Position numbers and translations under genes: made by a program
The notes under the pieces: model-generated
The model's input: only the letters and a program-made list of their open reading frames with translations
What the model was told of the DNA's origin: nothing
Databases searched by the model: none
Shown here: positions 1 to 64,000 of the stretch, in pieces
How the letters are laid out: each line of letters begins with the position of its first letter
How positions within the stretch are numbered: the first letter of the stretch is position 1
Source of the DNA: Bacteroidia bacterium
Lineage (GTDB): Bacteria; Bacteroidota; Bacteroidia; Bacteroidales; VadinHA17
Assembly: GCA_026391215.1 (NCBI GenBank)
Contig: JAPLDX010000058.1
Coordinates: 2,887-66,886 of the forward strand
Reading direction: 5' to 3'
Length of the DNA: 64,000 nucleotides

Positions 1-150
1 GCTCTTGGAGAAGCTCATACAAAAGTAGGTCTGATAGGCATAAAGGTGTGGGTTTGCAACGGCGAGGTATTCGGCAAGAGAGATCTGAGTCCCAATATCG
101 GCGCAAGGAATGCTAAAACCAAAAGCCTTAAAAGGAAGACAAAGAAATAA
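1..150 (+). CDS. rpsC: 30S ribosomal protein S3, C-terminal fragment (5' end outside window)
   Basis: Frame 1 is open from base 1 to TAA at 148-150. It translates to ...GLIGIKVWVCNGEVFGKRDL...KRKTKK and sits directly upstream of rplP, as in the S10 operon. Confidence 0.85.
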   Translation, partial: ALGEAHTKVGLIGIKVWVCNGEVFGKRDLSPNIGARNAKTKSLKRKTKK

Positions 151-188
151 GGAACTGGAAGTAAACAATAAAATAACACAATAAAGCG

Positions 189-608
189 ATGTTACAACCA
201 AAAAGGTCCAAATACAGAAGAGCCCAGAAAGGGAAAATGAAAGGCAATGCACAGAGAGGTAATCAGCTGGCATTCGGATCATTTGGAATAAAGACTCTGG
301 AACAGTCCTGGATCACCGGGAGGCAGATCGAAGCAGCTCGTCAGGCTGTTACACGTCATATGAAACGTGAAGGACAGCTCTGGATAAGGGTTTTCCCGGA
401 TAAGCCTATAACAAAGAAACCTGCTGAGGTGCGTATGGGAAAAGGCAAAGGTGCCCCTGAGGGATTTGTAGTTCCGGTTACCCCGGGAAGGATATTGCTG
501 GAAGCCGAAGGAGTCTCCTATGAAGTAGCCAAAGAGGCTCTCCGGCTCGGAGCACAGAAGCTGCCGGTAAAGACAAAATTTATTGTAAGACGCGATTACA
601 CTGAGTAA
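189..608 (+). CDS. rplP: 50S ribosomal protein L16
   Basis: ORF-track protein [15 protein letters not shown]... has a typical L16 N-terminus. Operon order is canonical. Confidence 0.97.
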
Positions 609-629
609 AATAATAATAGTATATAGTAT

Positions 630-833
630 ATGAAAACTTCAGAAATAAGGGAATTAAGCACATCGGACCTTATCGAACGTATCGATACGGAAAGGACAAT
701 GCTCATCCGTATGAAGCTTAACCATGCCATTACGCCCCTTGATAACCCTCAGAAGCTGAAACAGACAAAGCTTACTATTGCACGTCTGCTTACTGAATTG
801 CGCGCAAGAGAATCACAACCGAAATCTAAATAG
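630..833 (+). CDS. rpmC: 50S ribosomal protein L29
   Basis: 67 aa protein, MKTSEIRELSTSDL..., in the position between rplP and rpsQ. Confidence 0.95.
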   Translation: MKTSEIRELSTSDLIERIDTERTMLIRMKLNHAITPLDNPQKLKQTKLTIARLLTELRARESQPKSK

Positions 834-839
834 CCGTTA

Positions 840-1100
840 ATGACAATGGAAAGGAAAATCAGAAAAGAACGTATCGGAGTTGTTATCAGCGATAGCATGG
901 ACAAATCTATAATCGTTGCCGTTAAAGGAAAAGTGAAGCATCCCATCTATGGCAAGTTTGTCAACAAGACAAAAAAACTTATGGCCCATGATGAGGAAAA
1001 TACATGCAAGGTCGGAGATACTGTAAGGATATCAGAGAGCAGACCTCTAAGCAAAAATAAATCCTGGAGATTAGTTGAAATAATAGAAAGAGCTAAATAA
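840..1100 (+). CDS. rpsQ: 30S ribosomal protein S17
   Basis: ...[21 protein letters not shown]...HPIYGK... is an S17 signature. Operon order fits. Confidence 0.96.
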
Positions 1101-1102
1101 TT

Positions 1103-1468
1103 ATGATACAGCAGGAAAGCAGGCTAACAGTAGCTGATAACTCGGGAGCCAAGGAAGTCTTATGCATCAGGGTGCTGGGTGGCAGTAAAAAAAGATACGC
1201 CACTGTCGGTGACACAATTGTTGTGAGTGTGAAATCCGCTCTTCCTTCAGGTGAAGCAAAAAAAGGTACGGTGAGCAAAGCCGTCGTAGTCAGAACAAAA
1301 AAGGAGATCCGTCGTCCGGATGGTTCCTATATTAGATTTGATGACAATGCCGTGGTCCTTCTCAACAACCTGAATGAGGTAAGGGGAACCCGTATTTTCG
1401 GCCCGGTGGCAAGAGAATTGCGCGATAAATACATGAAAATCGTTTCACTGGCACCTGAGGTATTGTAA
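1103..1468 (+). CDS. rplN: 50S ribosomal protein L14
   Basis: [27 protein letters not shown]... is a near-universal L14 N-terminus. Confidence 0.98.
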
Positions 1469-1485
1469 TAAATAAACAGACAACA

Positions 1486-1809
1486 ATGCAAAAGAAAATA
1501 CATATAAAGAAGGGTGATACGGTTATGGTCATAACCGGTGAATCAAAAGGTCAGAAAGGACGGGTCCTTAGTGTTGACAGAGCCAAGGAAAGGGCTATTG
1601 TGGAAAGCGTGAACATGGTGTCGAAACATACCAAACCTAATTCAAAATCTCCTCAGGGAGGAATTGTGAAAAAGGAAGCACCCATCCACCTTTCAAACCT
1701 TATGCTTATTGATCCTGCATCCGGGAAACCTACCCGTGTCGGGAAAAGGCTCAACGAAAAAAATAAACTAGTGCGTTATTCAAAAAAATCAGGAGAGGAG
1801 ATCAAGTAA
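1486..1809 (+). CDS. rplX: 50S ribosomal protein L24
   Basis: KOW motif [21 protein letters not shown]. Operon order fits. Confidence 0.96.
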
Positions 1810-2360
1810 TGTACGTACCAATGCTTAAAACCAAGTATAAGGATGAGATCGTCCCTTCATTGATGAAGGAATTCGGGTATAAAACCGTAATGCAGGTCCC
1901 AAAATTGCAAAAGATTGTTATTAACCAGGGTGTCGGACAGGCAATTGCCGATAAGAAACTGCTTGAGTCAGGTATTAAGGAATTAACAGATATAGCCGGT
2001 CAAAAGGCTGTTCTTACCTACTCATCAAAGGATATATCGAACTTCAAGTTAAGAAAAAACATGCCCATCGGAATTATGGTAACATTGAGACAGGATAGGA
2101 TGTATGAATTTCTTGAAAGGCTGATAGCTGTTGCTCTGCCCCGTATCCGCGACTTTAAAGGCATAAACGCAAAACTCGACGGACGTGGCAACTACACACT
2201 GGGGATAACTGAACAAATCATATTCCCCGAGATTGACCTTGATAAGATATCAAAGATCATGGGTTTACAAGTCAGCTTTGTTACGTCAGCAAAAACGGAT
2301 GAAGAGGCCCTTGCCCTGCTGAAGAATTTTGGATTACCATTTAAAACTTCTAAAAACTGA
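1809..2360 (+). CDS. rplE: 50S ribosomal protein L5
   Basis: 183 aa protein with ...[14 protein letters not shown].... Its ATG overlaps the rplX stop (TAATG). Confidence 0.97.
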
Positions 2361-2364
2361 TATT

Positions 2365-2634
2365 ATGGCTAAGGAATCATTGATGGCCCGCGAAGTAAAA
2401 CGCGCACGACTGACAAAGAAATATGCTGCTAAAAGAGCCGCGCTGAAAGCCGAAGGCAACTATGTAGCCTTGAGCCGTCTGCCAAGGAACTCAAATCCGA
2501 ACAGGATGCGTAACCGGTGTAAAATTACCGGCCGTTCAAGAGGATATATGAGACAGTTTGGTATCAGCAGGATAACCTTCAGGGAGATGGCTTCTTACGG
2601 CCTTATCCCCGGTATAAAGAAAGCCAGCTGGTAA
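2365..2634 (+). CDS. rpsN: 30S ribosomal protein S14 (long, 89 aa form)
   Basis: [16 protein letters not shown]...[26 protein letters not shown]...W. I chose the internal ATG at 2365 rather than the track start at 2329, which overlaps rplE. Confidence 0.93.
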
Positions 2635-2670
2635 TTTGAAAATGAATATAAACTATATAAAGAATTTAAG

Positions 2671-3069
2671 ATGACGGATCCAATTGCAGATTTACTGACC
2701 AGAATTAGAAATGCCATTCTGGCCGGTCATAAGGTTGTGGAGGCACCAGCATCCAATCTTAAGAAAGAAATTGCAAGAATACTTTTTGAAAAAGGATATA
2801 TTCTCAGCTATAAAGTTGTGAAGAGTGATAATGGACAGGGTATTCTGAAGATTGCTCTCAAATATAATCCTAAGAGCAAAAAACCAGCTATTAAGGAATT
2901 GCAGCGGGTTAGCCGGCCTGGACTGAGGCATTATGCAGCTGTTGACGAAATGCCAAAAGTGCTGAACGGACTTGGTATTGCAATCGTCTCAACTTCAAAA
3001 GGATTGATGACCAACAAGGAGGCGAAGAAGGAAAATATAGGTGGTGAAGTGTTATGTTATGTTTATTAA
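2671..3069 (+). CDS. rpsH: 30S ribosomal protein S8
   Basis: [15 protein letters not shown]... is a classic S8 N-terminus. Confidence 0.97.
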
Positions 3070-3085
3070 TCAGGAGGAAAGCTTA

Positions 3086-3640
3086 ATGTCACGAATAGGA
3101 AAATTACCTGTAAACCTGCCCAAAGGAGTCACTGTAAGCATCAGTGATGACAATATGGTAAGTGTGAAAGGACCTTTGGGAGAGTTAAGACAACCGGTTG
3201 ACAAAGACATGAAGGTTGAAGTGATTGACAACCAGATTGTTATCTCAAGACCCACCGAGTCCAAGAACCATAAATCGCTCCATGGCCTTTTCAGGGCACT
3301 TATTGCCAATATGGTGACCGGTGTTTCACAGGGATATAAAAAGGAGCTTGAGCTTGTAGGAGTTGGATATCGGGCTGAAGCTAAAGGACAAAATCTTGAA
3401 ATGAGCCTTGGATATTCACATGATATTATCATACAGCTTCCGGTTGAAGTGAAGGTGGAAACCAAAACAGAAAGAAGGAGCAATCCTGTAATAACGCTCT
3501 CAAGCATCGATAAGCAGCTTATCGGACATGTAGCAGCAAAAATCAGATCTCTCCGTCCGCCTGAACCTTACAAAGGCAAGGGAATCAAGTTTGTCGGTGA
3601 GCAGCTGAGGAGAAAGACCGGGAAATCTGCAAGTGTTTAG
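3086..3640 (+). CDS. rplF: 50S ribosomal protein L6
   Basis: MSRIGKLPVNLPKGV... starts at ATG 3086. The track start at 3041 lies inside rpsH. Confidence 0.95.
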   Translation: MSRIGKLPVNLPKGVTVSISDDNMVSVKGPLGELRQPVDKDMKVEVIDNQIVISRPTESKNHKSLHGLFRALIANMVTGVSQGYKKELELVGVGYRAEAKGQNLEMSLGYSHDIIIQLPVEVKVETKTERRSNPVITLSSIDKQLIGHVAAKIRSLRPPEPYKGKGIKFVGEQLRRKTGKSASV

Positions 3641-3663
3641 TAATCTGGTAAAAGTTAAGAAAG

Positions 3664-4023
3664 ATGGCTTTAACTAAGTTGGAAAAAAGGACAAGGATCA
3701 GAAAAAGGATCCGGAATAAAATAAGCGGCACTGCAGATACTCCAAGAGTTGCAGTTTATCGCAGCAACAAACAGATCTATGTTCAGGTTGTTGACGACCT
3801 GAACAAGGTTACGCTATTGTCAGCATCATCCAGAGAAAAGGAGGTTGCTGCCACCACAGGCATCAAAAAAACCGAACAGGCAAAGCTTGTTGGTAAATTG
3901 CTTGCCTCAAAGTGTAAGGAAAAAGGTATTCAGAAAGTAGTTTTCGACAGAAGCGGCTACAAATATCATGGAAGAGTAAAATCATTGGCAGATGCAGCCC
4001 GCGAAGGCGGATTAAAATTTTAA
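3664..4023 (+). CDS. rplR: 50S ribosomal protein L18
   Basis: 119 aa protein with ...[19 protein letters not shown]...[22 protein letters not shown]. Confidence 0.97.
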
Positions 4024-4029
4024 CGGACT

Positions 4030-4545
4030 ATGGCAGACGGCATTAGAAAAGTAAAGACAAGCGATCTTGAACTTAAGGACAGACTGGTAAGCATCCAGAG
4101 AGTTACAAAAGTTACAAAAGGAGGACGTACATTCAGCTTCTCGGCAATTGTTGTTGTGGGAAATGAAGATGGTATTGTTGGACATGGCCTTGGTAAGGCC
4201 AGTGAAGTGACAACGGCAATAGCAAAAGGAATAGAGGATGCCAAGAAGAACCTTATCAAGGTACCAGTTATAAACGGAACAATACCTCATGAACAGGTTG
4301 CCAAGTTTGGCGGAGCAAAAGTATTCATCAAACCTGCCTCGGAAGGAACAGGAGTAAAAGCCGGTGGTGCTATGCGTGCAGTCCTTGAAAGCGTTGGCAT
4401 CAGGAATGTGCTCGCCAAATCAAAAGGCTCTTCAAATCCGCACAACCTTGTAAAGGCGACATTCGCTGCACTCCTGGAAATGCGCGATGCATATTCCATA
4501 GCTGAGCACAGAGGAATAACAATGGAAAAAGTATTTAACGGTTAG
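4030..4545 (+). CDS. rpsE: 30S ribosomal protein S5
   Basis: ...[26 protein letters not shown]... is an S5 dsRBD signature. Confidence 0.97.
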
Positions 4546-4559
4546 TAAAGCATAATGCG

Positions 4560-4739
4560 ATGGCAAAAATTCGTATTACACAGATAAAAAGCAAAAACGG
4601 TAAACCTGAGACTCAGAAAAGGACTCTTGAGGCTCTTGGCATACACAAGTTAAACCATAGTGTTGAACACGAGGCTACTCCTCAGATATTGGGAATGGTA
4701 CGTAAGATCAGTCACCTGGTTAAAGTAGAAAATATTTAA
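4560..4739 (+). CDS. rpmD: 50S ribosomal protein L30 (59 aa; below ORF-track length cutoff)
   Basis: Hand translation from ATG 4560 gives MAKIRITQIKSKNGKPETQKRTLEALGIHKLNHSVEHEATPQILGMVRKISHLVKVENI*. It lies between rpsE and rplO. Confidence 0.93.
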   Translation: MAKIRITQIKSKNGKPETQKRTLEALGIHKLNHSVEHEATPQILGMVRKISHLVKVENI

Positions 4740-4768
4740 GGTTTAAACCATATATACAGTATAAAGTT

Positions 4769-5215
4769 ATGGATTTGAGTAACTTAAAACCTGCAAAAGG
4801 ATCGGTGAAAAAGAACAGGCGTTTTGGCCGCGGACAAGGTTCTGGAAGAGGAGGAACATCCACCAGGGGCCACAAAGGCGCTAAATCCAGATCAGGTTAT
4901 AGTAAGAAGATCGGATTTGAAGGAGGTCAGATGCCCCTTCAGAGACGAGTTCCGAAATACGGTTTTAAAAATGTAAATCGCAAGGAATATAAAGGAATTA
5001 ATATAGGTGTTCTGCAGACCCTTGCTGAAAATAATAAGCTGGAGATAATAAATCCGGAAGTGCTTATTTCAGCCGGGTTTATTTCTAAGAATGCGCTGGT
5101 GAAGATACTTGGCAAAGGGACACTCGAAAAGAAACTCGAAGTCCATGCCCATGCTTTCAGCAAATCAGCTGTAGCAGCAATTGAAGCCAAAAACGGAACC
5201 GTTGTAAAACTGTAA
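4769..5215 (+). CDS. rplO: 50S ribosomal protein L15
   Basis: MDLSNLKPAKGSVKKNRRFGRGQGSGRGGTSTRGHKG... is L15. Confidence 0.97.
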   Translation: MDLSNLKPAKGSVKKNRRFGRGQGSGRGGTSTRGHKGAKSRSGYSKKIGFEGGQMPLQRRVPKYGFKNVNRKEYKGINIGVLQTLAENNKLEIINPEVLISAGFISKNALVKILGKGTLEKKLEVHAHAFSKSAVAAIEAKNGTVVKL

Positions 5216-5219
5216 TTCC

Positions 5220-6548
5220 ATGAGACTGATCAACACCTTAAAGAACATTTGGAAGATAGAAGACCTTCGTGCAAGATTACTTTATACCCTGGGGATAATC
5301 CTTCTGTACAGGCTTGGCAAATATATAACTCTTCCGGGAATTGATCCTTCACAGCTGGCAAATTTACAAAGCCAGACTTCTTCGGGTATTATGGGACTGC
5401 TCGATATGTTCTCGGGCGGAGCCTTTTCACGGGCTTCTGTATTTGCCCTCGGAATAATGCCTTATATATCTGCTTCAATCGTCGTTCAGCTTCTGGGTAT
5501 AGTATTTCCGTATTTCCAGAAACTGCAGAAAGAGGGAGAAAGCGGAAGACGTAAAATGAATCAATACACAAGATATCTTACAGTGGCTATCCTGATTCTT
5601 CAGGCCCCTACATACCTGGTTAACCTTCATGCTCAGCTTCCGGATACAGCATTTATATTGAAAGGGACTTTCTTTACAGTCTCATCAGTGATTATTCTCA
5701 CTGCAGGTACGATGTTCGTTATGTGGCTTGGCGAAAAGATTACCGATAAAGGTATCGGGAACGGAATATCACTCATTATCATGATCGGTATCGTGGCACG
5801 AATGCCAGCTAACTTCATCTTTGAAGCAGGTACAAGAATGAACGGTGCCGGAGGAGCTGTAGCCCTGATCGTTGAAATAGTATTATTATTCGTTGTTGTC
5901 CTGGGTACTATTCTCCTTGTACAGGGAACACGACGTGTCCCCGTGCAGTATGCCAGGAGGATTGTCGGAAATAAACAATATGGAGGCGTTCGTCAGTATA
6001 TTCCGCTGAAAGTCAATGCTGCGGGAGTTATGCCAATTATATTTGCCCAGGCTATTATGATGCTCCCTATAATAATTGCAGGTTATGCTTCATCAGGCTC
6101 AGGCTTTATGATAGCTTTTTCAAATATGTACGGTTTCTGGTACAACCTGGTAACAGGTATCCTGATTGTAGCCTTTACATATTTTTATACAGCCGTTACA
6201 ATCAACCCTGTACAGATGGCTGAAGATATGAAGAAGAACGGAGGTTTTATCCCTGGTATCAAACCGGGAAGGAAAACAGTCGATTTCTTTGATACAATAA
6301 TGTCGAGAATCACGTTACCCGGTTCAATTTTCCTTGCGATAATTGCAGTTCTTCCGGCTCTTGCTGTTGTGGCAAAAGTTACACCGCAGTTTGCACAATT
6401 CTATGGTGGAACATCACTTCTGATCCTTGTAGGAGTTGTTCTTGATACTCTGCAACAGATTGAAAGTCACTTGCTTATGCGTCATTATGATGGTTTGATG
6501 AAATCAGGACGCGTTAAGGGAAGGTCAGGAGCTGTTACATCAATTTAA
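5220..6548 (+). CDS. secY: Preprotein translocase subunit SecY
   Basis: 442 aa polytopic membrane protein with ...GIMPYISASIVVQLL... in the canonical position after rplO. Confidence 0.97.
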   Translation: MRLINTLKNIWKIEDLRARLLYTLGIILLYRLGKYITLPGIDPSQLANLQSQTSSGIMGLLDMFSGGAFSRASVFALGIMPYISASIVVQLLGIVFPYFQKLQKEGESGRRKMNQYTRYLTVAILILQAPTYLVNLHAQLPDTAFILKGTFFTVSSVIILTAGTMFVMWLGEKITDKGIGNGISLIIMIGIVARMPANFIFEAGTRMNGAGGAVALIVEIVLLFVVVLGTILLVQGTRRVPVQYARRIVGNKQYGGVRQYIPLKVNAAGVMPIIFAQAIMMLPIIIAGYASSGSGFMIAFSNMYGFWYNLVTGILIVAFTYFYTAVTINPVQMAEDMKKNGGFIPGIKPGRKTVDFFDTIMSRITLPGSIFLAIIAVLPALAVVAKVTPQFAQFYGGTSLLILVGVVLDTLQQIESHLLMRHYDGLMKSGRVKGRSGAVTSI

Positions 6549-6567
6549 ATAAGTATTACGTTCTTTG

Positions 6568-7344
6568 ATGTTGTATTTAAAGACTGATGAAGAGGTCGGG
6601 TTGCTGAGAGAGAGCAATTTACTGGTGTCAAAAACACTTGCTGAATTAGCCAGGTCTATTAAACCCGGGGTTACCACTCTGTACCTTGATCACATTGCCG
6701 AAGAATTTATCCGCGATCATTCTGCAGTTCCGGCATTCAAGGGATATGGAGGTTTTCCCAATACCCTCTGCACATCTGTTAATGATGAAGTGGTGCATGG
6801 TATCCCTTCAGACTATGAGCTTAAAGAAGGAGATATTATTTCGGTTGACTGTGGAGCGACGCTGGATGGATGGGTTGGAGACAGCGCTTTTACTTTTGCT
6901 GTCGGAGAAATAAAAGAGGAAATCAGACGTCTTCTCAATTTTACCAGGGCCTCGCTTGAAGAGGGGGTAAAAGTTGCAATTGCAGGAAACAGGATTGGTG
7001 ATGTTTCATATGCAGTGCAGTCGAAAGCTGAAAGCGGAGGATATTCTGTTGTCAGGGAACTTGTTGGTCATGGCATCGGGAAAAAAATGCATGAACCTCC
7101 TGAAGTTCCTAACTTCGGCAAGAAGGGAACAGGTCATAAAATGGAAAAGGGACTGGTGATCTGTATTGAACCGATGATCAATCTGGGTATAAAAGATACT
7201 ATCCAGATGAGTGACGGATGGACCATAAAAACCGCTGATGGAAAACCTTCGGCACATTTTGAATATGCCGTTGCAGTTAATAAAGGAAAGGCAGACGTAT
7301 TGACAACATTTAAATTTATTGACGAAGTTTTAAATAAAATGTAA
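6568..7344 (+). CDS. map: Type I methionine aminopeptidase
   Basis: ...[22 protein letters not shown]...LVGHGIG..MHE.P.V... metal-ligand motifs. The first ATG is at 6568; the track start at 6565 is a TTG. Confidence 0.95.
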
Positions 7345-7348
7345 TCGT

Positions 7349-7567
7349 ATGGCTAAGCAACCATCAATAGAGCAGGACGGCACTATTATTGAAGCCCTTT
7401 CAAATGCCATGTTCAGGGTTGAACTGGAGAACGGGCATGTGATTACCGCCCATATCTCAGGGAAGATGAGAATGCACTATATCAAGATTCTGCCGGGCGA
7501 TAAAGTAAAAGTGGAAATGTCACCATACGATCTGACAAAAGGAAGAATTACATTCAGATATAAATAA
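7349..7567 (+). CDS. infA: Translation initiation factor IF-1
   Basis: 72 aa protein with ...[20 protein letters not shown]...[19 protein letters not shown].... Confidence 0.97.
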
Positions 7568-7581
7568 GAAACATTAAGATA

Positions 7582-7698
7582 ATGAAAGTAAGAGCATCTG
7601 TTAAGAAGCGCAGCGCTGACTGTAAGATAGTCAAAAGAAAAGGGCGCATATATGTTATTAATAAGAAAAATCCCAAGTTCAAACAGAGACAGGGATAA
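7582..7698 (+). CDS. rpmJ: 50S ribosomal protein L36 (38 aa; below ORF-track cutoff)
   Basis: Hand translation gives [38 protein letters not shown]. It lies between infA and rpsM. Confidence 0.94.
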
Positions 7699-7705
7699 TT
7701 TTAAC

Positions 7706-7713
7706 TAATTTTG
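7706..7713 (+). promoter_or_regulatory. Candidate Bacteroidota sigma-A -7 box (TAATTTTG) ahead of rpsM
   Basis: Exact TAnnTTTG match about 24 nt upstream of the rpsM ATG. Confidence 0.4.
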
Positions 7714-7736
7714 CAACTCATTTAAGAAAAATTATT

Positions 7737-8114
7737 ATGGCACGTATTGTTGGGGTAGATTTACCAAGACATAAAAGAGGCGAAGTTGGACTGACATACA
7801 TTTATGGTGTCGGCAGAAGCACTGCTCAGAAAGTACTCGATGAGGCCGGTGTTGACAGGAATGCCAAAGTTGAGGAATGGACTGATGAACAGATAAATAC
7901 TATCCGCCGGATCCTTAACGATAACTATAAGCTTGAAGGAGAACTCCGTTCAGAGACTCAGCTGAACATAAAGAGGCTTATGGATATCGGTTGTTATCGT
8001 GGTGTCCGTCACAGAATAGGCCTTCCGGTCCGTGGGCAGAGTACAAAAAATAATGCCAGGACACGTAAAGGCAGGAAAAAAACTGTTGCAAACAAGAAGA
8101 AAGCTACTAAATAA
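7737..8114 (+). CDS. rpsM: 30S ribosomal protein S13
   Basis: [14 protein letters not shown]... is S13. Confidence 0.97.
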
Positions 8115-8121
8115 ATAGACT

Positions 8122-8511
8122 ATGGCAAAGAAAACCGGAGCGCTAAAGAAAAGGCTTGTTAAGGTAGAACCATCGGGTCAGGCTCATGTACATTCATCAT
8201 TCAATAATATTATTGTTACGCTGACGAATAATTCCGGTCAGGTTATTTCGTGGGCATCTGCAGGTAAAATGGGGTTTAAGGGTTCCAAGAAAAATACTCC
8301 TTACGCTGCCCAGATGGCATCGGAAGAATGTGGGAAGGTAGCTTATGACCTTGGCCTGAGAAAAGTCAAGGTATTTGTAAAAGGGCCCGGATCAGGCCGT
8401 GAATCGGCAATCAGGGCAATATCAGGCGTTGGAATTGAAGTCACTGAAATTGTTGATGTAACACCAATGCCACACAACGGCTGCCGGGCTCCAGGAAGAA
8501 GAAGAGTATAA
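8122..8511 (+). CDS. rpsK: 30S ribosomal protein S11
   Basis: ...[30 protein letters not shown]... is S11. Confidence 0.97.
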
Positions 8512-8543
8512 TTTAGTAGGAACAGATATAAATTAATAGTAAG

Positions 8544-9152
8544 ATGGCAAGATATACCGGCCCAAGAACAAGAATCGCAAGAAAATTCGGAGAGCCGATC
8601 TATGGTCCCGATAAACACCTGGAAAGAAGGAATTTTCCTCCAGGACAGCATGGTGTGACTAAAAAGAGGAAGAAGACATCAGAATATGGAATTCAGCTTA
8701 GGGAAAAACAGAAAGCAAAATATACATATGGTGTTCTGGAACGTCAATTCCGCAATACTTTCGAGAAAGCTTCAAGATCAAAAGGGGTTACCGGTGCGGT
8801 TCTCCTTCAGCTCCTTGAATCTCGCCTCGATAACGTGGTTTACCGCCTGGGCGTTGCTCCCACCAGAGCAAGTGCACGTCAGCTGGTTTCCCACCGTCAT
8901 TTAACTGTAAACGGCAAAGTTGTCAATGTCCCTTCTTATCAGCTTAAGCCGGGTGATATCATCGGAGTTCGTGAGAAGTCAAAATCTCTGGAAACAATCG
9001 TTGATTCACTCACAACACGTCAAAGCTCAAAGCTCCCATGGCTTGAATGGGATGACACTCAGATGGCAGGTAAATTCATGACTATGCCTGAACGAACTGA
9101 TATTCCTGAAAATATAAAGGAACAACTAATAGTCGAATTGTATTCAAAGTAA
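8544..9152 (+). CDS. rpsD: 30S ribosomal protein S4
   Basis: [19 protein letters not shown]... with an S4 RNA-binding domain. Confidence 0.97.
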
Positions 9153-9170
9153 TAATATAAGATAAACTCT

Positions 9171-10163
9171 ATGGCCATTTTATCATTCCAGAAGCCCGAT
9201 AAAGTAATAATGCTGGAAGCGGACGACAAACTCGGAAAATTCGAGTTCCGTCCTCTTGAACCAGGCTATGGTATAACTGTTGGGAATGCATTGAGAAGAA
9301 TCCTTCTCTCTTCACTCGAAGGTTATGCCATTACTACGGTTAAGATTGAAGGCATCGACCACGAATTCTCCACCATTAAAGGTGTGATGGAGGATGTTAC
9401 TGAAATTATCCTTAACCTGAAGCAGATCAGGTTTAAAAGGACCGTGGATGATGTTGATAATGAAAAGATTACGATAAAGATCCATAATCAGGAAGTCTTT
9501 AAGGCAGCTAACCTTAACAATGCTCTCAGCAGCTTTGAGGTGCTTAATTCTGAGCTGGTTCTATTCAGAATGGAACCCGGAACCAAACTTCAGATCGAAC
9601 TGAATATTGGCAAAGGAAGAGGATATGTTCCGGCTGAAGAAAATGAACCGGCTGATGCTGAGTTCGGACTGATAGCCATCGACTCTATCTTTACACCGGT
9701 AAGGAATGTAAAATACTCGGTCGAAAACTTCCGCGTTGAACAGAAAACCGACTATGAAAAGCTCCTTTTTGAAATTGAGACCGATGGTTCAATTCATCCG
9801 AAAGATGCCCTTAAAGAAGCAGCCAAGATACTTATCTATCATTTCCTCTTGTTCTCTGATGAAAAAATAACTTTAGATTCAGACGATAAACTGGCTAATG
9901 AGGAATTTGACGAGGAGGTATTGCATATGAGACAGCTTTTGAAGACAAAACTGATAGACCTTGACCTGTCCGTCAGAGCTCTTAATTGCCTTAAAGCTGC
10001 TGAAGTTGAAACACTTGGGGATCTTGTCAAGTTCAATAAGAACGATTTGCTTAAATTCAGAAACTTTGGGAAGAAATCACTTACGGAGCTTGATGAACTG
10101 CTTGAATCCATGAGCCTTTCCTTTGGCATGGATGTAAGCAAGTATAAACTGGATAAAGATTAA
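9171..10163 (+). CDS. rpoA: DNA-directed RNA polymerase subunit alpha
   Basis: 330 aa protein with ...[20 protein letters not shown]... and a C-terminal helix-hairpin-helix ...[22 protein letters not shown].... Confidence 0.97.
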
Positions 10164-10191
10164 TTTGATAATTGTTTGAGAATAAATAGAA

Positions 10192-10722
10192 ATGCGACAT
10201 TCAAGAGTTATAAATCATTTAGGAAGAACGAGTTCCCACAGAAAGTCAATGATGTCTAACATGGCTTCTTCTCTTATAATTCATAAGAAGATCACAACAA
10301 CTGTTTCAAAAGCCAAAGCATTGAAGACTTATGTTGAACCACTCATTACTAAATCGAAAAAGGATTCGACACACTCCAGGAGAGTGGTGTTCAGCTATCT
10401 TAAGGATAAAGAAGCAGTAGCTGAACTATTCAGGGAAATATCACTGAAAATCGGAGAACGGCCGGGAGGATACACGCGTATTCTGAAAACCGGTAACAGG
10501 ATAGGCGACAATGCCGAGATGTGCATCCTTGAACTTGTTGATTACAACGAGATTAAGGTTAGCGGCAGCGAAGCAGCAAAAGCCAGGTCTGCAAGGAGAA
10601 GAAGATCACCCAAAAAGAAAGGTGAAGCAACAGTCAAGGCAAAAGCAGCAGCCGAAAAGACGGAAGAGATTGTTGAAGAAACAGAAGAAAAATCAGAAGA
10701 AACAGCACCGGAAGAAAAATAA
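10192..10722 (+). CDS. rplQ: 50S ribosomal protein L17 with charged C-terminal extension
   Basis: [29 protein letters not shown]... is L17. The last roughly 50 aa are K/E/A-rich. Confidence 0.96.
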
Positions 10723-10746
10723 TTACCGGGGATAGATATTAAAATT

Positions 10747-10776
10747 AAAGGGATAAGTCATTATCCCTTTTTTTTG
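10747..10776 (+). terminator. Rho-independent terminator after rplQ
   Basis: AAAGGGATAA-GTCA-TTATCCCTTT stem-loop followed by a T-run. Confidence 0.85.
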
Positions 10777-10807
10777 TATATTGCATAATTGTTTAATAAT
10801 AAATTAA

Positions 10808-12091
<1,284 letters not shown>

Positions 12092-12097
12092 TACACG

Positions 12098-12212
12098 TAC
12101 CCACCCCCTTTGTCCCCCTCCTTGCTGACGCAAGGAAGGGGATATTATGTTGATATACAAATACATAAGCCCCCTTCCTTACGAAGTAGAGAAGGGGGTT
12201 GGGGGACGGGTA
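12098..12212 (+). repeat. GC-rich nested inverted-repeat element (outer stem plus two internal hairpins)
   Basis: Outer arms TACCCACCCCC (12098-12108) and GGGGGACGGGTA (12201-12212). Hairpin 12115-12141 is CCCCTCCTTGC-TGAC-GCAAGGAAGGGG. Hairpin 12170-12198 is CCCCCTTC...GAAGGGGG. Confidence 0.6.
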
Positions 12213-12227
12213 TATGGAGCTGAGTGT

Positions 12228-12259
12228 AGTTATTAACAATTTGTTAATAACTTTTGTTT
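12228..12259 (+). terminator. AT-rich Rho-independent terminator (probable true eno terminator)
   Basis: AGTTATTAAC-AATTT-GTTAATAACT perfect stem followed by TTTGTTT. Confidence 0.6.
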
Positions 12260-12313
12260 ATATCGGGTTTACAACAAGGACTTGTTTTCATTGTATTTAT
12301 TTGATCCTTGAAG

Positions 12314-12321
12314 TATATTTG
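12314..12321 (+). promoter_or_regulatory. Candidate -7 box (TATATTTG) driving the structured RNA
   Basis: Exact TAnnTTTG match ending 9 nt before the first G of GUGAGCG at 12331. Confidence 0.45.
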
Positions 12322-12330
12322 ATCTATCGG

Positions 12331-12820
12331 GTGAGCGATAAAAGGCTGCTCGAAAGATGTGGAACCGGAAAAGGTTACTTAAATGAAACACAATCCGGTT
12401 CGGTCAGGCCTTCGGGTCTGCGCATCAAGAGAGCCGAAGCACGGATGAAAGGACCACAAGTCCCGGATATCCGGAAGGTTGAAGAAAACCGGAAACGTTC
12501 TTTCAGAGACTGAGTCTCAGGGCTTCAGAAAACAAAGGGTCTCGGCCCGGAGTGATCTGAAACTGGAGCCATAACCCTCGGGAAATGGCACCGGAGCCTG
12601 AAGGACACTTCGTCCAGGAAAGTCCAGCCGAAAGGTAGGAACAAATGGACAGCCGGAAGGTTCTGCCTTAAACAGCAAAGCCGGAAGGCCCAGGGTTGCA
12701 GGAATCCCGAGTAATCGGGAGAATGCAGACGGTCAGAATAACAGTAATCCGACGCCGTATGAGGCCTCGGCCACAAACGGTGAATGGGAACTAATCTTAG
12801 GAGTAGTTCCCATTATTGTT
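12331..12820 (+). ncRNA. Unclassified large structured RNA candidate (about 490 nt) with a group II intron D5/D6-like 3' module
   Basis: - No credible ORF in the interval.
- G+C is visibly higher than in the flanks.
- At least 8 hairpins are capped by GNRA or UUCG loops that are canonical only on the + strand.
- CGCCGUAUG...AC...ACGGUG lies at 12753-12782, followed by a hairpin and U-tract. Confidence 0.6.
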
Positions 12821-12822
12821 TT
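12785..12822 (+). terminator. Hairpin plus U-rich tract ending the structured RNA (alternatively a D6-like helix)
   Basis: UGGGAACUA-(10 nt loop)-UAGUUCCCA followed by UUAUUGUUUU. Confidence 0.6.
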
Positions 12823-12838
12823 ATATACCCCTATCCTT

Positions 12839-12846
12839 TATCTTTG
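12839..12846 (+). promoter_or_regulatory. Candidate -7 box (TATCTTTG) for the UbiD-family gene
   Basis: Exact TAnnTTTG match 21 nt upstream of ATG 12867. Confidence 0.45.
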
Positions 12847-12866
12847 ACCTTCAATCTGTTTATATC

Positions 12867-14759
12867 ATGGCTTATACGGGACTTTCAGATTTTATCGCTG
12901 ACCTTGAAAAACATCAGGAACTTCATCGGATAGTGACATTTGTCGACCCTGTACTTGAAATAACCGAAATAACCGACCGGGTAACCAAAAATAATGGGAA
13001 AGCACTCCTCTTTGAATCTACCGGCACCAGATTCCCGGTCCTCATAAATGCCTATGGATCAGATACAAGAATGGCAATGGCCCTTGGAAGGCGTAACCTT
13101 GATGATGCCGCAAAGGAAATAATTAAACTATTTGAGATTATTACCAACTCTACTGGAAGCGTTTTTAATTCACTACCCTCGCTGATGACTATCTCAGGAT
13201 TCCTGCCTTCACGCAGAAGCGGAAAAGGCAAATGCCAGCAGGTAGTACACATCAATCCTGATCTGACCATGCTGCCTGTTCTGAAATGCTGGCCTCATGA
13301 CGGGGGACGTTTTATCACCCTTCCGATGGTACATACATTCCATCCGGAAACAGGTAAAACAAATGTCGGTATGTACAGGATGCAGATACTTGATGCAAAG
13401 ACCACTGCAATGCACTGGCAGCTTCATAAAACAGGAGCCTCCCATTATGAAGCCTGGAAAAAAGCCAGGCGTAAAATGCCTGTCTCCGTAGCTCTCGGAG
13501 GTGATCCTGTATATGCTTATTCATCAACAGCCCCGCTGCCCGAAAATATAGATGAATATATCCTTGCTGGATTTCTCAGGAAGAAAAAAGTTAAGTTGGT
13601 CAAATGCATTACCAATGACATTTTTATTCCCTGTGATGCTGATATAATTATTGAAGGCTATGTAGATCCTGCCGAAGAACTTGTATGGGAAGGCCCTTTT
13701 GGCGACCATACCGGATTCTATTCGCTTGCAGACTGGTATCCAAAGTTTCATGTTACCTGTATAACTCATTCAAATAGAGCTGTATATCCTGCTACTGTTG
13801 TCGGTATACCACCGCATGAGGATGCCTGGCTGATAAAAGCAACCGAAAAGATATTCCTTGCTCCTGTTAAGCTGGCAGTACAGCCTGAAATTGAGGACTT
13901 TCACATGCCGGCAGCAGGAGTTGCACATAATCTGGTCGTGGTAAAGATAAAAAAGACATACCCCGGTCAGGGGAAGAAAGTCATCAGCTCCCTGCTTGGA
14001 ACGGGTCAGATGATGTTTACCAAGTACCTTGCGGTTGTCAGCGGAAATATAGATATCAGGAATTACAGAGAACTTCTTTTGCATGTCCTTGAAAATACTG
14101 ATTTCAGGTCAGATCTTTTATTTGCCTCCGGCCCCCTGGATGTGCTTGACCATTCATCTGACACTTTTGCCATGGGAGGCAAGCTTGGTATTGATGGCAC
14201 TGAAAAGCTAAAGGAGGAACTATCCGGAAGATCATCAGGTACTCCGCATAAAGTATCACTCTCCACGGAATTAATAGTCAGCCTGAAGGAAAAGATTCTT
14301 GAAACAAACAATAACGTCAACATTATTAATGACTTGCCTGTTGTCATTGTCGGATTGAATCAGAATGAAGATGCTTTATCATCTGAAAGATCAAGGAAAG
14401 GATTCAGGGGAATTGAAACCAGAGATTTTTTCAGGCTGATCCTGGCAGTCGATAGCACCGTGGATGTGGACAATATGTCCGCAGTTGCATGGCAGATACT
14501 TGGAAACTCTGATCCTCAGCGTGATATAGAAACAATTTCGGATAATACAATTTTCATTGACGGAACCATAAAATTAAATCACGGAAGAAGATTCCCCCGC
14601 AAATGGCCAAATGTTGTGTGCTCCGATGAAGACACTATCAGAAAAACCGATCAGAAATGGGAATCGCTGGGAATAGGATCATTTATCCCGTCTCCATCGC
14701 TGAAGAATTCTGTATTACTTTGTGAAGGGGCTGATGAAGTCATCATCAGGAGGAAATGA
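12867..14759 (+). CDS. UbiD-family (prenylated-FMN dependent) decarboxylase, menaquinone/ubiquinone-type
   Basis: MAYTGLSDFIADLEKHQELHRI...LFES...MYRMQILD...WQLHKTGA... is a UbiD fold signature. ATG 12867 is preferred over the TTG at 12816, which lies inside the RNA terminator. Confidence 0.85.
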   Translation: MAYTGLSDFIADLEKHQELHRIVTFVDPVLEITEITDRVTKNNGKALLFESTGTRFPVLINAYGSDTRMAMALGRRNLDDAAKEIIKLFEIITNSTGSVFNSLPSLMTISGFLPSRRSGKGKCQQVVHINPDLTMLPVLKCWPHDGGRFITLPMVHTFHPETGKTNVGMYRMQILDAKTTAMHWQLHKTGASHYEAWKKARRKMPVSVALGGDPVYAYSSTAPLPENIDEYILAGFLRKKKVKLVKCITNDIFIPCDADIIIEGYVDPAEELVWEGPFGDHTGFYSLADWYPKFHVTCITHSNRAVYPATVVGIPPHEDAWLIKATEKIFLAPVKLAVQPEIEDFHMPAAGVAHNLVVVKIKKTYPGQGKKVISSLLGTGQMMFTKYLAVVSGNIDIRNYRELLLHVLENTDFRSDLLFASGPLDVLDHSSDTFAMGGKLGIDGTEKLKEELSGRSSGTPHKVSLSTELIVSLKEKILETNNNVNIINDLPVVIVGLNQNEDALSSERSRKGFRGIETRDFFRLILAVDSTVDVDNMSAVAWQILGNSDPQRDIETISDNTIFIDGTIKLNHGRRFPRKWPNVVCSDEDTIRKTDQKWESLGIGSFIPSPSLKNSVLLCEGADEVIIRRK

Positions 14760-14793
14760 CAGCTATTATTCGCATTCCACCAGTCTTTAAGTA

Positions 14794-15867
14794 ATGTTTT
14801 TTAATCTATTTTTGCAGTATCTGATGATACTCATTATTCATGCATATTGCTATGTCCTTCTTTTAATCACCGGAAGGTTTTTAAATTTCCTCCCGGCAGC
14901 TGATTCAGCAGTTGCCCGGTCAAGTTCGATCCTTGTTTATATTCTTTACGGTGCATTACTTATTTTAATAGTCTACCTGATTGTAATGTTTCAGACCAGA
15001 AGCCTCATTAAAACCAGGAAGCTGCTGAAGGAGAAGGAGCAAACGCTGGAAAGGCTTGAAAAACAAAAAGCTGAGCTGGAATTCAGGGATAAGGATTTAT
15101 TTGACAGCCTGATCTATGCGCAGAGGATCCAGGAGGCGCTTCTTCCTTCAGAAGATTATTTCAGGAAACATTTTAAGGATTCATTTATCTTCTTCAAGCC
15201 GAAGGATATTGTGAGCGGTGATTTTTACTGGATTGAAGAGAAGGGGGATAAGATTTTCATAGTCGGTGCAGATTGTACAGGGCATGGTGTCCCCGGGGCT
15301 CTTATGTCAATGATTGGAATGGAGATCATCGAAAAAACAATCAATGTAGATGGGATAGATGTGCCATCAGAGATACTTTCAGTTCTTAATAAAGGGCTTG
15401 AAAAAACATTCAGCAGGGAAAAGAATATCGGAACAATTATAAGGGATGGTATGGATATCGGACTCTGTGTTATTGACAGGCAAAACAGGAAAGCCCTCTA
15501 TGCAGGAGCTTTCTTTCCTCTTTATCTGATCCGTGAAAACTCGCTTATTGAAATAAAAGGTGACAAGCTTATTATAGGGATGAATCCTTCAGGCATCTCC
15601 TATACAAATCATGAGATTGAGCTTAAGGAAGACGATATGCTTTACATCTTTTCTGATGGTTATGTGGACCAGTTCGGAGGGACGGATAATAAGAAGTTCA
15701 TGTACAGGAGATTCAGGTATCTACTCAATACTATCCACGGGTTCCCTGTAAATGATCAGAAATCCATTCTTGATGAAAATATCAAGACATGGATGTCGGG
15801 AAATCCTCAGATAGATGACATTATGGTCATCGGGTTTAAGCCGCTTTCAGGAGCGGAATCTAGATGA
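14794..15867 (+). CDS. Membrane-anchored PP2C-type (SpoIIE/RsbU-like) serine phosphatase
   Basis: N-terminal TM segments and a coiled coil, then ...AQRIQEALLP...SGDFYW...GADCTGHGVPGALMS...SDGYVDQFGG.... Confidence 0.85.
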   Translation: MFFNLFLQYLMILIIHAYCYVLLLITGRFLNFLPAADSAVARSSSILVYILYGALLILIVYLIVMFQTRSLIKTRKLLKEKEQTLERLEKQKAELEFRDKDLFDSLIYAQRIQEALLPSEDYFRKHFKDSFIFFKPKDIVSGDFYWIEEKGDKIFIVGADCTGHGVPGALMSMIGMEIIEKTINVDGIDVPSEILSVLNKGLEKTFSREKNIGTIIRDGMDIGLCVIDRQNRKALYAGAFFPLYLIRENSLIEIKGDKLIIGMNPSGISYTNHEIELKEDDMLYIFSDGYVDQFGGTDNKKFMYRRFRYLLNTIHGFPVNDQKSILDENIKTWMSGNPQIDDIMVIGFKPLSGAESR

Positions 15868-17227
15868 ACTTCTTGATTTTATCAATCAGCGCTGATGGCT
15901 GGAAGGGTTTACTGATATAGTCGTCAATTCCTGCAGAAATGCATTTCTCCTTGTCGCCAAGCATAGCATTTGCCGTTATAGCAATTATCGGGATATGACT
16001 ATTTGTTGTTGATTCCAGCGCCCTTATCTTTTCAGCCGCGACAAGTCCGCTCATTACAGGCATCTGTATATCCATCAGGATCAAATCGTAGCTTGCTGTC
16101 CCGAATTTATCAAGAGCCTCCCTGCCGTTTGAAGCAGTGTCAATACTGTGTACCAGAGGCTTAAGCGTAAGGTGTGTGATCTTCTGGTTTATAAGGTTAT
16201 CCTCAACAAGAAGTATCTTAATGTCCTTCATTTCCTTATGAACCTTTTCTTTCTGAATAAGCTCTTCAATTTTTGGTGAAGCAATTTGCTGTTTAGGTTC
16301 ACGGACAATATTGGCGAAAGGAACGATTATATTCAGTACAGTAAAATTCTTGCCGAATTCCTGGGTAAAGGTTCCTCGTTTTAATGATATGAGCCTGGCA
16401 GTAAGACTGTGCTCTGATCCCTTTTCATCAATAAGTACTATATTATTATCTATTTGAATCCTTAGTCCTACATAGGTCTCATTCGCTGTCTCCTTCTCTT
16501 TTTTCAGGTTGATGGTAACCTTTGTAGGTCTTTCAGAATCATGGCTCTCAATGGTATTGAAAATATCGAGGAAAATCTGTTTCAGTATTATAGGGTCGCC
16601 AAAACATTCAAAGTCGTTGAATTCCTTTTTATTAAGAATGAAATCGAGACTGGATTTATCTTTAAGGCCGTAGAGCTCAATTGTATTCTGAATTGAGGAC
16701 AACAGGTTGAACCTGATATATTTCCTGTCTTCCATGCTAAGGTTCCCGGCAGACTGCATTGTTAATTCATTAACAATTGTCACCATGTTTTTTGTTGATG
16801 CAACAAATGTCTCAAGAAGCTCTTTCTGTTTTTTCTCAATATCAGACTCCATGAGAATATCAGTGATTATAACAAGGTTGTTCAAAGGCTCCCTGATCTT
16901 ATGTGAGAAATCGGTGATCACATCATCTTTCTTTTCACTTGATGAGGATACATCAACAATTGAATTTCTTGCAGTATTTAATATTGTAATGACTTTTTTA
17001 AGAAGGTAGAGACTACTGCATGCAGTTATTATTATTATTATCCCTGAAATTAGTTTCTGGTCCATCATCAGAAGTAAGACAGCTATTATGGCTCCTGAGA
17101 TTCCAGCATATGCAAGAGTCTCAATCAGTTTCCGGTTTTTATCATAATATTCACCGGATGAGAGATTAGAACCATTTTTATTGCTGTTCCCGGATTTGAT
17201 GGACATAGGTATTCTTTTTGAATTCAT
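15860..17227 (-). CDS. Hybrid sensor histidine kinase / response regulator with degenerate ATPase domain
   Basis: TM region, an H-box (FSHKIREPLNNL), and a C-terminal receiver (ILLVEDN...DLILMDIQMP...KPF). The G1/G2 boxes of the HATPase domain are not recognisable. Confidence 0.8.
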   Translation of the reverse strand: MNSKRIPMSIKSGNSNKNGSNLSSGEYYDKNRKLIETLAYAGISGAIIAVLLLMMDQKLISGIIIIITACSSLYLLKKVITILNTARNSIVDVSSSSEKKDDVITDFSHKIREPLNNLVIITDILMESDIEKKQKELLETFVASTKNMVTIVNELTMQSAGNLSMEDRKYIRFNLLSSIQNTIELYGLKDKSSLDFILNKKEFNDFECFGDPIILKQIFLDIFNTIESHDSERPTKVTINLKKEKETANETYVGLRIQIDNNIVLIDEKGSEHSLTARLISLKRGTFTQEFGKNFTVLNIIVPFANIVREPKQQIASPKIEELIQKEKVHKEMKDIKILLVEDNLINQKITHLTLKPLVHSIDTASNGREALDKFGTASYDLILMDIQMPVMSGLVAAEKIRALESTTNSHIPIIAITANAMLGDKEKCISAGIDDYISKPFQPSALIDKIKKFI

Positions 17228-17350
17228 GTAAAATTAAGCAAAATATATAATAAATATACATCCTCTGACATTAACATCCTTTCAGGGAAAACGTTAAATT
17301 TGCCTTTACGGTATGATATTTGAATATAACAAGGTAAATCTGTAATTGTT

Positions 17351-18118
17351 ATGGACAGGAATTTCAGGACATTTACTTTAATCCCCATCATTTTAAATGT
17401 CTTTTCTCTTTTCTCTGTATTCGGACAGGATCAGGAGAACATGGTAAAGTTTACTCCTGATTTCAGATTCACGGATGGTATTTACCTCAATTTTGAACAG
17501 GTAAAGAACAATAATCCTATTCCGAAGGCAAAACTTCTCACTTCAACCGATTATAATGACAGAGAGTTTTTCAAGAAGCTTCTTGAAGCCGGTAAAATCT
17601 ATTTTTATGATGGAATGGGCATCCGGCAGGAAGTAGTGACAAATGATATATGGGGATATGCCCGAAACGGTATTTTGTATATCCAGGTACAGGAAAATTT
17701 CAACAGGATAACCTTTGTGGGGAGCATATGCCATTTTGTCGCTGATATTACCACGTATGATCCGCGGTATTCAAACTCACCATACGGTTATTACGATCCT
17801 TATTATTCTCCTTATTCCTCTTATTCACCATATGCATACAGCAGTTATTATAATCCTTATTCTTACGGATCACCATATTACTCTCCTTACAGGCAGAATA
17901 ATATGGCCAGAAATGAGCTTAAACAATATCTGATTGATTTTGAGACCGGTAAGATTGTCGAATTTGATATGCAGAATACTGAATTACTTCTTATGAAGGA
18001 TACACAGCTTTATGAGGAATTTGTTCAGCTCCCCAGGAAGAAAAAGAAAGATCTGATGTTCGTATATATACGTAAATTTAACGAAAGAAATCCTTTGTAT
18101 TTACCTGAATATCAATAA
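17351..18118 (+). CDS. Secreted hypothetical protein with Tyr/Ser/Pro-rich low-complexity core
   Basis: Signal-peptide-like N-terminus. The central stretch is YDPRYSNSPYGYYDPYYSPYSSYSPYAYSSYYNPYSYGSPYYSPY. Confidence 0.7.
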   Translation: MDRNFRTFTLIPIILNVFSLFSVFGQDQENMVKFTPDFRFTDGIYLNFEQVKNNNPIPKAKLLTSTDYNDREFFKKLLEAGKIYFYDGMGIRQEVVTNDIWGYARNGILYIQVQENFNRITFVGSICHFVADITTYDPRYSNSPYGYYDPYYSPYSSYSPYAYSSYYNPYSYGSPYYSPYRQNNMARNELKQYLIDFETGKIVEFDMQNTELLLMKDTQLYEEFVQLPRKKKKDLMFVYIRKFNERNPLYLPEYQ

Positions 18119-18123
18119 ATAAA

Positions 18124-18978
18124 ATGAAAAAAGCGATTATTGTTCTTTCCGTATTTTGTGTCTCCCTTATGCTTTCCGGCCAGGCTCCATTCCCGACCAG
18201 GGAGGAAATAAAGCAATTCAGCGAATCAAAAACCTGCGTGGTCATGGAGGATGATCCTTTATCTGACTTTAATTTCTACATTAAAGATGCGATGAAGGAA
18301 TACTGGACGGTAACCCCTTATGAATTTATAACGGTCAGTGATTTTAATGTCAGAAAGATCAGCAAATCCCTTTCATTTATCGTCCTGACCGATACTAATT
18401 ATGATAAGGATAAATCGAATTCAGTGTTTAAATTTATAAACCTGCTTCAGGGCAAGGATGTTGACAAGCTTGGAGAGATGCCTGAGATATGTGCAATACC
18501 GCTTTCTTTTGCAGGGGAGGAGGATATCGAGTACGGGTACAAGCTGGGAGCCATTCTCTCGTTCATGCAAAAGCATGCACAGCTGATAATGGAGGATCCT
18601 TCCAAGACAGGAAGAAAATACCTTAAATACTATAATGAGAACATCCCTGCTGTAATGGGAAAGACGATCCTGATAAAGAAGGAGGACCTGGCTCCTGAGA
18701 TAGGAACGATTGAGAAAATAAAGGCGATCTATTCAAATAAGGTTGAGATCGTATCGGAAGAGGATATTGTAAATGCCATCAGGAATAAAGCACCGAACAC
18801 TTTAATCCTTCATAAGGTTGGTCCCGTGGGAGAACGTATCACTGAAGGTTATTGCTTTAAGATGCTTATCGGGACAGATGATGCCAACATGTATTATTAC
18901 AATCTTCATTCAATTGATAAAAAGAATCCAAATGGGTTTTTACCTGCCGATCTGAAACGGCTTGCAAGATTTGACTGA
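18124..18978 (+). CDS. Secreted hypothetical protein
   Basis: 284 aa ORF with a signal peptide (MKKAIIVLSVFCVSLMLSGQ). It starts 6 nt after the preceding gene. I recognise no family. Confidence 0.7.
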   Translation: MKKAIIVLSVFCVSLMLSGQAPFPTREEIKQFSESKTCVVMEDDPLSDFNFYIKDAMKEYWTVTPYEFITVSDFNVRKISKSLSFIVLTDTNYDKDKSNSVFKFINLLQGKDVDKLGEMPEICAIPLSFAGEEDIEYGYKLGAILSFMQKHAQLIMEDPSKTGRKYLKYYNENIPAVMGKTILIKKEDLAPEIGTIEKIKAIYSNKVEIVSEEDIVNAIRNKAPNTLILHKVGPVGERITEGYCFKMLIGTDDANMYYYNLHSIDKKNPNGFLPADLKRLARFD

Positions 18979-19026
18979 TGCATCATAGAGAAAAATATGC
19001 CGTCTTTTCAGTAAACTAAGAACATT

Positions 19027-19383
19027 ATGGAAGAGGTTAGAGAATTATCGGAATCGGAAAAAAACTGGGCGATGCTTTGCCACCTTTCGGCATTCGCAGG
19101 TTTCTTTTTCCCGTTTGGCGGGATAATAGGACCGCTTATCTGCTGGTTATCAAAAAAAGATGAATCAGCCTGGGTTAATGAAAACGGAAAGGCATCATTG
19201 AACTTCCAGCTTTCCATGCTGCTGTATATGGTGCTGGCAATTCCTTTGTGCTTTATTATTATCGGGATACCGATCATAGCGTTTTTAGGCGTTCTGAAAG
19301 TAGTTTGTATTATAATTGCAAGCATCAAGGGTTCTAAAGGGGAAAGATTCAAGTATCCGATTTCGATACCGTTTATACAATAA
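19027..19383 (+). CDS. DUF4870-type small membrane protein
   Basis: ...EKNWAMLCHLSAFAGFFFPFGGIIGPLICWL.K...NGKASLNFQLS... is the typical DUF4870 pattern, with 3 TM segments. Confidence 0.75.
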   Translation: MEEVRELSESEKNWAMLCHLSAFAGFFFPFGGIIGPLICWLSKKDESAWVNENGKASLNFQLSMLLYMVLAIPLCFIIIGIPIIAFLGVLKVVCIIIASIKGSKGERFKYPISIPFIQ

Positions 19384-19410
19384 TATATAAGACAGATTCA
19401 TTATAGGCCC

Positions 19411-19441
19411 GGCGTAGTTTAAAACTACGCCGAACTTTTTC
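19411..19441 (+). terminator. Rho-independent terminator
   Basis: GGCGTAGT-TTTAAA-ACTACGCC followed by GAACTTTTT. Confidence 0.6.
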
Positions 19442-19517
19442 GAAACTAATTTCTGCTTAAAGTTTTCGTTTTTCAACACTTTTTATTATCTTTCTTCTTC
19501 ATTTAAAACTATTTGCC

Positions 19518-20384
19518 ATGGCATCAGACAATAAAAAGAAGAAAAAGATCAAAGTCGAAACCTTTAAAAAGGATGATCTCTATCACGATGTTAAACCTGA
19601 AAAGAAGGAAAAATTCAGCCGGAAAGAATTTGAAAAACTGCTTCTGAAGCAGGAAATTGAGCTGGTGAAGCTTCAGGAATGGGTGAAGGCAAATAAGCTT
19701 AAAGTTGTTGTAATTTTTGAAGGAAGGGATGCTGCAGGAAAGGGGGGTGTAATAAAGACTATTGCCGGATGTTTGAATCCCAGGATCTGCAGGATCGTAG
19801 CTCTGGGCATACCAACAGAAAAGGAAAAAACACAATGGTATTTTCAACGATATGTGACGCAGCTGCCGGCAGGCGGTGAAATAGTCCTTTTTGACAGGAG
19901 CTGGTATAACCGTGCTGGTGTTGAAAAGGTTATGGGCTATTGTTCCAATGAGGAATATGATGAGTTCCTGCGGTCCTGCCCGGAATTTGAAAAAATGCTT
20001 ATCAGATCAGGGATAATATTGATAAAATACTGGTTCTCAGTTAGTGACAAAGAACAGGAAAAGAGGTTCCAGGACAGGATCCAGGATCCTACAAAACGCT
20101 GGAAGATAAGCCCAATGGACGTTGAATCACGTGATAAATGGGTGGAATATTCCATGGCCAAGGACAAAATGTTCTCATATACCGATACCAAACAATCTCC
20201 CTGGTATGTAGTTCATGCAGACGACAAAAGGAGAGCAAGGCTGAATACCATCGAACACTTTCTTACGCTTATACCTTATAAGGATCTTACACCAAAGCCA
20301 TTCAAGCTGCCACCACTTAAGCACGATGTTGCTTATGTAAGACCTCCGGTAACCGATCAGACTTTTGTTCCTGAAAAATACTAG
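19518..20384 (+). CDS. ppk2: Polyphosphate kinase 2
   Basis: ...VVIFEGRDAAGKGG.IK......NPR...V.AL..P...E....YFQRY...LP..GEIVLFDRSWYNR... matches the PPK2 Walker A and lid motifs. Confidence 0.92.
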   Translation: MASDNKKKKKIKVETFKKDDLYHDVKPEKKEKFSRKEFEKLLLKQEIELVKLQEWVKANKLKVVVIFEGRDAAGKGGVIKTIAGCLNPRICRIVALGIPTEKEKTQWYFQRYVTQLPAGGEIVLFDRSWYNRAGVEKVMGYCSNEEYDEFLRSCPEFEKMLIRSGIILIKYWFSVSDKEQEKRFQDRIQDPTKRWKISPMDVESRDKWVEYSMAKDKMFSYTDTKQSPWYVVHADDKRRARLNTIEHFLTLIPYKDLTPKPFKLPPLKHDVAYVRPPVTDQTFVPEKY

Positions 20385-20389
20385 AATTA

Positions 20390-20475
20390 GTCCTGCCAGT
20401 CTTGCCAGTCATGCAGGTCTTGCAGGTCATTTACGACTTGCAGGACTTGCATGACCTGTAGGACTTGCAAGACTT
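20390..20475 (+). repeat. 9-nt tandem repeat (about 9.5 units) folding into a 39-bp-arm hairpin; probable ppk2 terminator
   Basis: Units GTCCTGCCA GTCTTGCCA GTCATGCAG GTCTTGCAG GTCATTTAC GACTTGCAG GACTTGCAT GACCTGTAG GACTTGCAA GACTT. The two halves are mutually complementary and are followed by TTTTC. Confidence 0.8.
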
Positions 20476-20490
20476 TTCATAATTCTTTCT

Positions 20491-20498
20491 TACTTTTG
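20491..20498 (+). promoter_or_regulatory. Candidate -7 box (TACTTTTG) for hisS
   Basis: Exact TAnnTTTG match 13 nt upstream of ATG 20511, implying a very short leader. Confidence 0.45.
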
Positions 20499-20510
20499 TC
20501 CTAATTGTTC

Positions 20511-21896
20511 ATGCCATCGAAACCATCTATACCAAAGGGGACCCGGGATTTCTCAACGGATGAGATGCTGAAGAGGGAGTATATTTTTGATACCATCAAA
20601 AAGGTTTTCAGAATGTATGGTTATCAACCTATTGAAACTCCGGCTATGGAAAACCTTTCATCATTGCTTGGCAAATATGGAGAGGAAGGCGACAGGCTGA
20701 TTTTCAAGATCCTGAACTCGGGTGATTTCCTCTCGTCAGCCAGCGATGAAGATCTTAAGAAGAGGGAAACAGCAAAGCTCTCGGCACAGATTTGTGAAAA
20801 GGGATTGAGATACGATCTGACAGTACCTTTTGCACGTTACGTAGTGCAACATCGGGACGAGATCGTTTTCCCCTTCAAAAGATACCAGATTCAACCGGTC
20901 TGGAGAGCTGACCGGCCTCAGAAAGGAAGATACCGTGAATTCTTTCAATGTGATGTGGATGTTATTGGAAGTGACTCATTATTAAATGAACTTGAATTGA
21001 TCGGGGTTATTGATGATGTCTTTGAAAGGTTAAATATTAAGGTTCAAATCAGGATTAACAATAGAAAAATCCTCGAAGGTATTGCAGAATATGCAGGGGC
21101 GCCTGATAAAATCATTGAAATTACCACAGCTTTAGATAAATATGAGAAAATTGGATGGGAAAATGTTAAAGAAGAATTAGTTAATAAAGGTCTGAATAAA
21201 AATGTATTACAGAAGTTTGGAAATATAATTCAGGTTATTAACCAGAATAACAGGCAGAAGATTGAATTTTTACATTCAATTTTATTGGATTCTGAAATTG
21301 GGCTTAAGGGAATTGAGGAAATACGTTTTCTGATTGATACTATTGATCTAATCGATTTAAAATCTGAAGTCATCTTCGACTTGACACTGGCCCGTGGCTT
21401 GAATTACTATACAGGTACTATCATAGAGGCAAAATCAGCTGATGTTAGCATAGGAAGCATCTGTGGCGGCGGCCGTTATGATAACCTTACAGGTGTTTTC
21501 GGACTTGAGGGTGTCTCAGGTGTCGGGGTATCATTCGGAGCCGACAGGATTTATGATGTGATGAACCAGCTTGACCTCTTTGATAATATCACTTCTTCAT
21601 CAACAGAAGTGCTTGTACTGAATTTTGGCGAAGCTGAAGCAAAATATGCATTGAAGATCCTTGGGTTGCTCAGGAAGCTTGGTGTAAAGTCTGAACTCTA
21701 TCCAGATCAGGTAAAGCTTAAAAAACAGATGTCGTATTCTGATGCAAGGAAGATACCTTATATTATTATTGCCGGTGAGGAGGAAATCAAAAATAACGAG
21801 CTTACCGTAAAAATTATGTCTTCCGGAGAACAGAAAAAGATCCCGGTTAATGATCTTGAATCTTTTATTCTTTCATTGATAAAACCTTCTGAATAA
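20511..21896 (+). CDS. hisS: Histidine--tRNA ligase
   Basis: [14 protein letters not shown]...[27 protein letters not shown]...GGGRYDNL... are class II aaRS HisRS motifs. The first ATG is at 20511; the track start at 20505 is a TTG. Confidence 0.96.
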
Positions 21897-22022
21897 CCTC
21901 ATCAGGGAAGTGGTCTCTGCCGTTTCGGATTATCTCTTTACTGTTGCTTCCTGTCCTGAAGCTCATTTAAAAGCTGTTGTCTGTAAAAGAAGCTGAAAGG
22001 TAAATGTGATCAAAGTAAATCG

Positions 22023-22030
22023 TAAATTTG
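22023..22030 (+). promoter_or_regulatory. Candidate -7 box (TAAATTTG) for ychF
   Basis: Exact TAnnTTTG match 26 nt upstream of ATG 22056. Confidence 0.5.
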
Positions 22031-22055
22031 CTGTCAAAATTAAACAATCTGTCTG

Positions 22056-23153
22056 ATGGCACTTCAATGCGGGATAATAGGGATAACAAATGTTGGCAAA
22101 ACAACAATTTTTAACTGTGTTTCCAATACCAGAGGTGAGACGCATGCTTTTGCATCCAGTGCAGTAAAATCCAATATCGGTGTTGTACAGGTTCCGGATC
22201 AGAGATTGTATGAGCTTGAAAAACATCAGGTTACAGAGAAGATAGTACATACTACGGTTGAGCTGGTTGATATACCCGGACTATCTAAAGGATCAAACAA
22301 GGGCGAGGGCAGCGGAAATAAATTCCTCGGAGATATCAGGAATACGGATGCCCTGATCCAGGCTCTCAGGTGTTTTGATAACGAAGCATTGCCCCATCCT
22401 GATGGATCTGTCGACCCGGTAAGGGATATTGAGACAATTGACCTTGAACTCCAGGTAAAAGATATTGAATCCGTTGAAAAGAAGATTGATCGCCTTAAAA
22501 AGGCATCCAGGGTCGGTGATAAAGAGGCGATACATGGTCTTGAAGTACTTGAACGCTTCCACCAGCATATTGAAGGCTTTAATAATGCCCGTTCACTTAC
22601 TGTGAAGGATGATGAAAGAAAATTTATCGATGATCTCTTTCTTCTTACCATGAAACCGGTGATGTATGTTTGTAATGTCGATGAGAAATCCGCAACAGGC
22701 GGCAACCATCATACAGAAAAAGTAAAAGAGTTTTTAAAAGGTAAAGACGCTGAAATACTGATCATTGCAGGAGCCCTTGAAGCTGAGATTGCAGAACTGG
22801 AAAATAAGGATGACCGTCTGTCGTTTTTAAAGGACGCGGGCCTTGAAGAGCCGGGGGTGGATAAGCTTGTAAGAGCAGCATACAGGATGTTGAATCTTCA
22901 GACATTCTTCACTGTGGGCCCGAAGGAAATAAAGGCATGGACAATTAAAAAGGGCATGACGGCTCCACAGGCAGCAGGAGTGATACACAGCGACCTTGAA
23001 AGAGGATTTATACGAGCCGAGGTTATGAAATACGGCGACTTTATAACTCTGGGTTCCGAACATGCCTGCAAGGAGGCCGGAAAGTTCCATGTTGAGGGAA
23101 GGACTTATGTAGTAGATGACGGCGATATCATGTATATAAGGTTTAATGTTTAG
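22056..23153 (+). CDS. ychF: Ribosome-binding ATPase YchF
   Basis: MALQCGIIGITNVGKTTIFN... is the P-loop. The C-terminal TGS-like stretch is ...AWTIKKGMTAPQAAGVIHSDLERGFIRAEV.... Confidence 0.95.
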   Translation: MALQCGIIGITNVGKTTIFNCVSNTRGETHAFASSAVKSNIGVVQVPDQRLYELEKHQVTEKIVHTTVELVDIPGLSKGSNKGEGSGNKFLGDIRNTDALIQALRCFDNEALPHPDGSVDPVRDIETIDLELQVKDIESVEKKIDRLKKASRVGDKEAIHGLEVLERFHQHIEGFNNARSLTVKDDERKFIDDLFLLTMKPVMYVCNVDEKSATGGNHHTEKVKEFLKGKDAEILIIAGALEAEIAELENKDDRLSFLKDAGLEEPGVDKLVRAAYRMLNLQTFFTVGPKEIKAWTIKKGMTAPQAAGVIHSDLERGFIRAEVMKYGDFITLGSEHACKEAGKFHVEGRTYVVDDGDIMYIRFNV

Positions 23154-23161
23154 GGTCAGTG

Positions 23162-24856
23162 ATGGACAGTAGACACATCCTATTATTGTTTCTTTTACCA
23201 TTATTCACACTGAATCTGAGTGCTCAGGGAATCAGTGACGATATTTCTCTCCGTGAGGAAATAAGCCGTTATGGTCAGGCAAGAATAACGATAGCTTTCC
23301 CAGGTACCGGAAAAATGAATGACCTGGCACAATTTGTTTCTGTGAGTTCAGTAAGAGGGAAGAGTGTTGAGATTGTCCTCACTCCCCTTACCATTGACTG
23401 GTTCATTTCACAGCAATTTGATTTTGCTATTATTGAAAGACCTGATAGTAAGTCTGTTATAACAGCTGCTGATCTTAACCAGGCGATGGAGTGGGAGAGT
23501 TATCCTTCCTATACTCAGTATGATTCAATCATGAGGAGCTTTGCAAATACATATCCTGCTTTGTGTCTTCTTGATACTATCGGGACAAGTATTTACGGCA
23601 AGCTGATCCTGGTATTAAAGATCTCAGATAATGTAACTGAAGATGAGGATGAGCCTGAGACATTTTACTCTTCATCTATACATGGCGATGAGACGGGAGG
23701 ATTTATTTTAATGCTTCGCCTGGCAGATTATCTGCTTAAAAACTATAGCACGAATTCCAGGGCCAGGAACCTTGTGGATAATCTTGAATTATGGATCAAT
23801 CCACTGGCAAATCCTGATGGAACATACAGGACCGGCAATAAAATAAGTTCTCCGGTAAGGGCTAACGCTAACGGTTATGATCTGAACAGAAACTTTCCCG
23901 ATCCTTCAACGAGTCCTACAAGACAGAAAGAAACTCTTGACATGGTCAAATTCATGCGCGAGCATAATTTTGTAATTTCAGCCAACTTTCATTCGGGTGA
24001 GGAGGTCGTGAACTACCCGTGGGACAGGTGGTCAAGATTACATGCTGATAATGACTGGTTTTATAATGTAAGCAGGAAATATGCTGATACAGTTCATCTC
24101 CATGCAGCTTCAGGGTATATGGATTATCTGGAGAATGGGGTCACCAATGGCTATGACTGGTATGCAATCTATGGAGGGAGACAGGATTTTATGACATACG
24201 AACTTCATGGACGGGAAGTGACAATCGAACTTCATAACTCCTATGTTACACCCTCAGGTCAGCTGGATTTGTTGTGGCAGTACAACTGGCGTTCTCTCCT
24301 GGGTTACCTCGACAATGCCCTGTATGGAATACATGGAAAAGTAGAGAATGCAGTAACCGGGGACCCGGTAACAGCAAAGGTTTTCATAAAAGGTCATGAT
24401 AAAGACAGCTCGCATGTTTATTCCGAAAAACTGGACGGAAGCTTCGTGCGGCTTCTTGCACCGGGATTCTGGGATCTGGAATTCACAGCCTTTGGGTATC
24501 TCGAAACTGCTGTTAATGATGTAGTTGTAGTGGATGGTCAGAAGACTGAGATTATTGTCGAAATGGAACCGATACTGAATCCTGTTGATACAATTGCAAC
24601 CCCGGTTCTTATTTTATATCCGAATCCATCAGATGAATATTTGCGTGTCGTCCTTCCTTCCAGACAGATTGGTATCATTAATGTAAGAATAATCACTTCG
24701 CTGGGGTATAAGGTTGCAGAATATACAGAACAAACTATTGAGGGATGCCCGCTCATTATAAATGTTAAAGGATTAGCCGCAGGAGCTTATACACTGGTAC
24801 TCACCAACTCAGTAACAAAATTCTCCGACAAAAGCCGGTTTGTTGTTGTCAGGTAA
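23162..24856 (+). CDS. M14-family zinc carboxypeptidase with T9SS C-terminal sorting domain
   Basis: Signal peptide, then HGDETGG and NPDG motifs. The C-terminus ...LILYPNPSDEYLRVVL...YTLVLTN... is a typical Por/T9SS CTD. Confidence 0.88.
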   Translation: MDSRHILLLFLLPLFTLNLSAQGISDDISLREEISRYGQARITIAFPGTGKMNDLAQFVSVSSVRGKSVEIVLTPLTIDWFISQQFDFAIIERPDSKSVITAADLNQAMEWESYPSYTQYDSIMRSFANTYPALCLLDTIGTSIYGKLILVLKISDNVTEDEDEPETFYSSSIHGDETGGFILMLRLADYLLKNYSTNSRARNLVDNLELWINPLANPDGTYRTGNKISSPVRANANGYDLNRNFPDPSTSPTRQKETLDMVKFMREHNFVISANFHSGEEVVNYPWDRWSRLHADNDWFYNVSRKYADTVHLHAASGYMDYLENGVTNGYDWYAIYGGRQDFMTYELHGREVTIELHNSYVTPSGQLDLLWQYNWRSLLGYLDNALYGIHGKVENAVTGDPVTAKVFIKGHDKDSSHVYSEKLDGSFVRLLAPGFWDLEFTAFGYLETAVNDVVVVDGQKTEIIVEMEPILNPVDTIATPVLILYPNPSDEYLRVVLPSRQIGIINVRIITSLGYKVAEYTEQTIEGCPLIINVKGLAAGAYTLVLTNSVTKFSDKSRFVVVR

Positions 24857-24887
24857 CAAAAAGTGTTGCTTCTCTGATTAAAAAAGT

Positions 24888-24895
24888 TACTTTTG
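24888..24895 (+). promoter_or_regulatory. Candidate -7 box (TACTTTTG)
   Basis: Exact TAnnTTTG match 52 nt upstream of ATG 24947. Confidence 0.4.
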
Positions 24896-24946
24896 AACCT
24901 TTGTTTTGGCTGAATTGGTAATAAAAAAAGAAGACGAGCAGTATAT

Positions 24947-26614
24947 ATGAAGGTGCAGAGTATGAGAAGGCTGAAATCAGTGATCTATTTGTCATTATTT
25001 ATTTGCTCAGGATTAATGGGTCAGGGGGCTTATATTCCGCCTGACAAGCCAAAGTTAGTGGTCGGGATCATTATAGAGCAGCTTAGATTTGATCAGCTTG
25101 AAAAATTCGCTGACAGACTGGGTCAGAATGGGATCAGGCGGCTGTTAAATGAGGGAACCAGTTTTCAAAACGCATCTTATCAGTATATGCTGACACAGTC
25201 TGCTCCGGGGCATGCTACAATTTCAACAGGTACTGAACCTGCATGGCACGGCATCACTTCCGATAACTGGTATCTCGCGCTTAGGAATGAGCTAATTTAT
25301 TGCTCAAAGGATATGAATGTCAGACCTGCAGGAGATACTCTTCCATCAGGGTCCCATTCTCCGGTAAATCTCCTGGCATCAACATTCACTGACGAGCTTA
25401 AGATGGCCACAGGGGGAAATTCAAAGGTATTTGGTATAGGCTTAAAAGAACATCCATCAATTTTTTCAGCCGGACATTCAGCAGACTGTGCCTACTGGTT
25501 CGATAATGCCTCAGGCTCATGGATCTCAAGCAGCTGGTACATAGATTCTCTTCCTGCATGGGTGAATGACTTCAATGCCCGGAAATACCCGGAAGCATTT
25601 CTCTACAGTCAGTGGGATTTACTGAGGCCTTTACAGGATTATTCCGATTGTATTTCTGATACGAATGTTTTTGAGGCTGGCTTTAACGGGCAGAATTATT
25701 TTCCTTACGATCTCAGGAAGATCGGCAATAAAGGAAATCCGGCCCCCCGTCACGATCTTTCAGTAATACAGGAGACACCTTTCGGGAATACCCTGACGAC
25801 AAGCTTTGCCAAAGCGCTTATTGAAAATGAGAAGCTGGGCAGGGATGACATAACCGATTTTCTTGCAATTTGTTACACATCAACTGATTATATCGGTCAC
25901 AGGTTCGGCCCCTCTTCATATGAGATGGCAGATGCCATATTCAGGCTTGATAAGGAAATTGAGGATATCATAACTTACCTGGTTGATTCAATAGGGAAGA
26001 AGAACATACTTGTTTATTTCACCTCTGCACATGGTATTTCAGAAATACCGGGGATTCTGGAGGACAACAGGATCCCTTCAGGGTATTTCAGGCAGGATCA
26101 GGCTTTATATCTGCTCAGGAGCTACCTCAAAGCTTTGTATGGGGAGGGTGAATGGATTAAAGGATATTCTGAGAGCCAGGTGTTTCTTAACAGGACATTG
26201 ATTGAAGATTCAAAGATCCCGCTTGAGGATGTTCAGAAGAAAGTGGCAAGATTTATTGTTCAGTTTTCAGGTATCGCCTCAGCATATCCTTACTCTGCAT
26301 TTGAGGTAAATGATTTCGGTGAAGGGAATCTGAAGAGGATAATTAATAGTTTCAGCCCGCAGAGATCGGGTGACGTAATAATTACGTTTTATCCGGGTTG
26401 GGTGGAAAAAGTAAATGATTATGTGACAAACCACAATTCACCTTATGAATGTGACTCGCATGTACCTCTTATATGGTATGGATGGAGTGTTGACAGGGCC
26501 AGAATCACGCGGGAGGTGAATATGACTGACATTGCACCCACGCTTTCATCAATACTTAAAGTGCCTTATCCCAATGCATGTACAGGCGAACCTCTGTTTG
26601 AACTTTTCAGGTAA
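24947..26614 (+). CDS. Alkaline-phosphatase-superfamily enzyme (nucleotide pyrophosphatase/phosphodiesterase-like)
   Basis: Signal peptide, then ...QSAPGHATISTGTEPAWHGI... and ...SAHG... AlkP-core metal-site motifs. Confidence 0.8.
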   Translation: MKVQSMRRLKSVIYLSLFICSGLMGQGAYIPPDKPKLVVGIIIEQLRFDQLEKFADRLGQNGIRRLLNEGTSFQNASYQYMLTQSAPGHATISTGTEPAWHGITSDNWYLALRNELIYCSKDMNVRPAGDTLPSGSHSPVNLLASTFTDELKMATGGNSKVFGIGLKEHPSIFSAGHSADCAYWFDNASGSWISSSWYIDSLPAWVNDFNARKYPEAFLYSQWDLLRPLQDYSDCISDTNVFEAGFNGQNYFPYDLRKIGNKGNPAPRHDLSVIQETPFGNTLTTSFAKALIENEKLGRDDITDFLAICYTSTDYIGHRFGPSSYEMADAIFRLDKEIEDIITYLVDSIGKKNILVYFTSAHGISEIPGILEDNRIPSGYFRQDQALYLLRSYLKALYGEGEWIKGYSESQVFLNRTLIEDSKIPLEDVQKKVARFIVQFSGIASAYPYSAFEVNDFGEGNLKRIINSFSPQRSGDVIITFYPGWVEKVNDYVTNHNSPYECDSHVPLIWYGWSVDRARITREVNMTDIAPTLSSILKVPYPNACTGEPLFELFR

Positions 26615-27332
26615 TTCGTATTTTATCTCTTACTCCACAGGCATCGGCAAGGAGATCAGGATTTTTTTCACAGCCGTTGCCTAAAATGATAAGATTGGCA
26701 CCTGCTTCAAAAATATCCTGCACTTCTTCCTTATTTCTTATCCCTCCTCCTACAGCCAGGGGGACAGAGATATTTTCCCTGACAGCCTTGATTATTGGGA
26801 CAGGGATCGGATTTGATGCTCCGCTCCCTGCTTCCAGGTACATCATGCTTAATCCAAGCATTTCACCTGCCATAGCCGTGGCTACAACAATATCAGTTTT
26901 ATCGGCAGGAATAGCTTCGGTCTGACTGATATATTCCACCGATGTCTTTGATCCGCAGCTTATGAGGATATATCCTACAGATACCAGTTTTTCCCTTACA
27001 TCTTTCAGGTATGGAGCCGCTATAACATGATTTCCGATCAGCAGTTCCGGATTTCTTCCGGAAATTAGTGAAAGGAGCATTATATTATCAGCCTTATGAC
27101 TTAGCTGAAGGAGGTTCCCGGGGAAAAGAACCACAGGAATGGAACAGGAATTCTTTATAGTATCTATCATCTGGTCGATACCGCTGAAAGTGAGGCTCCC
27201 TCCAGCCATAATATAATCCGCATTGCAGTTTGTTGCTACTTTGAGAATGTTGTATAGAGAATCACCCCTGGCTTTGTCAGGATCAAGAAGCAGGGCAATG
27301 CTTTTATCCCGGGGGAACTTACTTGATTTCAT
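26607..27332 (-). CDS. Geranylgeranylglyceryl/heptaprenylglyceryl phosphate synthase family protein (PcrB/GGGPS)
   Basis: ...LLLDPDK...MAGGS...VLFPG...YLEAGSGA...AVGGGIR...IILGN... are GGGPS/PcrB signature blocks. The start is set at ATG 27332, a 14-nt overlap with the upstream gene. Confidence 0.85.
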   Translation of the reverse strand: MKSSKFPRDKSIALLLDPDKARGDSLYNILKVATNCNADYIMAGGSLTFSGIDQMIDTIKNSCSIPVVLFPGNLLQLSHKADNIMLLSLISGRNPELLIGNHVIAAPYLKDVREKLVSVGYILISCGSKTSVEYISQTEAIPADKTDIVVATAMAGEMLGLSMMYLEAGSGASNPIPVPIIKAVRENISVPLAVGGGIRNKEEVQDIFEAGANLIILGNGCEKNPDLLADACGVRDKIRIT

Positions 27333-27966
27333 AATTCTTTTTTGTCCACACAATTGCATAATTATCATACCTGGAATAGAAGAGGTCAAAGGATTCATTT
27401 ATTTTCCGGGTGTGAACAGCACCTTTTATTTCTCCGGAGTCCTTTACTTCAAAAGGCTCAATTGTTAAGTTCTTTCTGAAACTTATTCCTTCCTTGTCAC
27501 ATATTTTATAAAGAGCCTCTTTTGCGCACCAGTGAAGGTAAAGATGATATTTCCGGTTATTAGGATCTTTACTTATTTTCTCTTTTCTGTTGATAAATTT
27601 AAAGGAAAGAGCACCAATGTTTGAACTCATATATTCAAGATCGATGCCCACCTTTTCACTGGTGCTGCACAGGATCGCTGTCAGCTTATGCGAATGTGAG
27701 ATGCTGATAAATCTAGATCCGTCTTTAAGGAACGGCTTGTTATTCTTGTTATAGACTATTCTTGCATCTTTCCCCAGCAGCTCAGCCAGAAGAGCGCGTA
27801 CGCTTAAAAATTCAAGTCGGCGGGAGGTGCTGGTGAATCCTTTATATTTCTTCTTATCAATAGCATCCAGGTTGACAAGTTCGAGAAGGACATTGATATC
27901 CTCTTCTATCTTCCATACACCGAGGATAGATGATCCGTTAAGATAATGTTTTGTAATACAACCCAT
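27319..27966 (-). CDS. 4'-phosphopantetheinyl transferase (Sfp-type)
   Basis: ...ISISHSH...VGIDLEYM...WCAKEALYK... are PPTase motifs. Confidence 0.85.
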   Translation of the reverse strand: MGCITKHYLNGSSILGVWKIEEDINVLLELVNLDAIDKKKYKGFTSTSRRLEFLSVRALLAELLGKDARIVYNKNNKPFLKDGSRFISISHSHKLTAILCSTSEKVGIDLEYMSSNIGALSFKFINRKEKISKDPNNRKYHLYLHWCAKEALYKICDKEGISFRKNLTIEPFEVKDSGEIKGAVHTRKINESFDLFYSRYDNYAIVWTKKNYEIK

Positions 27967-27982
27967 TAATAAGCTGTCAAAG

Positions 27983-28588
27983 TTAACTTTCCTTCCATCT
28001 CAGAGTTTCAATCATATGAATGATATCTTCCCTGAAAAATTCATTTACCGGTGCGAGGGAATCAGGATTCGGCTCAGATAAAAAGTATAGTGATCCCCTG
28101 AAAAAATGGCTTATACTATCTGTGACGAAGAACTGCACTGCAGTAGCCGTATTTCCCTTCAGATCGTAAAGGATGCCATAAACATTATTTTCAGGATCAC
28201 TGAATACCTGCTCGTTTATTGCATCGGCTTTTGAAATGTGGTTTTTTACATTCATCCTGTATGTCTGCTCCATAAGTTCGGCAAGGTCATTGTTGATATC
28301 CCTGTATGTAATATATATCCTGGCATTATATGAAGGGAAATCAATATTGAACCAGCCGGGTTCAGAGCTGACGTTTTCATCGAAAGAAATTCTTCCATAT
28401 TTCGGATACTCAAAGCTTACAGGAAGATATCCATCCTGCCTGACAGTATCATTGAAAACAGTATATTCTTTTGATGGCAGGTCAATCCGGAAATAGCCCT
28501 TCGGCTTTGGAACGGCAACCTCCCTGCATCCAACCAGAATACTTGCTAAAGCTATGATAATAAGGATATTATTCTTCAGCATTATCAT
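27983..28588 (-). CDS. gldD: Gliding-motility lipoprotein GldD-like
   Basis: Lipoprotein signal (...LASILVGC) and ...PKPKGYFRIDLP.... It lies immediately downstream of the gldE-like gene, as in Flavobacterium. Confidence 0.65.
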   Translation of the reverse strand: MIMLKNNILIIIALASILVGCREVAVPKPKGYFRIDLPSKEYTVFNDTVRQDGYLPVSFEYPKYGRISFDENVSSEPGWFNIDFPSYNARIYITYRDINNDLAELMEQTYRMNVKNHISKADAINEQVFSDPENNVYGILYDLKGNTATAVQFFVTDSISHFFRGSLYFLSEPNPDSLAPVNEFFREDIIHMIETLRWKES

Positions 28589-29912
28589 CCTTTAAATTAT
28601 CAATAATAACCAGGATTTCCCTGATTCTCCTCCTGTCGACTGATTCAATCCGGAAAGTAAATCCCCTGTATTTTATTGTCTGATCCTTTTTCGGGATTTC
28701 ACCTGTAAGCTCCAGGATAAGTCCTGCAAGGGTCTCTGATTCTCCTCTTACAGTTTCAAAAGGATCATCTTCCAGGTCAAGGACCTTGTTGAAATCATTC
28801 AAAAGGATCTTACCTTCAAAAACATATGTTTTTTCGTCAATTTTCCTGAAAAGTTCTTCATCCTTGTCGGTTTCGTCAGTTATTTCGCCTACGATCTCTT
28901 CAAGGATATCTTCCAGGGTTATTATCCCGGCTGTTCCACCATATTCATCTATTACAACAGCCATGTGTATCTTCTTAAGCTGGAACTCCTTCAGCAGATC
29001 ATTTATTTTCTTTGTTTCCGGAACAAAATATGGTGCCCTGAGAAGTGTCTGCCACTTAAAGGAGTCGGGATTATTCATATATGGAAGGATGTCCTTTGCG
29101 TACAGGATTCCCCTGACATTGTCGAATGATTCTGAATAGACGGGAATCCTCGAAAACCCCGAGTCAATTATAACCGGAATTATTTTAGAGAATCCTGACC
29201 TGATATCAACAGCTGTAACATCAATCCTGGGGCACATTATGGCGCTTACATTTGTGTACCCGAAGTTGACTATGCCTTTCAGTATCTTCTCATCTTCGCT
29301 TAGATCATCAGAAGTAAGTTCAAGTGCATCAGAAAGGTCATCCATGCTGATATTCGACTTGCGCAATCCGGCTCTTTTTTTGACAAATGAGGAAGAAAGG
29401 ATAAGAAGTGAAGTTACAGGACGAAATATCTTTTCAATCACTCCAAGTGGGAATGCCATAAACAATGCTACAGATACGTTGTATCTCGCTGCATAGACTT
29501 TAGGCATTATCTCCCCGAATAAAAGCAGCATAAATGTAATTACTACAACCTCAATCAGGAATCCCAGGACAGGACTTACGCTGAAGTTAAATAATGTCGA
29601 GCTTATAAAGGCCGCAAGCAGTACGATTGCGATATTGACAGTATTGTTTGCAACAAGCAGGGTGCTCAGCAATCTCTCGGGCATATTGTAGAGCCTGAGG
29701 ACTGCCTGTGCCTTCTTGCTTTTGTTACTTTTGAATTTTTCAATTTCGTCAGGGCTCAGTGAGAAGTAGGCTACTTCTGATCCGGACATGAGTGCAGAGC
29801 CGAAAAGGAGGACTGCAAGTACAACAAATCCAATAATTGCTTTATAATCAGGAGCATAAACAATAATGCCTGAAAGAAATCCCACAACTGAATATGAATA
29901 TTCAGGTTCCAA
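28569..29912 (-). CDS. gldE: Gliding-motility protein GldE (DUF21-CBS-CorC_HlyC family)
   Basis: 447 aa protein with an N-terminal DUF21 TM domain, a CBS pair, and a C-terminal CorC/HlyC transporter-associated domain. The synteny is ssb-gldE-gldD. Confidence 0.7.
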   Translation of the reverse strand: MEPEYSYSVVGFLSGIIVYAPDYKAIIGFVVLAVLLFGSALMSGSEVAYFSLSPDEIEKFKSNKSKKAQAVLRLYNMPERLLSTLLVANNTVNIAIVLLAAFISSTLFNFSVSPVLGFLIEVVVITFMLLLFGEIMPKVYAARYNVSVALFMAFPLGVIEKIFRPVTSLLILSSSFVKKRAGLRKSNISMDDLSDALELTSDDLSEDEKILKGIVNFGYTNVSAIMCPRIDVTAVDIRSGFSKIIPVIIDSGFSRIPVYSESFDNVRGILYAKDILPYMNNPDSFKWQTLLRAPYFVPETKKINDLLKEFQLKKIHMAVVIDEYGGTAGIITLEDILEEIVGEITDETDKDEELFRKIDEKTYVFEGKILLNDFNKVLDLEDDPFETVRGESETLAGLILELTGEIPKKDQTIKYRGFTFRIESVDRRRIREILVIIDNLKDDNAEE

Positions 29913-29936
29913 CTGAAATGATATTATTAAAACAAT

Positions 29937-30494
29937 TTAAAATGGCAGGTCATCCTCATCACGGTTCTGTCCGTTGCCCGGGCTTATATTGAAGGGTCCC
30001 GGCTCATCGCTGTTTGTACCGCCGTTTCCAGTCCTGTTTTTATCCGGGTTTTCTCCCTGGATCTGGTAGGGCTGTACAGGTTCATGGACTTCTGGAGAAG
30101 GTCCGCTTTTTTTCTGATAGTCATTTGTGGTATCTTCTGTCTGTCCGGCAGAGATTCCTTGTCCCTGTTTCTTTTCCATAACCATCATTGTGTCGGCAAG
30201 GATCTCAGTAATATATTTATTATTCCCGTCTTTATCCACATATGACCTGGTTTTGATTTTTCCGACCAAATAGACCTGTGTTCCCTTTTTAACTGTTTTT
30301 TCAGCGACTTCAGCCAGTGCCCGCCATAAAACAATGTTATGCCATTCAGTTGAAGTGATTGTTTCCCCCTGCTGGTTTGTATATGTTTCGCTTGTAGCCA
30401 GAGGAAAGGTTGCCTTGGCAACACCCTTGTCAAAGTACCTTATAACAGGATCTTTGCCGACATTGCCTAATAATAAGACTTTATTGATTGACAT
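29937..30494 (-). CDS. ssb: Single-stranded DNA-binding protein
   Basis: MSINKVLLLGNVGKDPVIRYF...TEWHNIVLWR... is an OB fold. There is a Gly/Pro-rich tail ending DEDDLPF. ATG 30494 was chosen; the track N-terminal extension is AT-rich promoter DNA. Confidence 0.93.
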   Translation of the reverse strand: MSINKVLLLGNVGKDPVIRYFDKGVAKATFPLATSETYTNQQGETITSTEWHNIVLWRALAEVAEKTVKKGTQVYLVGKIKTRSYVDKDGNNKYITEILADTMMVMEKKQGQGISAGQTEDTTNDYQKKSGPSPEVHEPVQPYQIQGENPDKNRTGNGGTNSDEPGPFNISPGNGQNRDEDDLPF

Positions 30495-30530
30495 ATAGTT
30501 ATAATTATTAAATAATGCAACAATAAACCA

Positions 30531-30538
30531 CAAAGTTA
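30531..30538 (-). promoter_or_regulatory. Candidate -7 box (TAACTTTG on the minus strand) for ssb
   Basis: CAAAGTTA on the + strand, 37 nt upstream of the ssb ATG. Confidence 0.45.
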
Positions 30539-30654
30539 AGAAAAAAACCGCTTTTGGCAACCTCTGTTTTTCTATTTCATTGGAATTAAGATAATAATAA
30601 ACATCAAAAAAAAATTTATTATATAAGTGTTTCAATTTAAATAAATAATATTTC

Positions 30655-30662
30655 TATATTTG
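30655..30662 (+). promoter_or_regulatory. Candidate -7 box (TATATTTG) for the HU gene
   Basis: Exact TAnnTTTG match 59 nt upstream of ATG 30721. Confidence 0.45.
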
Positions 30663-30720
30663 CAGGGTTGAAAAAAACGAATAATCAAAATAAGTTGTTG
30701 AATTTTAAATCACTAGAAAA

Positions 30721-31008
30721 ATGACTAAAGCAGACATTGTTAATGAAATTGCCAAGAACACTGGTATTGAAAAGGTAACTGTACAGAAAACAGTAGAAGC
30801 CTTCATGGAAACAATAAAACATTCAATGGTAACTGGTAATAATGTTTACCTCAGGGGTTTCGGAAGCTTTATCGTTAAGAAAAGAGCAAAGAAAACTGCA
30901 AGGAATATTTCAAAGAATACTACAATTATCATTCCTGCTCACAATATCCCTGCTTTTAAACCGGCTAAATCATTCATTACCAAAGTTAAATCTCACGTAA
31001 AGAAGTAA
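30721..31008 (+). CDS. HU-family DNA-binding protein
   Basis: MTKADIVNEIAKNTGI...VYLRGFGSF.VKKRA.K.ARNI..N....IPAH..P.FKP.. is the HU/IHF fold. Confidence 0.92.
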   Translation: MTKADIVNEIAKNTGIEKVTVQKTVEAFMETIKHSMVTGNNVYLRGFGSFIVKKRAKKTARNISKNTTIIIPAHNIPAFKPAKSFITKVKSHVKK

Positions 31009-31014
31009 TCCTGT

Positions 31015-31104
31015 ATGCCAAGCGGTAAAAAAAGAAAGAGACATAAAATGGCCACCCATAAACGTAAAAAACGTTTACGGAAGAACAGACATAAGAAGAA
31101 ATAA
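31015..31104 (+). CDS. 29-aa arginine/lysine-rich micro-protein, bS22 (AURKAIP1/mS38-like) ribosomal protein candidate
   Basis: Hand translation gives MPSGKKRKRHKMATHKRKKRLRKNRHKKK*. It starts 7 nt after the HU stop and is followed by a hairpin. Confidence 0.6.
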   Translation: MPSGKKRKRHKMATHKRKKRLRKNRHKKK

Positions 31105-31138
31105 CAGATCATAGGGTGGTCTTTGTACTGAATATATT

Positions 31139-31173
31139 AAACCTAAAGGTCCGGTGATCTTTAGGTTTATTGT
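31139..31173 (+). terminator. Stem-loop terminator candidate
   Basis: AAACCTAAAG-(10 nt)-CTTTAGGTTT followed by ATTGT. The U-tract is weak. Confidence 0.5.
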
Positions 31174-31226
31174 ATGTAGAAATCGGAAATGTTTGGAAAG
31201 AAAATATTTCAGATCAATAAGAGAAA

Positions 31227-32786
31227 GTGGCAAACAAGGATCTGATCATTGATGTAAGTGATTCCGAGGTTTCGTTGGCATTGCTGGAAGACAAGCAGTT
31301 AATTGAGTTAAACAAGGAAAAGCGAAATATAAGATTTTCAGTCGGGGATATTTACCTGGGGAAGGTAAAGAAGATAATGCCCGGACTGAATGCAGCTTTT
31401 ATTAATGTCGGTTACGAGCGTGATGCATTCCTGCATTATCTGGATCTCGGGGCTCAGTTCAGAACTCAGCATAAATATTATACTTCTGCAATCCAGAAAC
31501 AGGGGAGGACTGTCCCTGTGCATAAATTCAAGCCTGAACCCGATATAGATAAAGAAGGAAAGATAACTGATGTTCTTACCCAGGGTCAGACAGCCATTGT
31601 CCAGATAACCAAAGAACCAATTTCAACAAAGGGTCCAAGGCTGGCATCAGAAATATCCATCGCAGGAAGGAACCTTGTCCTCATTCCATACTCCGACAAG
31701 GTATCTGTCTCCTCAAAAATTGAGAGCCAGGAGGAAAAAAACCGGCTAAAAGCACTTCTGCAAAGCATCAAACCCAGAAATTACGGGATAATTGTCAGAA
31801 CAGCAGCCGAAGGGAAGAAAGTTGCGGTTCTGGATGCCGAACTCAGAGAGCTTGTAAGAAAATGGGAATCAGCTTTCTTCACAATAAAGAAAGAAATAAA
31901 AGCGCCCAGGCTGTTCATAGGCGAAATGAACAGGACAACAACAATCCTCCGGGATATGCTGAATGTCACTTTCAACAGCATTTATATAAACGATCCTGCC
32001 CTTGCTGACGAAATCCGTAAGTATATTAATGAAATAGCCCCCGAAAAAGCTAAAATAATCAAGCTCTACAAGGGCACCCTGCCAATATTCGACCATTTTG
32101 GCGTAAATAAGCAGATAAAAGCCCTGTTCGGGAAAACAATATCCTTCAAGCATGGCGCTTATTTGATAATAGAACATACAGAAGCCCTGCATGTTATAGA
32201 TGTGAACAGCGGCAACCGCGCAAGATCCGGTAACGACCAGGAATCTAACGCCCTGGAGGTAAATATGGAAGCTGCAACAGAGATCGCAAGACAGCTCCGG
32301 CTGAGAGATATGGGAGGGATAATTGTAATCGATTTTATCGATATGCAGTCAAACGAAAATAAGCAGGCCTTGTATGATAAGATGAAGGAGATTATGTCAA
32401 ACGACAGGACAAAACATAATATCCTCCCGCTGACAAAATTTGGCTTAATGCAGATAACCAGGCAGAGAGTCCGACCTGTTATGAATATAGTGACCAATGA
32501 AAAGTGCCCTTCATGCCAGGGCACAGGCGAAACAAGACCGGCGATACTATTTACGGATGAGATTGAAAAAGGCCTCTCTTTTATTGTCGACAAGGTAAAA
32601 ACCAGGATGCTGCTGCTTAATGTGCATCCATATGTTGCCTCATACCTTAAGAAGGGATTATTCCCAATTTGCCGGAAATGGAACTTTAAATACAAGATCA
32701 GCCTGAAAGTCCAGGCTGTCACCTCTTACCACATGCTCGAATACCATTTCTTCGACCGGTATGATAATGAGATAGATCTGGCATAA
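31227..32786 (+). CDS. rng: Ribonuclease G / Rne-Rng family ribonuclease
   Basis: S1 domain (...VGDIYLGKVKKIMPGLNAAFINVG...) and catalytic core (...IIEHTEALHVIDVNSG...). GTG start. Confidence 0.92.
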   Translation: MANKDLIIDVSDSEVSLALLEDKQLIELNKEKRNIRFSVGDIYLGKVKKIMPGLNAAFINVGYERDAFLHYLDLGAQFRTQHKYYTSAIQKQGRTVPVHKFKPEPDIDKEGKITDVLTQGQTAIVQITKEPISTKGPRLASEISIAGRNLVLIPYSDKVSVSSKIESQEEKNRLKALLQSIKPRNYGIIVRTAAEGKKVAVLDAELRELVRKWESAFFTIKKEIKAPRLFIGEMNRTTTILRDMLNVTFNSIYINDPALADEIRKYINEIAPEKAKIIKLYKGTLPIFDHFGVNKQIKALFGKTISFKHGAYLIIEHTEALHVIDVNSGNRARSGNDQESNALEVNMEAATEIARQLRLRDMGGIIVIDFIDMQSNENKQALYDKMKEIMSNDRTKHNILPLTKFGLMQITRQRVRPVMNIVTNEKCPSCQGTGETRPAILFTDEIEKGLSFIVDKVKTRMLLLNVHPYVASYLKKGLFPICRKWNFKYKISLKVQAVTSYHMLEYHFFDRYDNEIDLA

Positions 32787-32817
32787 CATTTTAACTCTTA
32801 AATTGTTATATGTTTAC

Positions 32818-32825
32818 TATTTTTG
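32818..32825 (+). promoter_or_regulatory. Candidate -7 box (TATTTTTG) for dsbD
   Basis: Exact TAnnTTTG match 22 nt upstream of ATG 32847. Confidence 0.5.
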
Positions 32826-32846
32826 ATACCGGTAATAAACAATAAC

Positions 32847-34826
32847 ATGCAACAAAGAAGATATTTGATTATAATTCCTGCTCTTCTTCTTACCATATCC
32901 ATGCAGGCCCAGATTTTTGATCCTGTCTCATGGGAATTTGGTTATGAAAAGAAAGGAGATAATCAATATGAACTGGTCTTTACTTCAATCATTGAAAAGG
33001 GATCACATATTTATTCAATCGATATACCAGAAGGAGGACCCATTCCAACCTCTTTCCGCTTTGATACCCTTCAGGGATATTCGCTTAATGGTGATACATG
33101 GGAAGTTACAAAGCCTGAGGAGCTGTTTGATGAAGCTTTTGGCTTTAAAATAAAATCTTTCAGCGATAAAGCTGAATTCAGGCAAAAATTAACCGGCAAC
33201 CTGCCTTCATTCACAGTTAAAGGTGAAGTGAACTTTATGGCCTGCAATAATGTTACATGTTCACCTCCGAAAGATGTGGAATTTGAAATAAGGATCAGTG
33301 ATTCTGCTACAGGTCGGTCAGTTACTAAAAATGCTGATTCAGAGCCTGTTCGTGAGAAGAAAGGCTTGCTTGGTTTCTTCATCCTTTCATTGATTGCAGG
33401 ATTTGCCGGGATACTTACCCCCTGCGTATTCCCGATGATCCCGATGACCGTCGCATTCTTTTCACAGGGATCAGAAAACAGGAAAAGATCAGTAATCAAG
33501 GCCATTATTTTTGGTGTATCAATTATTCTTATCTATACCTCGCTGGGAATAATTGTATCTCTTACAAGTGCCGGTGCCGGATTTGCAAATACGCTGAGCA
33601 CTCACTGGATACCCAATATTATCTTCTTTACCTTATTCCTTGTCTTTGCAATATCGTTTTTTGGTGCTTTTGAGATCATCCTTCCAAATAAATGGGTAAC
33701 AGGCGCTGATTCCAAAGTAGACAAAGGCGGCATTATTGCAGCATTTTTCCTGGGAATTACAACTGTTATTGTATCTTTCTCATGTACGGGCCCGATTGTC
33801 GGCGCTCTACTGGTGGAAGCTGCCGGCGGAGATGTCCTGAGACCAACCATAGGAATGTTCGGATTCGGACTTGCATTTGCGCTCCCTTTCACCCTGTTCG
33901 CTCTCTTCCCATCCATAATGTCCAAAATGCCAAAATCAGGCGGATGGCTCAACTCCATTAAGGTAGTTCTCGGATTCATAATGCTTGCGTTCAGCCTGAA
34001 ATTCCTTATGACTATCGATAGTGTTTACTCAATAGGGATCCTTTCAAGAGATATTGTACTGGTTATATGGATAGTTCTGTTCGGTCTGCTTGGTCTTTAC
34101 CTGATGGGCAAGATAAAATTCGCCCATGACAGTGATCTCCAACATATTGGGACGTTCAGATTGTTTCTCATCATTACCGTATTTGCATTTATGGTTTATT
34201 TAATCACCGGTCTGTTTGGCGCCCCGCTCAAAGGATTATCATCTTTTCTGCCATCACAGGAGACATCATGGTTTTATAAAAGACAATCAGTAAATGAAGA
34301 GAAAACTGTTTCCTCTCCGGCGTTTCAGTTTTCGACTATAAGCGAAATTTGTTCGAAACCAATGTACGGGGATATTTTCAAAATGCCGCTTGGCCTGACA
34401 GGATATTTTGAATATGAGCAAGGCCTTGCCTGTGCAAAAGAACAGGGTAAACCTGTCCTTATTGATTTTAAAGGTCACGCCTGCGCAAATTGCAAGGTGA
34501 TGGAAGCGAGGGTGTGGTCGGATCCGGAAATTTTAAAGAGGCTCAGTGAAAATTTCGTTATAATCTCACTTTATGCTGACGACAGAACTCAACTTCCGGA
34601 AAGTGAATGGATTACCTCTGAGGTTGATGGAAAAGTAAAAAAGACTATCGGAAAAATAAACGAGGATATTGAGATATCAAAATTTAAAACTAACGCTCTC
34701 CCTTTATATGTAATTACCGATTCCAAAGGGAATCCCCTGAATAAGCCAATGCCGACAAACCTGGATGTTGAGGAATATATGAAATGGCTTGACGAAGGAG
34801 TGGACGCTTTTCTAAAACTTCCCTAA
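32847..34826 (+). CDS. dsbD: Thiol:disulfide interchange protein DsbD family
   Basis: Signal peptide, an N-terminal periplasmic domain, a TM core with ...TPCVFPMIPM... and ...SCTGP..., and a C-terminal thioredoxin fold (...GHACANCKVME...). Confidence 0.9.
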   Translation: MQQRRYLIIIPALLLTISMQAQIFDPVSWEFGYEKKGDNQYELVFTSIIEKGSHIYSIDIPEGGPIPTSFRFDTLQGYSLNGDTWEVTKPEELFDEAFGFKIKSFSDKAEFRQKLTGNLPSFTVKGEVNFMACNNVTCSPPKDVEFEIRISDSATGRSVTKNADSEPVREKKGLLGFFILSLIAGFAGILTPCVFPMIPMTVAFFSQGSENRKRSVIKAIIFGVSIILIYTSLGIIVSLTSAGAGFANTLSTHWIPNIIFFTLFLVFAISFFGAFEIILPNKWVTGADSKVDKGGIIAAFFLGITTVIVSFSCTGPIVGALLVEAAGGDVLRPTIGMFGFGLAFALPFTLFALFPSIMSKMPKSGGWLNSIKVVLGFIMLAFSLKFLMTIDSVYSIGILSRDIVLVIWIVLFGLLGLYLMGKIKFAHDSDLQHIGTFRLFLIITVFAFMVYLITGLFGAPLKGLSSFLPSQETSWFYKRQSVNEEKTVSSPAFQFSTISEICSKPMYGDIFKMPLGLTGYFEYEQGLACAKEQGKPVLIDFKGHACANCKVMEARVWSDPEILKRLSENFVIISLYADDRTQLPESEWITSEVDGKVKKTIGKINEDIEISKFKTNALPLYVITDSKGNPLNKPMPTNLDVEEYMKWLDEGVDAFLKLP

Positions 34827-35456
34827 TTTCAGGGTGACAGTATAGCTCAATGTTCGGAGCGATTCCACATCTATTGTGTAAGATCCCGGTAATCCGACAT
34901 CAAATGGTGTCGGAAGCCTGTAAGAGGCTCCTATTGCAAGCCGTAAGAATCTTGTTAGGTTAAGTTCGAGCTCGGCTGAAGGTTCAATGAGAAGGAATGC
35001 CTTTGAGTCTTCAAGAAAATTCTCATTGAACTCAATATCTTTCGAGATAAAAGATATCCCGCCAAATCCAAACAGCACCGGGAATGAAAGATGTACCGGG
35101 AAACGCGGCAATAAGACCGGTTCAATATATAAACCTCCATATCCTCCGGTGAGGAATACATCCCTGTCAATTGCTGGTTCATAATGGAACTCATTAATGA
35201 ATCCAGTAGCTCCCATTCCGATTCCCAGTGAATGGCTGGCCATCCAGGAGAATCTTCCCCCGAACAGTATAGCATCCATATTGTTAATATTAGAGTAACC
35301 CGTAGAAAATGAGCAGTATCCGCCACCGCCCCTGTCATGTCCCAGAAGAGTCTTCATTTCATTGTTTTTATAATACTGAAATTCAGGTTCCTCCTGGGAA
35401 AAAGTAACAATAGAAACCATTAAAAGCATTGAGGCTGTAAATATTATCTTTTTCAT
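34812..35456 (-). CDS. Outer-membrane beta-barrel-like hypothetical protein
   Basis: Signal peptide, Gly/aromatic-rich alternating strands, and a C-terminal ...TLKLGKF. It is the last gene of the ECF-sigma operon. Confidence 0.65.
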   Translation of the reverse strand: MKKIIFTASMLLMVSIVTFSQEEPEFQYYKNNEMKTLLGHDRGGGGYCSFSTGYSNINNMDAILFGGRFSWMASHSLGIGMGATGFINEFHYEPAIDRDVFLTGGYGGLYIEPVLLPRFPVHLSFPVLFGFGGISFISKDIEFNENFLEDSKAFLLIEPSAELELNLTRFLRLAIGASYRLPTPFDVGLPGSYTIDVESLRTLSYTVTLKLGKF

Positions 35457-35480
35457 TGTTGATTACTTTTAGTTTAAATA

Positions 35481-35993
35481 TTAAAAAGCATAAGAAACTG
35501 ATATGCCGATATCAGCCGGCATAATTTTTACAAAAGCAGGTATAGATAATTCAACATATGGTTTGATGTTGACACTTAAAATTAGAGGAATATCCCTGAA
35601 CCTGTATTCTGCTGCGGCCCATCCGTCGGCTCCGAATACCGGGCAGAACCTGTCATCCGCAAAATTGTATCGCTCACCCAGGAATGAGATATGATCTGTA
35701 ACTATGAATCCGGCATGCCCTCCATATCCCCAGGCAAAATAGAGATCGGGTGAGATTTCAGAGATGACAGTCTCATAGGTGATTCTGAGAACAGTAAGCT
35801 GTATACCGTTTTTATTGAACCCGAGCATTGCGTTATAGTTTACCTCACCATTACCATACATTGAGGGTAGCTGGATGAATAATCCACCCCTGATTCCGGT
35901 ACGGACACCAGCCTGTCTGTAGTACCCCTGTCCAAATGCTTCAACTGGCAGAAGGAAGGCAGCTATTGCAAGAAAAACATATAGTTTCTTCAT
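35481..35993 (-). CDS. Outer-membrane beta-barrel-like hypothetical protein
   Basis: Signal peptide (MKKLYVFLAIAAFLLPVEAFGQ) and a C-terminal ...GISVSYAF beta-signal-like end. Confidence 0.65.
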   Translation of the reverse strand: MKKLYVFLAIAAFLLPVEAFGQGYYRQAGVRTGIRGGLFIQLPSMYGNGEVNYNAMLGFNKNGIQLTVLRITYETVISEISPDLYFAWGYGGHAGFIVTDHISFLGERYNFADDRFCPVFGADGWAAAEYRFRDIPLILSVNIKPYVELSIPAFVKIMPADIGISVSYAF

Positions 35994-36002
35994 GGTATTA
36001 TC

Positions 36003-36788
36003 CTATTTGACTTTAATGATCCTCCCTGATCCTGAGATTGTCTGTACTATTTCGGGGTCTCCCTTTACATAAATATTACCGCTTCCGGAAATAAGTCCGG
36101 TCAGTGTACTTTCTACATATGTATAGGCGCTTCCTGATCCTGAGATTATTACCGAAGCAGTTTGTGAAATCAGATCGCCACCGTAAATGTTTCCGCTTCC
36201 CGATATTTTAAGATGTGACGTTTCGCAATCACCGGTAACTGACATTGTACCGGAGCCTGAAATGGCAATATCTGTATTCAGGCAGACAATACTGACAACC
36301 TCAATATCACCTGAACCCGAATTTTTTGCTACGAAATCGTCACAATCAATCAATTCGACAGACATGTCGCCCGATCCGCTGATCATCAGAGTTACGGTTT
36401 CTCCTGACATAGTGTCGGCGATAAATGCACCCGATCCTGAATTTATCGCTCTTTTCAGAAGAGGAGAGGAAACCATAACAACCGGCCGCTCATTATAATC
36501 AAGGCAGATTGAACCGGGGCTTACCCTGATTTCAAGACAATCATCGTAAACATTGGTTTCAATATAGTTCAGGATGTTCTGTTCTGCACTTATTGTAATC
36601 CCGAATGTGTCAGCCTGTTTATATATTACATCAAAAGATGTTGAGTTTTCGAGCTGATCAAAAGATGATACCCTGCGGTCTTCGAGTGTTGATACCCCAT
36701 CACCCTCAATGCACAATATATCCCTCAGACAGGAATTACAGGTTAATAGGAATATTACTGCTAATAAAAATATAATCCTGGTTTTCAT
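36003..36788 (-). CDS. DUF2807 / head-GIN-domain putative adhesin-like lipoprotein
   Basis: Repeated (I/V)SGSG(D/N/T) beta-helix-like units, at least 8 copies. Lipoprotein-type signal (...LLTCNSC). Confidence 0.75.
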   Translation of the reverse strand: MKTRIIFLLAVIFLLTCNSCLRDILCIEGDGVSTLEDRRVSSFDQLENSTSFDVIYKQADTFGITISAEQNILNYIETNVYDDCLEIRVSPGSICLDYNERPVVMVSSPLLKRAINSGSGAFIADTMSGETVTLMISGSGDMSVELIDCDDFVAKNSGSGDIEVVSIVCLNTDIAISGSGTMSVTGDCETSHLKISGSGNIYGGDLISQTASVIISGSGSAYTYVESTLTGLISGSGNIYVKGDPEIVQTISGSGRIIKVK

Positions 36789-36855
36789 TATTAAGAATTT
36801 AGTGACCTTTTATCTAATGACAGAATAAAACCTTTGCGGTTGCACAATAAAGGAT

Positions 36856-37941
36856 TTATTTTAAATAAAGATTCCCCCTTGTTGCATCGATCATTACCTT
36901 TATATTGCCTGGATTTTTACCTACTGAACCAAAGGTCATGTATTCTTTCTTCTCCTCGCTGAGAGTTTTCTTTTCAAGATTTGAATCCTTTTCAGGAAGG
37001 ACTACGAAAGCATTTACATGTCTGATATCCAGATTATAGGATAATGAAGGATCAAAAGCAAGACTTATATCCGTATAACAGGAATTTATTGTGACCATCT
37101 CAATTCCTTTCTCAATATGCTCAGTATCCAGGTCTCCGTATTTTGTAACAATATTGATCTCTTTTTGCAGCTCCTTAATCCTGAAATCAGAGAAATATGA
37201 GTTACCCCTTATTGAGCTTATTTTCCCAATATATAATTCATCCCTTCTCGATTCGACAATGATATTTCCTGCCATTCCGAGATTGAACTTTGAAGAGACA
37301 GAAGTTATGCTCAGATCTCCGGATTCATCAATTTCAACATCGGAGAAGGAAGTATTCAGCCGTCCTTTTGTAATTTTATTGATTGTAGCGTCACAGAATA
37401 CCATATCGATGCCATTTGATTCGTTAAGCGTATTCGCCTTGAAGGCTCCGTTTGAAATGTTCAGAGACAGATTCCCCGTATTGTTTTCCATATACACATT
37501 ACCGTACTTATTTGTGATTCTCATGTCAATGTATTCCGGGGCATTGATAAAGTAGTTGATCTGAAGCTTCGATTCATAAGGGATCAGCTTGCTGGTCATC
37601 CCTTTGAAACTTTCAAACAGCATGCTTATGTTCTGGGTGAAAATGGTATGGGCTCTTACCAGGTAACTTGTCCCGGAGATATTTACGTCAACTCCCTGGA
37701 ACATTTTTCCCAGTCGATCCAGGTCGGAGCTGAATGCTTCTACTTCGGCTCTTATCTCTACTGAATCTTTGTTCCAGGAAGTGATCTGGATGGTCCCGTA
37801 TTTATTGTCAATCTCGAGGGTCACATCCTTGTTCACAGCCATGGTTTTTTGGAAAGTCTTTTTTTCAGAGAAAGCTTGTCCGCAGATCAGTTCCGCTGAA
37901 AAGAGAAATGTCAGGATAAGTGTTAATAATCTATAGTGCAT
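36856..37941 (-). CDS. DUF4097-family beta-strand repeat protein
   Basis: Signal peptide from MHYRLLTLILTFLFSAE, followed by repetitive N/G-rich beta-strand units. ATG 37941 is preferred; the track start at 37971 lies deep inside the anti-sigma gene. Confidence 0.7.
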   Translation of the reverse strand: MHYRLLTLILTFLFSAELICGQAFSEKKTFQKTMAVNKDVTLEIDNKYGTIQITSWNKDSVEIRAEVEAFSSDLDRLGKMFQGVDVNISGTSYLVRAHTIFTQNISMLFESFKGMTSKLIPYESKLQINYFINAPEYIDMRITNKYGNVYMENNTGNLSLNISNGAFKANTLNESNGIDMVFCDATINKITKGRLNTSFSDVEIDESGDLSITSVSSKFNLGMAGNIIVESRRDELYIGKISSIRGNSYFSDFRIKELQKEINIVTKYGDLDTEHIEKGIEMVTINSCYTDISLAFDPSLSYNLDIRHVNAFVVLPEKDSNLEKKTLSEEKKEYMTFGSVGKNPGNIKVMIDATRGNLYLK

Positions 37942-38437
37942 TGTCTTTATTTTTTTCAGATGTATTTTCATTTTGCTTTAAAACGTCAAGCATATCTTCC
38001 AGGATATGTGTTTTTATCCTGTAGTTATTAATCAGAGCTTCAATAACCTCCTGGTTATCAACATTATCCCTTAGATCTTTTTTAATGTCATTACAGATGC
38101 TGTCAAGCTGGGACAGATCACTTAAAAGCTCTTTTTCAATATCGGGATATCCTGTAAGCAAGGGTGTTGCCTCATTGTACAGGTCGTTGACAAGGTTGTT
38201 ATAGTAGATTTCGCTTTCAACAAGTTCCGGATTGTTTTTTCCCTTATCCTTGCCCACATAGAAAAAAGAAGCTATGGCAAGGATGACAACTATCATAGCT
38301 GCAGCAGAAAGCCATCTGATAAGCTCACGTCTTCCTTTATGCATATTGCTCCTGATCCCCTTCCAGACTTCAGGTGATGGGTTGTACTTATCCAGCTCTT
38401 TTCTGTTTTTCCTGATATATTCTTCCAGTCTATCCAT
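37931..38437 (-). CDS. Single-pass anti-sigma factor candidate
   Basis: 168 aa protein with one central TM segment (WLSAAAMIVVILAIASFFYV). It overlaps the sigma gene stop by 8 nt. Confidence 0.65.
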   Translation of the reverse strand: MDRLEEYIRKNRKELDKYNPSPEVWKGIRSNMHKGRRELIRWLSAAAMIVVILAIASFFYVGKDKGKNNPELVESEIYYNNLVNDLYNEATPLLTGYPDIEKELLSDLSQLDSICNDIKKDLRDNVDNQEVIEALINNYRIKTHILEDMLDVLKQNENTSEKNKDNAL

Positions 38438-38978
38438 AATTCTTAGTTTTTGACAGAATGTTTCTTAATTTTTCCTTTGCACGGGAATATTGTGATTTTG
38501 AGGTTGATTCGGATATCCCCATTATCTGGGATATTTCAGTATGATCATACCCCTCAAGCAGGTAAAGTGTCAGGACGATCCTGTATCCGTCGGGCAACTG
38601 TTCTATGCCCTTGAAAATCCTGGTTGTATCATAAGCAGTTTCAGTATCTTCTTCATCAGCAGCGACAACCGGCAGTGTCTCATAATAAACAAGGTCTGCC
38701 TTTTTCTTCCTGATCTGGTTAATGCATTTGTTCAGAAGGATGCTTTTAAGCCATGCCCCGAAAGTCGATTCAAACCTGAAGGACGCTATATTCCTGAAGC
38801 ATTCAGTGAACGTCTCCTGCAGGATGTCCTCTGCATCCTCCCTGTTGTTCATCATCCTGTATGCCAGGTTATACATTGCTCTGGAATATTGGTTATAAAG
38901 CATAAACTGTGCTTTGTTGCTTCCTTTTTTACATTCTTCAATCAAAGGAGCATGAATATTAAAATCCAAATGATCCAC
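38430..38978 (-). CDS. ECF-type RNA polymerase sigma-70 factor
   Basis: Region 2 (...REDAEDILQETF...FESTFGAWLKSILLNKC) and region 4 HTH (...EGYDHTEISQIMGISESTSKSQYSRAKEKL). Confidence 0.9.
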   Translation of the reverse strand: MDHLDFNIHAPLIEECKKGSNKAQFMLYNQYSRAMYNLAYRMMNNREDAEDILQETFTECFRNIASFRFESTFGAWLKSILLNKCINQIRKKKADLVYYETLPVVAADEEDTETAYDTTRIFKGIEQLPDGYRIVLTLYLLEGYDHTEISQIMGISESTSKSQYSRAKEKLRNILSKTKNYG

Positions 38979-39033
38979 TTTAACTGCTTACCTGGTTATA
39001 AAGACAATATGATAATTCAAGGGTTGCACTATT

Positions 39034-40650
39034 CTAATGATTTAAGCGTAATTTTTTTCGTACAGGCAGCGCTATAAAAACATAAGCCAGTATTAAAACG
39101 CTTAGTATTGCAGAAAACCGCATTAAATAATCACCATAGAGGACATACGGTGTCAGGGCAATTTCATAACAGATATTCCCCCTTATCACATCTTCGGTCC
39201 ACCATTTGGTTTCCTGAGTCCGTCTGCCCCTGGTGTCAATAATGCATGAGATCCCGGTGTTTGCTGCCCTGACTACCGGTCTTCGCGTTTCAATGGCCCT
39301 TATTGAGGCATATGAAAGATGCTGTTTGTATCCCGGGGTATTTTTCCACCATCCGTCATTTGTGATAATAAATAGAGCATTGGCTCCTTTCCGCACATAA
39401 TCAGCAACATAATTTCCGAAGACAGACTCATAACATATAATAGGTGCAACTGACTTACCTGTAAATGGATGTTTAAAGACAGTTCTATCCTTCTGAGTTC
39501 CATAACCCCATTTTGTACCGCCAAGATATGGAACGATATTGCTGATTAGTTTGCCAAGTCCTGCAGAAAACTGCATTTCGATTCCGGGAACCAGTTTTGA
39601 TTTGTGATAGATACCTTTTACTCCGCAGGGATCAATCATAAATGCTGAGTTGAAATGATCATAGAAGAAACCTGAAGTATCAATTTTACTCGCGGTATTT
39701 GAAGGCGGCTCCTGTCCCGGAGGATACAACCTGAAGCTGACCAGCCCGGAAATTACAGTTGTCCCGGGATGTTGTCCTGCAAATTCCATAAGTGCAAGAA
39801 TGTATTTATTACTATCTGTTTCCTGCTCATTGAAAGGATCATCAACAGTTGTTTCAGGGGTCAGCACCCATGTTGTTTTTTCGGTGACACCAGCAGAAGC
39901 CATATCAATGGTCTTTTTCAGCTGTTCTTCAAATGACACTGTAAATTTTTCGGTATACGGATCAATGTTGGGTTGGATTATAAGCACTTCATTTTCTCCG
40001 GTATTGTTCTGTTCAATGGTATAAAATCTTGTAATTGAAATGATTGAAGGAATAAGTATCACAGCAATCCATATCCACAGATATAGCATATGTCTGTGTT
40101 TCCTGCTGAAGGAATTTACAATAAAGAGAGCCAGGAACAGGTTTGATAACATGATCCACAGTGTACCTCCGGATGCCCCGGTAATCTCGTACCACTGAAT
40201 GAAAAGAATATCTTTTGCGAGGCCGTTGCCAAGATTTATCCAGGGAGAGAACAGGGCAAAGCTGAGGGAAAGGAGCTCAAAGGCAAGCCAGGACGTAATT
40301 ACCGCTATTGATGCGGTTATAATTCCGGCCTGTACCCGTACAACATGGGCAAGCCACAAGATAAAAGTCATAAAGAACGACATTCCGGTTATTACGGTTA
40401 TTGCAGCAGGGATGCTTGCAATCCTTATCCATCCCACGGTCATAATATTAAATATAACGATACCGGGAAGTGTATAAATAAAGCAAGCATTCCAACTGAA
40501 TGTGCCGGGATTTTCAAAAATATGGTTTTCAATCAGGAAGAATGGTACAAGTGAGACCAGAAGAATGAGCCCCGGGAACCAGCTTGTCCAGGCAAGCCCT
40601 GTCAGAATCCCGCCAGTTACAGAGAGAGCCAGGAGACGATACCTGTTCAT
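39034..40650 (-). CDS. lnt: Apolipoprotein N-acyltransferase
   Basis: An N-terminal TM block of about 7 segments and a C-terminal nitrilase-like domain with ...APIICYESVFG.... Confidence 0.9.
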   Translation of the reverse strand: MNRYRLLALSVTGGILTGLAWTSWFPGLILLVSLVPFFLIENHIFENPGTFSWNACFIYTLPGIVIFNIMTVGWIRIASIPAAITVITGMSFFMTFILWLAHVVRVQAGIITASIAVITSWLAFELLSLSFALFSPWINLGNGLAKDILFIQWYEITGASGGTLWIMLSNLFLALFIVNSFSRKHRHMLYLWIWIAVILIPSIISITRFYTIEQNNTGENEVLIIQPNIDPYTEKFTVSFEEQLKKTIDMASAGVTEKTTWVLTPETTVDDPFNEQETDSNKYILALMEFAGQHPGTTVISGLVSFRLYPPGQEPPSNTASKIDTSGFFYDHFNSAFMIDPCGVKGIYHKSKLVPGIEMQFSAGLGKLISNIVPYLGGTKWGYGTQKDRTVFKHPFTGKSVAPIICYESVFGNYVADYVRKGANALFIITNDGWWKNTPGYKQHLSYASIRAIETRRPVVRAANTGISCIIDTRGRRTQETKWWTEDVIRGNICYEIALTPYVLYGDYLMRFSAILSVLILAYVFIALPVRKKLRLNH

Positions 40651-41537
40651 TTCAGCTTGCTTTTTATTCTTCCCAGTATTGCCGGACGGTTGATAAGGTA
40701 GACACCAGCAAGTATCAATAAAACTGAAACCAGTATAGATGATGTAAGGTGCTCATTATCTGAAAGTCCCCATATAGTTGCGACAATCGGGATAAAATAA
40801 GTGGTCATTGATGCAAAAACAGGCGATGTATCCTTTATCAGCCTGTAGAACAGTATCAGAGCAAATGCGCTTCCAAAAACTGAAAGAACTGCAATGAATC
40901 CGAAGTTCCTGAGCCAGTTTTCTGTCTCCAGCGGCGCCTGCAGGTCAGTCAGGAGGAGAAGAACAAGTGCAAAAGGCCCCAGTATAAAAAATGCCAGTGA
41001 GGTTATTTCCAGTCCGTTAAGACCCTGAACTTTACTTACCTCATTTGAGCTGATACCGTAGAGGAGAGTTGCCAGTACGACGAAAAGGCCGTAGTAATTA
41101 AATGTAAAGGAGCCGCTGTAAAGAAGACCTGCGGCACCGATCAAACCAAGAAAAACTCCTGCAACCTGTGATCTTATTGCCTTCCTTTTATACATTACTA
41201 TCCCCATGATCAGGGTAAATACAGGGCTTAATGAATTTAACATGCCAGCTACCGAACTGTCGATCCTGGTCTGTGCCTGGGGAAAGAGGAACGCCGGGAT
41301 ACCACTACCGAAGAAGCCTATGATAATGATTGATAAAAGGTTATCTTTTGTAAGCTTGGGCAAGCTGCGTATAGCCATCGGTAAAAGGCACAGAAATGAG
41401 ATCAGTACCCTCAGTGAGGCAACCTGGTACGTTGAAAAAGATTCAAGACCCTTTTTCATTAATATATAGCTGGTCCCCCATATCAGCGACAGGGTGGCCA
41501 GAACTAACCAGTGCCATAGTTTCCTTCCTTCGGACAT
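40647..41537 (-). CDS. EamA/DMT-family transporter
   Basis: 10-TM protein with duplicated EamA halves. ATG 41537 was chosen; the track start at 41552 is a GTG that abuts a -7 box. Confidence 0.85.
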   Translation of the reverse strand: MSEGRKLWHWLVLATLSLIWGTSYILMKKGLESFSTYQVASLRVLISFLCLLPMAIRSLPKLTKDNLLSIIIIGFFGSGIPAFLFPQAQTRIDSSVAGMLNSLSPVFTLIMGIVMYKRKAIRSQVAGVFLGLIGAAGLLYSGSFTFNYYGLFVVLATLLYGISSNEVSKVQGLNGLEITSLAFFILGPFALVLLLLTDLQAPLETENWLRNFGFIAVLSVFGSAFALILFYRLIKDTSPVFASMTTYFIPIVATIWGLSDNEHLTSSILVSVLLILAGVYLINRPAILGRIKSKLK

Positions 41538-41551
41538 ATCTGATAAATCCA

Positions 41552-41559
41552 CAAATTTA
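41552..41559 (-). promoter_or_regulatory. Candidate -7 box (TAAATTTG on the minus strand) for the EamA-lnt operon
   Basis: CAAATTTA on the + strand, 15 nt upstream of ATG 41537. Confidence 0.45.
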
Positions 41560-41750
41560 ACAGAAGAAGTGAGAGCCGGGTTTTATTTTAAGTTCTTTTT
41601 GAATATTTTGTATGTTCACCACTTTAAAAGGGCAGTTCATCCAATTTTTTCAGTCACTTATGAAAATGAATAATAATAATATTGCTTTTTGTAAAATATT
41701 AGTATATTTTTACAAATAGTATTCGTTTAAAAGAATAAAAATATCCCTGA

Positions 41751-42227
41751 ATGAAAAGATACATTCTCGTTTCTTTCGCAGCATTGTATGCTTTGTCCCT
41801 CAGCGGACAGAAACAGGAAGTGATTGCAAGTGCCGGCGGATATAATTCAGCTGGCAGTATCTCTATCAGCTGGACGCTTGGTGAGACAATTATTCCAACC
41901 TTTTCATCGGGAGATCTGATCCTTACTCACGGATTTCAGCAGCAGCTGATTGTGACAACCATTGAGGACAATCTTGAAGAGCTGGTAAATGTAACTGTTT
42001 ATCCAAATCCGGCCAGTGAAAACCTGAATCTGAGGTTTGAGGTGCCTGTTGAGGGAGAGATTGACCTATATCTTCTCAACCAGCAGGGTCAGCTGGTAAA
42101 GACCGATGTTATTGAGGCTGCAACTCTTGAAAAGCAGATCAGCATGCAGGAGTTTCCTGCAGGGGTCTATTTCCTGAGGCTTGTTAAAGGAAAATTAAGT
42201 AACGTATATAAAGTTGTAAAACTTTAA
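41751..42227 (+). CDS. Small secreted protein with T9SS C-terminal sorting domain
   Basis: Signal peptide. The C-terminus ...VTVYPNPASENLNLRF...GVYFLRLVKG...YKVVKL is a type A T9SS CTD. Confidence 0.85.
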   Translation: MKRYILVSFAALYALSLSGQKQEVIASAGGYNSAGSISISWTLGETIIPTFSSGDLILTHGFQQQLIVTTIEDNLEELVNVTVYPNPASENLNLRFEVPVEGEIDLYLLNQQGQLVKTDVIEAATLEKQISMQEFPAGVYFLRLVKGKLSNVYKVVKL

Positions 42228-42235
42228 AGAAGCTT

Positions 42236-42305
42236 TTACTGTCCAAAAGCAAATTTTTCCATTCTTTTCATGGCTGCCCCGACATTCAACGTCGGGGCTT
42301 TTTTT
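42236..42305 (+). repeat. Direct repeat copy L (about 65 bp), containing the hairpin terminator of the upstream gene
   Basis: TTACT..AAAGCAAATTTTTCCATTCTTTTCATGGCT-GCCCCGAC-ATTCAAC-GTCGGGGC-TTTTTTT. It matches 43303-43366 at most aligned positions (by eye). Confidence 0.8.
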
Positions 42306-42345
42306 AAGTCTATTTATATTATGTTGAAAAATTTCTGATTAAAAA

Positions 42346-42560
42346 GAGCCAAATATGAATAACCCCCGGTGCCAACCGGGGGGAAAGGGACAAAACAAGG
42401 ATGTACAGCTCTGAAGGAGCTATATTTGATTGATGTCTGGCAAGGCAGGAAGCAATATTTCTCTTAGCCGGCTCTGAAAGAGCCAAATTTGAATAACCCC
42501 CGGTGCCAACCGGGGGAAAGATGGTAACACATCTCTGCAGCTCTGAAGGAGCTGAATATG
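42346..42560 (+). repeat. REP-like repeat doublet, forward orientation (about 133-bp period)
   Basis: Two units, at 42346-42420 and 42470-42552. Each unit is GAGCCAAAT(A/T)TGAATAA-CCCCCGGT-GCCA-ACCGGGGG, a spacer of about 20 nt, then GCTC-TGAAG-GAGC. Confidence 0.8.
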
Positions 42561-42564
42561 AGCT

Positions 42565-43011
42565 CTATGGGAAGTACCTGTCATCAACCTTGACACCAGA
42601 CTCCAGCAGCAGCTTCCTGTACTCCTCCTCAAATATTACCTTCCTGTGATGCTCCTGCTGACTCTTTATATATTCTATCAGCCTTCCGGCATCTATATAA
42701 GAACACGTAAAAGCCCCATATCCATCTGCCCAACCATTAAAAGACGGGAAAAACCCGCTGTTTTTCATCCATACTGAAGACGCCACTTTTACTTCTCTCA
42801 TAAAGTCAGCCAGCGCTATAGATGGATGAATATCAGTGAGCAGATGCAGATGATCTTCAGTACCATTGATACGATACAGATGACTATTTTTGTTCCTTGT
42901 TATTCCAATAATGTAGGAATAAAGCTGCCCTGCATTTTCCTGTTTGATAGCTGGCAGACTATCCTTTGTCCTGAAGACAATGTGATAAAGCAACTGTCTG
43001 TAGCTTGACAT
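42565..43011 (-). CDS. IS200/IS605-type Y1 (HUH) transposase, RAYT-like
   Basis: 148 aa protein with ...LLYHIVFRTK... (beta1), HUH motif DHLHLL, and ...IEYIKSQQEHH with the candidate catalytic Tyr. Confidence 0.85.
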   Translation of the reverse strand: MSSYRQLLYHIVFRTKDSLPAIKQENAGQLYSYIIGITRNKNSHLYRINGTEDHLHLLTDIHPSIALADFMREVKVASSVWMKNSGFFPSFNGWADGYGAFTCSYIDAGRLIEYIKSQQEHHRKVIFEEEYRKLLLESGVKVDDRYFP

Positions 43012-43088
43012 AATAAAAATGGCTTTAATTAATAATACAGCGAGAAAAAAGTAGAATACAGAATTTCCAGGTAAAATCCAAATAAATT

Positions 43089-43246
43089 GAGCCCCTTCAG
43101 GGCTCTACATATAACTCATGTGCAGTCTATACATTGGCACCGGGGATTATTCAAATTCAGCCCTTGCAGGGCGACACTAGTAGGAAGCGTGCTCTTCGCC
43201 TGCTATTGCTGGGGGTCATTCAAATTAAGCCACATTCGTGGCTTGG
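43089..43246 (-). repeat. REP-like repeats, reverse orientation
   Basis: GAGCCC-CTTCA-GGGCTC at 43089-43105. TTGGCACCGGGGATTATTCAAATTCA-GCCCT-TGC-AGGGC at 43134-43172. GGGGGTCATTCAAATTA-AGCCAC-ATTC-GTGGCT at 43211-43243. Confidence 0.75.
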
Positions 43247-43302
43247 TTGGCTGTCACAATTAGTGTAGACAGATATAGAGTAACTATAGCAAGATTATTT
43301 TC

Positions 43303-43366
43303 TTACTCTCAAAGCAATTTTTCCATTCTTTTCATGGCTGCCCCGACATTTATAGTCGGGGCTTTT
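43303..43366 (+). repeat. Direct repeat copy R (about 65 bp) with hairpin
   Basis: TTACT..AAAGCAATTTTTCCATTCTTTTCATGGCT-GCCCCGAC-ATTTATA-GTCGGGGC-TTTT. Stem and 5' flank are the same as copy L; only the loop differs. Confidence 0.8.
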
Positions 43367-43453
43367 GCTTTGTTAAATAGTGTTAAATCAGCTTCTTATC
43401 AAATACGGGGTAATACTAATTGTCTATCTTTCGGTATTAATCCAACATCGGAA

Positions 43454-44662
43454 ATGATAAATAAAGTATTCGTTGTTTCGTTTGCAGTCATCCTTCTGAC
43501 CGGATGCGGCAGCAGTGAGGAACAGATCATCAAACGGGCAGATAAAATACATGAGAAATTCCTGACGGTCGATACACATTGCGATACACCGCTTGATATA
43601 ATAAGAAACGGTTTTGATCTCGGAGAAAAGCACGACAGGGGATGTGTCGATTTTCCGAGAATGATCGAAGGAGGACTGGATGCTGAATTCCTGGCAGCTT
43701 ATATCGGTCAGGGACCGAGAGACGATTCATCAACCAACCAGGCTCACCTGGAAATCCTCGGTATAATTGATGCAATATATAAGAATGTTGAAAAGAATTC
43801 CGCGATGGCAGAGATTGCCCTTTCGCCTGATGATGCATACAGGCTGAAGAAAGCCGGTAAGCTATCGGCATTCATTGGAATTGAAAATGGTTACCCTGTG
43901 GGCAAAGATATTTCCAGAATAAAACAGTATTATGATCTGGGTGCAAGGTATATAACTCTTTGCCATTCAGGGAACAATGATATTTGCGATTCATCTTCCG
44001 ATCCAAAGGGACCTGAACATAACGGGTTATCATCTTTTGGAGAAGAAGTAGTAAAAGAGATGAACCATCTTGGAATGATTATCGATGTTTCACATATGTC
44101 CGATGAGGCATTCAGTGATGTTTTAAGCGTATCCAAAGCTCCGGTAATTGCTTCTCATTCATCATCAAGGGCATTGTGCTCCAGTCCGAGAAACCTTTCT
44201 GATGACATGCTGCTGTCACTGAAATCAAATGACGGAGTCATCCAGATATGCATCCTGAGCAGCTATATAAAAACTCCCGAACCCAATCCTGAGATGGATG
44301 CAAAACTGGCAGAGCTTAAGGATAAATATGGTGATTTTAACACCCTGTCGGATGAGCAGAAAAAACAGTTTCGCAGTGAAAGATGGGAGATTATGGATAA
44401 ATACAGGAAGCTAGCAACTGTTACTGACGTTGTTGATCATATTGATCATGTAGCGCAGGTAATCGGTATTGATCATGTAGGCATCGGAACCGATTTTGAC
44501 GGTGGAGGAGGGGTTGACGGATGCAAATCAGTTGCAGAAATGAAGAACATCACCATAGAATTATTGCGCCGCGGTTATTCAAAATCAGATATCGGAAAGA
44601 TATGGGGCGGGAATATCATGAGGGTTTTCCGCGAAGTCGAAGAAATAGCCGGAAAGAATTAG
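43454..44662 (+). CDS. Membrane dipeptidase (peptidase family M19), lipoprotein
   Basis: MINKVFVVSFAVILLTGC is a lipobox. ...VDTHCDTP..., ...DVSH... and ...HVGIGTDFDG... are M19 motifs. ATG 43454 was chosen; the track N-terminal extension runs through the repeats. Confidence 0.9.
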   Translation: MINKVFVVSFAVILLTGCGSSEEQIIKRADKIHEKFLTVDTHCDTPLDIIRNGFDLGEKHDRGCVDFPRMIEGGLDAEFLAAYIGQGPRDDSSTNQAHLEILGIIDAIYKNVEKNSAMAEIALSPDDAYRLKKAGKLSAFIGIENGYPVGKDISRIKQYYDLGARYITLCHSGNNDICDSSSDPKGPEHNGLSSFGEEVVKEMNHLGMIIDVSHMSDEAFSDVLSVSKAPVIASHSSSRALCSSPRNLSDDMLLSLKSNDGVIQICILSSYIKTPEPNPEMDAKLAELKDKYGDFNTLSDEQKKQFRSERWEIMDKYRKLATVTDVVDHIDHVAQVIGIDHVGIGTDFDGGGGVDGCKSVAEMKNITIELLRRGYSKSDIGKIWGGNIMRVFREVEEIAGKN

Positions 44663-44663
44663 C

Positions 44664-45740
44664 TCATATCTTCACGCGCGAAAACCTAAGTACCTTCAGT
44701 ATCCATTCAGGTAAAGGCTTTCCAGGCTCTCTTTTCTTCAGATTGAGATACCATCCCAGCTTTTTCAGAACTGGAATTTTATGTGTTTCAACAAACTCGA
44801 TCAGAGTACCGTCGGGATCTTCAATATATGAGAAATGGCCGGCAGCCTCCCCCATATCGAAACTGTTGCCATCATGACTTTGCTTGCTATCAACCCTGAA
44901 CGGGAATCCCAGGTTATTACAGTAAGATTTCAACTCGTCCATATTGACAATGTCAAAACAGAGATGTATGAATCCGGGGTCGCCCCAGAATCGGTCTTCA
45001 TATATTCTTTTCCCTGGATTGTCGGCACTAATAAGTTCAATCTCGGTTTGTCCCAGAACCCTGCTGAAAGGACCCATGACGGTCTTTGATCTTCTGAGCA
45101 GCACCCTTCTGAAAGCATTTTTCCCTCCGGGAAGAGGAGCAAGATCGGGGAATACGCCGGTCGAATCATAAGCAACTTCATCATAACCAAGGATATCTGA
45201 ATACACCCTCCTGGCTTTTTCCATGTTAGAAACACCAATAATGACACCGTATGAGCCTCCGGATACCTTATTCTCATTCATGAACCAGCCGGCCCCTTCG
45301 ACCATCTGAAAGATATTTCCATACGGATCTTTCAGGAAGAAACTCTTCTTACCATTAGGGTCCGGTGCCGGTTCCCCTAAAAGAGCTGAATTGTTTTGAT
45401 GATAGAAAGAATAAGCTTCATCAATATTTTTGACTTTCATTTTACAGCCAGTGATGCCAAGGTCCCCCAGTTTTATCTCTTCCCTGATCTGGACCGGCTC
45501 TCTTCCTTTATACTGCCATATCTCAAATCCTCCTCCGCTCTGAAGGTTTAGTGCAAGTACGGCATGTCTGCTCCAGGGTTTGCCTCCTGTGAAAGGCAGC
45601 ATCAGCTTTGCTACTGCTTCATCTTCAAATATCCTGCAGTCCATTCCAAACTGACTGATATACCACTTCCATGCCTCTTTGAAGTTAACAACTCCGATCC
45701 CTACCTGCTGGATCCCGCCTATTAAGTATCCCTTCTTCAT
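44664..45740 (-). CDS. VOC-family (glyoxalase/dioxygenase fold) protein, multi-domain
   Basis: 358 aa protein with repeated beta-alpha-beta-beta-beta modules (...VGIGV.NF.EAWKWY...DPYGNIFQ...DPDGTLIEF...). Confidence 0.75.
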   Translation of the reverse strand: MKKGYLIGGIQQVGIGVVNFKEAWKWYISQFGMDCRIFEDEAVAKLMLPFTGGKPWSRHAVLALNLQSGGGFEIWQYKGREPVQIREEIKLGDLGITGCKMKVKNIDEAYSFYHQNNSALLGEPAPDPNGKKSFFLKDPYGNIFQMVEGAGWFMNENKVSGGSYGVIIGVSNMEKARRVYSDILGYDEVAYDSTGVFPDLAPLPGGKNAFRRVLLRRSKTVMGPFSRVLGQTEIELISADNPGKRIYEDRFWGDPGFIHLCFDIVNMDELKSYCNNLGFPFRVDSKQSHDGNSFDMGEAAGHFSYIEDPDGTLIEFVETHKIPVLKKLGWYLNLKKREPGKPLPEWILKVLRFSRVKI

Positions 45741-45758
45741 ATAAGATTTTAATATAAA

Positions 45759-46568
45759 TTATGTTGATTTCAATTTGTCTGCAATTCTGAAAAAGAACCA
45801 TGGACAGATCCTTCTGATGTAAAGTATAGTCAGTTCTCCTCCGCCTACAAGGATCTCTCTTTTATTCCTTTTTATCCCCCTTATTATTATTCTTGCTGCT
45901 TTTTCCGGCGTTATTCCATTTAACAGGCCCTCATCCATTTTCCCGTGCTCTTTGCCTTCTGAGTTTAGGGCATGAAATGAGATATTCGTCCTTACTCTCC
46001 CGGGGATAAGAACGGATGTCCTTATATTATTTATTTTGTTTTCCAGGAAAAGTGTTTCAAAGAATCCATGGAGAGCCTGCTTTGAGGCAGAATAAGCGGA
46101 ACGCAACGGAAAACCGAATCTTCCTGTTATGCTGCTTGTTGCCACAATATGTCCTGATTTATGGCTTATCATGTATGGCAGAACAGCTTTTGTCAGGGCA
46201 ATGGTTCCGAAATAGTTGATCTCAAATATTTTCCTGTCAAGCCACATCGGAGTTTCATCAATCCTTGCTCTCTGGCTTATTCCACCAATATTTATAAGAT
46301 AATCCAGTTTGCCGATGATCTTCATCTGTCGTTCGACCAGGTTCGCAATATCGGAAGTATCAGAAAGATCAAATGGTACGCATATAATTTCAGATGATCT
46401 GCCTCCGCAAGCGGCTTTTACCCTTTCCAGTCCCTGTTCATCGTTTGACGAAATAATGACTTTGGCTCCCCTGTTTATAAATTCATATACAAGCGCTTCC
46501 CCTATTCCTGAAGATGCACCTGTTATCCAGGCATATTTCCCCGAAAATGTTTCATGCTTTTTTTTCAC
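45759..46568 (-). CDS. SDR-family oxidoreductase
   Basis: TGASSGIGEA Rossmann motif and YSASK active-site motif. Confidence 0.9.
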   Translation of the reverse strand: MKKKHETFSGKYAWITGASSGIGEALVYEFINRGAKVIISSNDEQGLERVKAACGGRSSEIICVPFDLSDTSDIANLVERQMKIIGKLDYLINIGGISQRARIDETPMWLDRKIFEINYFGTIALTKAVLPYMISHKSGHIVATSSITGRFGFPLRSAYSASKQALHGFFETLFLENKINNIRTSVLIPGRVRTNISFHALNSEGKEHGKMDEGLLNGITPEKAARIIIRGIKRNKREILVGGGELTILYIRRICPWFFFRIADKLKST

Positions 46569-47896
46569 TTCAGATTCGCAATCAGGTTTATTAATTCTTC
46601 ATGATTATTCTTCAGGTTGAGGTAATCTTCCCTTTTAAATCTCATATATTTTCTGATCCTGAAACCTCCCATGATCCGGCGGAAAACCAGCCTATAGTTC
46701 CATGCAAAAAGTCCTGTTAGGGGTAGGCTTGACAGAACCAGGATGGCAAGCCACCATGGAGAGATGAACACGAAAGCAAGAATAATATATACTGGTACAA
46801 AGATTATTGCTGTCGCCAGTGATATTCCATACCTGATTGAACTATGGAATTGGGTATCTTTCATCTTGCGGATCTGCAATTCAGGTAAATACAGAAATGT
46901 CAGGTTGAAAATATTACCGTATATGAAAAGAGGGAATGTGATTAATAAACCTAACATTCCGGCGATCAGCCAAACAATGGGATGTTTCCTTTTCTCAAGA
47001 AGCCGGTAGTCGATATTCAGCTCCTTTGCTTTTTGTTTTATCTGCAGGCTGAGAGAACAAATTCTCTGGTAAGTTGAATTATCACTGATTTTAAGCTTGT
47101 TCAGCTTATCAATCAGAATTCTGTCTCTGAAAAGCTTTGGGAGTTTAATACTGTCGCTGAACCGGCCGTTGATCATGTTTCTTAGCTCATCTATCGCTTC
47201 ATAGTCCTCTTCAGATTCTATATGGACCATCAGTTTTTTAATTTCAGATGAGAGCTTGCTTCTCAGTTCGTTAAGCGCAATTTCCGGGCTTTTCTTGTAA
47301 AGCTCATGGAATTCGGATGTATCGATAGGTTTCCCATAAACGACGGTAAGCACCTGCCTGTACCTGGTATAATTGGTAAACTCCAGGCCGACAGGCATAA
47401 TTTTGATCTTCAGGTTGAAACCGGATGCTTCATCTGCCTGGAATGCCACCCTGCATATACCTTTTTTCAGCTGCCGGAGTCTCCTGAAGCCAGCATGATC
47501 GCCTTCCGGAAGGATGACGAGGCCATTCTTATTACGCAATACATCAATTGTCTTATCAAATATCTCATCATTCCCTATTACAGTCCGGAAACCATCCCTG
47601 ATCCTGTATACAGGAAGTATTTTGATAAAATATAAAAGCGAAGCAATAAACTTTTTCTTAAAAATATCTGCACGGGCAAGAAAAACCATTTGTCCCCTGG
47701 TTGTAAGAAGGACGGCAAGTGCATCCATAAGTGCATTCTGATGGTTCGGGGCAAAAATCAGATGGTCATTATGATTGATATTTTCCCGACCCAGGACAAT
47801 TACCTTTCTGTAAAAGATATTGTTGTGCCAGAGACCTGCAGCATACTTCAGTAAAGCATACCTTTTAGAATACTTCTCAATGTTTTCCTTACCCAT
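46565..47896 (-). CDS. Lysophospholipid/glycerol-phosphate acyltransferase-family protein with C-terminal TM domain
   Basis: ...FAPNHQNALMDA... acyltransferase block and ...ILPEG.... There are 3 C-terminal TM helices. Confidence 0.75.
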   Translation of the reverse strand: MGKENIEKYSKRYALLKYAAGLWHNNIFYRKVIVLGRENINHNDHLIFAPNHQNALMDALAVLLTTRGQMVFLARADIFKKKFIASLLYFIKILPVYRIRDGFRTVIGNDEIFDKTIDVLRNKNGLVILPEGDHAGFRRLRQLKKGICRVAFQADEASGFNLKIKIMPVGLEFTNYTRYRQVLTVVYGKPIDTSEFHELYKKSPEIALNELRSKLSSEIKKLMVHIESEEDYEAIDELRNMINGRFSDSIKLPKLFRDRILIDKLNKLKISDNSTYQRICSLSLQIKQKAKELNIDYRLLEKRKHPIVWLIAGMLGLLITFPLFIYGNIFNLTFLYLPELQIRKMKDTQFHSSIRYGISLATAIIFVPVYIILAFVFISPWWLAILVLSSLPLTGLFAWNYRLVFRRIMGGFRIRKYMRFKREDYLNLKNNHEELINLIANLK

Positions 47897-48043
47897 TACG
47901 GAAATGAAAATAATTTGCTTTAGGCTTCAGTAAGGCCGGAGGCAATTGAATAATTGTTCAATTTAACAAAAATGGATTTTGAGTGTTCTGAGGATAGGTA
48001 TTTTCAGAAGGATTTTTGAATTTTTAAGTCTTTATACTACCTT

Positions 48044-48439
48044 TCAATCGTCGTTAAATCCATCAGCCCATCTGTCAATTGTCCTTCTCTCTTTTTTTGT
48101 CGGACGGCCGCTTCCTTTTTTCCTGTAACCCGGAAATCCCGCCTGGCGCATTTCAAGCCTGGACTTTTCATTTTCCGGTGTCAAATCTTCGATAAAGTTA
48201 ATCACGAGCTTTGCTGAAACCCGGTTTTCAATAGGTACGATAACCTTGTAAGTAAAACTCACAGGAGGTTTTTTTACTGTAAGGATTTCGTTCCCTTCAA
48301 CTGTTTTTGCCGGTCTGGCAGGAATGTCATTAATGAGGATCCTCCCTCTTTTACAGGCATCTGCAGCCTGACTTCGGGTTTTGTATATCCTGACGGCCCA
48401 GAGAAATTTATCAATTCTGACAGGTAGAATATCAGTCAT
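48044..48439 (-). CDS. hslR: S4-domain RNA-binding protein (Hsp15/HslR-like)
   Basis: ...[31 protein letters not shown]... is an S4 domain. It overlaps the pth stop by 4 nt. Confidence 0.8.
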
Positions 48440-49029
48440 TTCTTTCCTTCGTCCGGTGGAATTTTTCCGGCTTTATTAAATGCTGTCATGGTGAGCTCAG
48501 TGCCAGCGGTGGCAAAGGACTTTATCATCTCAATGACAATCTCAATTCTTGTATCCAGGAATTTCTTTTCCTCTGCATCCCATATTCCGAGGACATAGTT
48601 AACCTGTGTACCTTTCCGGAAACTGTTTCCGATACCTATTCTGATCCTTGCATATTCATTTGTTGCAAGAATATTACTTATATGTGCAAGACCGTTATGG
48701 CCTCCATCACTTCCTTTCGGTCTCATTCTTATGCTGCCGAGCAGAAGCGCTAGATCGTCAACAATGACCAGCAGGTTTTCAACCGGGATCTTCTCTTTCT
48801 TCAACCAGTATCTTACAGCATTGCCACTGAGATTCATATAGGTTGATGGTTTGAGGAGTATCAGCTCTCTGCCTTTGTATTTTACGGGGCAGACTGATCC
48901 GTATCGCTTATCTGCAAAAAAAGCATTGGATGCCACTGCCATAGCATCCAATACCATAAATCCTATATTATGCCGGGTATCAGCGTACCCTTCACCAATG
49001 TTTCCCAGGCCAACTATCAGGTATTTCAT
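48436..49029 (-). CDS. pth: Peptidyl-tRNA hydrolase
   Basis: [26 protein letters not shown]...GGHNG... are Pth motifs. Confidence 0.95.
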
Positions 49030-49053
49030 TGCGCCTGAATATTAAAAAGATGG

Positions 49054-49764
49054 TTATTTTTTCTCTTTCTCCTTATCCTTATCCTTCTCCTTGCCTTTTC
49101 CCTTCTCCTTATCTTTTTCAGCGCCAGGAGTTTCAGCAGTTGCTTCAGCTCCTTCAACTCCTTCAGCGGCGGCGGCGGCAGCGGCAGCTTCTGCTGCTTC
49201 TTCTTCTTCAGTCTTCAGTGCGACACGTGATGTTGCAACTGTAACGACTGTGGTTATTTTGGGATCGATAAGTTCTATCTTATCAAAAGAAAGATCCTGA
49301 ACTTTGATAGAGTGGGCTATTTTCAGGTTAGTCACATCAATCACCAGGTCTTCAGGAAGGTTTTCTGCCAGTCCTTTAACTTTCAGATGTCTTTTCTTAA
49401 CTATCAGCTTGCCTCCAGTTTTAACACCTTCAGCATCACCAATGATAGTTACAGGAACATTAATGATTACAGGTTTGTTATCAAAAATCTGTACAAAATC
49501 GGCATGAATCAGTTTGTCAGTCACAGGATGGAACTGCGTATCTTGCAGAACAGCATTATATTCCTGATTATCAATGTTAAGCTTTACGAGGTGAGCTTCA
49601 TGCGTGTAGATAAGATTCCTGAAACTGTTTTCATGTGCAAAGAAGTGTACATTATTCTCCTTCATGTATATTACACATGGTATGTTCCCTAATTTCCTGA
49701 TTTGTTTGGTGTCTTTCTTGCCCAGTTCTTTTCTGAGCGATCCTTTGATTTCTATTGTCTTCAT
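49054..49764 (-). CDS. rplY: 50S ribosomal protein L25/Ctc with low-complexity C-terminal tail
   Basis: MKTIEIKGSLRKELGKKDTKQIRKLGNIPCVIY... is the L25/Ctc fold. The tail is EEEAAEAAAAAAAAEG...KDKEKGKGKEKDKDKEKEKK. Confidence 0.93.
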   Translation of the reverse strand: MKTIEIKGSLRKELGKKDTKQIRKLGNIPCVIYMKENNVHFFAHENSFRNLIYTHEAHLVKLNIDNQEYNAVLQDTQFHPVTDKLIHADFVQIFDNKPVIINVPVTIIGDAEGVKTGGKLIVKKRHLKVKGLAENLPEDLVIDVTNLKIAHSIKVQDLSFDKIELIDPKITTVVTVATSRVALKTEEEEAAEAAAAAAAAEGVEGAEATAETPGAEKDKEKGKGKEKDKDKEKEKK

Positions 49765-49787
49765 TATTAATATATTATTGTGCTACT

Positions 49788-49795
49788 CAAAGTTA
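49788..49795 (-). promoter_or_regulatory. Candidate -7 box (TAACTTTG on the minus strand) for rplY
   Basis: CAAAGTTA on the + strand, 24 nt upstream of ATG 49764. Confidence 0.5.
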
Positions 49796-49855
49796 CCTTT
49801 TAAGTAACCTCCCATTACACGTTAAAAAATCGGACGCAAATATATGACAAAGGAA

Positions 49856-50794
49856 TCAGAATACAAAATTTGTACTGATAGACTGGTTTGTAGTGACAGC
49901 CTGAATGGTTGTAGCAAAAATATCTGCCATTGACAGGATTTTTATTTTTTTTGAAGTATTAGTAAACGGTACGGAGTCGCTTACAACAAGTTCCTCAAGT
50001 GCAGAGTCGTTTATCCTTTCGACGGCATTGCCTGAAAGTATCGGGTGGGTTGCAAAAGCCCTTATGCTTTCTGCTCCCCGGTCTTTCATCATGTTGGCTG
50101 CCAGCACAAGAGTACTTGCTGTATCAACCATATCATCGATGATTACAACATTCTTACCTTCAACATCACCGATAATCGACATTTCTTCGACTACATTAGG
50201 TTTCTTCCTGAGCTTGTAGCACAGGACCATTTCTGACTGCAGATACCGGGAATATGCATTGGCTCTTTTCGAACCTCCCATATCGGGAGCCGACACAGTA
50301 AGATTTTTCAGGTTAAGTTTTTCAATATATGGCGCAAATATTGCAGATCCGAAAAGATGGTCAACAGGGACATTAAAGAATCCCTGAATCTGGTCAGCAT
50401 GAAGGTCCATCGTTATTACCCTGTCAACGCCGGCAGTACTGAGCAGGTCAGCAGATAATTTTGATCCAATCGATACCCTTGGGCGGTCCTTCCTGTCCTG
50501 GCGGGCAAAACCATAATATGGGATAACAGCTATAACTTTATATGCAGAGGCTCTTTTTGCGGCATCAATCATCAGCAAGAGTTCAAACATGTTCTCGGCC
50601 GGTGGATTGGTAGACTGAATTATAAATACCATGTCACCTCTGACAGATTCATCAAAACAAGGTTGAAACTCTCCGTCACTGAAGCAGGTGACCGAGCTTT
50701 TACCGAGTTCTACACCCAGGCTATTGGCAATCTTTTCAGCAAGAAGCCTGGATGATCTGCATGAAAAGATTTTTAAGGGAGCTTTTCCGAACAT
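49856..50794 (-). CDS. prs: Ribose-phosphate pyrophosphokinase
   Basis: ...IPYYGFARQDRK... and ...VVIIDDMVDTASTL... are the PRPP-synthase motifs. Confidence 0.96.
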   Translation of the reverse strand: MFGKAPLKIFSCRSSRLLAEKIANSLGVELGKSSVTCFSDGEFQPCFDESVRGDMVFIIQSTNPPAENMFELLLMIDAAKRASAYKVIAVIPYYGFARQDRKDRPRVSIGSKLSADLLSTAGVDRVITMDLHADQIQGFFNVPVDHLFGSAIFAPYIEKLNLKNLTVSAPDMGGSKRANAYSRYLQSEMVLCYKLRKKPNVVEEMSIIGDVEGKNVVIIDDMVDTASTLVLAANMMKDRGAESIRAFATHPILSGNAVERINDSALEELVVSDSVPFTNTSKKIKILSMADIFATTIQAVTTNQSISTNFVF

Positions 50795-50834
50795 TTCCTG
50801 TTATATTTTAGCTGTTAGTCAATGAAAGTCTCTG

Positions 50835-50842
50835 CAAAATTA
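50835..50842 (-). promoter_or_regulatory. Candidate -7 box (TAATTTTG on the minus strand) for prs
   Basis: CAAAATTA on the + strand, 41 nt upstream of ATG 50794. Confidence 0.45.
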
Positions 50843-50843
50843 A

Positions 50844-51467
50844 TTATTCCTTTTTATATCTTACCTCATTTGATAACTTGTTCAAAGATTCTTCAATAAA
50901 GTCCAGAATCTCCTCCCTTCCGGTTTTTTTAACTGCCGATGCGATAAAAGTTACCGGAAGCGTTTCCCAGTTCTTCAGCATTTCATCATCATATTGCTGA
51001 ATGGATTTTTTCAGTGCACTTTGACTTATCTTGTCAGCCTTAGTGAAAACCCTGGCCAATGGCACATGGCTGCGGCCAAGAAACTCCATGAAATCAATAT
51101 CCTGTTTCTGTGGTATAAGCCTGGAGTCAAGGAGCACAAAAAGACATGCAAGGTTCTCTCTTTTAAGGATGTATTCCCTGGAAGCCTCTGTCCATTTATC
51201 CCTCATCTTAGCAGGTACTTTTGCATATCCATAACCAGGAAGATCCACAAGATACCATTTGTCATTGATCAGGAAGTGATTTATTGTTCGGGTTTTACCT
51301 GGCTGTCCGGAGATCTTTGCCAGCTTCGACCAGCCGGTGAGCATATTTATAAGTGAAGATTTACCGACATTTGAGCGACCTATAAATCCGAATTCCGGTC
51401 TGTCCGGAGAAGGGCACTGTTTTAATGCCGGACTGCTTCTTATGTAAGTAGCTGAACGTATTATCAT
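50844..51467 (-). CDS. engB: Ribosome biogenesis GTP-binding protein YsxC/EngB
   Basis: ...FIGRSNVGKSSLIN... (G1), ...DLPGYG... (G3), ...TKADK... (G4). Confidence 0.93.
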   Translation of the reverse strand: MIIRSATYIRSSPALKQCPSPDRPEFGFIGRSNVGKSSLINMLTGWSKLAKISGQPGKTRTINHFLINDKWYLVDLPGYGYAKVPAKMRDKWTEASREYILKRENLACLFVLLDSRLIPQKQDIDFMEFLGRSHVPLARVFTKADKISQSALKKSIQQYDDEMLKNWETLPVTFIASAVKKTGREEILDFIEESLNKLSNEVRYKKE

Positions 51468-51476
51468 GTTGAAAGG

Positions 51477-52247
51477 CTAGTTCAGATCATTATATGGAAG
51501 GTCAATTTTCTTATAAATCAGATTCCGGTTCCCAAACTGAGTTATGACTTCGGCAATTACCCCCACATATCCTTGTTTAACAGTACCTGTTTTTCTCAGA
51601 TCCAGTGATGATTTGCCATTAACAACATTTAATTTCTGAATCCGGGTCGTATCAAAACGGCCATCAGTAAATTCACCGCGATAGAATTTAACCTTCGATG
51701 TCTTATCCGACATTTCAAGTCCGATCTTGTATGTACCTTTTGATCCGTATTCATCCCGGATATTCGTAACTATTTCCGGATAGCCTCCGATGCGGCTTCC
51801 ATTTGTATTATATTCCTCCAGCAAGGGAGTACGTAATCCCTTGTTGAATCCTATTCTAGCCTTCACCTTACCTGTCCTGTAGTACTGCCTCTGAATTCCA
51901 TCAATAGTATCATGTTTATATGGAGTAGTCCTGTAGACCTGGCCTTCCAGATAATAATATCCCGATGAATCTTCTCTTAGGCCGTTTTCATACCAGAAAG
52001 TCTGATACAACTGTCCTCCCTGGTAATATGTTTTCATCAATCCGTCACGAACTCCGTTTTTGAATGTCACTTCTTTCAGCAAAAGATTATTGCTGAAATA
52101 TTGCTTGATTCCAGTGTATCCAGTATCAGAAACAGTGACAGTATCATTTTCAGCAGAAAGATCCTTCTTATGTGAACCCTTCCCTGTGCACCCTGCAACA
52201 ATAATCACAGCCGCTAATATTAAAAATGGAGTTTTAAATCTGTTCAT
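51477..52247 (-). CDS. MORN-variant repeat lipoprotein (YwqK-like)
   Basis: Lipobox ...VAGC. Repeated G..DG....Y..G(Q/K)(L/V) units. Confidence 0.7.
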   Translation of the reverse strand: MNRFKTPFLILAAVIIVAGCTGKGSHKKDLSAENDTVTVSDTGYTGIKQYFSNNLLLKEVTFKNGVRDGLMKTYYQGGQLYQTFWYENGLREDSSGYYYLEGQVYRTTPYKHDTIDGIQRQYYRTGKVKARIGFNKGLRTPLLEEYNTNGSRIGGYPEIVTNIRDEYGSKGTYKIGLEMSDKTSKVKFYRGEFTDGRFDTTRIQKLNVVNGKSSLDLRKTGTVKQGYVGVIAEVITQFGNRNLIYKKIDLPYNDLN

Positions 52248-52252
52248 ATCAG

Positions 52253-53263
52253 TTATTTATTTGATTTGAAATGAGTTATGTCAGTATTTATAAATACTTC
52301 AAGTATCCTGGATTCCATGAGGGGTTCAAGGACAACATCTTTTATCATTGCCGGAAGAAGTACTGTTTCTCCCTTTGTGACAGGTTCGGAGTTGCCTTCC
52401 CAGCGGATCATGAACTCCCCTTCCATACAGATGTAAATGATAAAAGAATCGAATAAGTTATAATCTTTTATTATACGGTTATTGAAGCTGATCAGATTTG
52501 TATTGAAGAATTCACAGTTTATAAGATTTTCAGTCCTGTTCAGTAGAGGTTCTTTTACGATCCCGGCTTTACCGGAAGCTTTAAAATCTATTGCATCAAG
52601 TGCAAGATCAGTATGCAGTTCCCTTGGTTTCCCATTGTATCCCAATCTGTTCCAGTCAAAGATCCTGTAAGTTATATCTGAAGTCTGCTGTATTTCAACA
52701 AGAAGACTTCCTGCTCCAATAGCATGTACTCTCCCTGCCGGGGTAAAAAAAATATCTCCTGCTTTTGGAGTCTCAATATTCAGCAGTCCGGCAAGCTCCC
52801 CTCTGCTTAATGCGTCAAGGTACATCTCCCTGGTAATATTTTCCTTAAATCCTGTATATATTTTTGAATCTTTTTCGCTTTCCAGTATATACCACATTTC
52901 GGTCTTCCCGTAAGCTTTGTGACGCTCCCTGGCCAGTTCATTCGATGGATGCACCTGGATTGAAAGGTCTTCCCTGGCCTCAATGAATTTAATGAGGAGC
53001 GGAAACTCATTGCCGTACTTCTCAAAAACCTCTTCACCGATCAGATCACCCATGTAGACTTCTACCAGTTCTTCTATATTATTTCCTGCAAGGAATCCGT
53101 TACTCACCACTGAAAGATTGTCTGAGATTGCCGAAAGTTCCCAGCTCTCACCTAATTTCAGTGAAGGATCTCCATTCTTGTGGTAAGTAGTAACAAGTTT
53201 GTTTCCTCCCCACACTTTCTCTTTAAGGACTGGTTCAAATTTTAATGGATATAATTCTGACAT
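52253..53263 (-). CDS. manA: Type I mannose-6-phosphate isomerase
   Basis: MSELYPLKFEPVLKEKVWGG...SIQVHP...E.WYIL....G..H.IG.G..L.EIQQTSD.T.R are cupin PMI motifs. Confidence 0.88.
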   Translation of the reverse strand: MSELYPLKFEPVLKEKVWGGNKLVTTYHKNGDPSLKLGESWELSAISDNLSVVSNGFLAGNNIEELVEVYMGDLIGEEVFEKYGNEFPLLIKFIEAREDLSIQVHPSNELARERHKAYGKTEMWYILESEKDSKIYTGFKENITREMYLDALSRGELAGLLNIETPKAGDIFFTPAGRVHAIGAGSLLVEIQQTSDITYRIFDWNRLGYNGKPRELHTDLALDAIDFKASGKAGIVKEPLLNRTENLINCEFFNTNLISFNNRIIKDYNLFDSFIIYICMEGEFMIRWEGNSEPVTKGETVLLPAMIKDVVLEPLMESRILEVFINTDITHFKSNK

Positions 53264-53303
53264 TGATGGGGGCAGGTAAGTTAGCTCACTCGAAACTTTT
53301 AAT

Positions 53304-53311
53304 TATTTTTG
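53304..53311 (+). promoter_or_regulatory. Candidate -7 box (TATTTTTG) for udk
   Basis: Exact TAnnTTTG match 32 nt upstream of ATG 53343. Confidence 0.5.
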
Positions 53312-53342
53312 ATAATTATTATTACTACAAAATTACTAATAA

Positions 53343-53963
53343 ATGCTGATAGTAGGAATAGCAGGAGGTACCGGTTCGGGAAAAACCACAGTTGTCCGGA
53401 AGCTGATGAATGTGTTTCCCAGTAATCAGGTTATTGTGATGCCGCAGGATGCCTATTACAAGGATAATGGCCATATATCTCTTGAAGAGAGACAAAAGAT
53501 AAATTTTGATCATCCTGACTCAGTTGAATTTTCTCTTCTTATTGAACATCTGAAGCAGCTCAGAAAGGGGAAATCGGTCGAAATGCCCATATATTCCTAT
53601 CTTACCTGCCTTAGATCAGAAGAGACAATTACAGTAAAGCCTGCAAAGGTTGTGCTTGTTGAGGGGATACTGATCCTTTGCGACAAAGGATTAAGAGACA
53701 TGCTTGATATCAAGGTTTTTGTGGATGCAGATGCCGATGACCGCTTGGGACGGGTCATTAAACGCGACATCGATGAACGCGGCCGTGATATTCACATGGT
53801 GCTTGACAGATATCATGAAACAGTTAAACCATCTCATCTCCAGTTTATTGAGCCTTCAAAACGATATGCCGACATCATTATACCGGGAGGAGGAGAGAAC
53901 CAGGTCGGAATAGAAGTTCTTGTAACAATAATTGAAAAACATCTTATAAGAAAAAAATCATAG
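53343..53963 (+). CDS. udk: Uridine kinase
   Basis: MLIVGIAGGTGSGKTT... is the P-loop. ...FDHPDS.EF.LL..HL..L..GK is Udk-like. Confidence 0.94.
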   Translation: MLIVGIAGGTGSGKTTVVRKLMNVFPSNQVIVMPQDAYYKDNGHISLEERQKINFDHPDSVEFSLLIEHLKQLRKGKSVEMPIYSYLTCLRSEETITVKPAKVVLVEGILILCDKGLRDMLDIKVFVDADADDRLGRVIKRDIDERGRDIHMVLDRYHETVKPSHLQFIEPSKRYADIIIPGGGENQVGIEVLVTIIEKHLIRKKS

Positions 53964-53965
53964 CC

Positions 53966-54691
53966 ATGCTTGATACCATCAGAATTGAAGATATTATGTT
54001 TCTAGATATAGAAACGATTCCCCAGGCACCTTCACCGGATAAATTGGATCCGGCATTGCAGGTCCTTTGGGATAAAAAATCAAAATTGTTCCGGTCGCCT
54101 GAACAATCAGCCGAAGAAGTATATGAGAGAGCAGGCATTTATTCAGAGTTCGGAAAGATAATCTGCATATCTGTGGGATTCATCAGGGAAAGAAATCCAT
54201 TTGGCTTCAGGATCAAATCTTTTTACGGGGATGATGAAAAAACTCTTCTCACAGAATTTTCCGGAGTATTATCAAAGTTTTCAAAATCGAGCAAAGAGGC
54301 ACAGTTATGTGCACATAACGGCAGGGAGTTCGATTTCCCGTACATTGCCAGAAGGATGATCATTAACAGCCTGGTAATACCTGAAATACTCGATAATGCA
54401 GGTAAGAAACCGTGGGAGATCAAGCTCCTTGATACAATGGACCTATGGAAATTCGGCGACTATAAGAATTATACATCACTGGATCTCCTGGCAACCATAC
54501 TCGGTATACCATCACCCAAGGGTGAGACTGATGGAAGCATGGTTAGCAGTATCTATTACAATGACAGGGACCTTCCAAGGATCGTCAGGTATTGTGAGAA
54601 AGATGTGTTGACGATAGCCCGGGTGCTCCTCAGATTCAGGAATTTGCCGGGAATATCTGATGACAGGGTCGAATCAGTAACAGCGTTTTGA
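53966..54691 (+). CDS. Stand-alone DEDDy 3'-5' exonuclease (PolB-exonuclease/RNase H-like fold)
   Basis: Exo I FLDIETIP, Exo II HNGREFDFPYI, Exo III YCEKDV. It starts 3 nt after the udk stop. Confidence 0.8.
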   Translation: MLDTIRIEDIMFLDIETIPQAPSPDKLDPALQVLWDKKSKLFRSPEQSAEEVYERAGIYSEFGKIICISVGFIRERNPFGFRIKSFYGDDEKTLLTEFSGVLSKFSKSSKEAQLCAHNGREFDFPYIARRMIINSLVIPEILDNAGKKPWEIKLLDTMDLWKFGDYKNYTSLDLLATILGIPSPKGETDGSMVSSIYYNDRDLPRIVRYCEKDVLTIARVLLRFRNLPGISDDRVESVTAF

Positions 54692-54814
54692 ACACGTACT
54701 CACCCCATGCCTACCGCAGGCAGACCTTCTCTTCCCCATACTGTGCCCGGCTAGAAAGAATTTTCTGAGCCTGAGTTCATCAGCAAGTTCAAGAAGATCG
54801 CTTGTCATGGACGG

Positions 54815-55531
54815 TTAATCTGCCAGCTGCCGTTTATACATCTGAATGGTATTCTCGAGACCCAGGTAAAGTGCATCTGAAATAAGCGCATGGCCAATTG
54901 AAACCTCAAGGAGCCATGGTATATTCTTATGGAAGTAACGAAGGTTATCAAGGTTCAGATCATGACCTGCATTGAGTCCGAGGCCGGCATCCCTGGCAAT
55001 GACGGCAGCCCTGACAAACGGGCTGACAGCTTCGGTAGCATTTTTAGTAAAGCCGGAAGCGAAAGGTTCTGTATAAAGTTCAATCCTGTCGGTGCCGGTC
55101 AGGGCAGCATTTTCAACATTTACAGTTTCAGTGTCAATGAACAACGATGTTCTTATTCCTTCCTTTTTAAAGGTAGAAACAACATCAGTAAGGAAATTCC
55201 TGTATTTCAATATATCCCACCCGGCATTTGATGTAATTGCGTCATGCCTGTCCGGAACCAGAGTCACCTGGTGGGGTTTAACTGAAAGCACAAGGTCAAT
55301 AAAGCTCTCAGTGGGATTCCCTTCTATATTGAACTCGGTTTTAATGATAGGTCTTATCTCAAGCACATCCTTATATCTGATGTGTCGCTCATCAGGCCTT
55401 GGATGTACCGTTATTCCATCAGCGCCATAAACCTGGCAGTTTATTGCAGCATTCAGTACATTCGGAATGTTTCCGCCTCTTGCATTGCGCAATGTTGCTA
55501 TCTTATTTATGTTAACGCTTAATTTTGTCAT
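54815..55531 (-). CDS. pdxJ: Pyridoxine 5'-phosphate synthase
   Basis: [20 protein letters not shown]...[13 protein letters not shown]...NIEG...EL.TE...LNAGHDLN... are PdxJ motifs. Confidence 0.96.
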
Positions 55532-55571
55532 ATACTAAAATGTATTGTTTATCCGTATTGTAATAGTAATG

Positions 55572-55579
55572 CAAAATTA
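55572..55579 (-). promoter_or_regulatory. Candidate -7 box (TAATTTTG on the minus strand) for pdxJ
   Basis: CAAAATTA on the + strand, 41 nt upstream of ATG 55531. Confidence 0.45.
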
Positions 55580-55624
55580 ACAGAACTGGCAATTTTTTAT
55601 TATTTTAGATGAAAATTAAGCAAA

Positions 55625-56290
55625 ATGATCGCTAATGATCTGATATCTGAAATTATTCCTTCCCTGAAAACATCAGACACAGGACAGACAGCTTTGAACT
55701 GGATGGAAATATTCAGGATATCACATCTGCCGATCGTGAACAATCAGGATTTCCTCGGATTGATATCCGATACGGATATTTACGACATGAATCAGCCTGA
55801 AGAACCAATAGGTAATCATGAACTTACATTGCTGAAACCATATGTGACAGATAACCAGCACCTCTTCGAAGTTATTGGTCTTGCAGCCAGGCTTAAGCTT
55901 TCTGTAGTGCCGGTTCTGGATAACGACAACCGCTATAAAGGAGTGATCACCTCAAGTGATCTTATCAGGCATATTGCCGGAATATCATCGATGGATCAGC
56001 CTGGAGGAATCATCGTTCTTGAGCTTATAGAAAGAGATTATTCACTTTCGCAGATTGCCCAGATTGTCGAAAGCAACAGTACAAAAGTTCTGAGTATGTA
56101 CATTACATCTCCTGCGGAATCAACAAGGTTGGAGGTAACGCTGAAAGTGAATACAACAGATCTGCTTGCCCTTATTAAAACATTTGAAAGATACAATTAT
56201 GATGTTAAAACCTGGGTAACCACCAATGATTCAATTGACAGGTTCTATTCAGAAAGATTTGACCTTTTAATGAAGTATCTTAATATCTGA
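55625..56290 (+). CDS. CBS-domain protein
   Basis: Tandem CBS pair (...HLPIVNNQDFLGLISDTDI...VVPVLDNDNRYKGVITSSDL...). It sits in the conserved pdxJ/nadK neighbourhood. Confidence 0.8.
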   Translation: MIANDLISEIIPSLKTSDTGQTALNWMEIFRISHLPIVNNQDFLGLISDTDIYDMNQPEEPIGNHELTLLKPYVTDNQHLFEVIGLAARLKLSVVPVLDNDNRYKGVITSSDLIRHIAGISSMDQPGGIIVLELIERDYSLSQIAQIVESNSTKVLSMYITSPAESTRLEVTLKVNTTDLLALIKTFERYNYDVKTWVTTNDSIDRFYSERFDLLMKYLNI

Positions 56291-56296
56291 TAGTTA

Positions 56297-57175
56297 ATGC
56301 TGAGGAAAATTGCTATTTTCAGTAAGGATAATAATCCAAAAACGAGAGATGGAGTACAAAATCTTATCAATGAGTGCTGCAGAAGGGGCATTATAGTACA
56401 ACTCTCTCACAAGTCCGGAGGAGTTTCTGTAAAATATAAGGGAGATATAGCTGAACAGTTCAGCAACCTGTCGGATTTGAAAGATCTGCCTGATATGGTA
56501 CTGAGTGTGGGAGGAGATGGCACATTCCTTGAAACGGTTCTGAAAGTAAAGGACCTGGGAATACCGGTTGCCGGGGTCAATACCGGCAGGATGGGATTCC
56601 TGGCGAACATCCCCGGGGAAGAGATAAGCAATTCAATAGATCTTCTATGCAAGAATGAATTTGAAATAGTTGAAAGATCTCTTCTTCAGATAACCGGCCC
56701 TTCCGGACTATTCGAAGGAGAGCCTTCAATAGCGCTGAATGAGATTACGATTCAGAAATCAAGCGTCAGCATGATAACAATAAATGTCTATGTTGATGAG
56801 GTTTATCTCAATACTTACTGGGCTGACGGATTGATAATTTCAACAGCTACAGGTTCGACTGCATATAACCTCAGTGTGGGCGGTCCGATCCTGTCACCTG
56901 ATGATGAGAGCATGATTATTTCTCCTATTTCACCGCATAATCTTACTATAAGGCCAATTGTCCTGTCTGGCAACAGTAAATTAAAAATGGTTATGGAAGC
57001 CAGGGCTGATGAATACCTGGTAACATGCGATTTCAGGTATAAGAAACTACCCCTCAGCAAAGAGATCCTTATTGAAAAAGCCGGATCAAAGCTGAAAACA
57101 GTTATGCTCAAAGACAGGGATTTTTACAGTACGCTGAGAAACAGGCTCATGTGGGGAGTTGATAAGCGAAACTGA
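56297..57175 (+). CDS. nadK: NAD kinase
   Basis: ...VLSVGGDGTFL... and ...ADGLIISTATGSTAYNLSVGGPI... are NAD kinase motifs. Confidence 0.95.
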   Translation: MLRKIAIFSKDNNPKTRDGVQNLINECCRRGIIVQLSHKSGGVSVKYKGDIAEQFSNLSDLKDLPDMVLSVGGDGTFLETVLKVKDLGIPVAGVNTGRMGFLANIPGEEISNSIDLLCKNEFEIVERSLLQITGPSGLFEGEPSIALNEITIQKSSVSMITINVYVDEVYLNTYWADGLIISTATGSTAYNLSVGGPILSPDDESMIISPISPHNLTIRPIVLSGNSKLKMVMEARADEYLVTCDFRYKKLPLSKEILIEKAGSKLKTVMLKDRDFYSTLRNRLMWGVDKRN

Positions 57176-57283
57176 TTAATCTTATATCAGCCTCTAAGAT
57201 TGTATAATATGCACATTCATATTCATATGCCGGATTTTTATAATTAATTTTGAGTGGATTAGATACCCTAAAAATTAGATTAT

Positions 57284-57291
57284 TATATTTG
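57284..57291 (+). promoter_or_regulatory. Candidate -7 box (TATATTTG)
   Basis: Exact TAnnTTTG match 27 nt upstream of ATG 57318. Confidence 0.5.
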
Positions 57292-57317
57292 TATCAGCAT
57301 CAAAAATATTTTATGTT

Positions 57318-58064
57318 ATGAAAAGGTGTGTTTTGATCATATTGATATTATGCTTTGCAGTTCCCTTTTCACATGCACAGCTGTGGAAAATGAGAAGATG
57401 GGAAGCGACCGGAGGTGCCGGCCCTTCATTTTTCTTTGGAGATATAGGAGGATTCTCACAATCCAAGAATATACTGGGGCTCCGTGACCTGACATACCTT
57501 CAGACCAGGTTCGATGTCAACGGAAACCTGAAATTCAGGATTACTAGGGATATAAATATAAGACTTTGCCTGACCTACGCTCTTCTTCGTGCAAATGATG
57601 AACGGGGTTCCAATGAAAGCAGGGGTTATGATGCCACAACATCTATTTTAGAACCGGCAGTGATAGGTGAATATTATTTTATCAAGAACAAGGCCGAAAA
57701 CAGTTACCTGTTTATAAAAGGCAAGCAACGTTTCATTTTTGAACTTCTGCAATCGCTTGACTTTTATGCCTTTGCAGGCTTCGGAGGTGTTTCTTATTCC
57801 GTGAAGGGGAATGATGCGCTGATAACCCATGGTATGGAAACAGGCGGATTTTCAATGGTAATTCCGGCCGGGTTAGGCGCAACACTGATTTATTCACCAA
57901 ACCTGAACTTCGGCGTTGAGGTTGGAGGCAGATATGCTTTTACAGATTATCTTGACGGCTATACTTCACAATATTCCAAGGCAAATGACGTTTATTATTT
58001 TTTGAATTTCACTGTCACCTACAAGCTGAAGACAGGGCCTAGAGGATTGCCCTCATTCAGATGA
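57318..58064 (+). CDS. Outer-membrane beta-barrel protein (DUF6089-like)
   Basis: Signal peptide and alternating aromatic/Gly strands. It is a paralog of the next gene and lies in the conserved position upstream of uppS-bamA. Confidence 0.7.
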   Translation: MKRCVLIILILCFAVPFSHAQLWKMRRWEATGGAGPSFFFGDIGGFSQSKNILGLRDLTYLQTRFDVNGNLKFRITRDINIRLCLTYALLRANDERGSNESRGYDATTSILEPAVIGEYYFIKNKAENSYLFIKGKQRFIFELLQSLDFYAFAGFGGVSYSVKGNDALITHGMETGGFSMVIPAGLGATLIYSPNLNFGVEVGGRYAFTDYLDGYTSQYSKANDVYYFLNFTVTYKLKTGPRGLPSFR

Positions 58065-58085
58065 TAATGAGCCGGACAATTTTTG

Positions 58086-58763
58086 ATGAAACGAGCACCT
58101 TGGATCTTCTTATTTTTCTGCTTTTCGATTACTGCCGCAGGACAGCGTAATTCTGACTATGGCATATTCGTCGGCGTCTCTTCTTACCTTGGAGATATTA
58201 ATCCAAGCAGGCTCATGTATTCACCACTTCCTGCCGGAGGCGCTTTCTACAGATATAACTTTCATCCCAGGCATGCAATCAGGGGCAATATTTTTTTCGG
58301 GGGGCTTAAGGGTGATGACCTGGATTTCAAAAACAGCTTCCAGGTGAACAGGGCTGCATCATTCTCCGGCATGGTAGGAGAACTGGCCATCCAGTTTGAA
58401 TTCAATTTTCTTCCTTATACTACAGAGGGCAAATTCTGGGATTTCTCGCCATATCTGGCTGCCGGAGCAGCTGTTACATACATAAATTCGACATCCCAGA
58501 CTTTACAGCCGGCAATACCATTTTCGTTAGGTTTTAAAGTTAATGTTTATAAAAATATGGGGCTTGAGGTTGAATATGGTTTTCGTAAAACATTTTATGA
58601 TAACTTTGACGGCCTGAATGATATGGTCGCCCCGTCAGATTTTGCATGGCTGCATAATAATGACTGGTACTCATTCACAGGCATTGCTCTTACCTGGAAA
58701 ATTTTTAATACTCTGGCCGGTTGTCCGACTTACAATGATGTGGATGGGAAGAGAAGACGATAA
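58086..58763 (+). CDS. Outer-membrane beta-barrel protein (DUF6089-like)
   Basis: Signal peptide (MKRAPWIFLFFCFSITAAGQ). It shares ...GDI...LR.......GG...DD... blocks with the preceding gene. The first ATG is at 58086. Confidence 0.7.
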   Translation: MKRAPWIFLFFCFSITAAGQRNSDYGIFVGVSSYLGDINPSRLMYSPLPAGGAFYRYNFHPRHAIRGNIFFGGLKGDDLDFKNSFQVNRAASFSGMVGELAIQFEFNFLPYTTEGKFWDFSPYLAAGAAVTYINSTSQTLQPAIPFSLGFKVNVYKNMGLEVEYGFRKTFYDNFDGLNDMVAPSDFAWLHNNDWYSFTGIALTWKIFNTLAGCPTYNDVDGKRRR

Positions 58764-58767
58764 AATT

Positions 58768-59514
58768 ATGGCTTTAAGGCAAAAGATAGGTAATAATAAG
58801 CTGCCTGTACATATTGCAATTATTATGGACGGGAATGGAAGGTGGGCTTCCCAGCATGGAATGGATAGGATCTTCGGGCATCAGAAGGGTGTTGAATCCG
58901 TCAGGAATGTCATTGAGGCCGCTGCTGAAATTGGTATTAAATACCTTACACTCTATGCTTTTTCTACTGAAAACTGGGGAAGGCCTGATGAAGAGATATC
59001 AGCTTTGATGAGTATAATGATTCAATCACTTAATGATGAGACTGCCACAATGGTGAAGAATAATGTCAGGATGACTGCCATCGGCGATTTCAGCAGGCTT
59101 GCAGAAGATGTCAGGGGAAGATTGTATGAAACTATTAATCAGACTTCAGGTTCAACAGGCTTAAATCTGATAGTGGCGCTCAGTTACAGCTCCAGGTGGG
59201 AAATAACAGAAGCTGTAAGGAAAATTGCCCGTGAAGTTTATGCCGGGAAACTGAATCCGGAGGCTATAGATGATGCAGTATTTGAAAAGTACCTCTGCAC
59301 CGAAGGAATTCCTGATCCCGATCTGTTAATCAGGACCAGCGGCGAATTACGGATTAGCAATTTTCTTTTATGGCAGATGGCTTACTCTGAATTGTACTTT
59401 ACAAATAAACTTTGGCCTGATTTTGGTAAGGAAGATTTCTATGATGCTATAATAGACTTCCAGAAAAGAGAACGAAGATTTGGAAAAACGAGCGAACAGG
59501 CTCTGGAAAAATAA
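58768..59514 (+). CDS. uppS: Isoprenyl transferase (undecaprenyl-diphosphate synthase)
   Basis: ...HIAIIMDGNGRWA...LTLYAFSTENW.RP..E...RTSGE.R.SNFLLWQ.AYSELYF... ATG 58768 was chosen; the track start overlaps the upstream gene. Confidence 0.95.
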   Translation: MALRQKIGNNKLPVHIAIIMDGNGRWASQHGMDRIFGHQKGVESVRNVIEAAAEIGIKYLTLYAFSTENWGRPDEEISALMSIMIQSLNDETATMVKNNVRMTAIGDFSRLAEDVRGRLYETINQTSGSTGLNLIVALSYSSRWEITEAVRKIAREVYAGKLNPEAIDDAVFEKYLCTEGIPDPDLLIRTSGELRISNFLLWQMAYSELYFTNKLWPDFGKEDFYDAIIDFQKRERRFGKTSEQALEK

Positions 59515-59518
59515 TGAA

Positions 59519-62053
59519 ATGATGTTGTTCAGAAAATTAAAACGGAATGTTGTAGCAGCTCTTCTGATTCTGATGAGCACTTCAATGTATGCTCAGGAAA
59601 AACAGGAGATATTTGATTATATGACACAGGATGATTATATAGTTGGAGGTGTTTCTGTTTCAGGGATAAGGTACCTGGATATCAATGCTCTCATTGGGAT
59701 ATCAGGTTTAAGGGTAGGACAGGAGATTACCGTCCCGGGTGATATTGTATCAAATGCAGCAAAGAAATTATGGCAGCAGGGATTGTTTTCAGATGTAAGG
59801 ATAACAATTGACAGGATACAATCCGATACTGTTTTCCTGGATATTTATCTGCAGGAACGACCCAGAATATCTTCCATAAAGTTCAACGGAATAAGAACAT
59901 CTGAAACACAGGATATTGTCGACAAGATAAACCTCCCTGTCGGATCACAGCTTACGTCTTATATTCTTACAACTACGTCAAAAATAATCAGGGATCATTA
60001 TATTGAAAAAGGTTTCCTGAATACTACTGTGGAATTTGTCCGGAAAGATGATCCCGATCTGCCGAATAACGTGATACTTAATATCAATGTTGATAAAAAG
60101 GAAAGAGTAAAAATCGAAGAATTCAGCTTTGCGGGCAATGAAAATTTCGACGCCAAAAAGCTCCGCCGGCAGATGAAAGGTACTAAGCAAAGGAACCTTA
60201 ACTTCTTCAAAGCTTCAAAATATATCGGTGAGAAATATGAAGAGGACAAGGAGAAGCTGAAGACATTCTATAATGACAATGGATTCAAGGATTTCACCAT
60301 CCTTTCTGATTCACTTTACAATATTTCTGAAGATCGTGTGGGTCTGCTTATAAAGGTTGATGAAGGGGATCAGTATTTCCTGAGGAACGTAGACTGGGTT
60401 GGCAACAGTGTTTACAGGAAAGAGGATCTTGACAAGAAATTCAACGTCGCAAAGGGATCAGTTTATAATCAGTCTCTTATATATGACAGGCTTACTGGTG
60501 CAAGCGGAGCAGAGGATGCAGTAAACAATCTTTACCTCGATTTTGGTTACCTTTTCTCACAGGTAGTGCCTGTTGAAGCTAAGGTTGAGGGGGATTCAGT
60601 TGATCTGGAAATAAGAATATATGAAGGGGATCAGGCATATATCAACGATGTAATGATAACGGGGAACACACGCACCAATGAACATATTGCAAGGCGTGAA
60701 CTCTATACCCTCCCGGGAGATCTCTTCAGCAAGGAACTGATTATCAGGTCTATACGTCAGTTGGGTGTTCTTGGCCATTTCGACCCTGAAAAAATCAATC
60801 CTACTCCGCTTCCTGATCCTGTGAACGGGACAGTTGATCTTTTATACAAACTAGAAGAGAAAGCGAACGATCAGTTTGAAGTTTCAGGAGGCTGGGGAGC
60901 AGGTATGCTCGTGGGAACTGTAGGAGTTCGATTCAGCAATTTTGCAATGCGCAATTTCTTCAAGCTGAATGAATGGAAGCCTTATCCTTCGGGCGATGGC
61001 CAATCCCTGAGCATCAGGGCTCAGTCGAACGGACATTTTTATCAATCATATAATGTATCTTTTGTCGAGCCATGGCTTGGCGGCAGTAAACCCAATACTT
61101 TCTCTGTTTCACTATACAGATCAAAGCTATCCGGCAGCCAGAAAAAGGGTGAAGATGGATATCAGGCAATGATAATTGACGGAGCTTCCATTGGTCTGGG
61201 TAAAAGGCTTGAATGGCCCGATGACTTTTTCTCAATTTACGGAGAATTAAGTTACCAGAGGTATAATATGAATAACTTCTCTCAATATGATTTTCTTTTT
61301 CAGAATGGCAAGTCAAATCTCATGAGCCTGACAGGACGACTGCAACGATTCTCCACGAGCCCGAACCTTATTTACCCGAGAAGCGGATCATCTTTTACAT
61401 TGTCGCTCCAGGTAACTCCGCCTTATTCGCTTATAAGCGGGAAAGATATGACTGGTGTCTCTGATACGGTAAAATACAAATGGATCGAGTTCCATAAATG
61501 GCTGTTTAGAGCAGATTATTATTTCCCTCTGGACAAAGATGATAAGCTTGTATTAAATACACGTTTTTCATTCGGTTACCTCGGACATTATAACAATGAT
61601 ATAGGACCTTCTCCTTTTGAGAGCTTTACTGTAGGTGGTGATGGTATGAACAATTATCAGTTGTATGGCCGTGAGGTTATTTCTCTCAGGGGTTATTCTT
61701 CAGGCAACGGAGGAGTCGGATCGCTTACACCTATTGATCATGTAACCGGGTCCCCGGCAGGTAACGTTTATTCAAAAATAACTATGGAACTCAGATACCC
61801 TATATCTTTAAATCCACAGGCAACTATTTATGCCCTTGCTTTTCTGGAAGCAGGAAGAGCATGGACCACCCTGAAGGAATATAATCCTTTTAAAATGTGC
61901 CGGGCAGCAGGCTTCGGCCTCAGAGCCAATCTCCCCATGTTCGGACTGCTTGGAATAGACTGGGGATATGGATTTGATCAGGTACCTGATCCAACTAGTT
62001 TCCCAAATGCTAATAAATCACAATTCCATTTTGTAATAGGTCAACAATTTTAA
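59519..62053 (+). CDS. bamA: Outer membrane protein assembly factor BamA
   Basis: Signal peptide, five POTRA-like repeats, and a C-terminal Omp85 barrel ending ...FHFVIGQQF. The start is set after the uppS stop. Confidence 0.93.
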   Translation: MMLFRKLKRNVVAALLILMSTSMYAQEKQEIFDYMTQDDYIVGGVSVSGIRYLDINALIGISGLRVGQEITVPGDIVSNAAKKLWQQGLFSDVRITIDRIQSDTVFLDIYLQERPRISSIKFNGIRTSETQDIVDKINLPVGSQLTSYILTTTSKIIRDHYIEKGFLNTTVEFVRKDDPDLPNNVILNINVDKKERVKIEEFSFAGNENFDAKKLRRQMKGTKQRNLNFFKASKYIGEKYEEDKEKLKTFYNDNGFKDFTILSDSLYNISEDRVGLLIKVDEGDQYFLRNVDWVGNSVYRKEDLDKKFNVAKGSVYNQSLIYDRLTGASGAEDAVNNLYLDFGYLFSQVVPVEAKVEGDSVDLEIRIYEGDQAYINDVMITGNTRTNEHIARRELYTLPGDLFSKELIIRSIRQLGVLGHFDPEKINPTPLPDPVNGTVDLLYKLEEKANDQFEVSGGWGAGMLVGTVGVRFSNFAMRNFFKLNEWKPYPSGDGQSLSIRAQSNGHFYQSYNVSFVEPWLGGSKPNTFSVSLYRSKLSGSQKKGEDGYQAMIIDGASIGLGKRLEWPDDFFSIYGELSYQRYNMNNFSQYDFLFQNGKSNLMSLTGRLQRFSTSPNLIYPRSGSSFTLSLQVTPPYSLISGKDMTGVSDTVKYKWIEFHKWLFRADYYFPLDKDDKLVLNTRFSFGYLGHYNNDIGPSPFESFTVGGDGMNNYQLYGREVISLRGYSSGNGGVGSLTPIDHVTGSPAGNVYSKITMELRYPISLNPQATIYALAFLEAGRAWTTLKEYNPFKMCRAAGFGLRANLPMFGLLGIDWGYGFDQVPDPTSFPNANKSQFHFVIGQQF

Positions 62054-62075
62054 AAATGTGCGTAATAATTAAAGT

Positions 62076-62591
62076 ATGAAAAGAATAGCAGTTTTAACAG
62101 TGATAATGATTCTGACGTCAGCCATGGCTGTAGCTCAGAAATATGCTTTTGTTGATTCTGATTATATCAGAAAGAACATTCCGGCATTTACGACAGCGCA
62201 GGAGCAGCTTGACAAACTCTCAGAGCAATGGGAGAAAGAAGTTGCCGATGGTTATGCTGTTGTTGAACAGATGTATAAGTCATATCAGAATGAGGCAGTG
62301 CTTCTTTCCCAGGATATGAAAACTAAAAGGGAAGAAGCCATCATTGCCAAGGAAAAGGAAATGAAAGAGCTTCAGAATAAATATTTCGGTATGGAAGGTG
62401 ATCTGTTCAAAAAAAGAGAAGAGCTTGTGAAACCCATACAGGATGAAATATTGAAGGCAATAAAGGACATTGCTGTCGAAGGCAGCTATGCGGTAATTTT
62501 CGATACTGCTGCCGGAGGAAATATCCTGTTCGCTAATCCCAAGTTTGACATCAGCGATCAGGTCCTTGAAAAATTAGGTTATAACAATTAA
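62076..62591 (+). CDS. OmpH/Skp-family periplasmic chaperone
   Basis: Signal peptide and a long coiled coil. It lies directly after bamA. Confidence 0.88.
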   Translation: MKRIAVLTVIMILTSAMAVAQKYAFVDSDYIRKNIPAFTTAQEQLDKLSEQWEKEVADGYAVVEQMYKSYQNEAVLLSQDMKTKREEAIIAKEKEMKELQNKYFGMEGDLFKKREELVKPIQDEILKAIKDIAVEGSYAVIFDTAAGGNILFANPKFDISDQVLEKLGYNN

Positions 62592-62596
62592 ATAGT

Positions 62597-62604
62597 TACT
62601 TTTG
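62597..62604 (+). promoter_or_regulatory. Candidate -7 box (TACTTTTG)
   Basis: Exact TAnnTTTG match 33 nt upstream of ATG 62637. Confidence 0.45.
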
Positions 62605-62636
62605 CATAAAATAAATAATAAATAAAATTATCTGTA

Positions 62637-63149
62637 ATGAAAAGATTTATAGGAATTGCAGCCCTTGCTATCCTTATTACAACTGCCGGTTATTCACAAA
62701 ACCTGAAATTCGGACATATAAACAGCGACGAACTTATCCAGGCTATGCCTGAATTTGATTCTGCTAATGTAAAACTTGAAAATTTACGTCAGGAACTCGT
62801 TAATGCACTCGAACTTATGACGGTTGAGCTTAATAATAAAAGTGATGCATATAATAAGGAAAGCAAAAACCTTACCGAAATTGTAAGGCAAACCAAGGAA
62901 CAGGAACTTATTGACCTGAACAAAAGAATTCAGGATTTCCAGACAAGTGCCCAGGAACAGCTTCAGAATAAGCAGGTTGAACTGTTCCAGCCCATCTATA
63001 CCAAGGTTGATAAAGCCATCAAGGATGTTGGCAAGGAGAATGGATTCATATACGTGTTCGACGTAGCTAAAGGCTCACTTCTCTATTTTGATGAAGCAAA
63101 AAGCGTAAATATAACGGCTTTGACTAAGACAAAACTTGGACTAAAATAG
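62637..63149 (+). CDS. OmpH/Skp-family periplasmic chaperone (second copy)
   Basis: Signal peptide, ...KFGHINSDELIQAMPE..., and a coiled coil. Confidence 0.88.
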   Translation: MKRFIGIAALAILITTAGYSQNLKFGHINSDELIQAMPEFDSANVKLENLRQELVNALELMTVELNNKSDAYNKESKNLTEIVRQTKEQELIDLNKRIQDFQTSAQEQLQNKQVELFQPIYTKVDKAIKDVGKENGFIYVFDVAKGSLLYFDEAKSVNITALTKTKLGLK

Positions 63150-63167
63150 TCGGAAGAAATTACACCA

Positions 63168-63200
63168 ATGACCATCCTGTACGGGATGGTCATTTTTTTA
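63168..63200 (+). terminator. Rho-independent terminator
   Basis: ATGACCATCC-(6 nt)-GGGATGGTCAT followed by TTTTTTT. Confidence 0.85.
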
Positions 63201-63212
63201 TAATTTAATAAA

Positions 63213-64000
63213 GTGAAAAGACAGCCTATCGGGATTTTTGATTCCGGCGTCGGAGGCCTTACTGTTGCACATGCTATAAAGCAGATTCTGCCGGGTGAGA
63301 GCCTGATTTATTTTGGTGATACCGCCCACCTTCCATACGGAGACAAATCAGCAGAAGCTATTAAATATTACTCGCACAAAATAACCGAATTCCTTCTTGA
63401 ACATGATTCAAAGGTTATTCTTATTGCATGTAATTCCGCATCAGCATCAGCTTTTGATTCCTTAAAGAAAGAGTTTAACGATAAGACTATAATCATTGAT
63501 GTTATCGATCCTGTAGTAGAATATATTGGCACCAGGGACTTTAAAAAAATTGGTGTCATTGGTACAAAGAGGACAATAAGCTCAGGAACTTATGAATCAA
63601 AGCTTAAGGAAATATCTCCTTCAACAGCTGTGGTATCTCTTGCAACCCCGCTCCTGGTACCCATGATAGAGGAGGGTTTTATCTTCGATGATATCAGCAA
63701 TGCAATTATCCGTGCATATTTGTCGGATCAGTCCTTGTCAGGCATTCAGGCTTTAATACTTGGATGCACGCATTATCCGATAATTAAAAATCAGATAAGC
63801 AAGATCTTTAATTTTAATGTGGAAGTAGTCGATTCGGCAAAAATAGTAGCTGGAATATTGAGAGATGTACTCGAGAAGAAAGATCTGCTCAATGACTCGG
63901 GTAAGGTAACAGACATGTTTTTTGTTTCCGACTATACCACCTATTTTGAAAAGATAGCAAAGATGTTCTTCGAAGGTGATATAAACCTGAAAAAAGCTGA
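63213..64000 (+). CDS. murI: Glutamate racemase, N-terminal part (3' end outside window)
   Basis: Hand translation from GTG 63213 gives VKRQPIGIFDSGVGGLTVAHAI...ACNSASA...GCTHYP.... The frame is open to the window end. Confidence 0.9.
   Translation, partial: MKRQPIGIFDSGVGGLTVAHAIKQILPGESLIYFGDTAHLPYGDKSAEAIKYYSHKITEFLLEHDSKVILIACNSASASAFDSLKKEFNDKTIIIDVIDPVVEYIGTRDFKKIGVIGTKRTISSGTYESKLKEISPSTAVVSLATPLLVPMIEEGFIFDDISNAIIRAYLSDQSLSGIQALILGCTHYPIIKNQISKIFNFNVEVVDSAKIVAGILRDVLEKKDLLNDSGKVTDMFFVSDYTTYFEKIAKMFFEGDINLKKA

What the first reader, a model, noticed from the sequence alone, without database searches (positions are those of the whole stretch)
12314..12822. Stand-alone, roughly 490-nt, densely structured RNA gene of unknown class between eno and a ubiD-family gene, with a group II intron D5/D6-like 3' module
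**Seen in the sequence**
- The 775-bp eno/ubiD spacer has no credible ORF. The two track ORFs (12199-12513 + and 12525-12776 -) have no recognisable fold and cut across hairpins.
- The interval 12331-12820 is visibly more G+C-rich than its AT-rich flanks.
- It is bracketed by an exact TAnnTTTG -7 box (TATATTTG, 12314-12321) and by a 9-bp hairpin plus U-tract (12785-12822).
- The downstream gene has its own -7 box (12839-12846). The interval therefore looks like an independent transcription unit.

**Stem-loops inside it, whose caps are canonical only on the + strand**
- CAGGCC-UUCG-GGUCUG at 12405-12420. It contains a G-U pair that would be a C-A mismatch on the other strand.
- GAGAC-UGA-GUCUC at 12506-12518.
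- CCAGCC-GAAA-GGUAGG at 12624-12639.
- AGCC-GGAA-GGUU at 12651-12662.
- GCC-GGAA-GGC at 12680-12689.
- UCCCGA-GUAA-UCGGGA at 12705-12720.
- A long-range pairing GAACCGG / CCGGUUC between 12362-12368 and 12395-12401.

**The group II-like 3' module**
- 12753-12782 reads CGCCGUAU-GA-GGC-CUCG-GCC-AC-AAACGGUG.
- This matches the layout of group II intron domain 5: a lower helix CGCCGU.U / A.ACGGUG, an AC dinucleotide on the 3' strand, an upper helix and a tetraloop.
- The first three nucleotides are CGC. From memory, that is the triad used by class C (IIC) introns such as the Oceanobacillus iheyensis intron, in place of AGC.
- A 3-nt linker and a hairpin follow, in the position of D6.
- The RNA begins GUGAG, compared with the intron consensus GUGYG.

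**Points against a bona fide intron**
- There is no RT/maturase ORF anywhere nearby.
- I find no convincing EBS1 complementary to the upstream ...CUAUCGG.
- The D5-like loop is CUCG, not GNRA.
- The D6-like stem has no bulged A.
- The promoter box sits right at the 5' end.

**Inference:** this is either (a) an ORF-less, possibly domesticated, group II-derived ribozyme, (b) a new large ncRNA class, or (c) an unusually long structured element linked to the UbiD-family gene.
Basis: partly seen in the sequence, partly recalled or inferred. Interest (0 to 1): 0.85.

Follow-up and report, generated by a model that had tools for sequence, protein, structure and literature searches.

The report
New large structured RNA gene, Bacteroidales
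The stretch between the enolase and UbiD genes is a free-standing gene for a roughly 500-nucleotide, intricately folded RNA that is strongly conserved in many uncultured Bacteroidales, matches no described RNA family, is not a group II intron relic, and has an unknown function.

Summary
Window 12326-12822 (+) is a free-standing gene for a ~497-nt, purine-rich, densely folded RNA.

- **Boundaries:** a Bacteroidota -7 promoter box (12314-12321) sits just before closing helix P1. The RNA ends in a near-invariant hairpin plus U-tract. ubiD has its own promoter box.
- **Conservation:** homologues occur in 50 species genomes and over 110 metagenome contigs.
- **Structure:** of 140 consensus base pairs, 93.8% of cells pair (28-43% in slid controls) and 88 show compensatory changes.
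- **Known families:** no Rfam 15 family matches, including group II intron, RNase P and tmRNA.
- **Group II reading fails:** the "D5" is an ordinary covarying hairpin outside P1. It has no conserved triad, bulge or GNRA loop.
- **Not a ubiD leader:** distant homologues lie beside guaB, alaS, Nramp and other genes. Short variants lack the central ~170-nt domain.

Function is unknown. I think it most likely acts in trans as a folded RNA or RNP, possibly a ribozyme, centred on the invariant P1-P2 internal loop and a six-way junction. It appears to be a new RNA class.

The parts
12314..12321 (+). Bacteroidota -7 promoter box TATATTTG of the RNA gene
   Evidence: TAnnTTT is invariant and the final G is >=90% conserved in 125 aligned homologues. 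It always lies 4-5 nt before P1. It is also present in divergent homologues in other gene contexts.
12326..12822 (+). The RNA gene, about 497 nt, from the inferred start to the end of the U-tract
   Evidence: nhmmer hits with E from 1e-116 to 1e-51 in 50 species genomes and over 110 metagenome contigs. 63 positions are invariant and 241 are >=90% conserved. The 5' end is inferred from promoter spacing and has not been measured.
12327..12332 (+). P1, 5' strand. This closing helix pairs with 12747-12752.
   Evidence: RNAalifold. Pair 12329/12750 is AU in 93 sequences and GC in 31. Pair 12331/12748 is GU in 63, GC in 50 and AU in 12.
12333..12343 (+). Invariant 5' strand of the P1-P2 internal loop (GAGCGAUAAAA)
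   Evidence: Invariant in all 125 sequences, including distant ones. I infer it is part of the functional centre.
12344..12347 (+). P2, 5' strand. Pairs with 12731-12734.
   Evidence: Pair 12345/12733 is AU in 72 sequences, GC in 40 and GU in 10.
12348..12434 (+). Domain I. P3 is 12348-51/12431-34 and the stem is 12356-61/12421-26. The branches are 12362-69/12394-401, capped by 12374-78/12385-89 with loop CUUAAAUG, and 12405-10/12415-20 with a cUUCGg cap.
   Evidence: Helices 3-7. 19 of 28 pairs have changes on both sides.
12436..12611 (+). Central peripheral domain, closed by GAAG 12436-39 / CUUC 12608-11
   Evidence: Helices 8-20 covary. The whole interior is missing in L179 and L192, reduced in L173, and enlarged in L093, L119, L120, L183 and L117.
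12612..12650 (+). Domain III. GUCC/GGAC stem 12612-15/12647-50 plus variable hairpin 12622-27/12636-41.
   Evidence: Helices 21-22. All 6 pairs of the hairpin show changes on both sides.
12652..12689 (+). Domain IV. GC/GC 12652-53/12688-89, an internal loop of CGGAAG / GGAAG, and helix 12659-66/12675-82.
Evidence: Helices 23-24; 6 of 7 pairs in helix 24 are compensatory.
12694..12730 (+). Domain V. Stem 12694-99/12725-30 with a variable apical hairpin at 12705-20.
   Evidence: Helix 25. The apical hairpin varies in sequence.
12731..12752 (+). 3' strands of P2 (12731-34) and P1 (12747-52), flanking the near-invariant loop strand AGAAUAACAGUA
   Evidence: AAUAACAGUA is invariant or >=90% conserved.
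12753..12782 (+). It lies outside P1.
   Evidence: Helix 26: 11 pairs, 7 of them with compensatory changes. No Rfam RF00029 hit.
12783..12822 (+). 3' hairpin 2 (AAUGGGAACUA...UAGUUCCCAUU) plus U-tract. It acts as an intrinsic terminator and is a conserved part of the RNA.
   Evidence: GGGAA/UUCCC is invariant in 125 sequences. The motif occurs once in the window and once per RNA locus. It is kept in divergent homologues.
12839..12846 (+). Separate -7 box (TATCTTTG) of the downstream UbiD-family gene. This is context that marks the 3' boundary of the unit.
   Evidence: An exact TAnnTTTG lies between the terminator and the ubiD start in 103 of 135 loci, and TAnnTTT in 30 more. The median distance is 28 nt before the start codon.

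Best explanation
**Shown**
- Window 12326-12822 (+) is a free-standing gene for a ~497-nt non-coding RNA.
- A Bacteroidota sigma-A -7 box drives transcription that starts within a nucleotide or two of closing helix P1.
- P1 and P2 enclose a large, invariant internal loop.
- P2 opens into a compact six-way junction that carries domain I, a dispensable central domain, and domains III to V.
- Two hairpins follow P1. The second doubles as an intrinsic terminator.

**Inferred**
- The RNA works in trans through its folded shape. It could be the core of a ribonucleoprotein or a ribozyme, much as RNase P RNA or OLE RNA do.
- It does not work by base-pairing with mRNAs or by regulating ubiD in cis.
- The invariant P1-P2 loop and the junction would form the binding or active site.
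- The invariant 3' hairpin would be a protein or tertiary docking element and would stabilise the 3' end.
- The central domain would be a peripheral stabiliser that can be lost or expanded.
For: **Conservation**
- nhmmer gives E from 1e-116 to 1e-51 in 50 species whose UbiD proteins are only 57-73% identical to the window's.
- 63 positions are invariant and 241 of 497 are >=90% conserved among 125 sequences that are <96% identical to each other.

**Structure**
- 140 pairs in 27 helices have 93.8% of cells paired, against 28-43% when partners are slid.
- 88 pairs have changes on both sides, and 0 of 500 shuffles reach the observed values.
- The top mutual-information pairs are the nested helices.

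**Strand**
- Many conserved G-U pairs would be A-C mismatches on the other strand.
- The fold z-score is -5.7 on the + strand and -3.8 on the minus strand.
- The promoter is at the 5' end and the U-tract at the 3' end.

**Independent unit**
- ubiD has its own promoter.
- The RNA-to-ubiD gap varies from 17 to 450 nt.

**Free-standing and acting in trans**
- Divergent homologues keep the promoter box, core and 3' hairpin in other contexts. Those seen were guaB/IMPDH, alaS, a fucosidase, Nramp, a PHP-domain gene, an S33 hydrolase and a thermolysin.

**Core and periphery architecture**
- Short variants of 331-404 nt lack the central domain, and long ones of 534-555 nt expand it.

**Non-coding**
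- There is no period-3 signal and no Pfam hit.
Against: - No transcript data were available, so the ends and expression are inferred.
- No partner protein gene is conserved next to it. No catalytic or ligand-binding motif was recognised, so the trans-acting RNP or ribozyme idea rests on analogy.
- In the main clade the RNA is always directly upstream of ubiD. It stays there even in sub-lineages that lost eno from the site. A functional link to ubiD is therefore not fully excluded.
- The invariant junction strands cannot be tested by covariation.
Confidence: 0.62

Rival explanations
1. It is a cis-acting leader for the UbiD-family gene, either a riboswitch or an attenuator. The 490-nt fold senses a signal and the 3' hairpin plus U-tract terminates or allows read-through into ubiD.
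For: - It has the same strand and immediate adjacency to ubiD in all ~135 main-clade loci that contain both.
- This includes loci that lack eno: L016, L057, L091, L109, L126 and L155.
- A terminator lies just before the gene.
Against: - ubiD has its own -7 box an average of 28 nt before its start in 103 of 135 loci, and a near-match in 30 more.
- The gap to ubiD varies from 17 to 450 nt.
- Divergent homologues have the same core and 3' hairpin but lie next to unrelated genes, with no ubiD nearby.
- The terminator stem is invariant, and no alternative anti-terminator pairing was found.
- Outgroups keep the eno-ubiD synteny without the RNA.
Confidence: 0.08
2. It is an ORF-less, domesticated group II intron-derived ribozyme whose 3' end retains domains 5 and 6.
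For: - The window sequence CGCCGUAU...ACGGUG at 12753-12782 resembles the lower helix of a class C domain 5.
- A real CGC-type D5, found in L136, reads CGCCGUAUACG-UGAA-CCGUACGUCCGGUG.
- GUGAG occurs near the 5' end.
Against: - RF00029 does not score the module at E<=10, even when given only 96 nt, nor inside 13 homologues. It does score the L136 intron at 38.6 bits.
- The family consensus is a 13-bp hairpin with one A-A mismatch and a UUCG loop. It has no 2-nt bulge and no GNRA loop.
- The triad position varies among CGC, CAC and CAU.
- The hairpin lies outside closing helix P1, and there is no six-domain wheel.
- The "D6" has no bulged A.
- There is no RT ORF and there are no exons. The unit has its own promoter and terminator.
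- GUGAG lies in the P1-P2 loop, not at a splice site.
Confidence: 0.02
3. It is a highly diverged member of a universal housekeeping RNA (RNase P RNA, tmRNA, SRP RNA or 6S RNA) that the Rfam models fail to recognise.
For: - Its size, its closing helix and its conserved core with variable peripheral domains recall RNase P RNA.
- It shares short similarities, such as ACAGnAAYC near the 3' strand of P1 (direct reading, compared with the E. coli sequence from memory).
Against: - There is no hit to any RNase P, tmRNA, SRP or 6S model at E<=10.
- ARAGORN finds no tmRNA.
- There are no CR-I/CR-V P4 elements, and the order of helices differs.
- The RNA is absent from the same syntenic site in sister Bacteroidales.
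- Bacteroidota normally carry canonical type A RNase P RNA (general knowledge).
Confidence: 0.05
4. It is a base-pairing regulatory RNA, meaning an antisense-type sRNA or sponge. Its conserved single-stranded segments would pair with mRNAs such as ubiD.
For: In the window, two 14-nt segments of the RNA are 13/14 complementary to the ubiD coding region: 12330-43 with 12890-903, and 12807-20 with 12987-13000.
Against: - The ubiD target sites are not conserved in the other 131 RNA-bearing loci. Site 1 reads GGTTTTATTACTGAACTC, GATTTTATAACACAGCTT and so on, and site 2 reads ACCAAATCCGGAGG.... The matches are therefore chance.
- Nearly half of 497 positions are >=90% conserved within a covarying multi-junction fold. 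This is far more constraint than seed-pairing sRNAs show.
Confidence: 0.08
5. It is an RNA belonging to, or derived from, a mobile or selfish element. This would explain its appearance at different loci in different lineages.
For: - Divergent homologues lie in unrelated contexts.
- The element is an insertion relative to outgroups that have a ~150-nt eno-ubiD spacer.
- One locus has a group II intron next to it.
Against: - There is one copy per locus.
- The position is stable across more than 130 loci.
- No transposase, integrase or RT is adjacent.
- There were no hits in the phage, plasmid or viral collections.
- No flanking repeats were seen.
Confidence: 0.05

Closest known systems
Large "ornate" bacterial ncRNAs of unknown function: OLE, ROOL, GOLLD and raiA (Rfam families; PMC12286853, PMC9723947, PMC10861870)
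   Same: - It is a free-standing gene.
- It is hundreds of nucleotides long.
- It has many covarying helices around multi-way junctions, interspersed with invariant single-stranded nucleotides.
- It is restricted to particular lineages.
- Its biochemical function cannot be read from sequence.
   Different: - No sequence or structure match to any of them was found.
- The phylum is different: Bacteroidota, not Bacillota, Actinomycetota or phages.
- There is no conserved partner gene, whereas OLE has oapA next to it.
- It is not phage-associated.
- Oligomerisation has not been tested.
Bacterial RNase P RNA, type A (RF00010)
   Same: - A closing helix formed by the 5' and 3' regions.
- A conserved core with peripheral domains that are lost or expanded between lineages.
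- UUCG and GNRA caps.
- A core of 330-550 nt.
- A very high conservation level.
   Different: - There is no Rfam hit at E<=10.
- There is no P4 pseudoknot and there are no CR-I to CR-V sequences.
- Two extra hairpins lie 3' of P1.
- It is confined to some Bacteroidales lineages and absent from the syntenic site in sister groups.
Group II intron domains 5 and 6 (RF00029), class C
   Same: In this window only, the 3' hairpin shares CGCCGUAU...ACGGUG with the lower stem of a class C D5, and it is followed by another hairpin.
   Different: - The RF00029 score fails.
- No bulge, GNRA loop or triad is conserved across the family.
- There is no bulged A in the following hairpin.
- The hairpin lies outside P1.
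- There are no exons and no RT.
- The unit has its own promoter and terminator.
Riboswitch or leader RNAs with an intrinsic terminator
   Same: - It lies upstream of, and on the same strand as, a metabolic gene.
- It has a P1-closed aptamer-like fold followed by a terminator hairpin and a U-tract.
   Different: - It is about 3-5 times larger than typical riboswitches.
- The downstream gene has its own promoter.
- Homologues lie beside unrelated genes.
- The terminator sequence is invariant, and no alternative pairing was found.

Membership tests
Group II intron (RF00029 D5/D6 module) | The covariance model RF00029 scores the D5/D6 region | tested here: not met
   No RF00029 hit at E<=10 on window 12050-12950, on 12735-12830 alone, or inside the RNA in 13 homologous loci. 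As a positive control, the same search scores a true intron end at L136:1225-1135 with 38.6 bits.
Group II intron (RF00029 D5/D6 module) | A D5 with a conserved catalytic triad (AGC or CGC), a 2-nt bulge on the 3' strand and a GNRA loop | tested here: not met
   The consensus is CGCCGUnAGCnGC-UUCG-GUUGCAAACGGUG, a 13-bp stem with one A-A mismatch. Distant members begin with CAC or CAU. Loops are UUCG, CUCG or ACGG types.
Group II intron (RF00029 D5/D6 module) | A six-domain wheel with 5' GUGYG and a D6 bulged adenosine at the intron boundaries, interrupting a host gene | tested here: not met
   The architecture is a P1-closed six-way junction with the hairpin outside P1. GUGAG lies in the P1-P2 loop. 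The last hairpin has no bulged A. The promoter box abuts the 5' end and a U-tract lies at the 3' end.
Group II intron (RF00029 D5/D6 module) | An intron-encoded reverse transcriptase or maturase. This is optional, because ORF-less introns exist. | tested here: not met
   The neighbours are eno, a UbiD-family gene, a SpoIIE phosphatase and rplQ. The internal ORFs have no Pfam hit.
Cis-regulatory leader or riboswitch of ubiD | The element and the regulated gene form one transcription unit, with no promoter between them | tested here: not met
   A TAnnTTTG box lies between the terminator and the ubiD start in 103 of 135 loci, and TAnnTTT in 30 more. This is a sequence inference, not transcript data.
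Cis-regulatory leader or riboswitch of ubiD | Consistent association with the same gene class across the whole family | tested here: not met
   The main clade is always upstream of ubiD. Divergent members lie next to guaB, alaS, Nramp, a PHP-domain gene, a hydrolase and a thermolysin, with no ubiD present.
RNase P RNA, tmRNA, SRP RNA or 6S RNA | A match to the family covariance models, or a tRNA-like domain and tag ORF for tmRNA | tested here: not met
   No such Rfam hit at the gathering threshold or at E<=10. ARAGORN finds no tmRNA or tRNA in the window.
RNase P RNA, tmRNA, SRP RNA or 6S RNA | It is the only copy of that housekeeping RNA in the genome | not testable with these tools
   Whole genomes of the host MAGs could not be scanned. 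Only 4-10 kb flanks were available.
Known large ornate ncRNAs (OLE, ROOL, GOLLD, HEARO, raiA) | A match to the Rfam model of the class | tested here: not met
   No hits.
Protein-coding gene (track ORFs 12199-12513 + and 12525-12776 -) | Codon-periodic substitution, a conserved reading frame and a recognisable domain | tested here: not met
   Power at period 3 is 0.43 times the mean. The minus strand is open in about 2.6 frames at once, which is a composition artefact. No Pfam hit. Only 15 close "hypothetical proteins" were found in 5.8 billion sequences.

The most novel reading that the evidence does not exclude
This is a previously undescribed class of large ornate RNA, and its conserved core is either a new natural ribozyme or a self-assembling RNA or RNP machine comparable to RNase P, OLE or ROOL. 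It would have gone unnoticed because all its hosts are uncultured anaerobic Bacteroidales from wetlands, sediments and sludge.
Probability: 0.15. Interest if true: 0.95.

Novelty: categorically new. Interest (0 to 1): 0.78.

Why it matters
**Rarity.** Large, highly conserved, intricately folded bacterial RNAs are rare. Every previous class has proved either to have a fundamental function (ribosome, RNase P, tmRNA, group I and II introns) or to hold an open mystery with surprising structure (OLE, ROOL, GOLLD, raiA). This one is ~500 nt long, and nearly half of its positions are >=90% conserved across species whose neighbouring proteins have diverged to ~60% identity. It has a clear core-plus-periphery architecture and no relative in Rfam 15.

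**Where it lives.** It is found in abundant but uncultured environmental Bacteroidales. That explains why pipelines based on cultured genomes missed it. It also gives a concrete target for structural work (cryo-EM, chemical probing) and functional work.

**Annotation.** Public annotations currently call spurious "hypothetical proteins" across this RNA gene.

**Caveat.** "New" here means a new RNA family. Whether its biochemistry is new is unknown.

Tried and rejected
1. **Rfam family search.** I searched the whole window at the gathering threshold. I also searched at E<=10 on 901 nt, on 96 nt, on 13 homologous loci and on 5 loci with long spacers. Nothing hit inside the RNA.
2. **Group II link.** Rejected for the reasons given above.
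3. **ubiD leader.** Rejected on the promoter evidence and the alternative gene contexts.
4. **Antisense pairing to ubiD mRNA.** Two 13/14 complementarities occur in the window, but they are not conserved in 131 other loci. I treat them as chance.
5. **Coding potential.** Rejected.
6. **Phage, plasmid or viral origin.** There were no blastn hits in the phage or plasmid collections, and the 5' motif has no match in viral contigs.
7. **Pseudoknot search.** APC-corrected mutual information gave no convincing non-nested pair, and the candidate partners are invariant.
8. **Extending the family through mis-called ORF translations.** This returned only 15 close relatives.
9. **Is the conserved 3' hairpin a general terminator motif of the genome?** No. 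It occurs once in 64 kb and once per locus.
10. **Literature.** Searches for a described Bacteroidales large ncRNA or a ubiD-associated motif found nothing. One 2026 preprint on mining non-coding elements, 10.64898/2026.09.22.753630, could not be opened. A term count on it found no occurrence of enolase, UbiD or Bacteroidales, and one of Bacteroidota.
11. **Covariance model.** I did not build one. The RNA exceeds the 400-column limit, and nhmmer was already decisive.
Full report

The coordinates are right.
- The enolase gene ends at 12091. The UbiD-family ORF (630 aa; Pfam UbiD_N, UbiD and UbiD_C) starts at ATG 12867, which leaves a 775-bp spacer.
- The two mechanical ORFs, 12199-12513(+) and 12525-12776(-), have no Pfam match.
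- G+C rises to 0.50-0.56 across about 12350-12800, against 0.35-0.42 on either side. The + strand is purine-rich, at 31% A and 29% G.
- TATATTTG lies at 12314-12321. A hairpin plus U-tract lies at 12783-12822. TATCTTTG lies at 12839-12846.
- The + strand folds much better than shuffled sequence: -191 kcal/mol, z = -5.7. The minus strand gives z = -3.8.

**2. Related sequences**

I used the UbiD protein as an anchor and fetched 80 loci from one-genome-per-species bacterial genomes.
- nhmmer with the window RNA found a full-length homologue in 50 of them, with E from 1e-116 to 1e-51. It was always on the same strand and directly upstream of ubiD.
- All 50 are uncultured Bacteroidales or Bacteroidia MAGs. 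Their UbiD is only 57-73% identical to the window's, and their enolase 82-89%.
- Outgroup loci L054, L058, L059, L061, L063-L065, L069 and L076 keep the order rpoA-rplQ-eno-ubiD. Their eno-ubiD spacer is only ~140-170 nt and holds no RNA.
- In this lineage the RNA is therefore an addition at a stable syntenic site.

An exact-pattern scan of metagenome contigs used the invariant 5' motif GAGCGATAAARGNNNGCTNNNANNANNNGGA.
- About 105 are typical (400-570 bits) and share the same synteny. Around ten are divergent.
- Viral contigs, phage records and plasmids gave nothing.

**3. Structure**

I aligned 125 sequences that are <96% identical to each other (A4). RNAalifold predicts 140 pairs in 27 helices.

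| Measure | Observed | Control |
|---|---|---|
| Cells that pair | 93.8% | 28-43% with 3' partners slid by 1-3 columns |
| Pairs with changes on both sides | 88 | 0 of 500 column shuffles reach any observed measure |

- The strongest APC-corrected mutual-information pairs are these nested helices. No convincing pseudoknot emerged.
- Many conserved G-U pairs would be A-C on the other strand. Examples are 12331/12748 (GU in 63 sequences, GC in 50, AU in 12) and 12335/12745 (invariant GU). This fixes the strand as +.

The architecture in window coordinates:
- P1 is 12327-32 with 12747-52.
- A large invariant internal loop follows: GAGCGAUAAAA opposite AGAAUAACAGUA.
- P2 is 12344-47 with 12731-34.
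- P2 opens into a compact six-way junction that carries five arms:
  - Domain I, 12348-12434, a three-way junction.
  - A central domain closed by GAAG/CUUC, 12436-12611.
  - Domain III, 12612-50.
  - Domain IV, 12652-89.
  - Domain V, 12694-12730.
- Two hairpins follow the 3' strand of P1: 12753-82 and 12783-12814. The U-tract then runs to 12822.

The promoter box ends 4-5 nt before P1 in every sequence. The primary transcript should therefore begin essentially at P1. This is an inference from Bacteroides promoter geometry, not a measurement.

Three are not:
- The two "GGAA hairpins" at 12651-62 and 12680-89 are the two strands of an internal loop around helix 12659-66/12675-82. Divergent sequences fit only that model.
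- GAGAC-UGA-GUCUC at 12506-18 is specific to this window.

**4. It is not a protein gene**

- Column variability has no period-3 component; power there is 0.43 times the mean.
- The minus strand is stop-free in about 2.6 reading frames at once. That is what a pyrimidine-rich strand gives.
- Translating the RNA finds only 15 close "hypothetical proteins" among 5.8 billion sequences. One is annotated in an NCBI MAG. These are mis-calls.

**5. It is not a group II relic**

- RF00029 gives no hit at E<=10 on 901 nt, on the 96-nt module alone, or inside the RNA in 13 homologous loci.
- The same searches do find a true class-C-like D5/D6, with a CGC triad, a GAA-type loop and a D6 bulged A. It lies at L136:1225-1135 and scores 38.6 bits against a gathering score of 40. 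It is about 190 nt upstream of the RNA in that contig. This is a separate intron inserted between eno and the RNA, and it serves as a positive control.
- Across the family the "D5" is a covarying 11-13-bp hairpin with one A-A mismatch and a UUCG-type loop.
  - It has no 2-nt bulge.
  - Its first three bases vary among CGC, CAC and CAU.
  - It sits outside P1.
- There are no exons, no RT and no D6 bulged A.

**6. It is not a ubiD leader or a ubiD antisense RNA**

- ubiD has an exact TAnnTTTG box between the terminator and its start codon in 103 of 135 loci, and TAnnTTT in 30 more. The median distance is 28 nt upstream.
- The terminator-to-ubiD distance varies from 17 to 450 nt.
- The divergent homologues are decisive. 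L093, L119, L120, L183, L189, L179, L192, L117 and L163 keep three features:
  - the promoter box;
  - P1, P2 and the core;
  - the 3' hairpin AAUGGGAAC...GUUCCCAUU plus U-tract.
- These homologues lie beside unrelated genes, with no ubiD or eno nearby. The neighbours are IMP dehydrogenase, alaS, a fucosidase fragment, Nramp, a lysA-like gene, a PHP-domain gene, an S33 hydrolase and a thermolysin.
- Two striking 13/14 complementarities link the RNA to the window's ubiD coding region: 12330-43 with 12890-903, and 12807-20 with 12987-13000. They disappear in the other 131 RNA-bearing loci, so they are chance.

**7. Core and periphery**

- L179 (331 nt) and L192 lack the whole interior of the central domain. 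There the GAAG/CUUC helix is simply capped.
- L173 has a reduced central domain. L093, L119, L120 and L183 (534-555 nt) and L117 carry insertions.
- The conserved core is P1, the invariant loop, P2, domain I, domains III-V and the two 3' hairpins.
- The terminator stem (GGGAA/UUCCC) is invariant in all 125 sequences, unlike ordinary terminators. It occurs only once per locus. I infer that it is a functional part of the RNA as well as a terminator.

**8. What it most likely does**

*Shown:* it is a free-standing, strongly constrained, multi-domain RNA gene.

*Inferred:* it acts in trans through its three-dimensional fold, as the core of an RNP or as a ribozyme. The invariant P1-P2 loop and the six-way junction would be the functional centre, and the central domain a dispensable stabiliser.
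- I put about 0.6 on this general mechanism.
- I put about 0.15 on the stronger reading of a new ribozyme or self-assembling RNA machine.
- No catalytic motif, ligand pocket or partner gene could be identified.
- An AGUA/GAG arrangement next to P1 may be loop-E-like, but that rests on memory of the motif and was not tested.

**9. Comparison with known families**

- No Rfam 15 family matches.
- By kind, the closest are the large ornate ncRNAs OLE, ROOL, GOLLD and raiA. Architecturally, RNase P RNA is closest: a closing helix, and a conserved core with variable periphery.
- Membership in each was tested and not met.
- Literature searches found no description. One 2026 preprint could not be opened.

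**10. Limits**

- There are no transcript data.
- The metagenome scan required an exact 31-nt motif and was capped, so the family is certainly wider than sampled.
- Host genomes could not be scanned for canonical housekeeping RNAs.
- The invariant junctions cannot be tested by covariation.

**Verdict**

I rate the novelty as a new RNA family and the interest as high.

Noticed in passing
L136:1135-1225 (minus strand), about 190 nt upstream of the RNA in that contig: A genuine group II intron 3' end: D5 with a CGC triad, and D6 with a bulged A. RF00029 scores it at 38.6 bits against a gathering score of 40. It is inserted between eno and the RNA, and the contig end cuts it off. It looks like a class C intron sitting after a terminator, and it is unrelated to the RNA itself.
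   Followed up: partly
window 12088-12262: Directly after eno there is an unusually stable multi-hairpin element (-75.7 kcal/mol, z = -8.0). Two G/C-rich hairpins, 12114-41 and 12171-98, are nested inside a long stem (about 12097-12215). An A/T hairpin follows at 12228-52. It may be the eno terminator or terminators, or a repeat element. I did not compare it across loci.
   Followed up: no
window 12330-12343 vs 12890-12903, and 12807-12820 vs 12987-13000: Two 14-nt segments of the RNA are 13/14 complementary to the 5' coding region of ubiD. The ubiD sites are not conserved in 131 other RNA-bearing loci, so these matches are coincidental.
   Followed up: yes
window 12199-12513 (+) and 12525-12776 (-); proteins P0001-P0015: Gene callers predict "hypothetical proteins" across this RNA gene in public records, for example an NCBI MAG protein V1903_00240. 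The cause is the purine-rich + strand, which leaves the minus strand almost free of stop codons in all frames.
   Followed up: yes
L083, spacer between the RNA terminator and ubiD (about 5030-5146): The spacer contains three tandem copies of a motif of about 24 nt (GGGTGTAGGAACGTTGCATGCATG-like), ending in a palindrome. It lacks the usual ubiD -7 box. This may be a small repeat element.
   Followed up: no
window 12465-12480 and 12647-12662: A 16-nt direct repeat within the RNA: GGATATCCGGAAGGTT and GGACAGCCGGAAGGTT. The first copy is not conserved in the family consensus, so it is probably specific to this window.
   Followed up: partly
window 1-17227, and loci L001-L080: The gene order rpoA-rplQ-eno-ubiD, often followed by a SpoIIE-type phosphatase, is conserved across a wide span of Bacteroidales, including lineages without the RNA. 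A sub-lineage (L016, L057, L091, L109, L126, L153, L155) has lost eno from the site but keeps rplQ-RNA-ubiD.
   Followed up: partly
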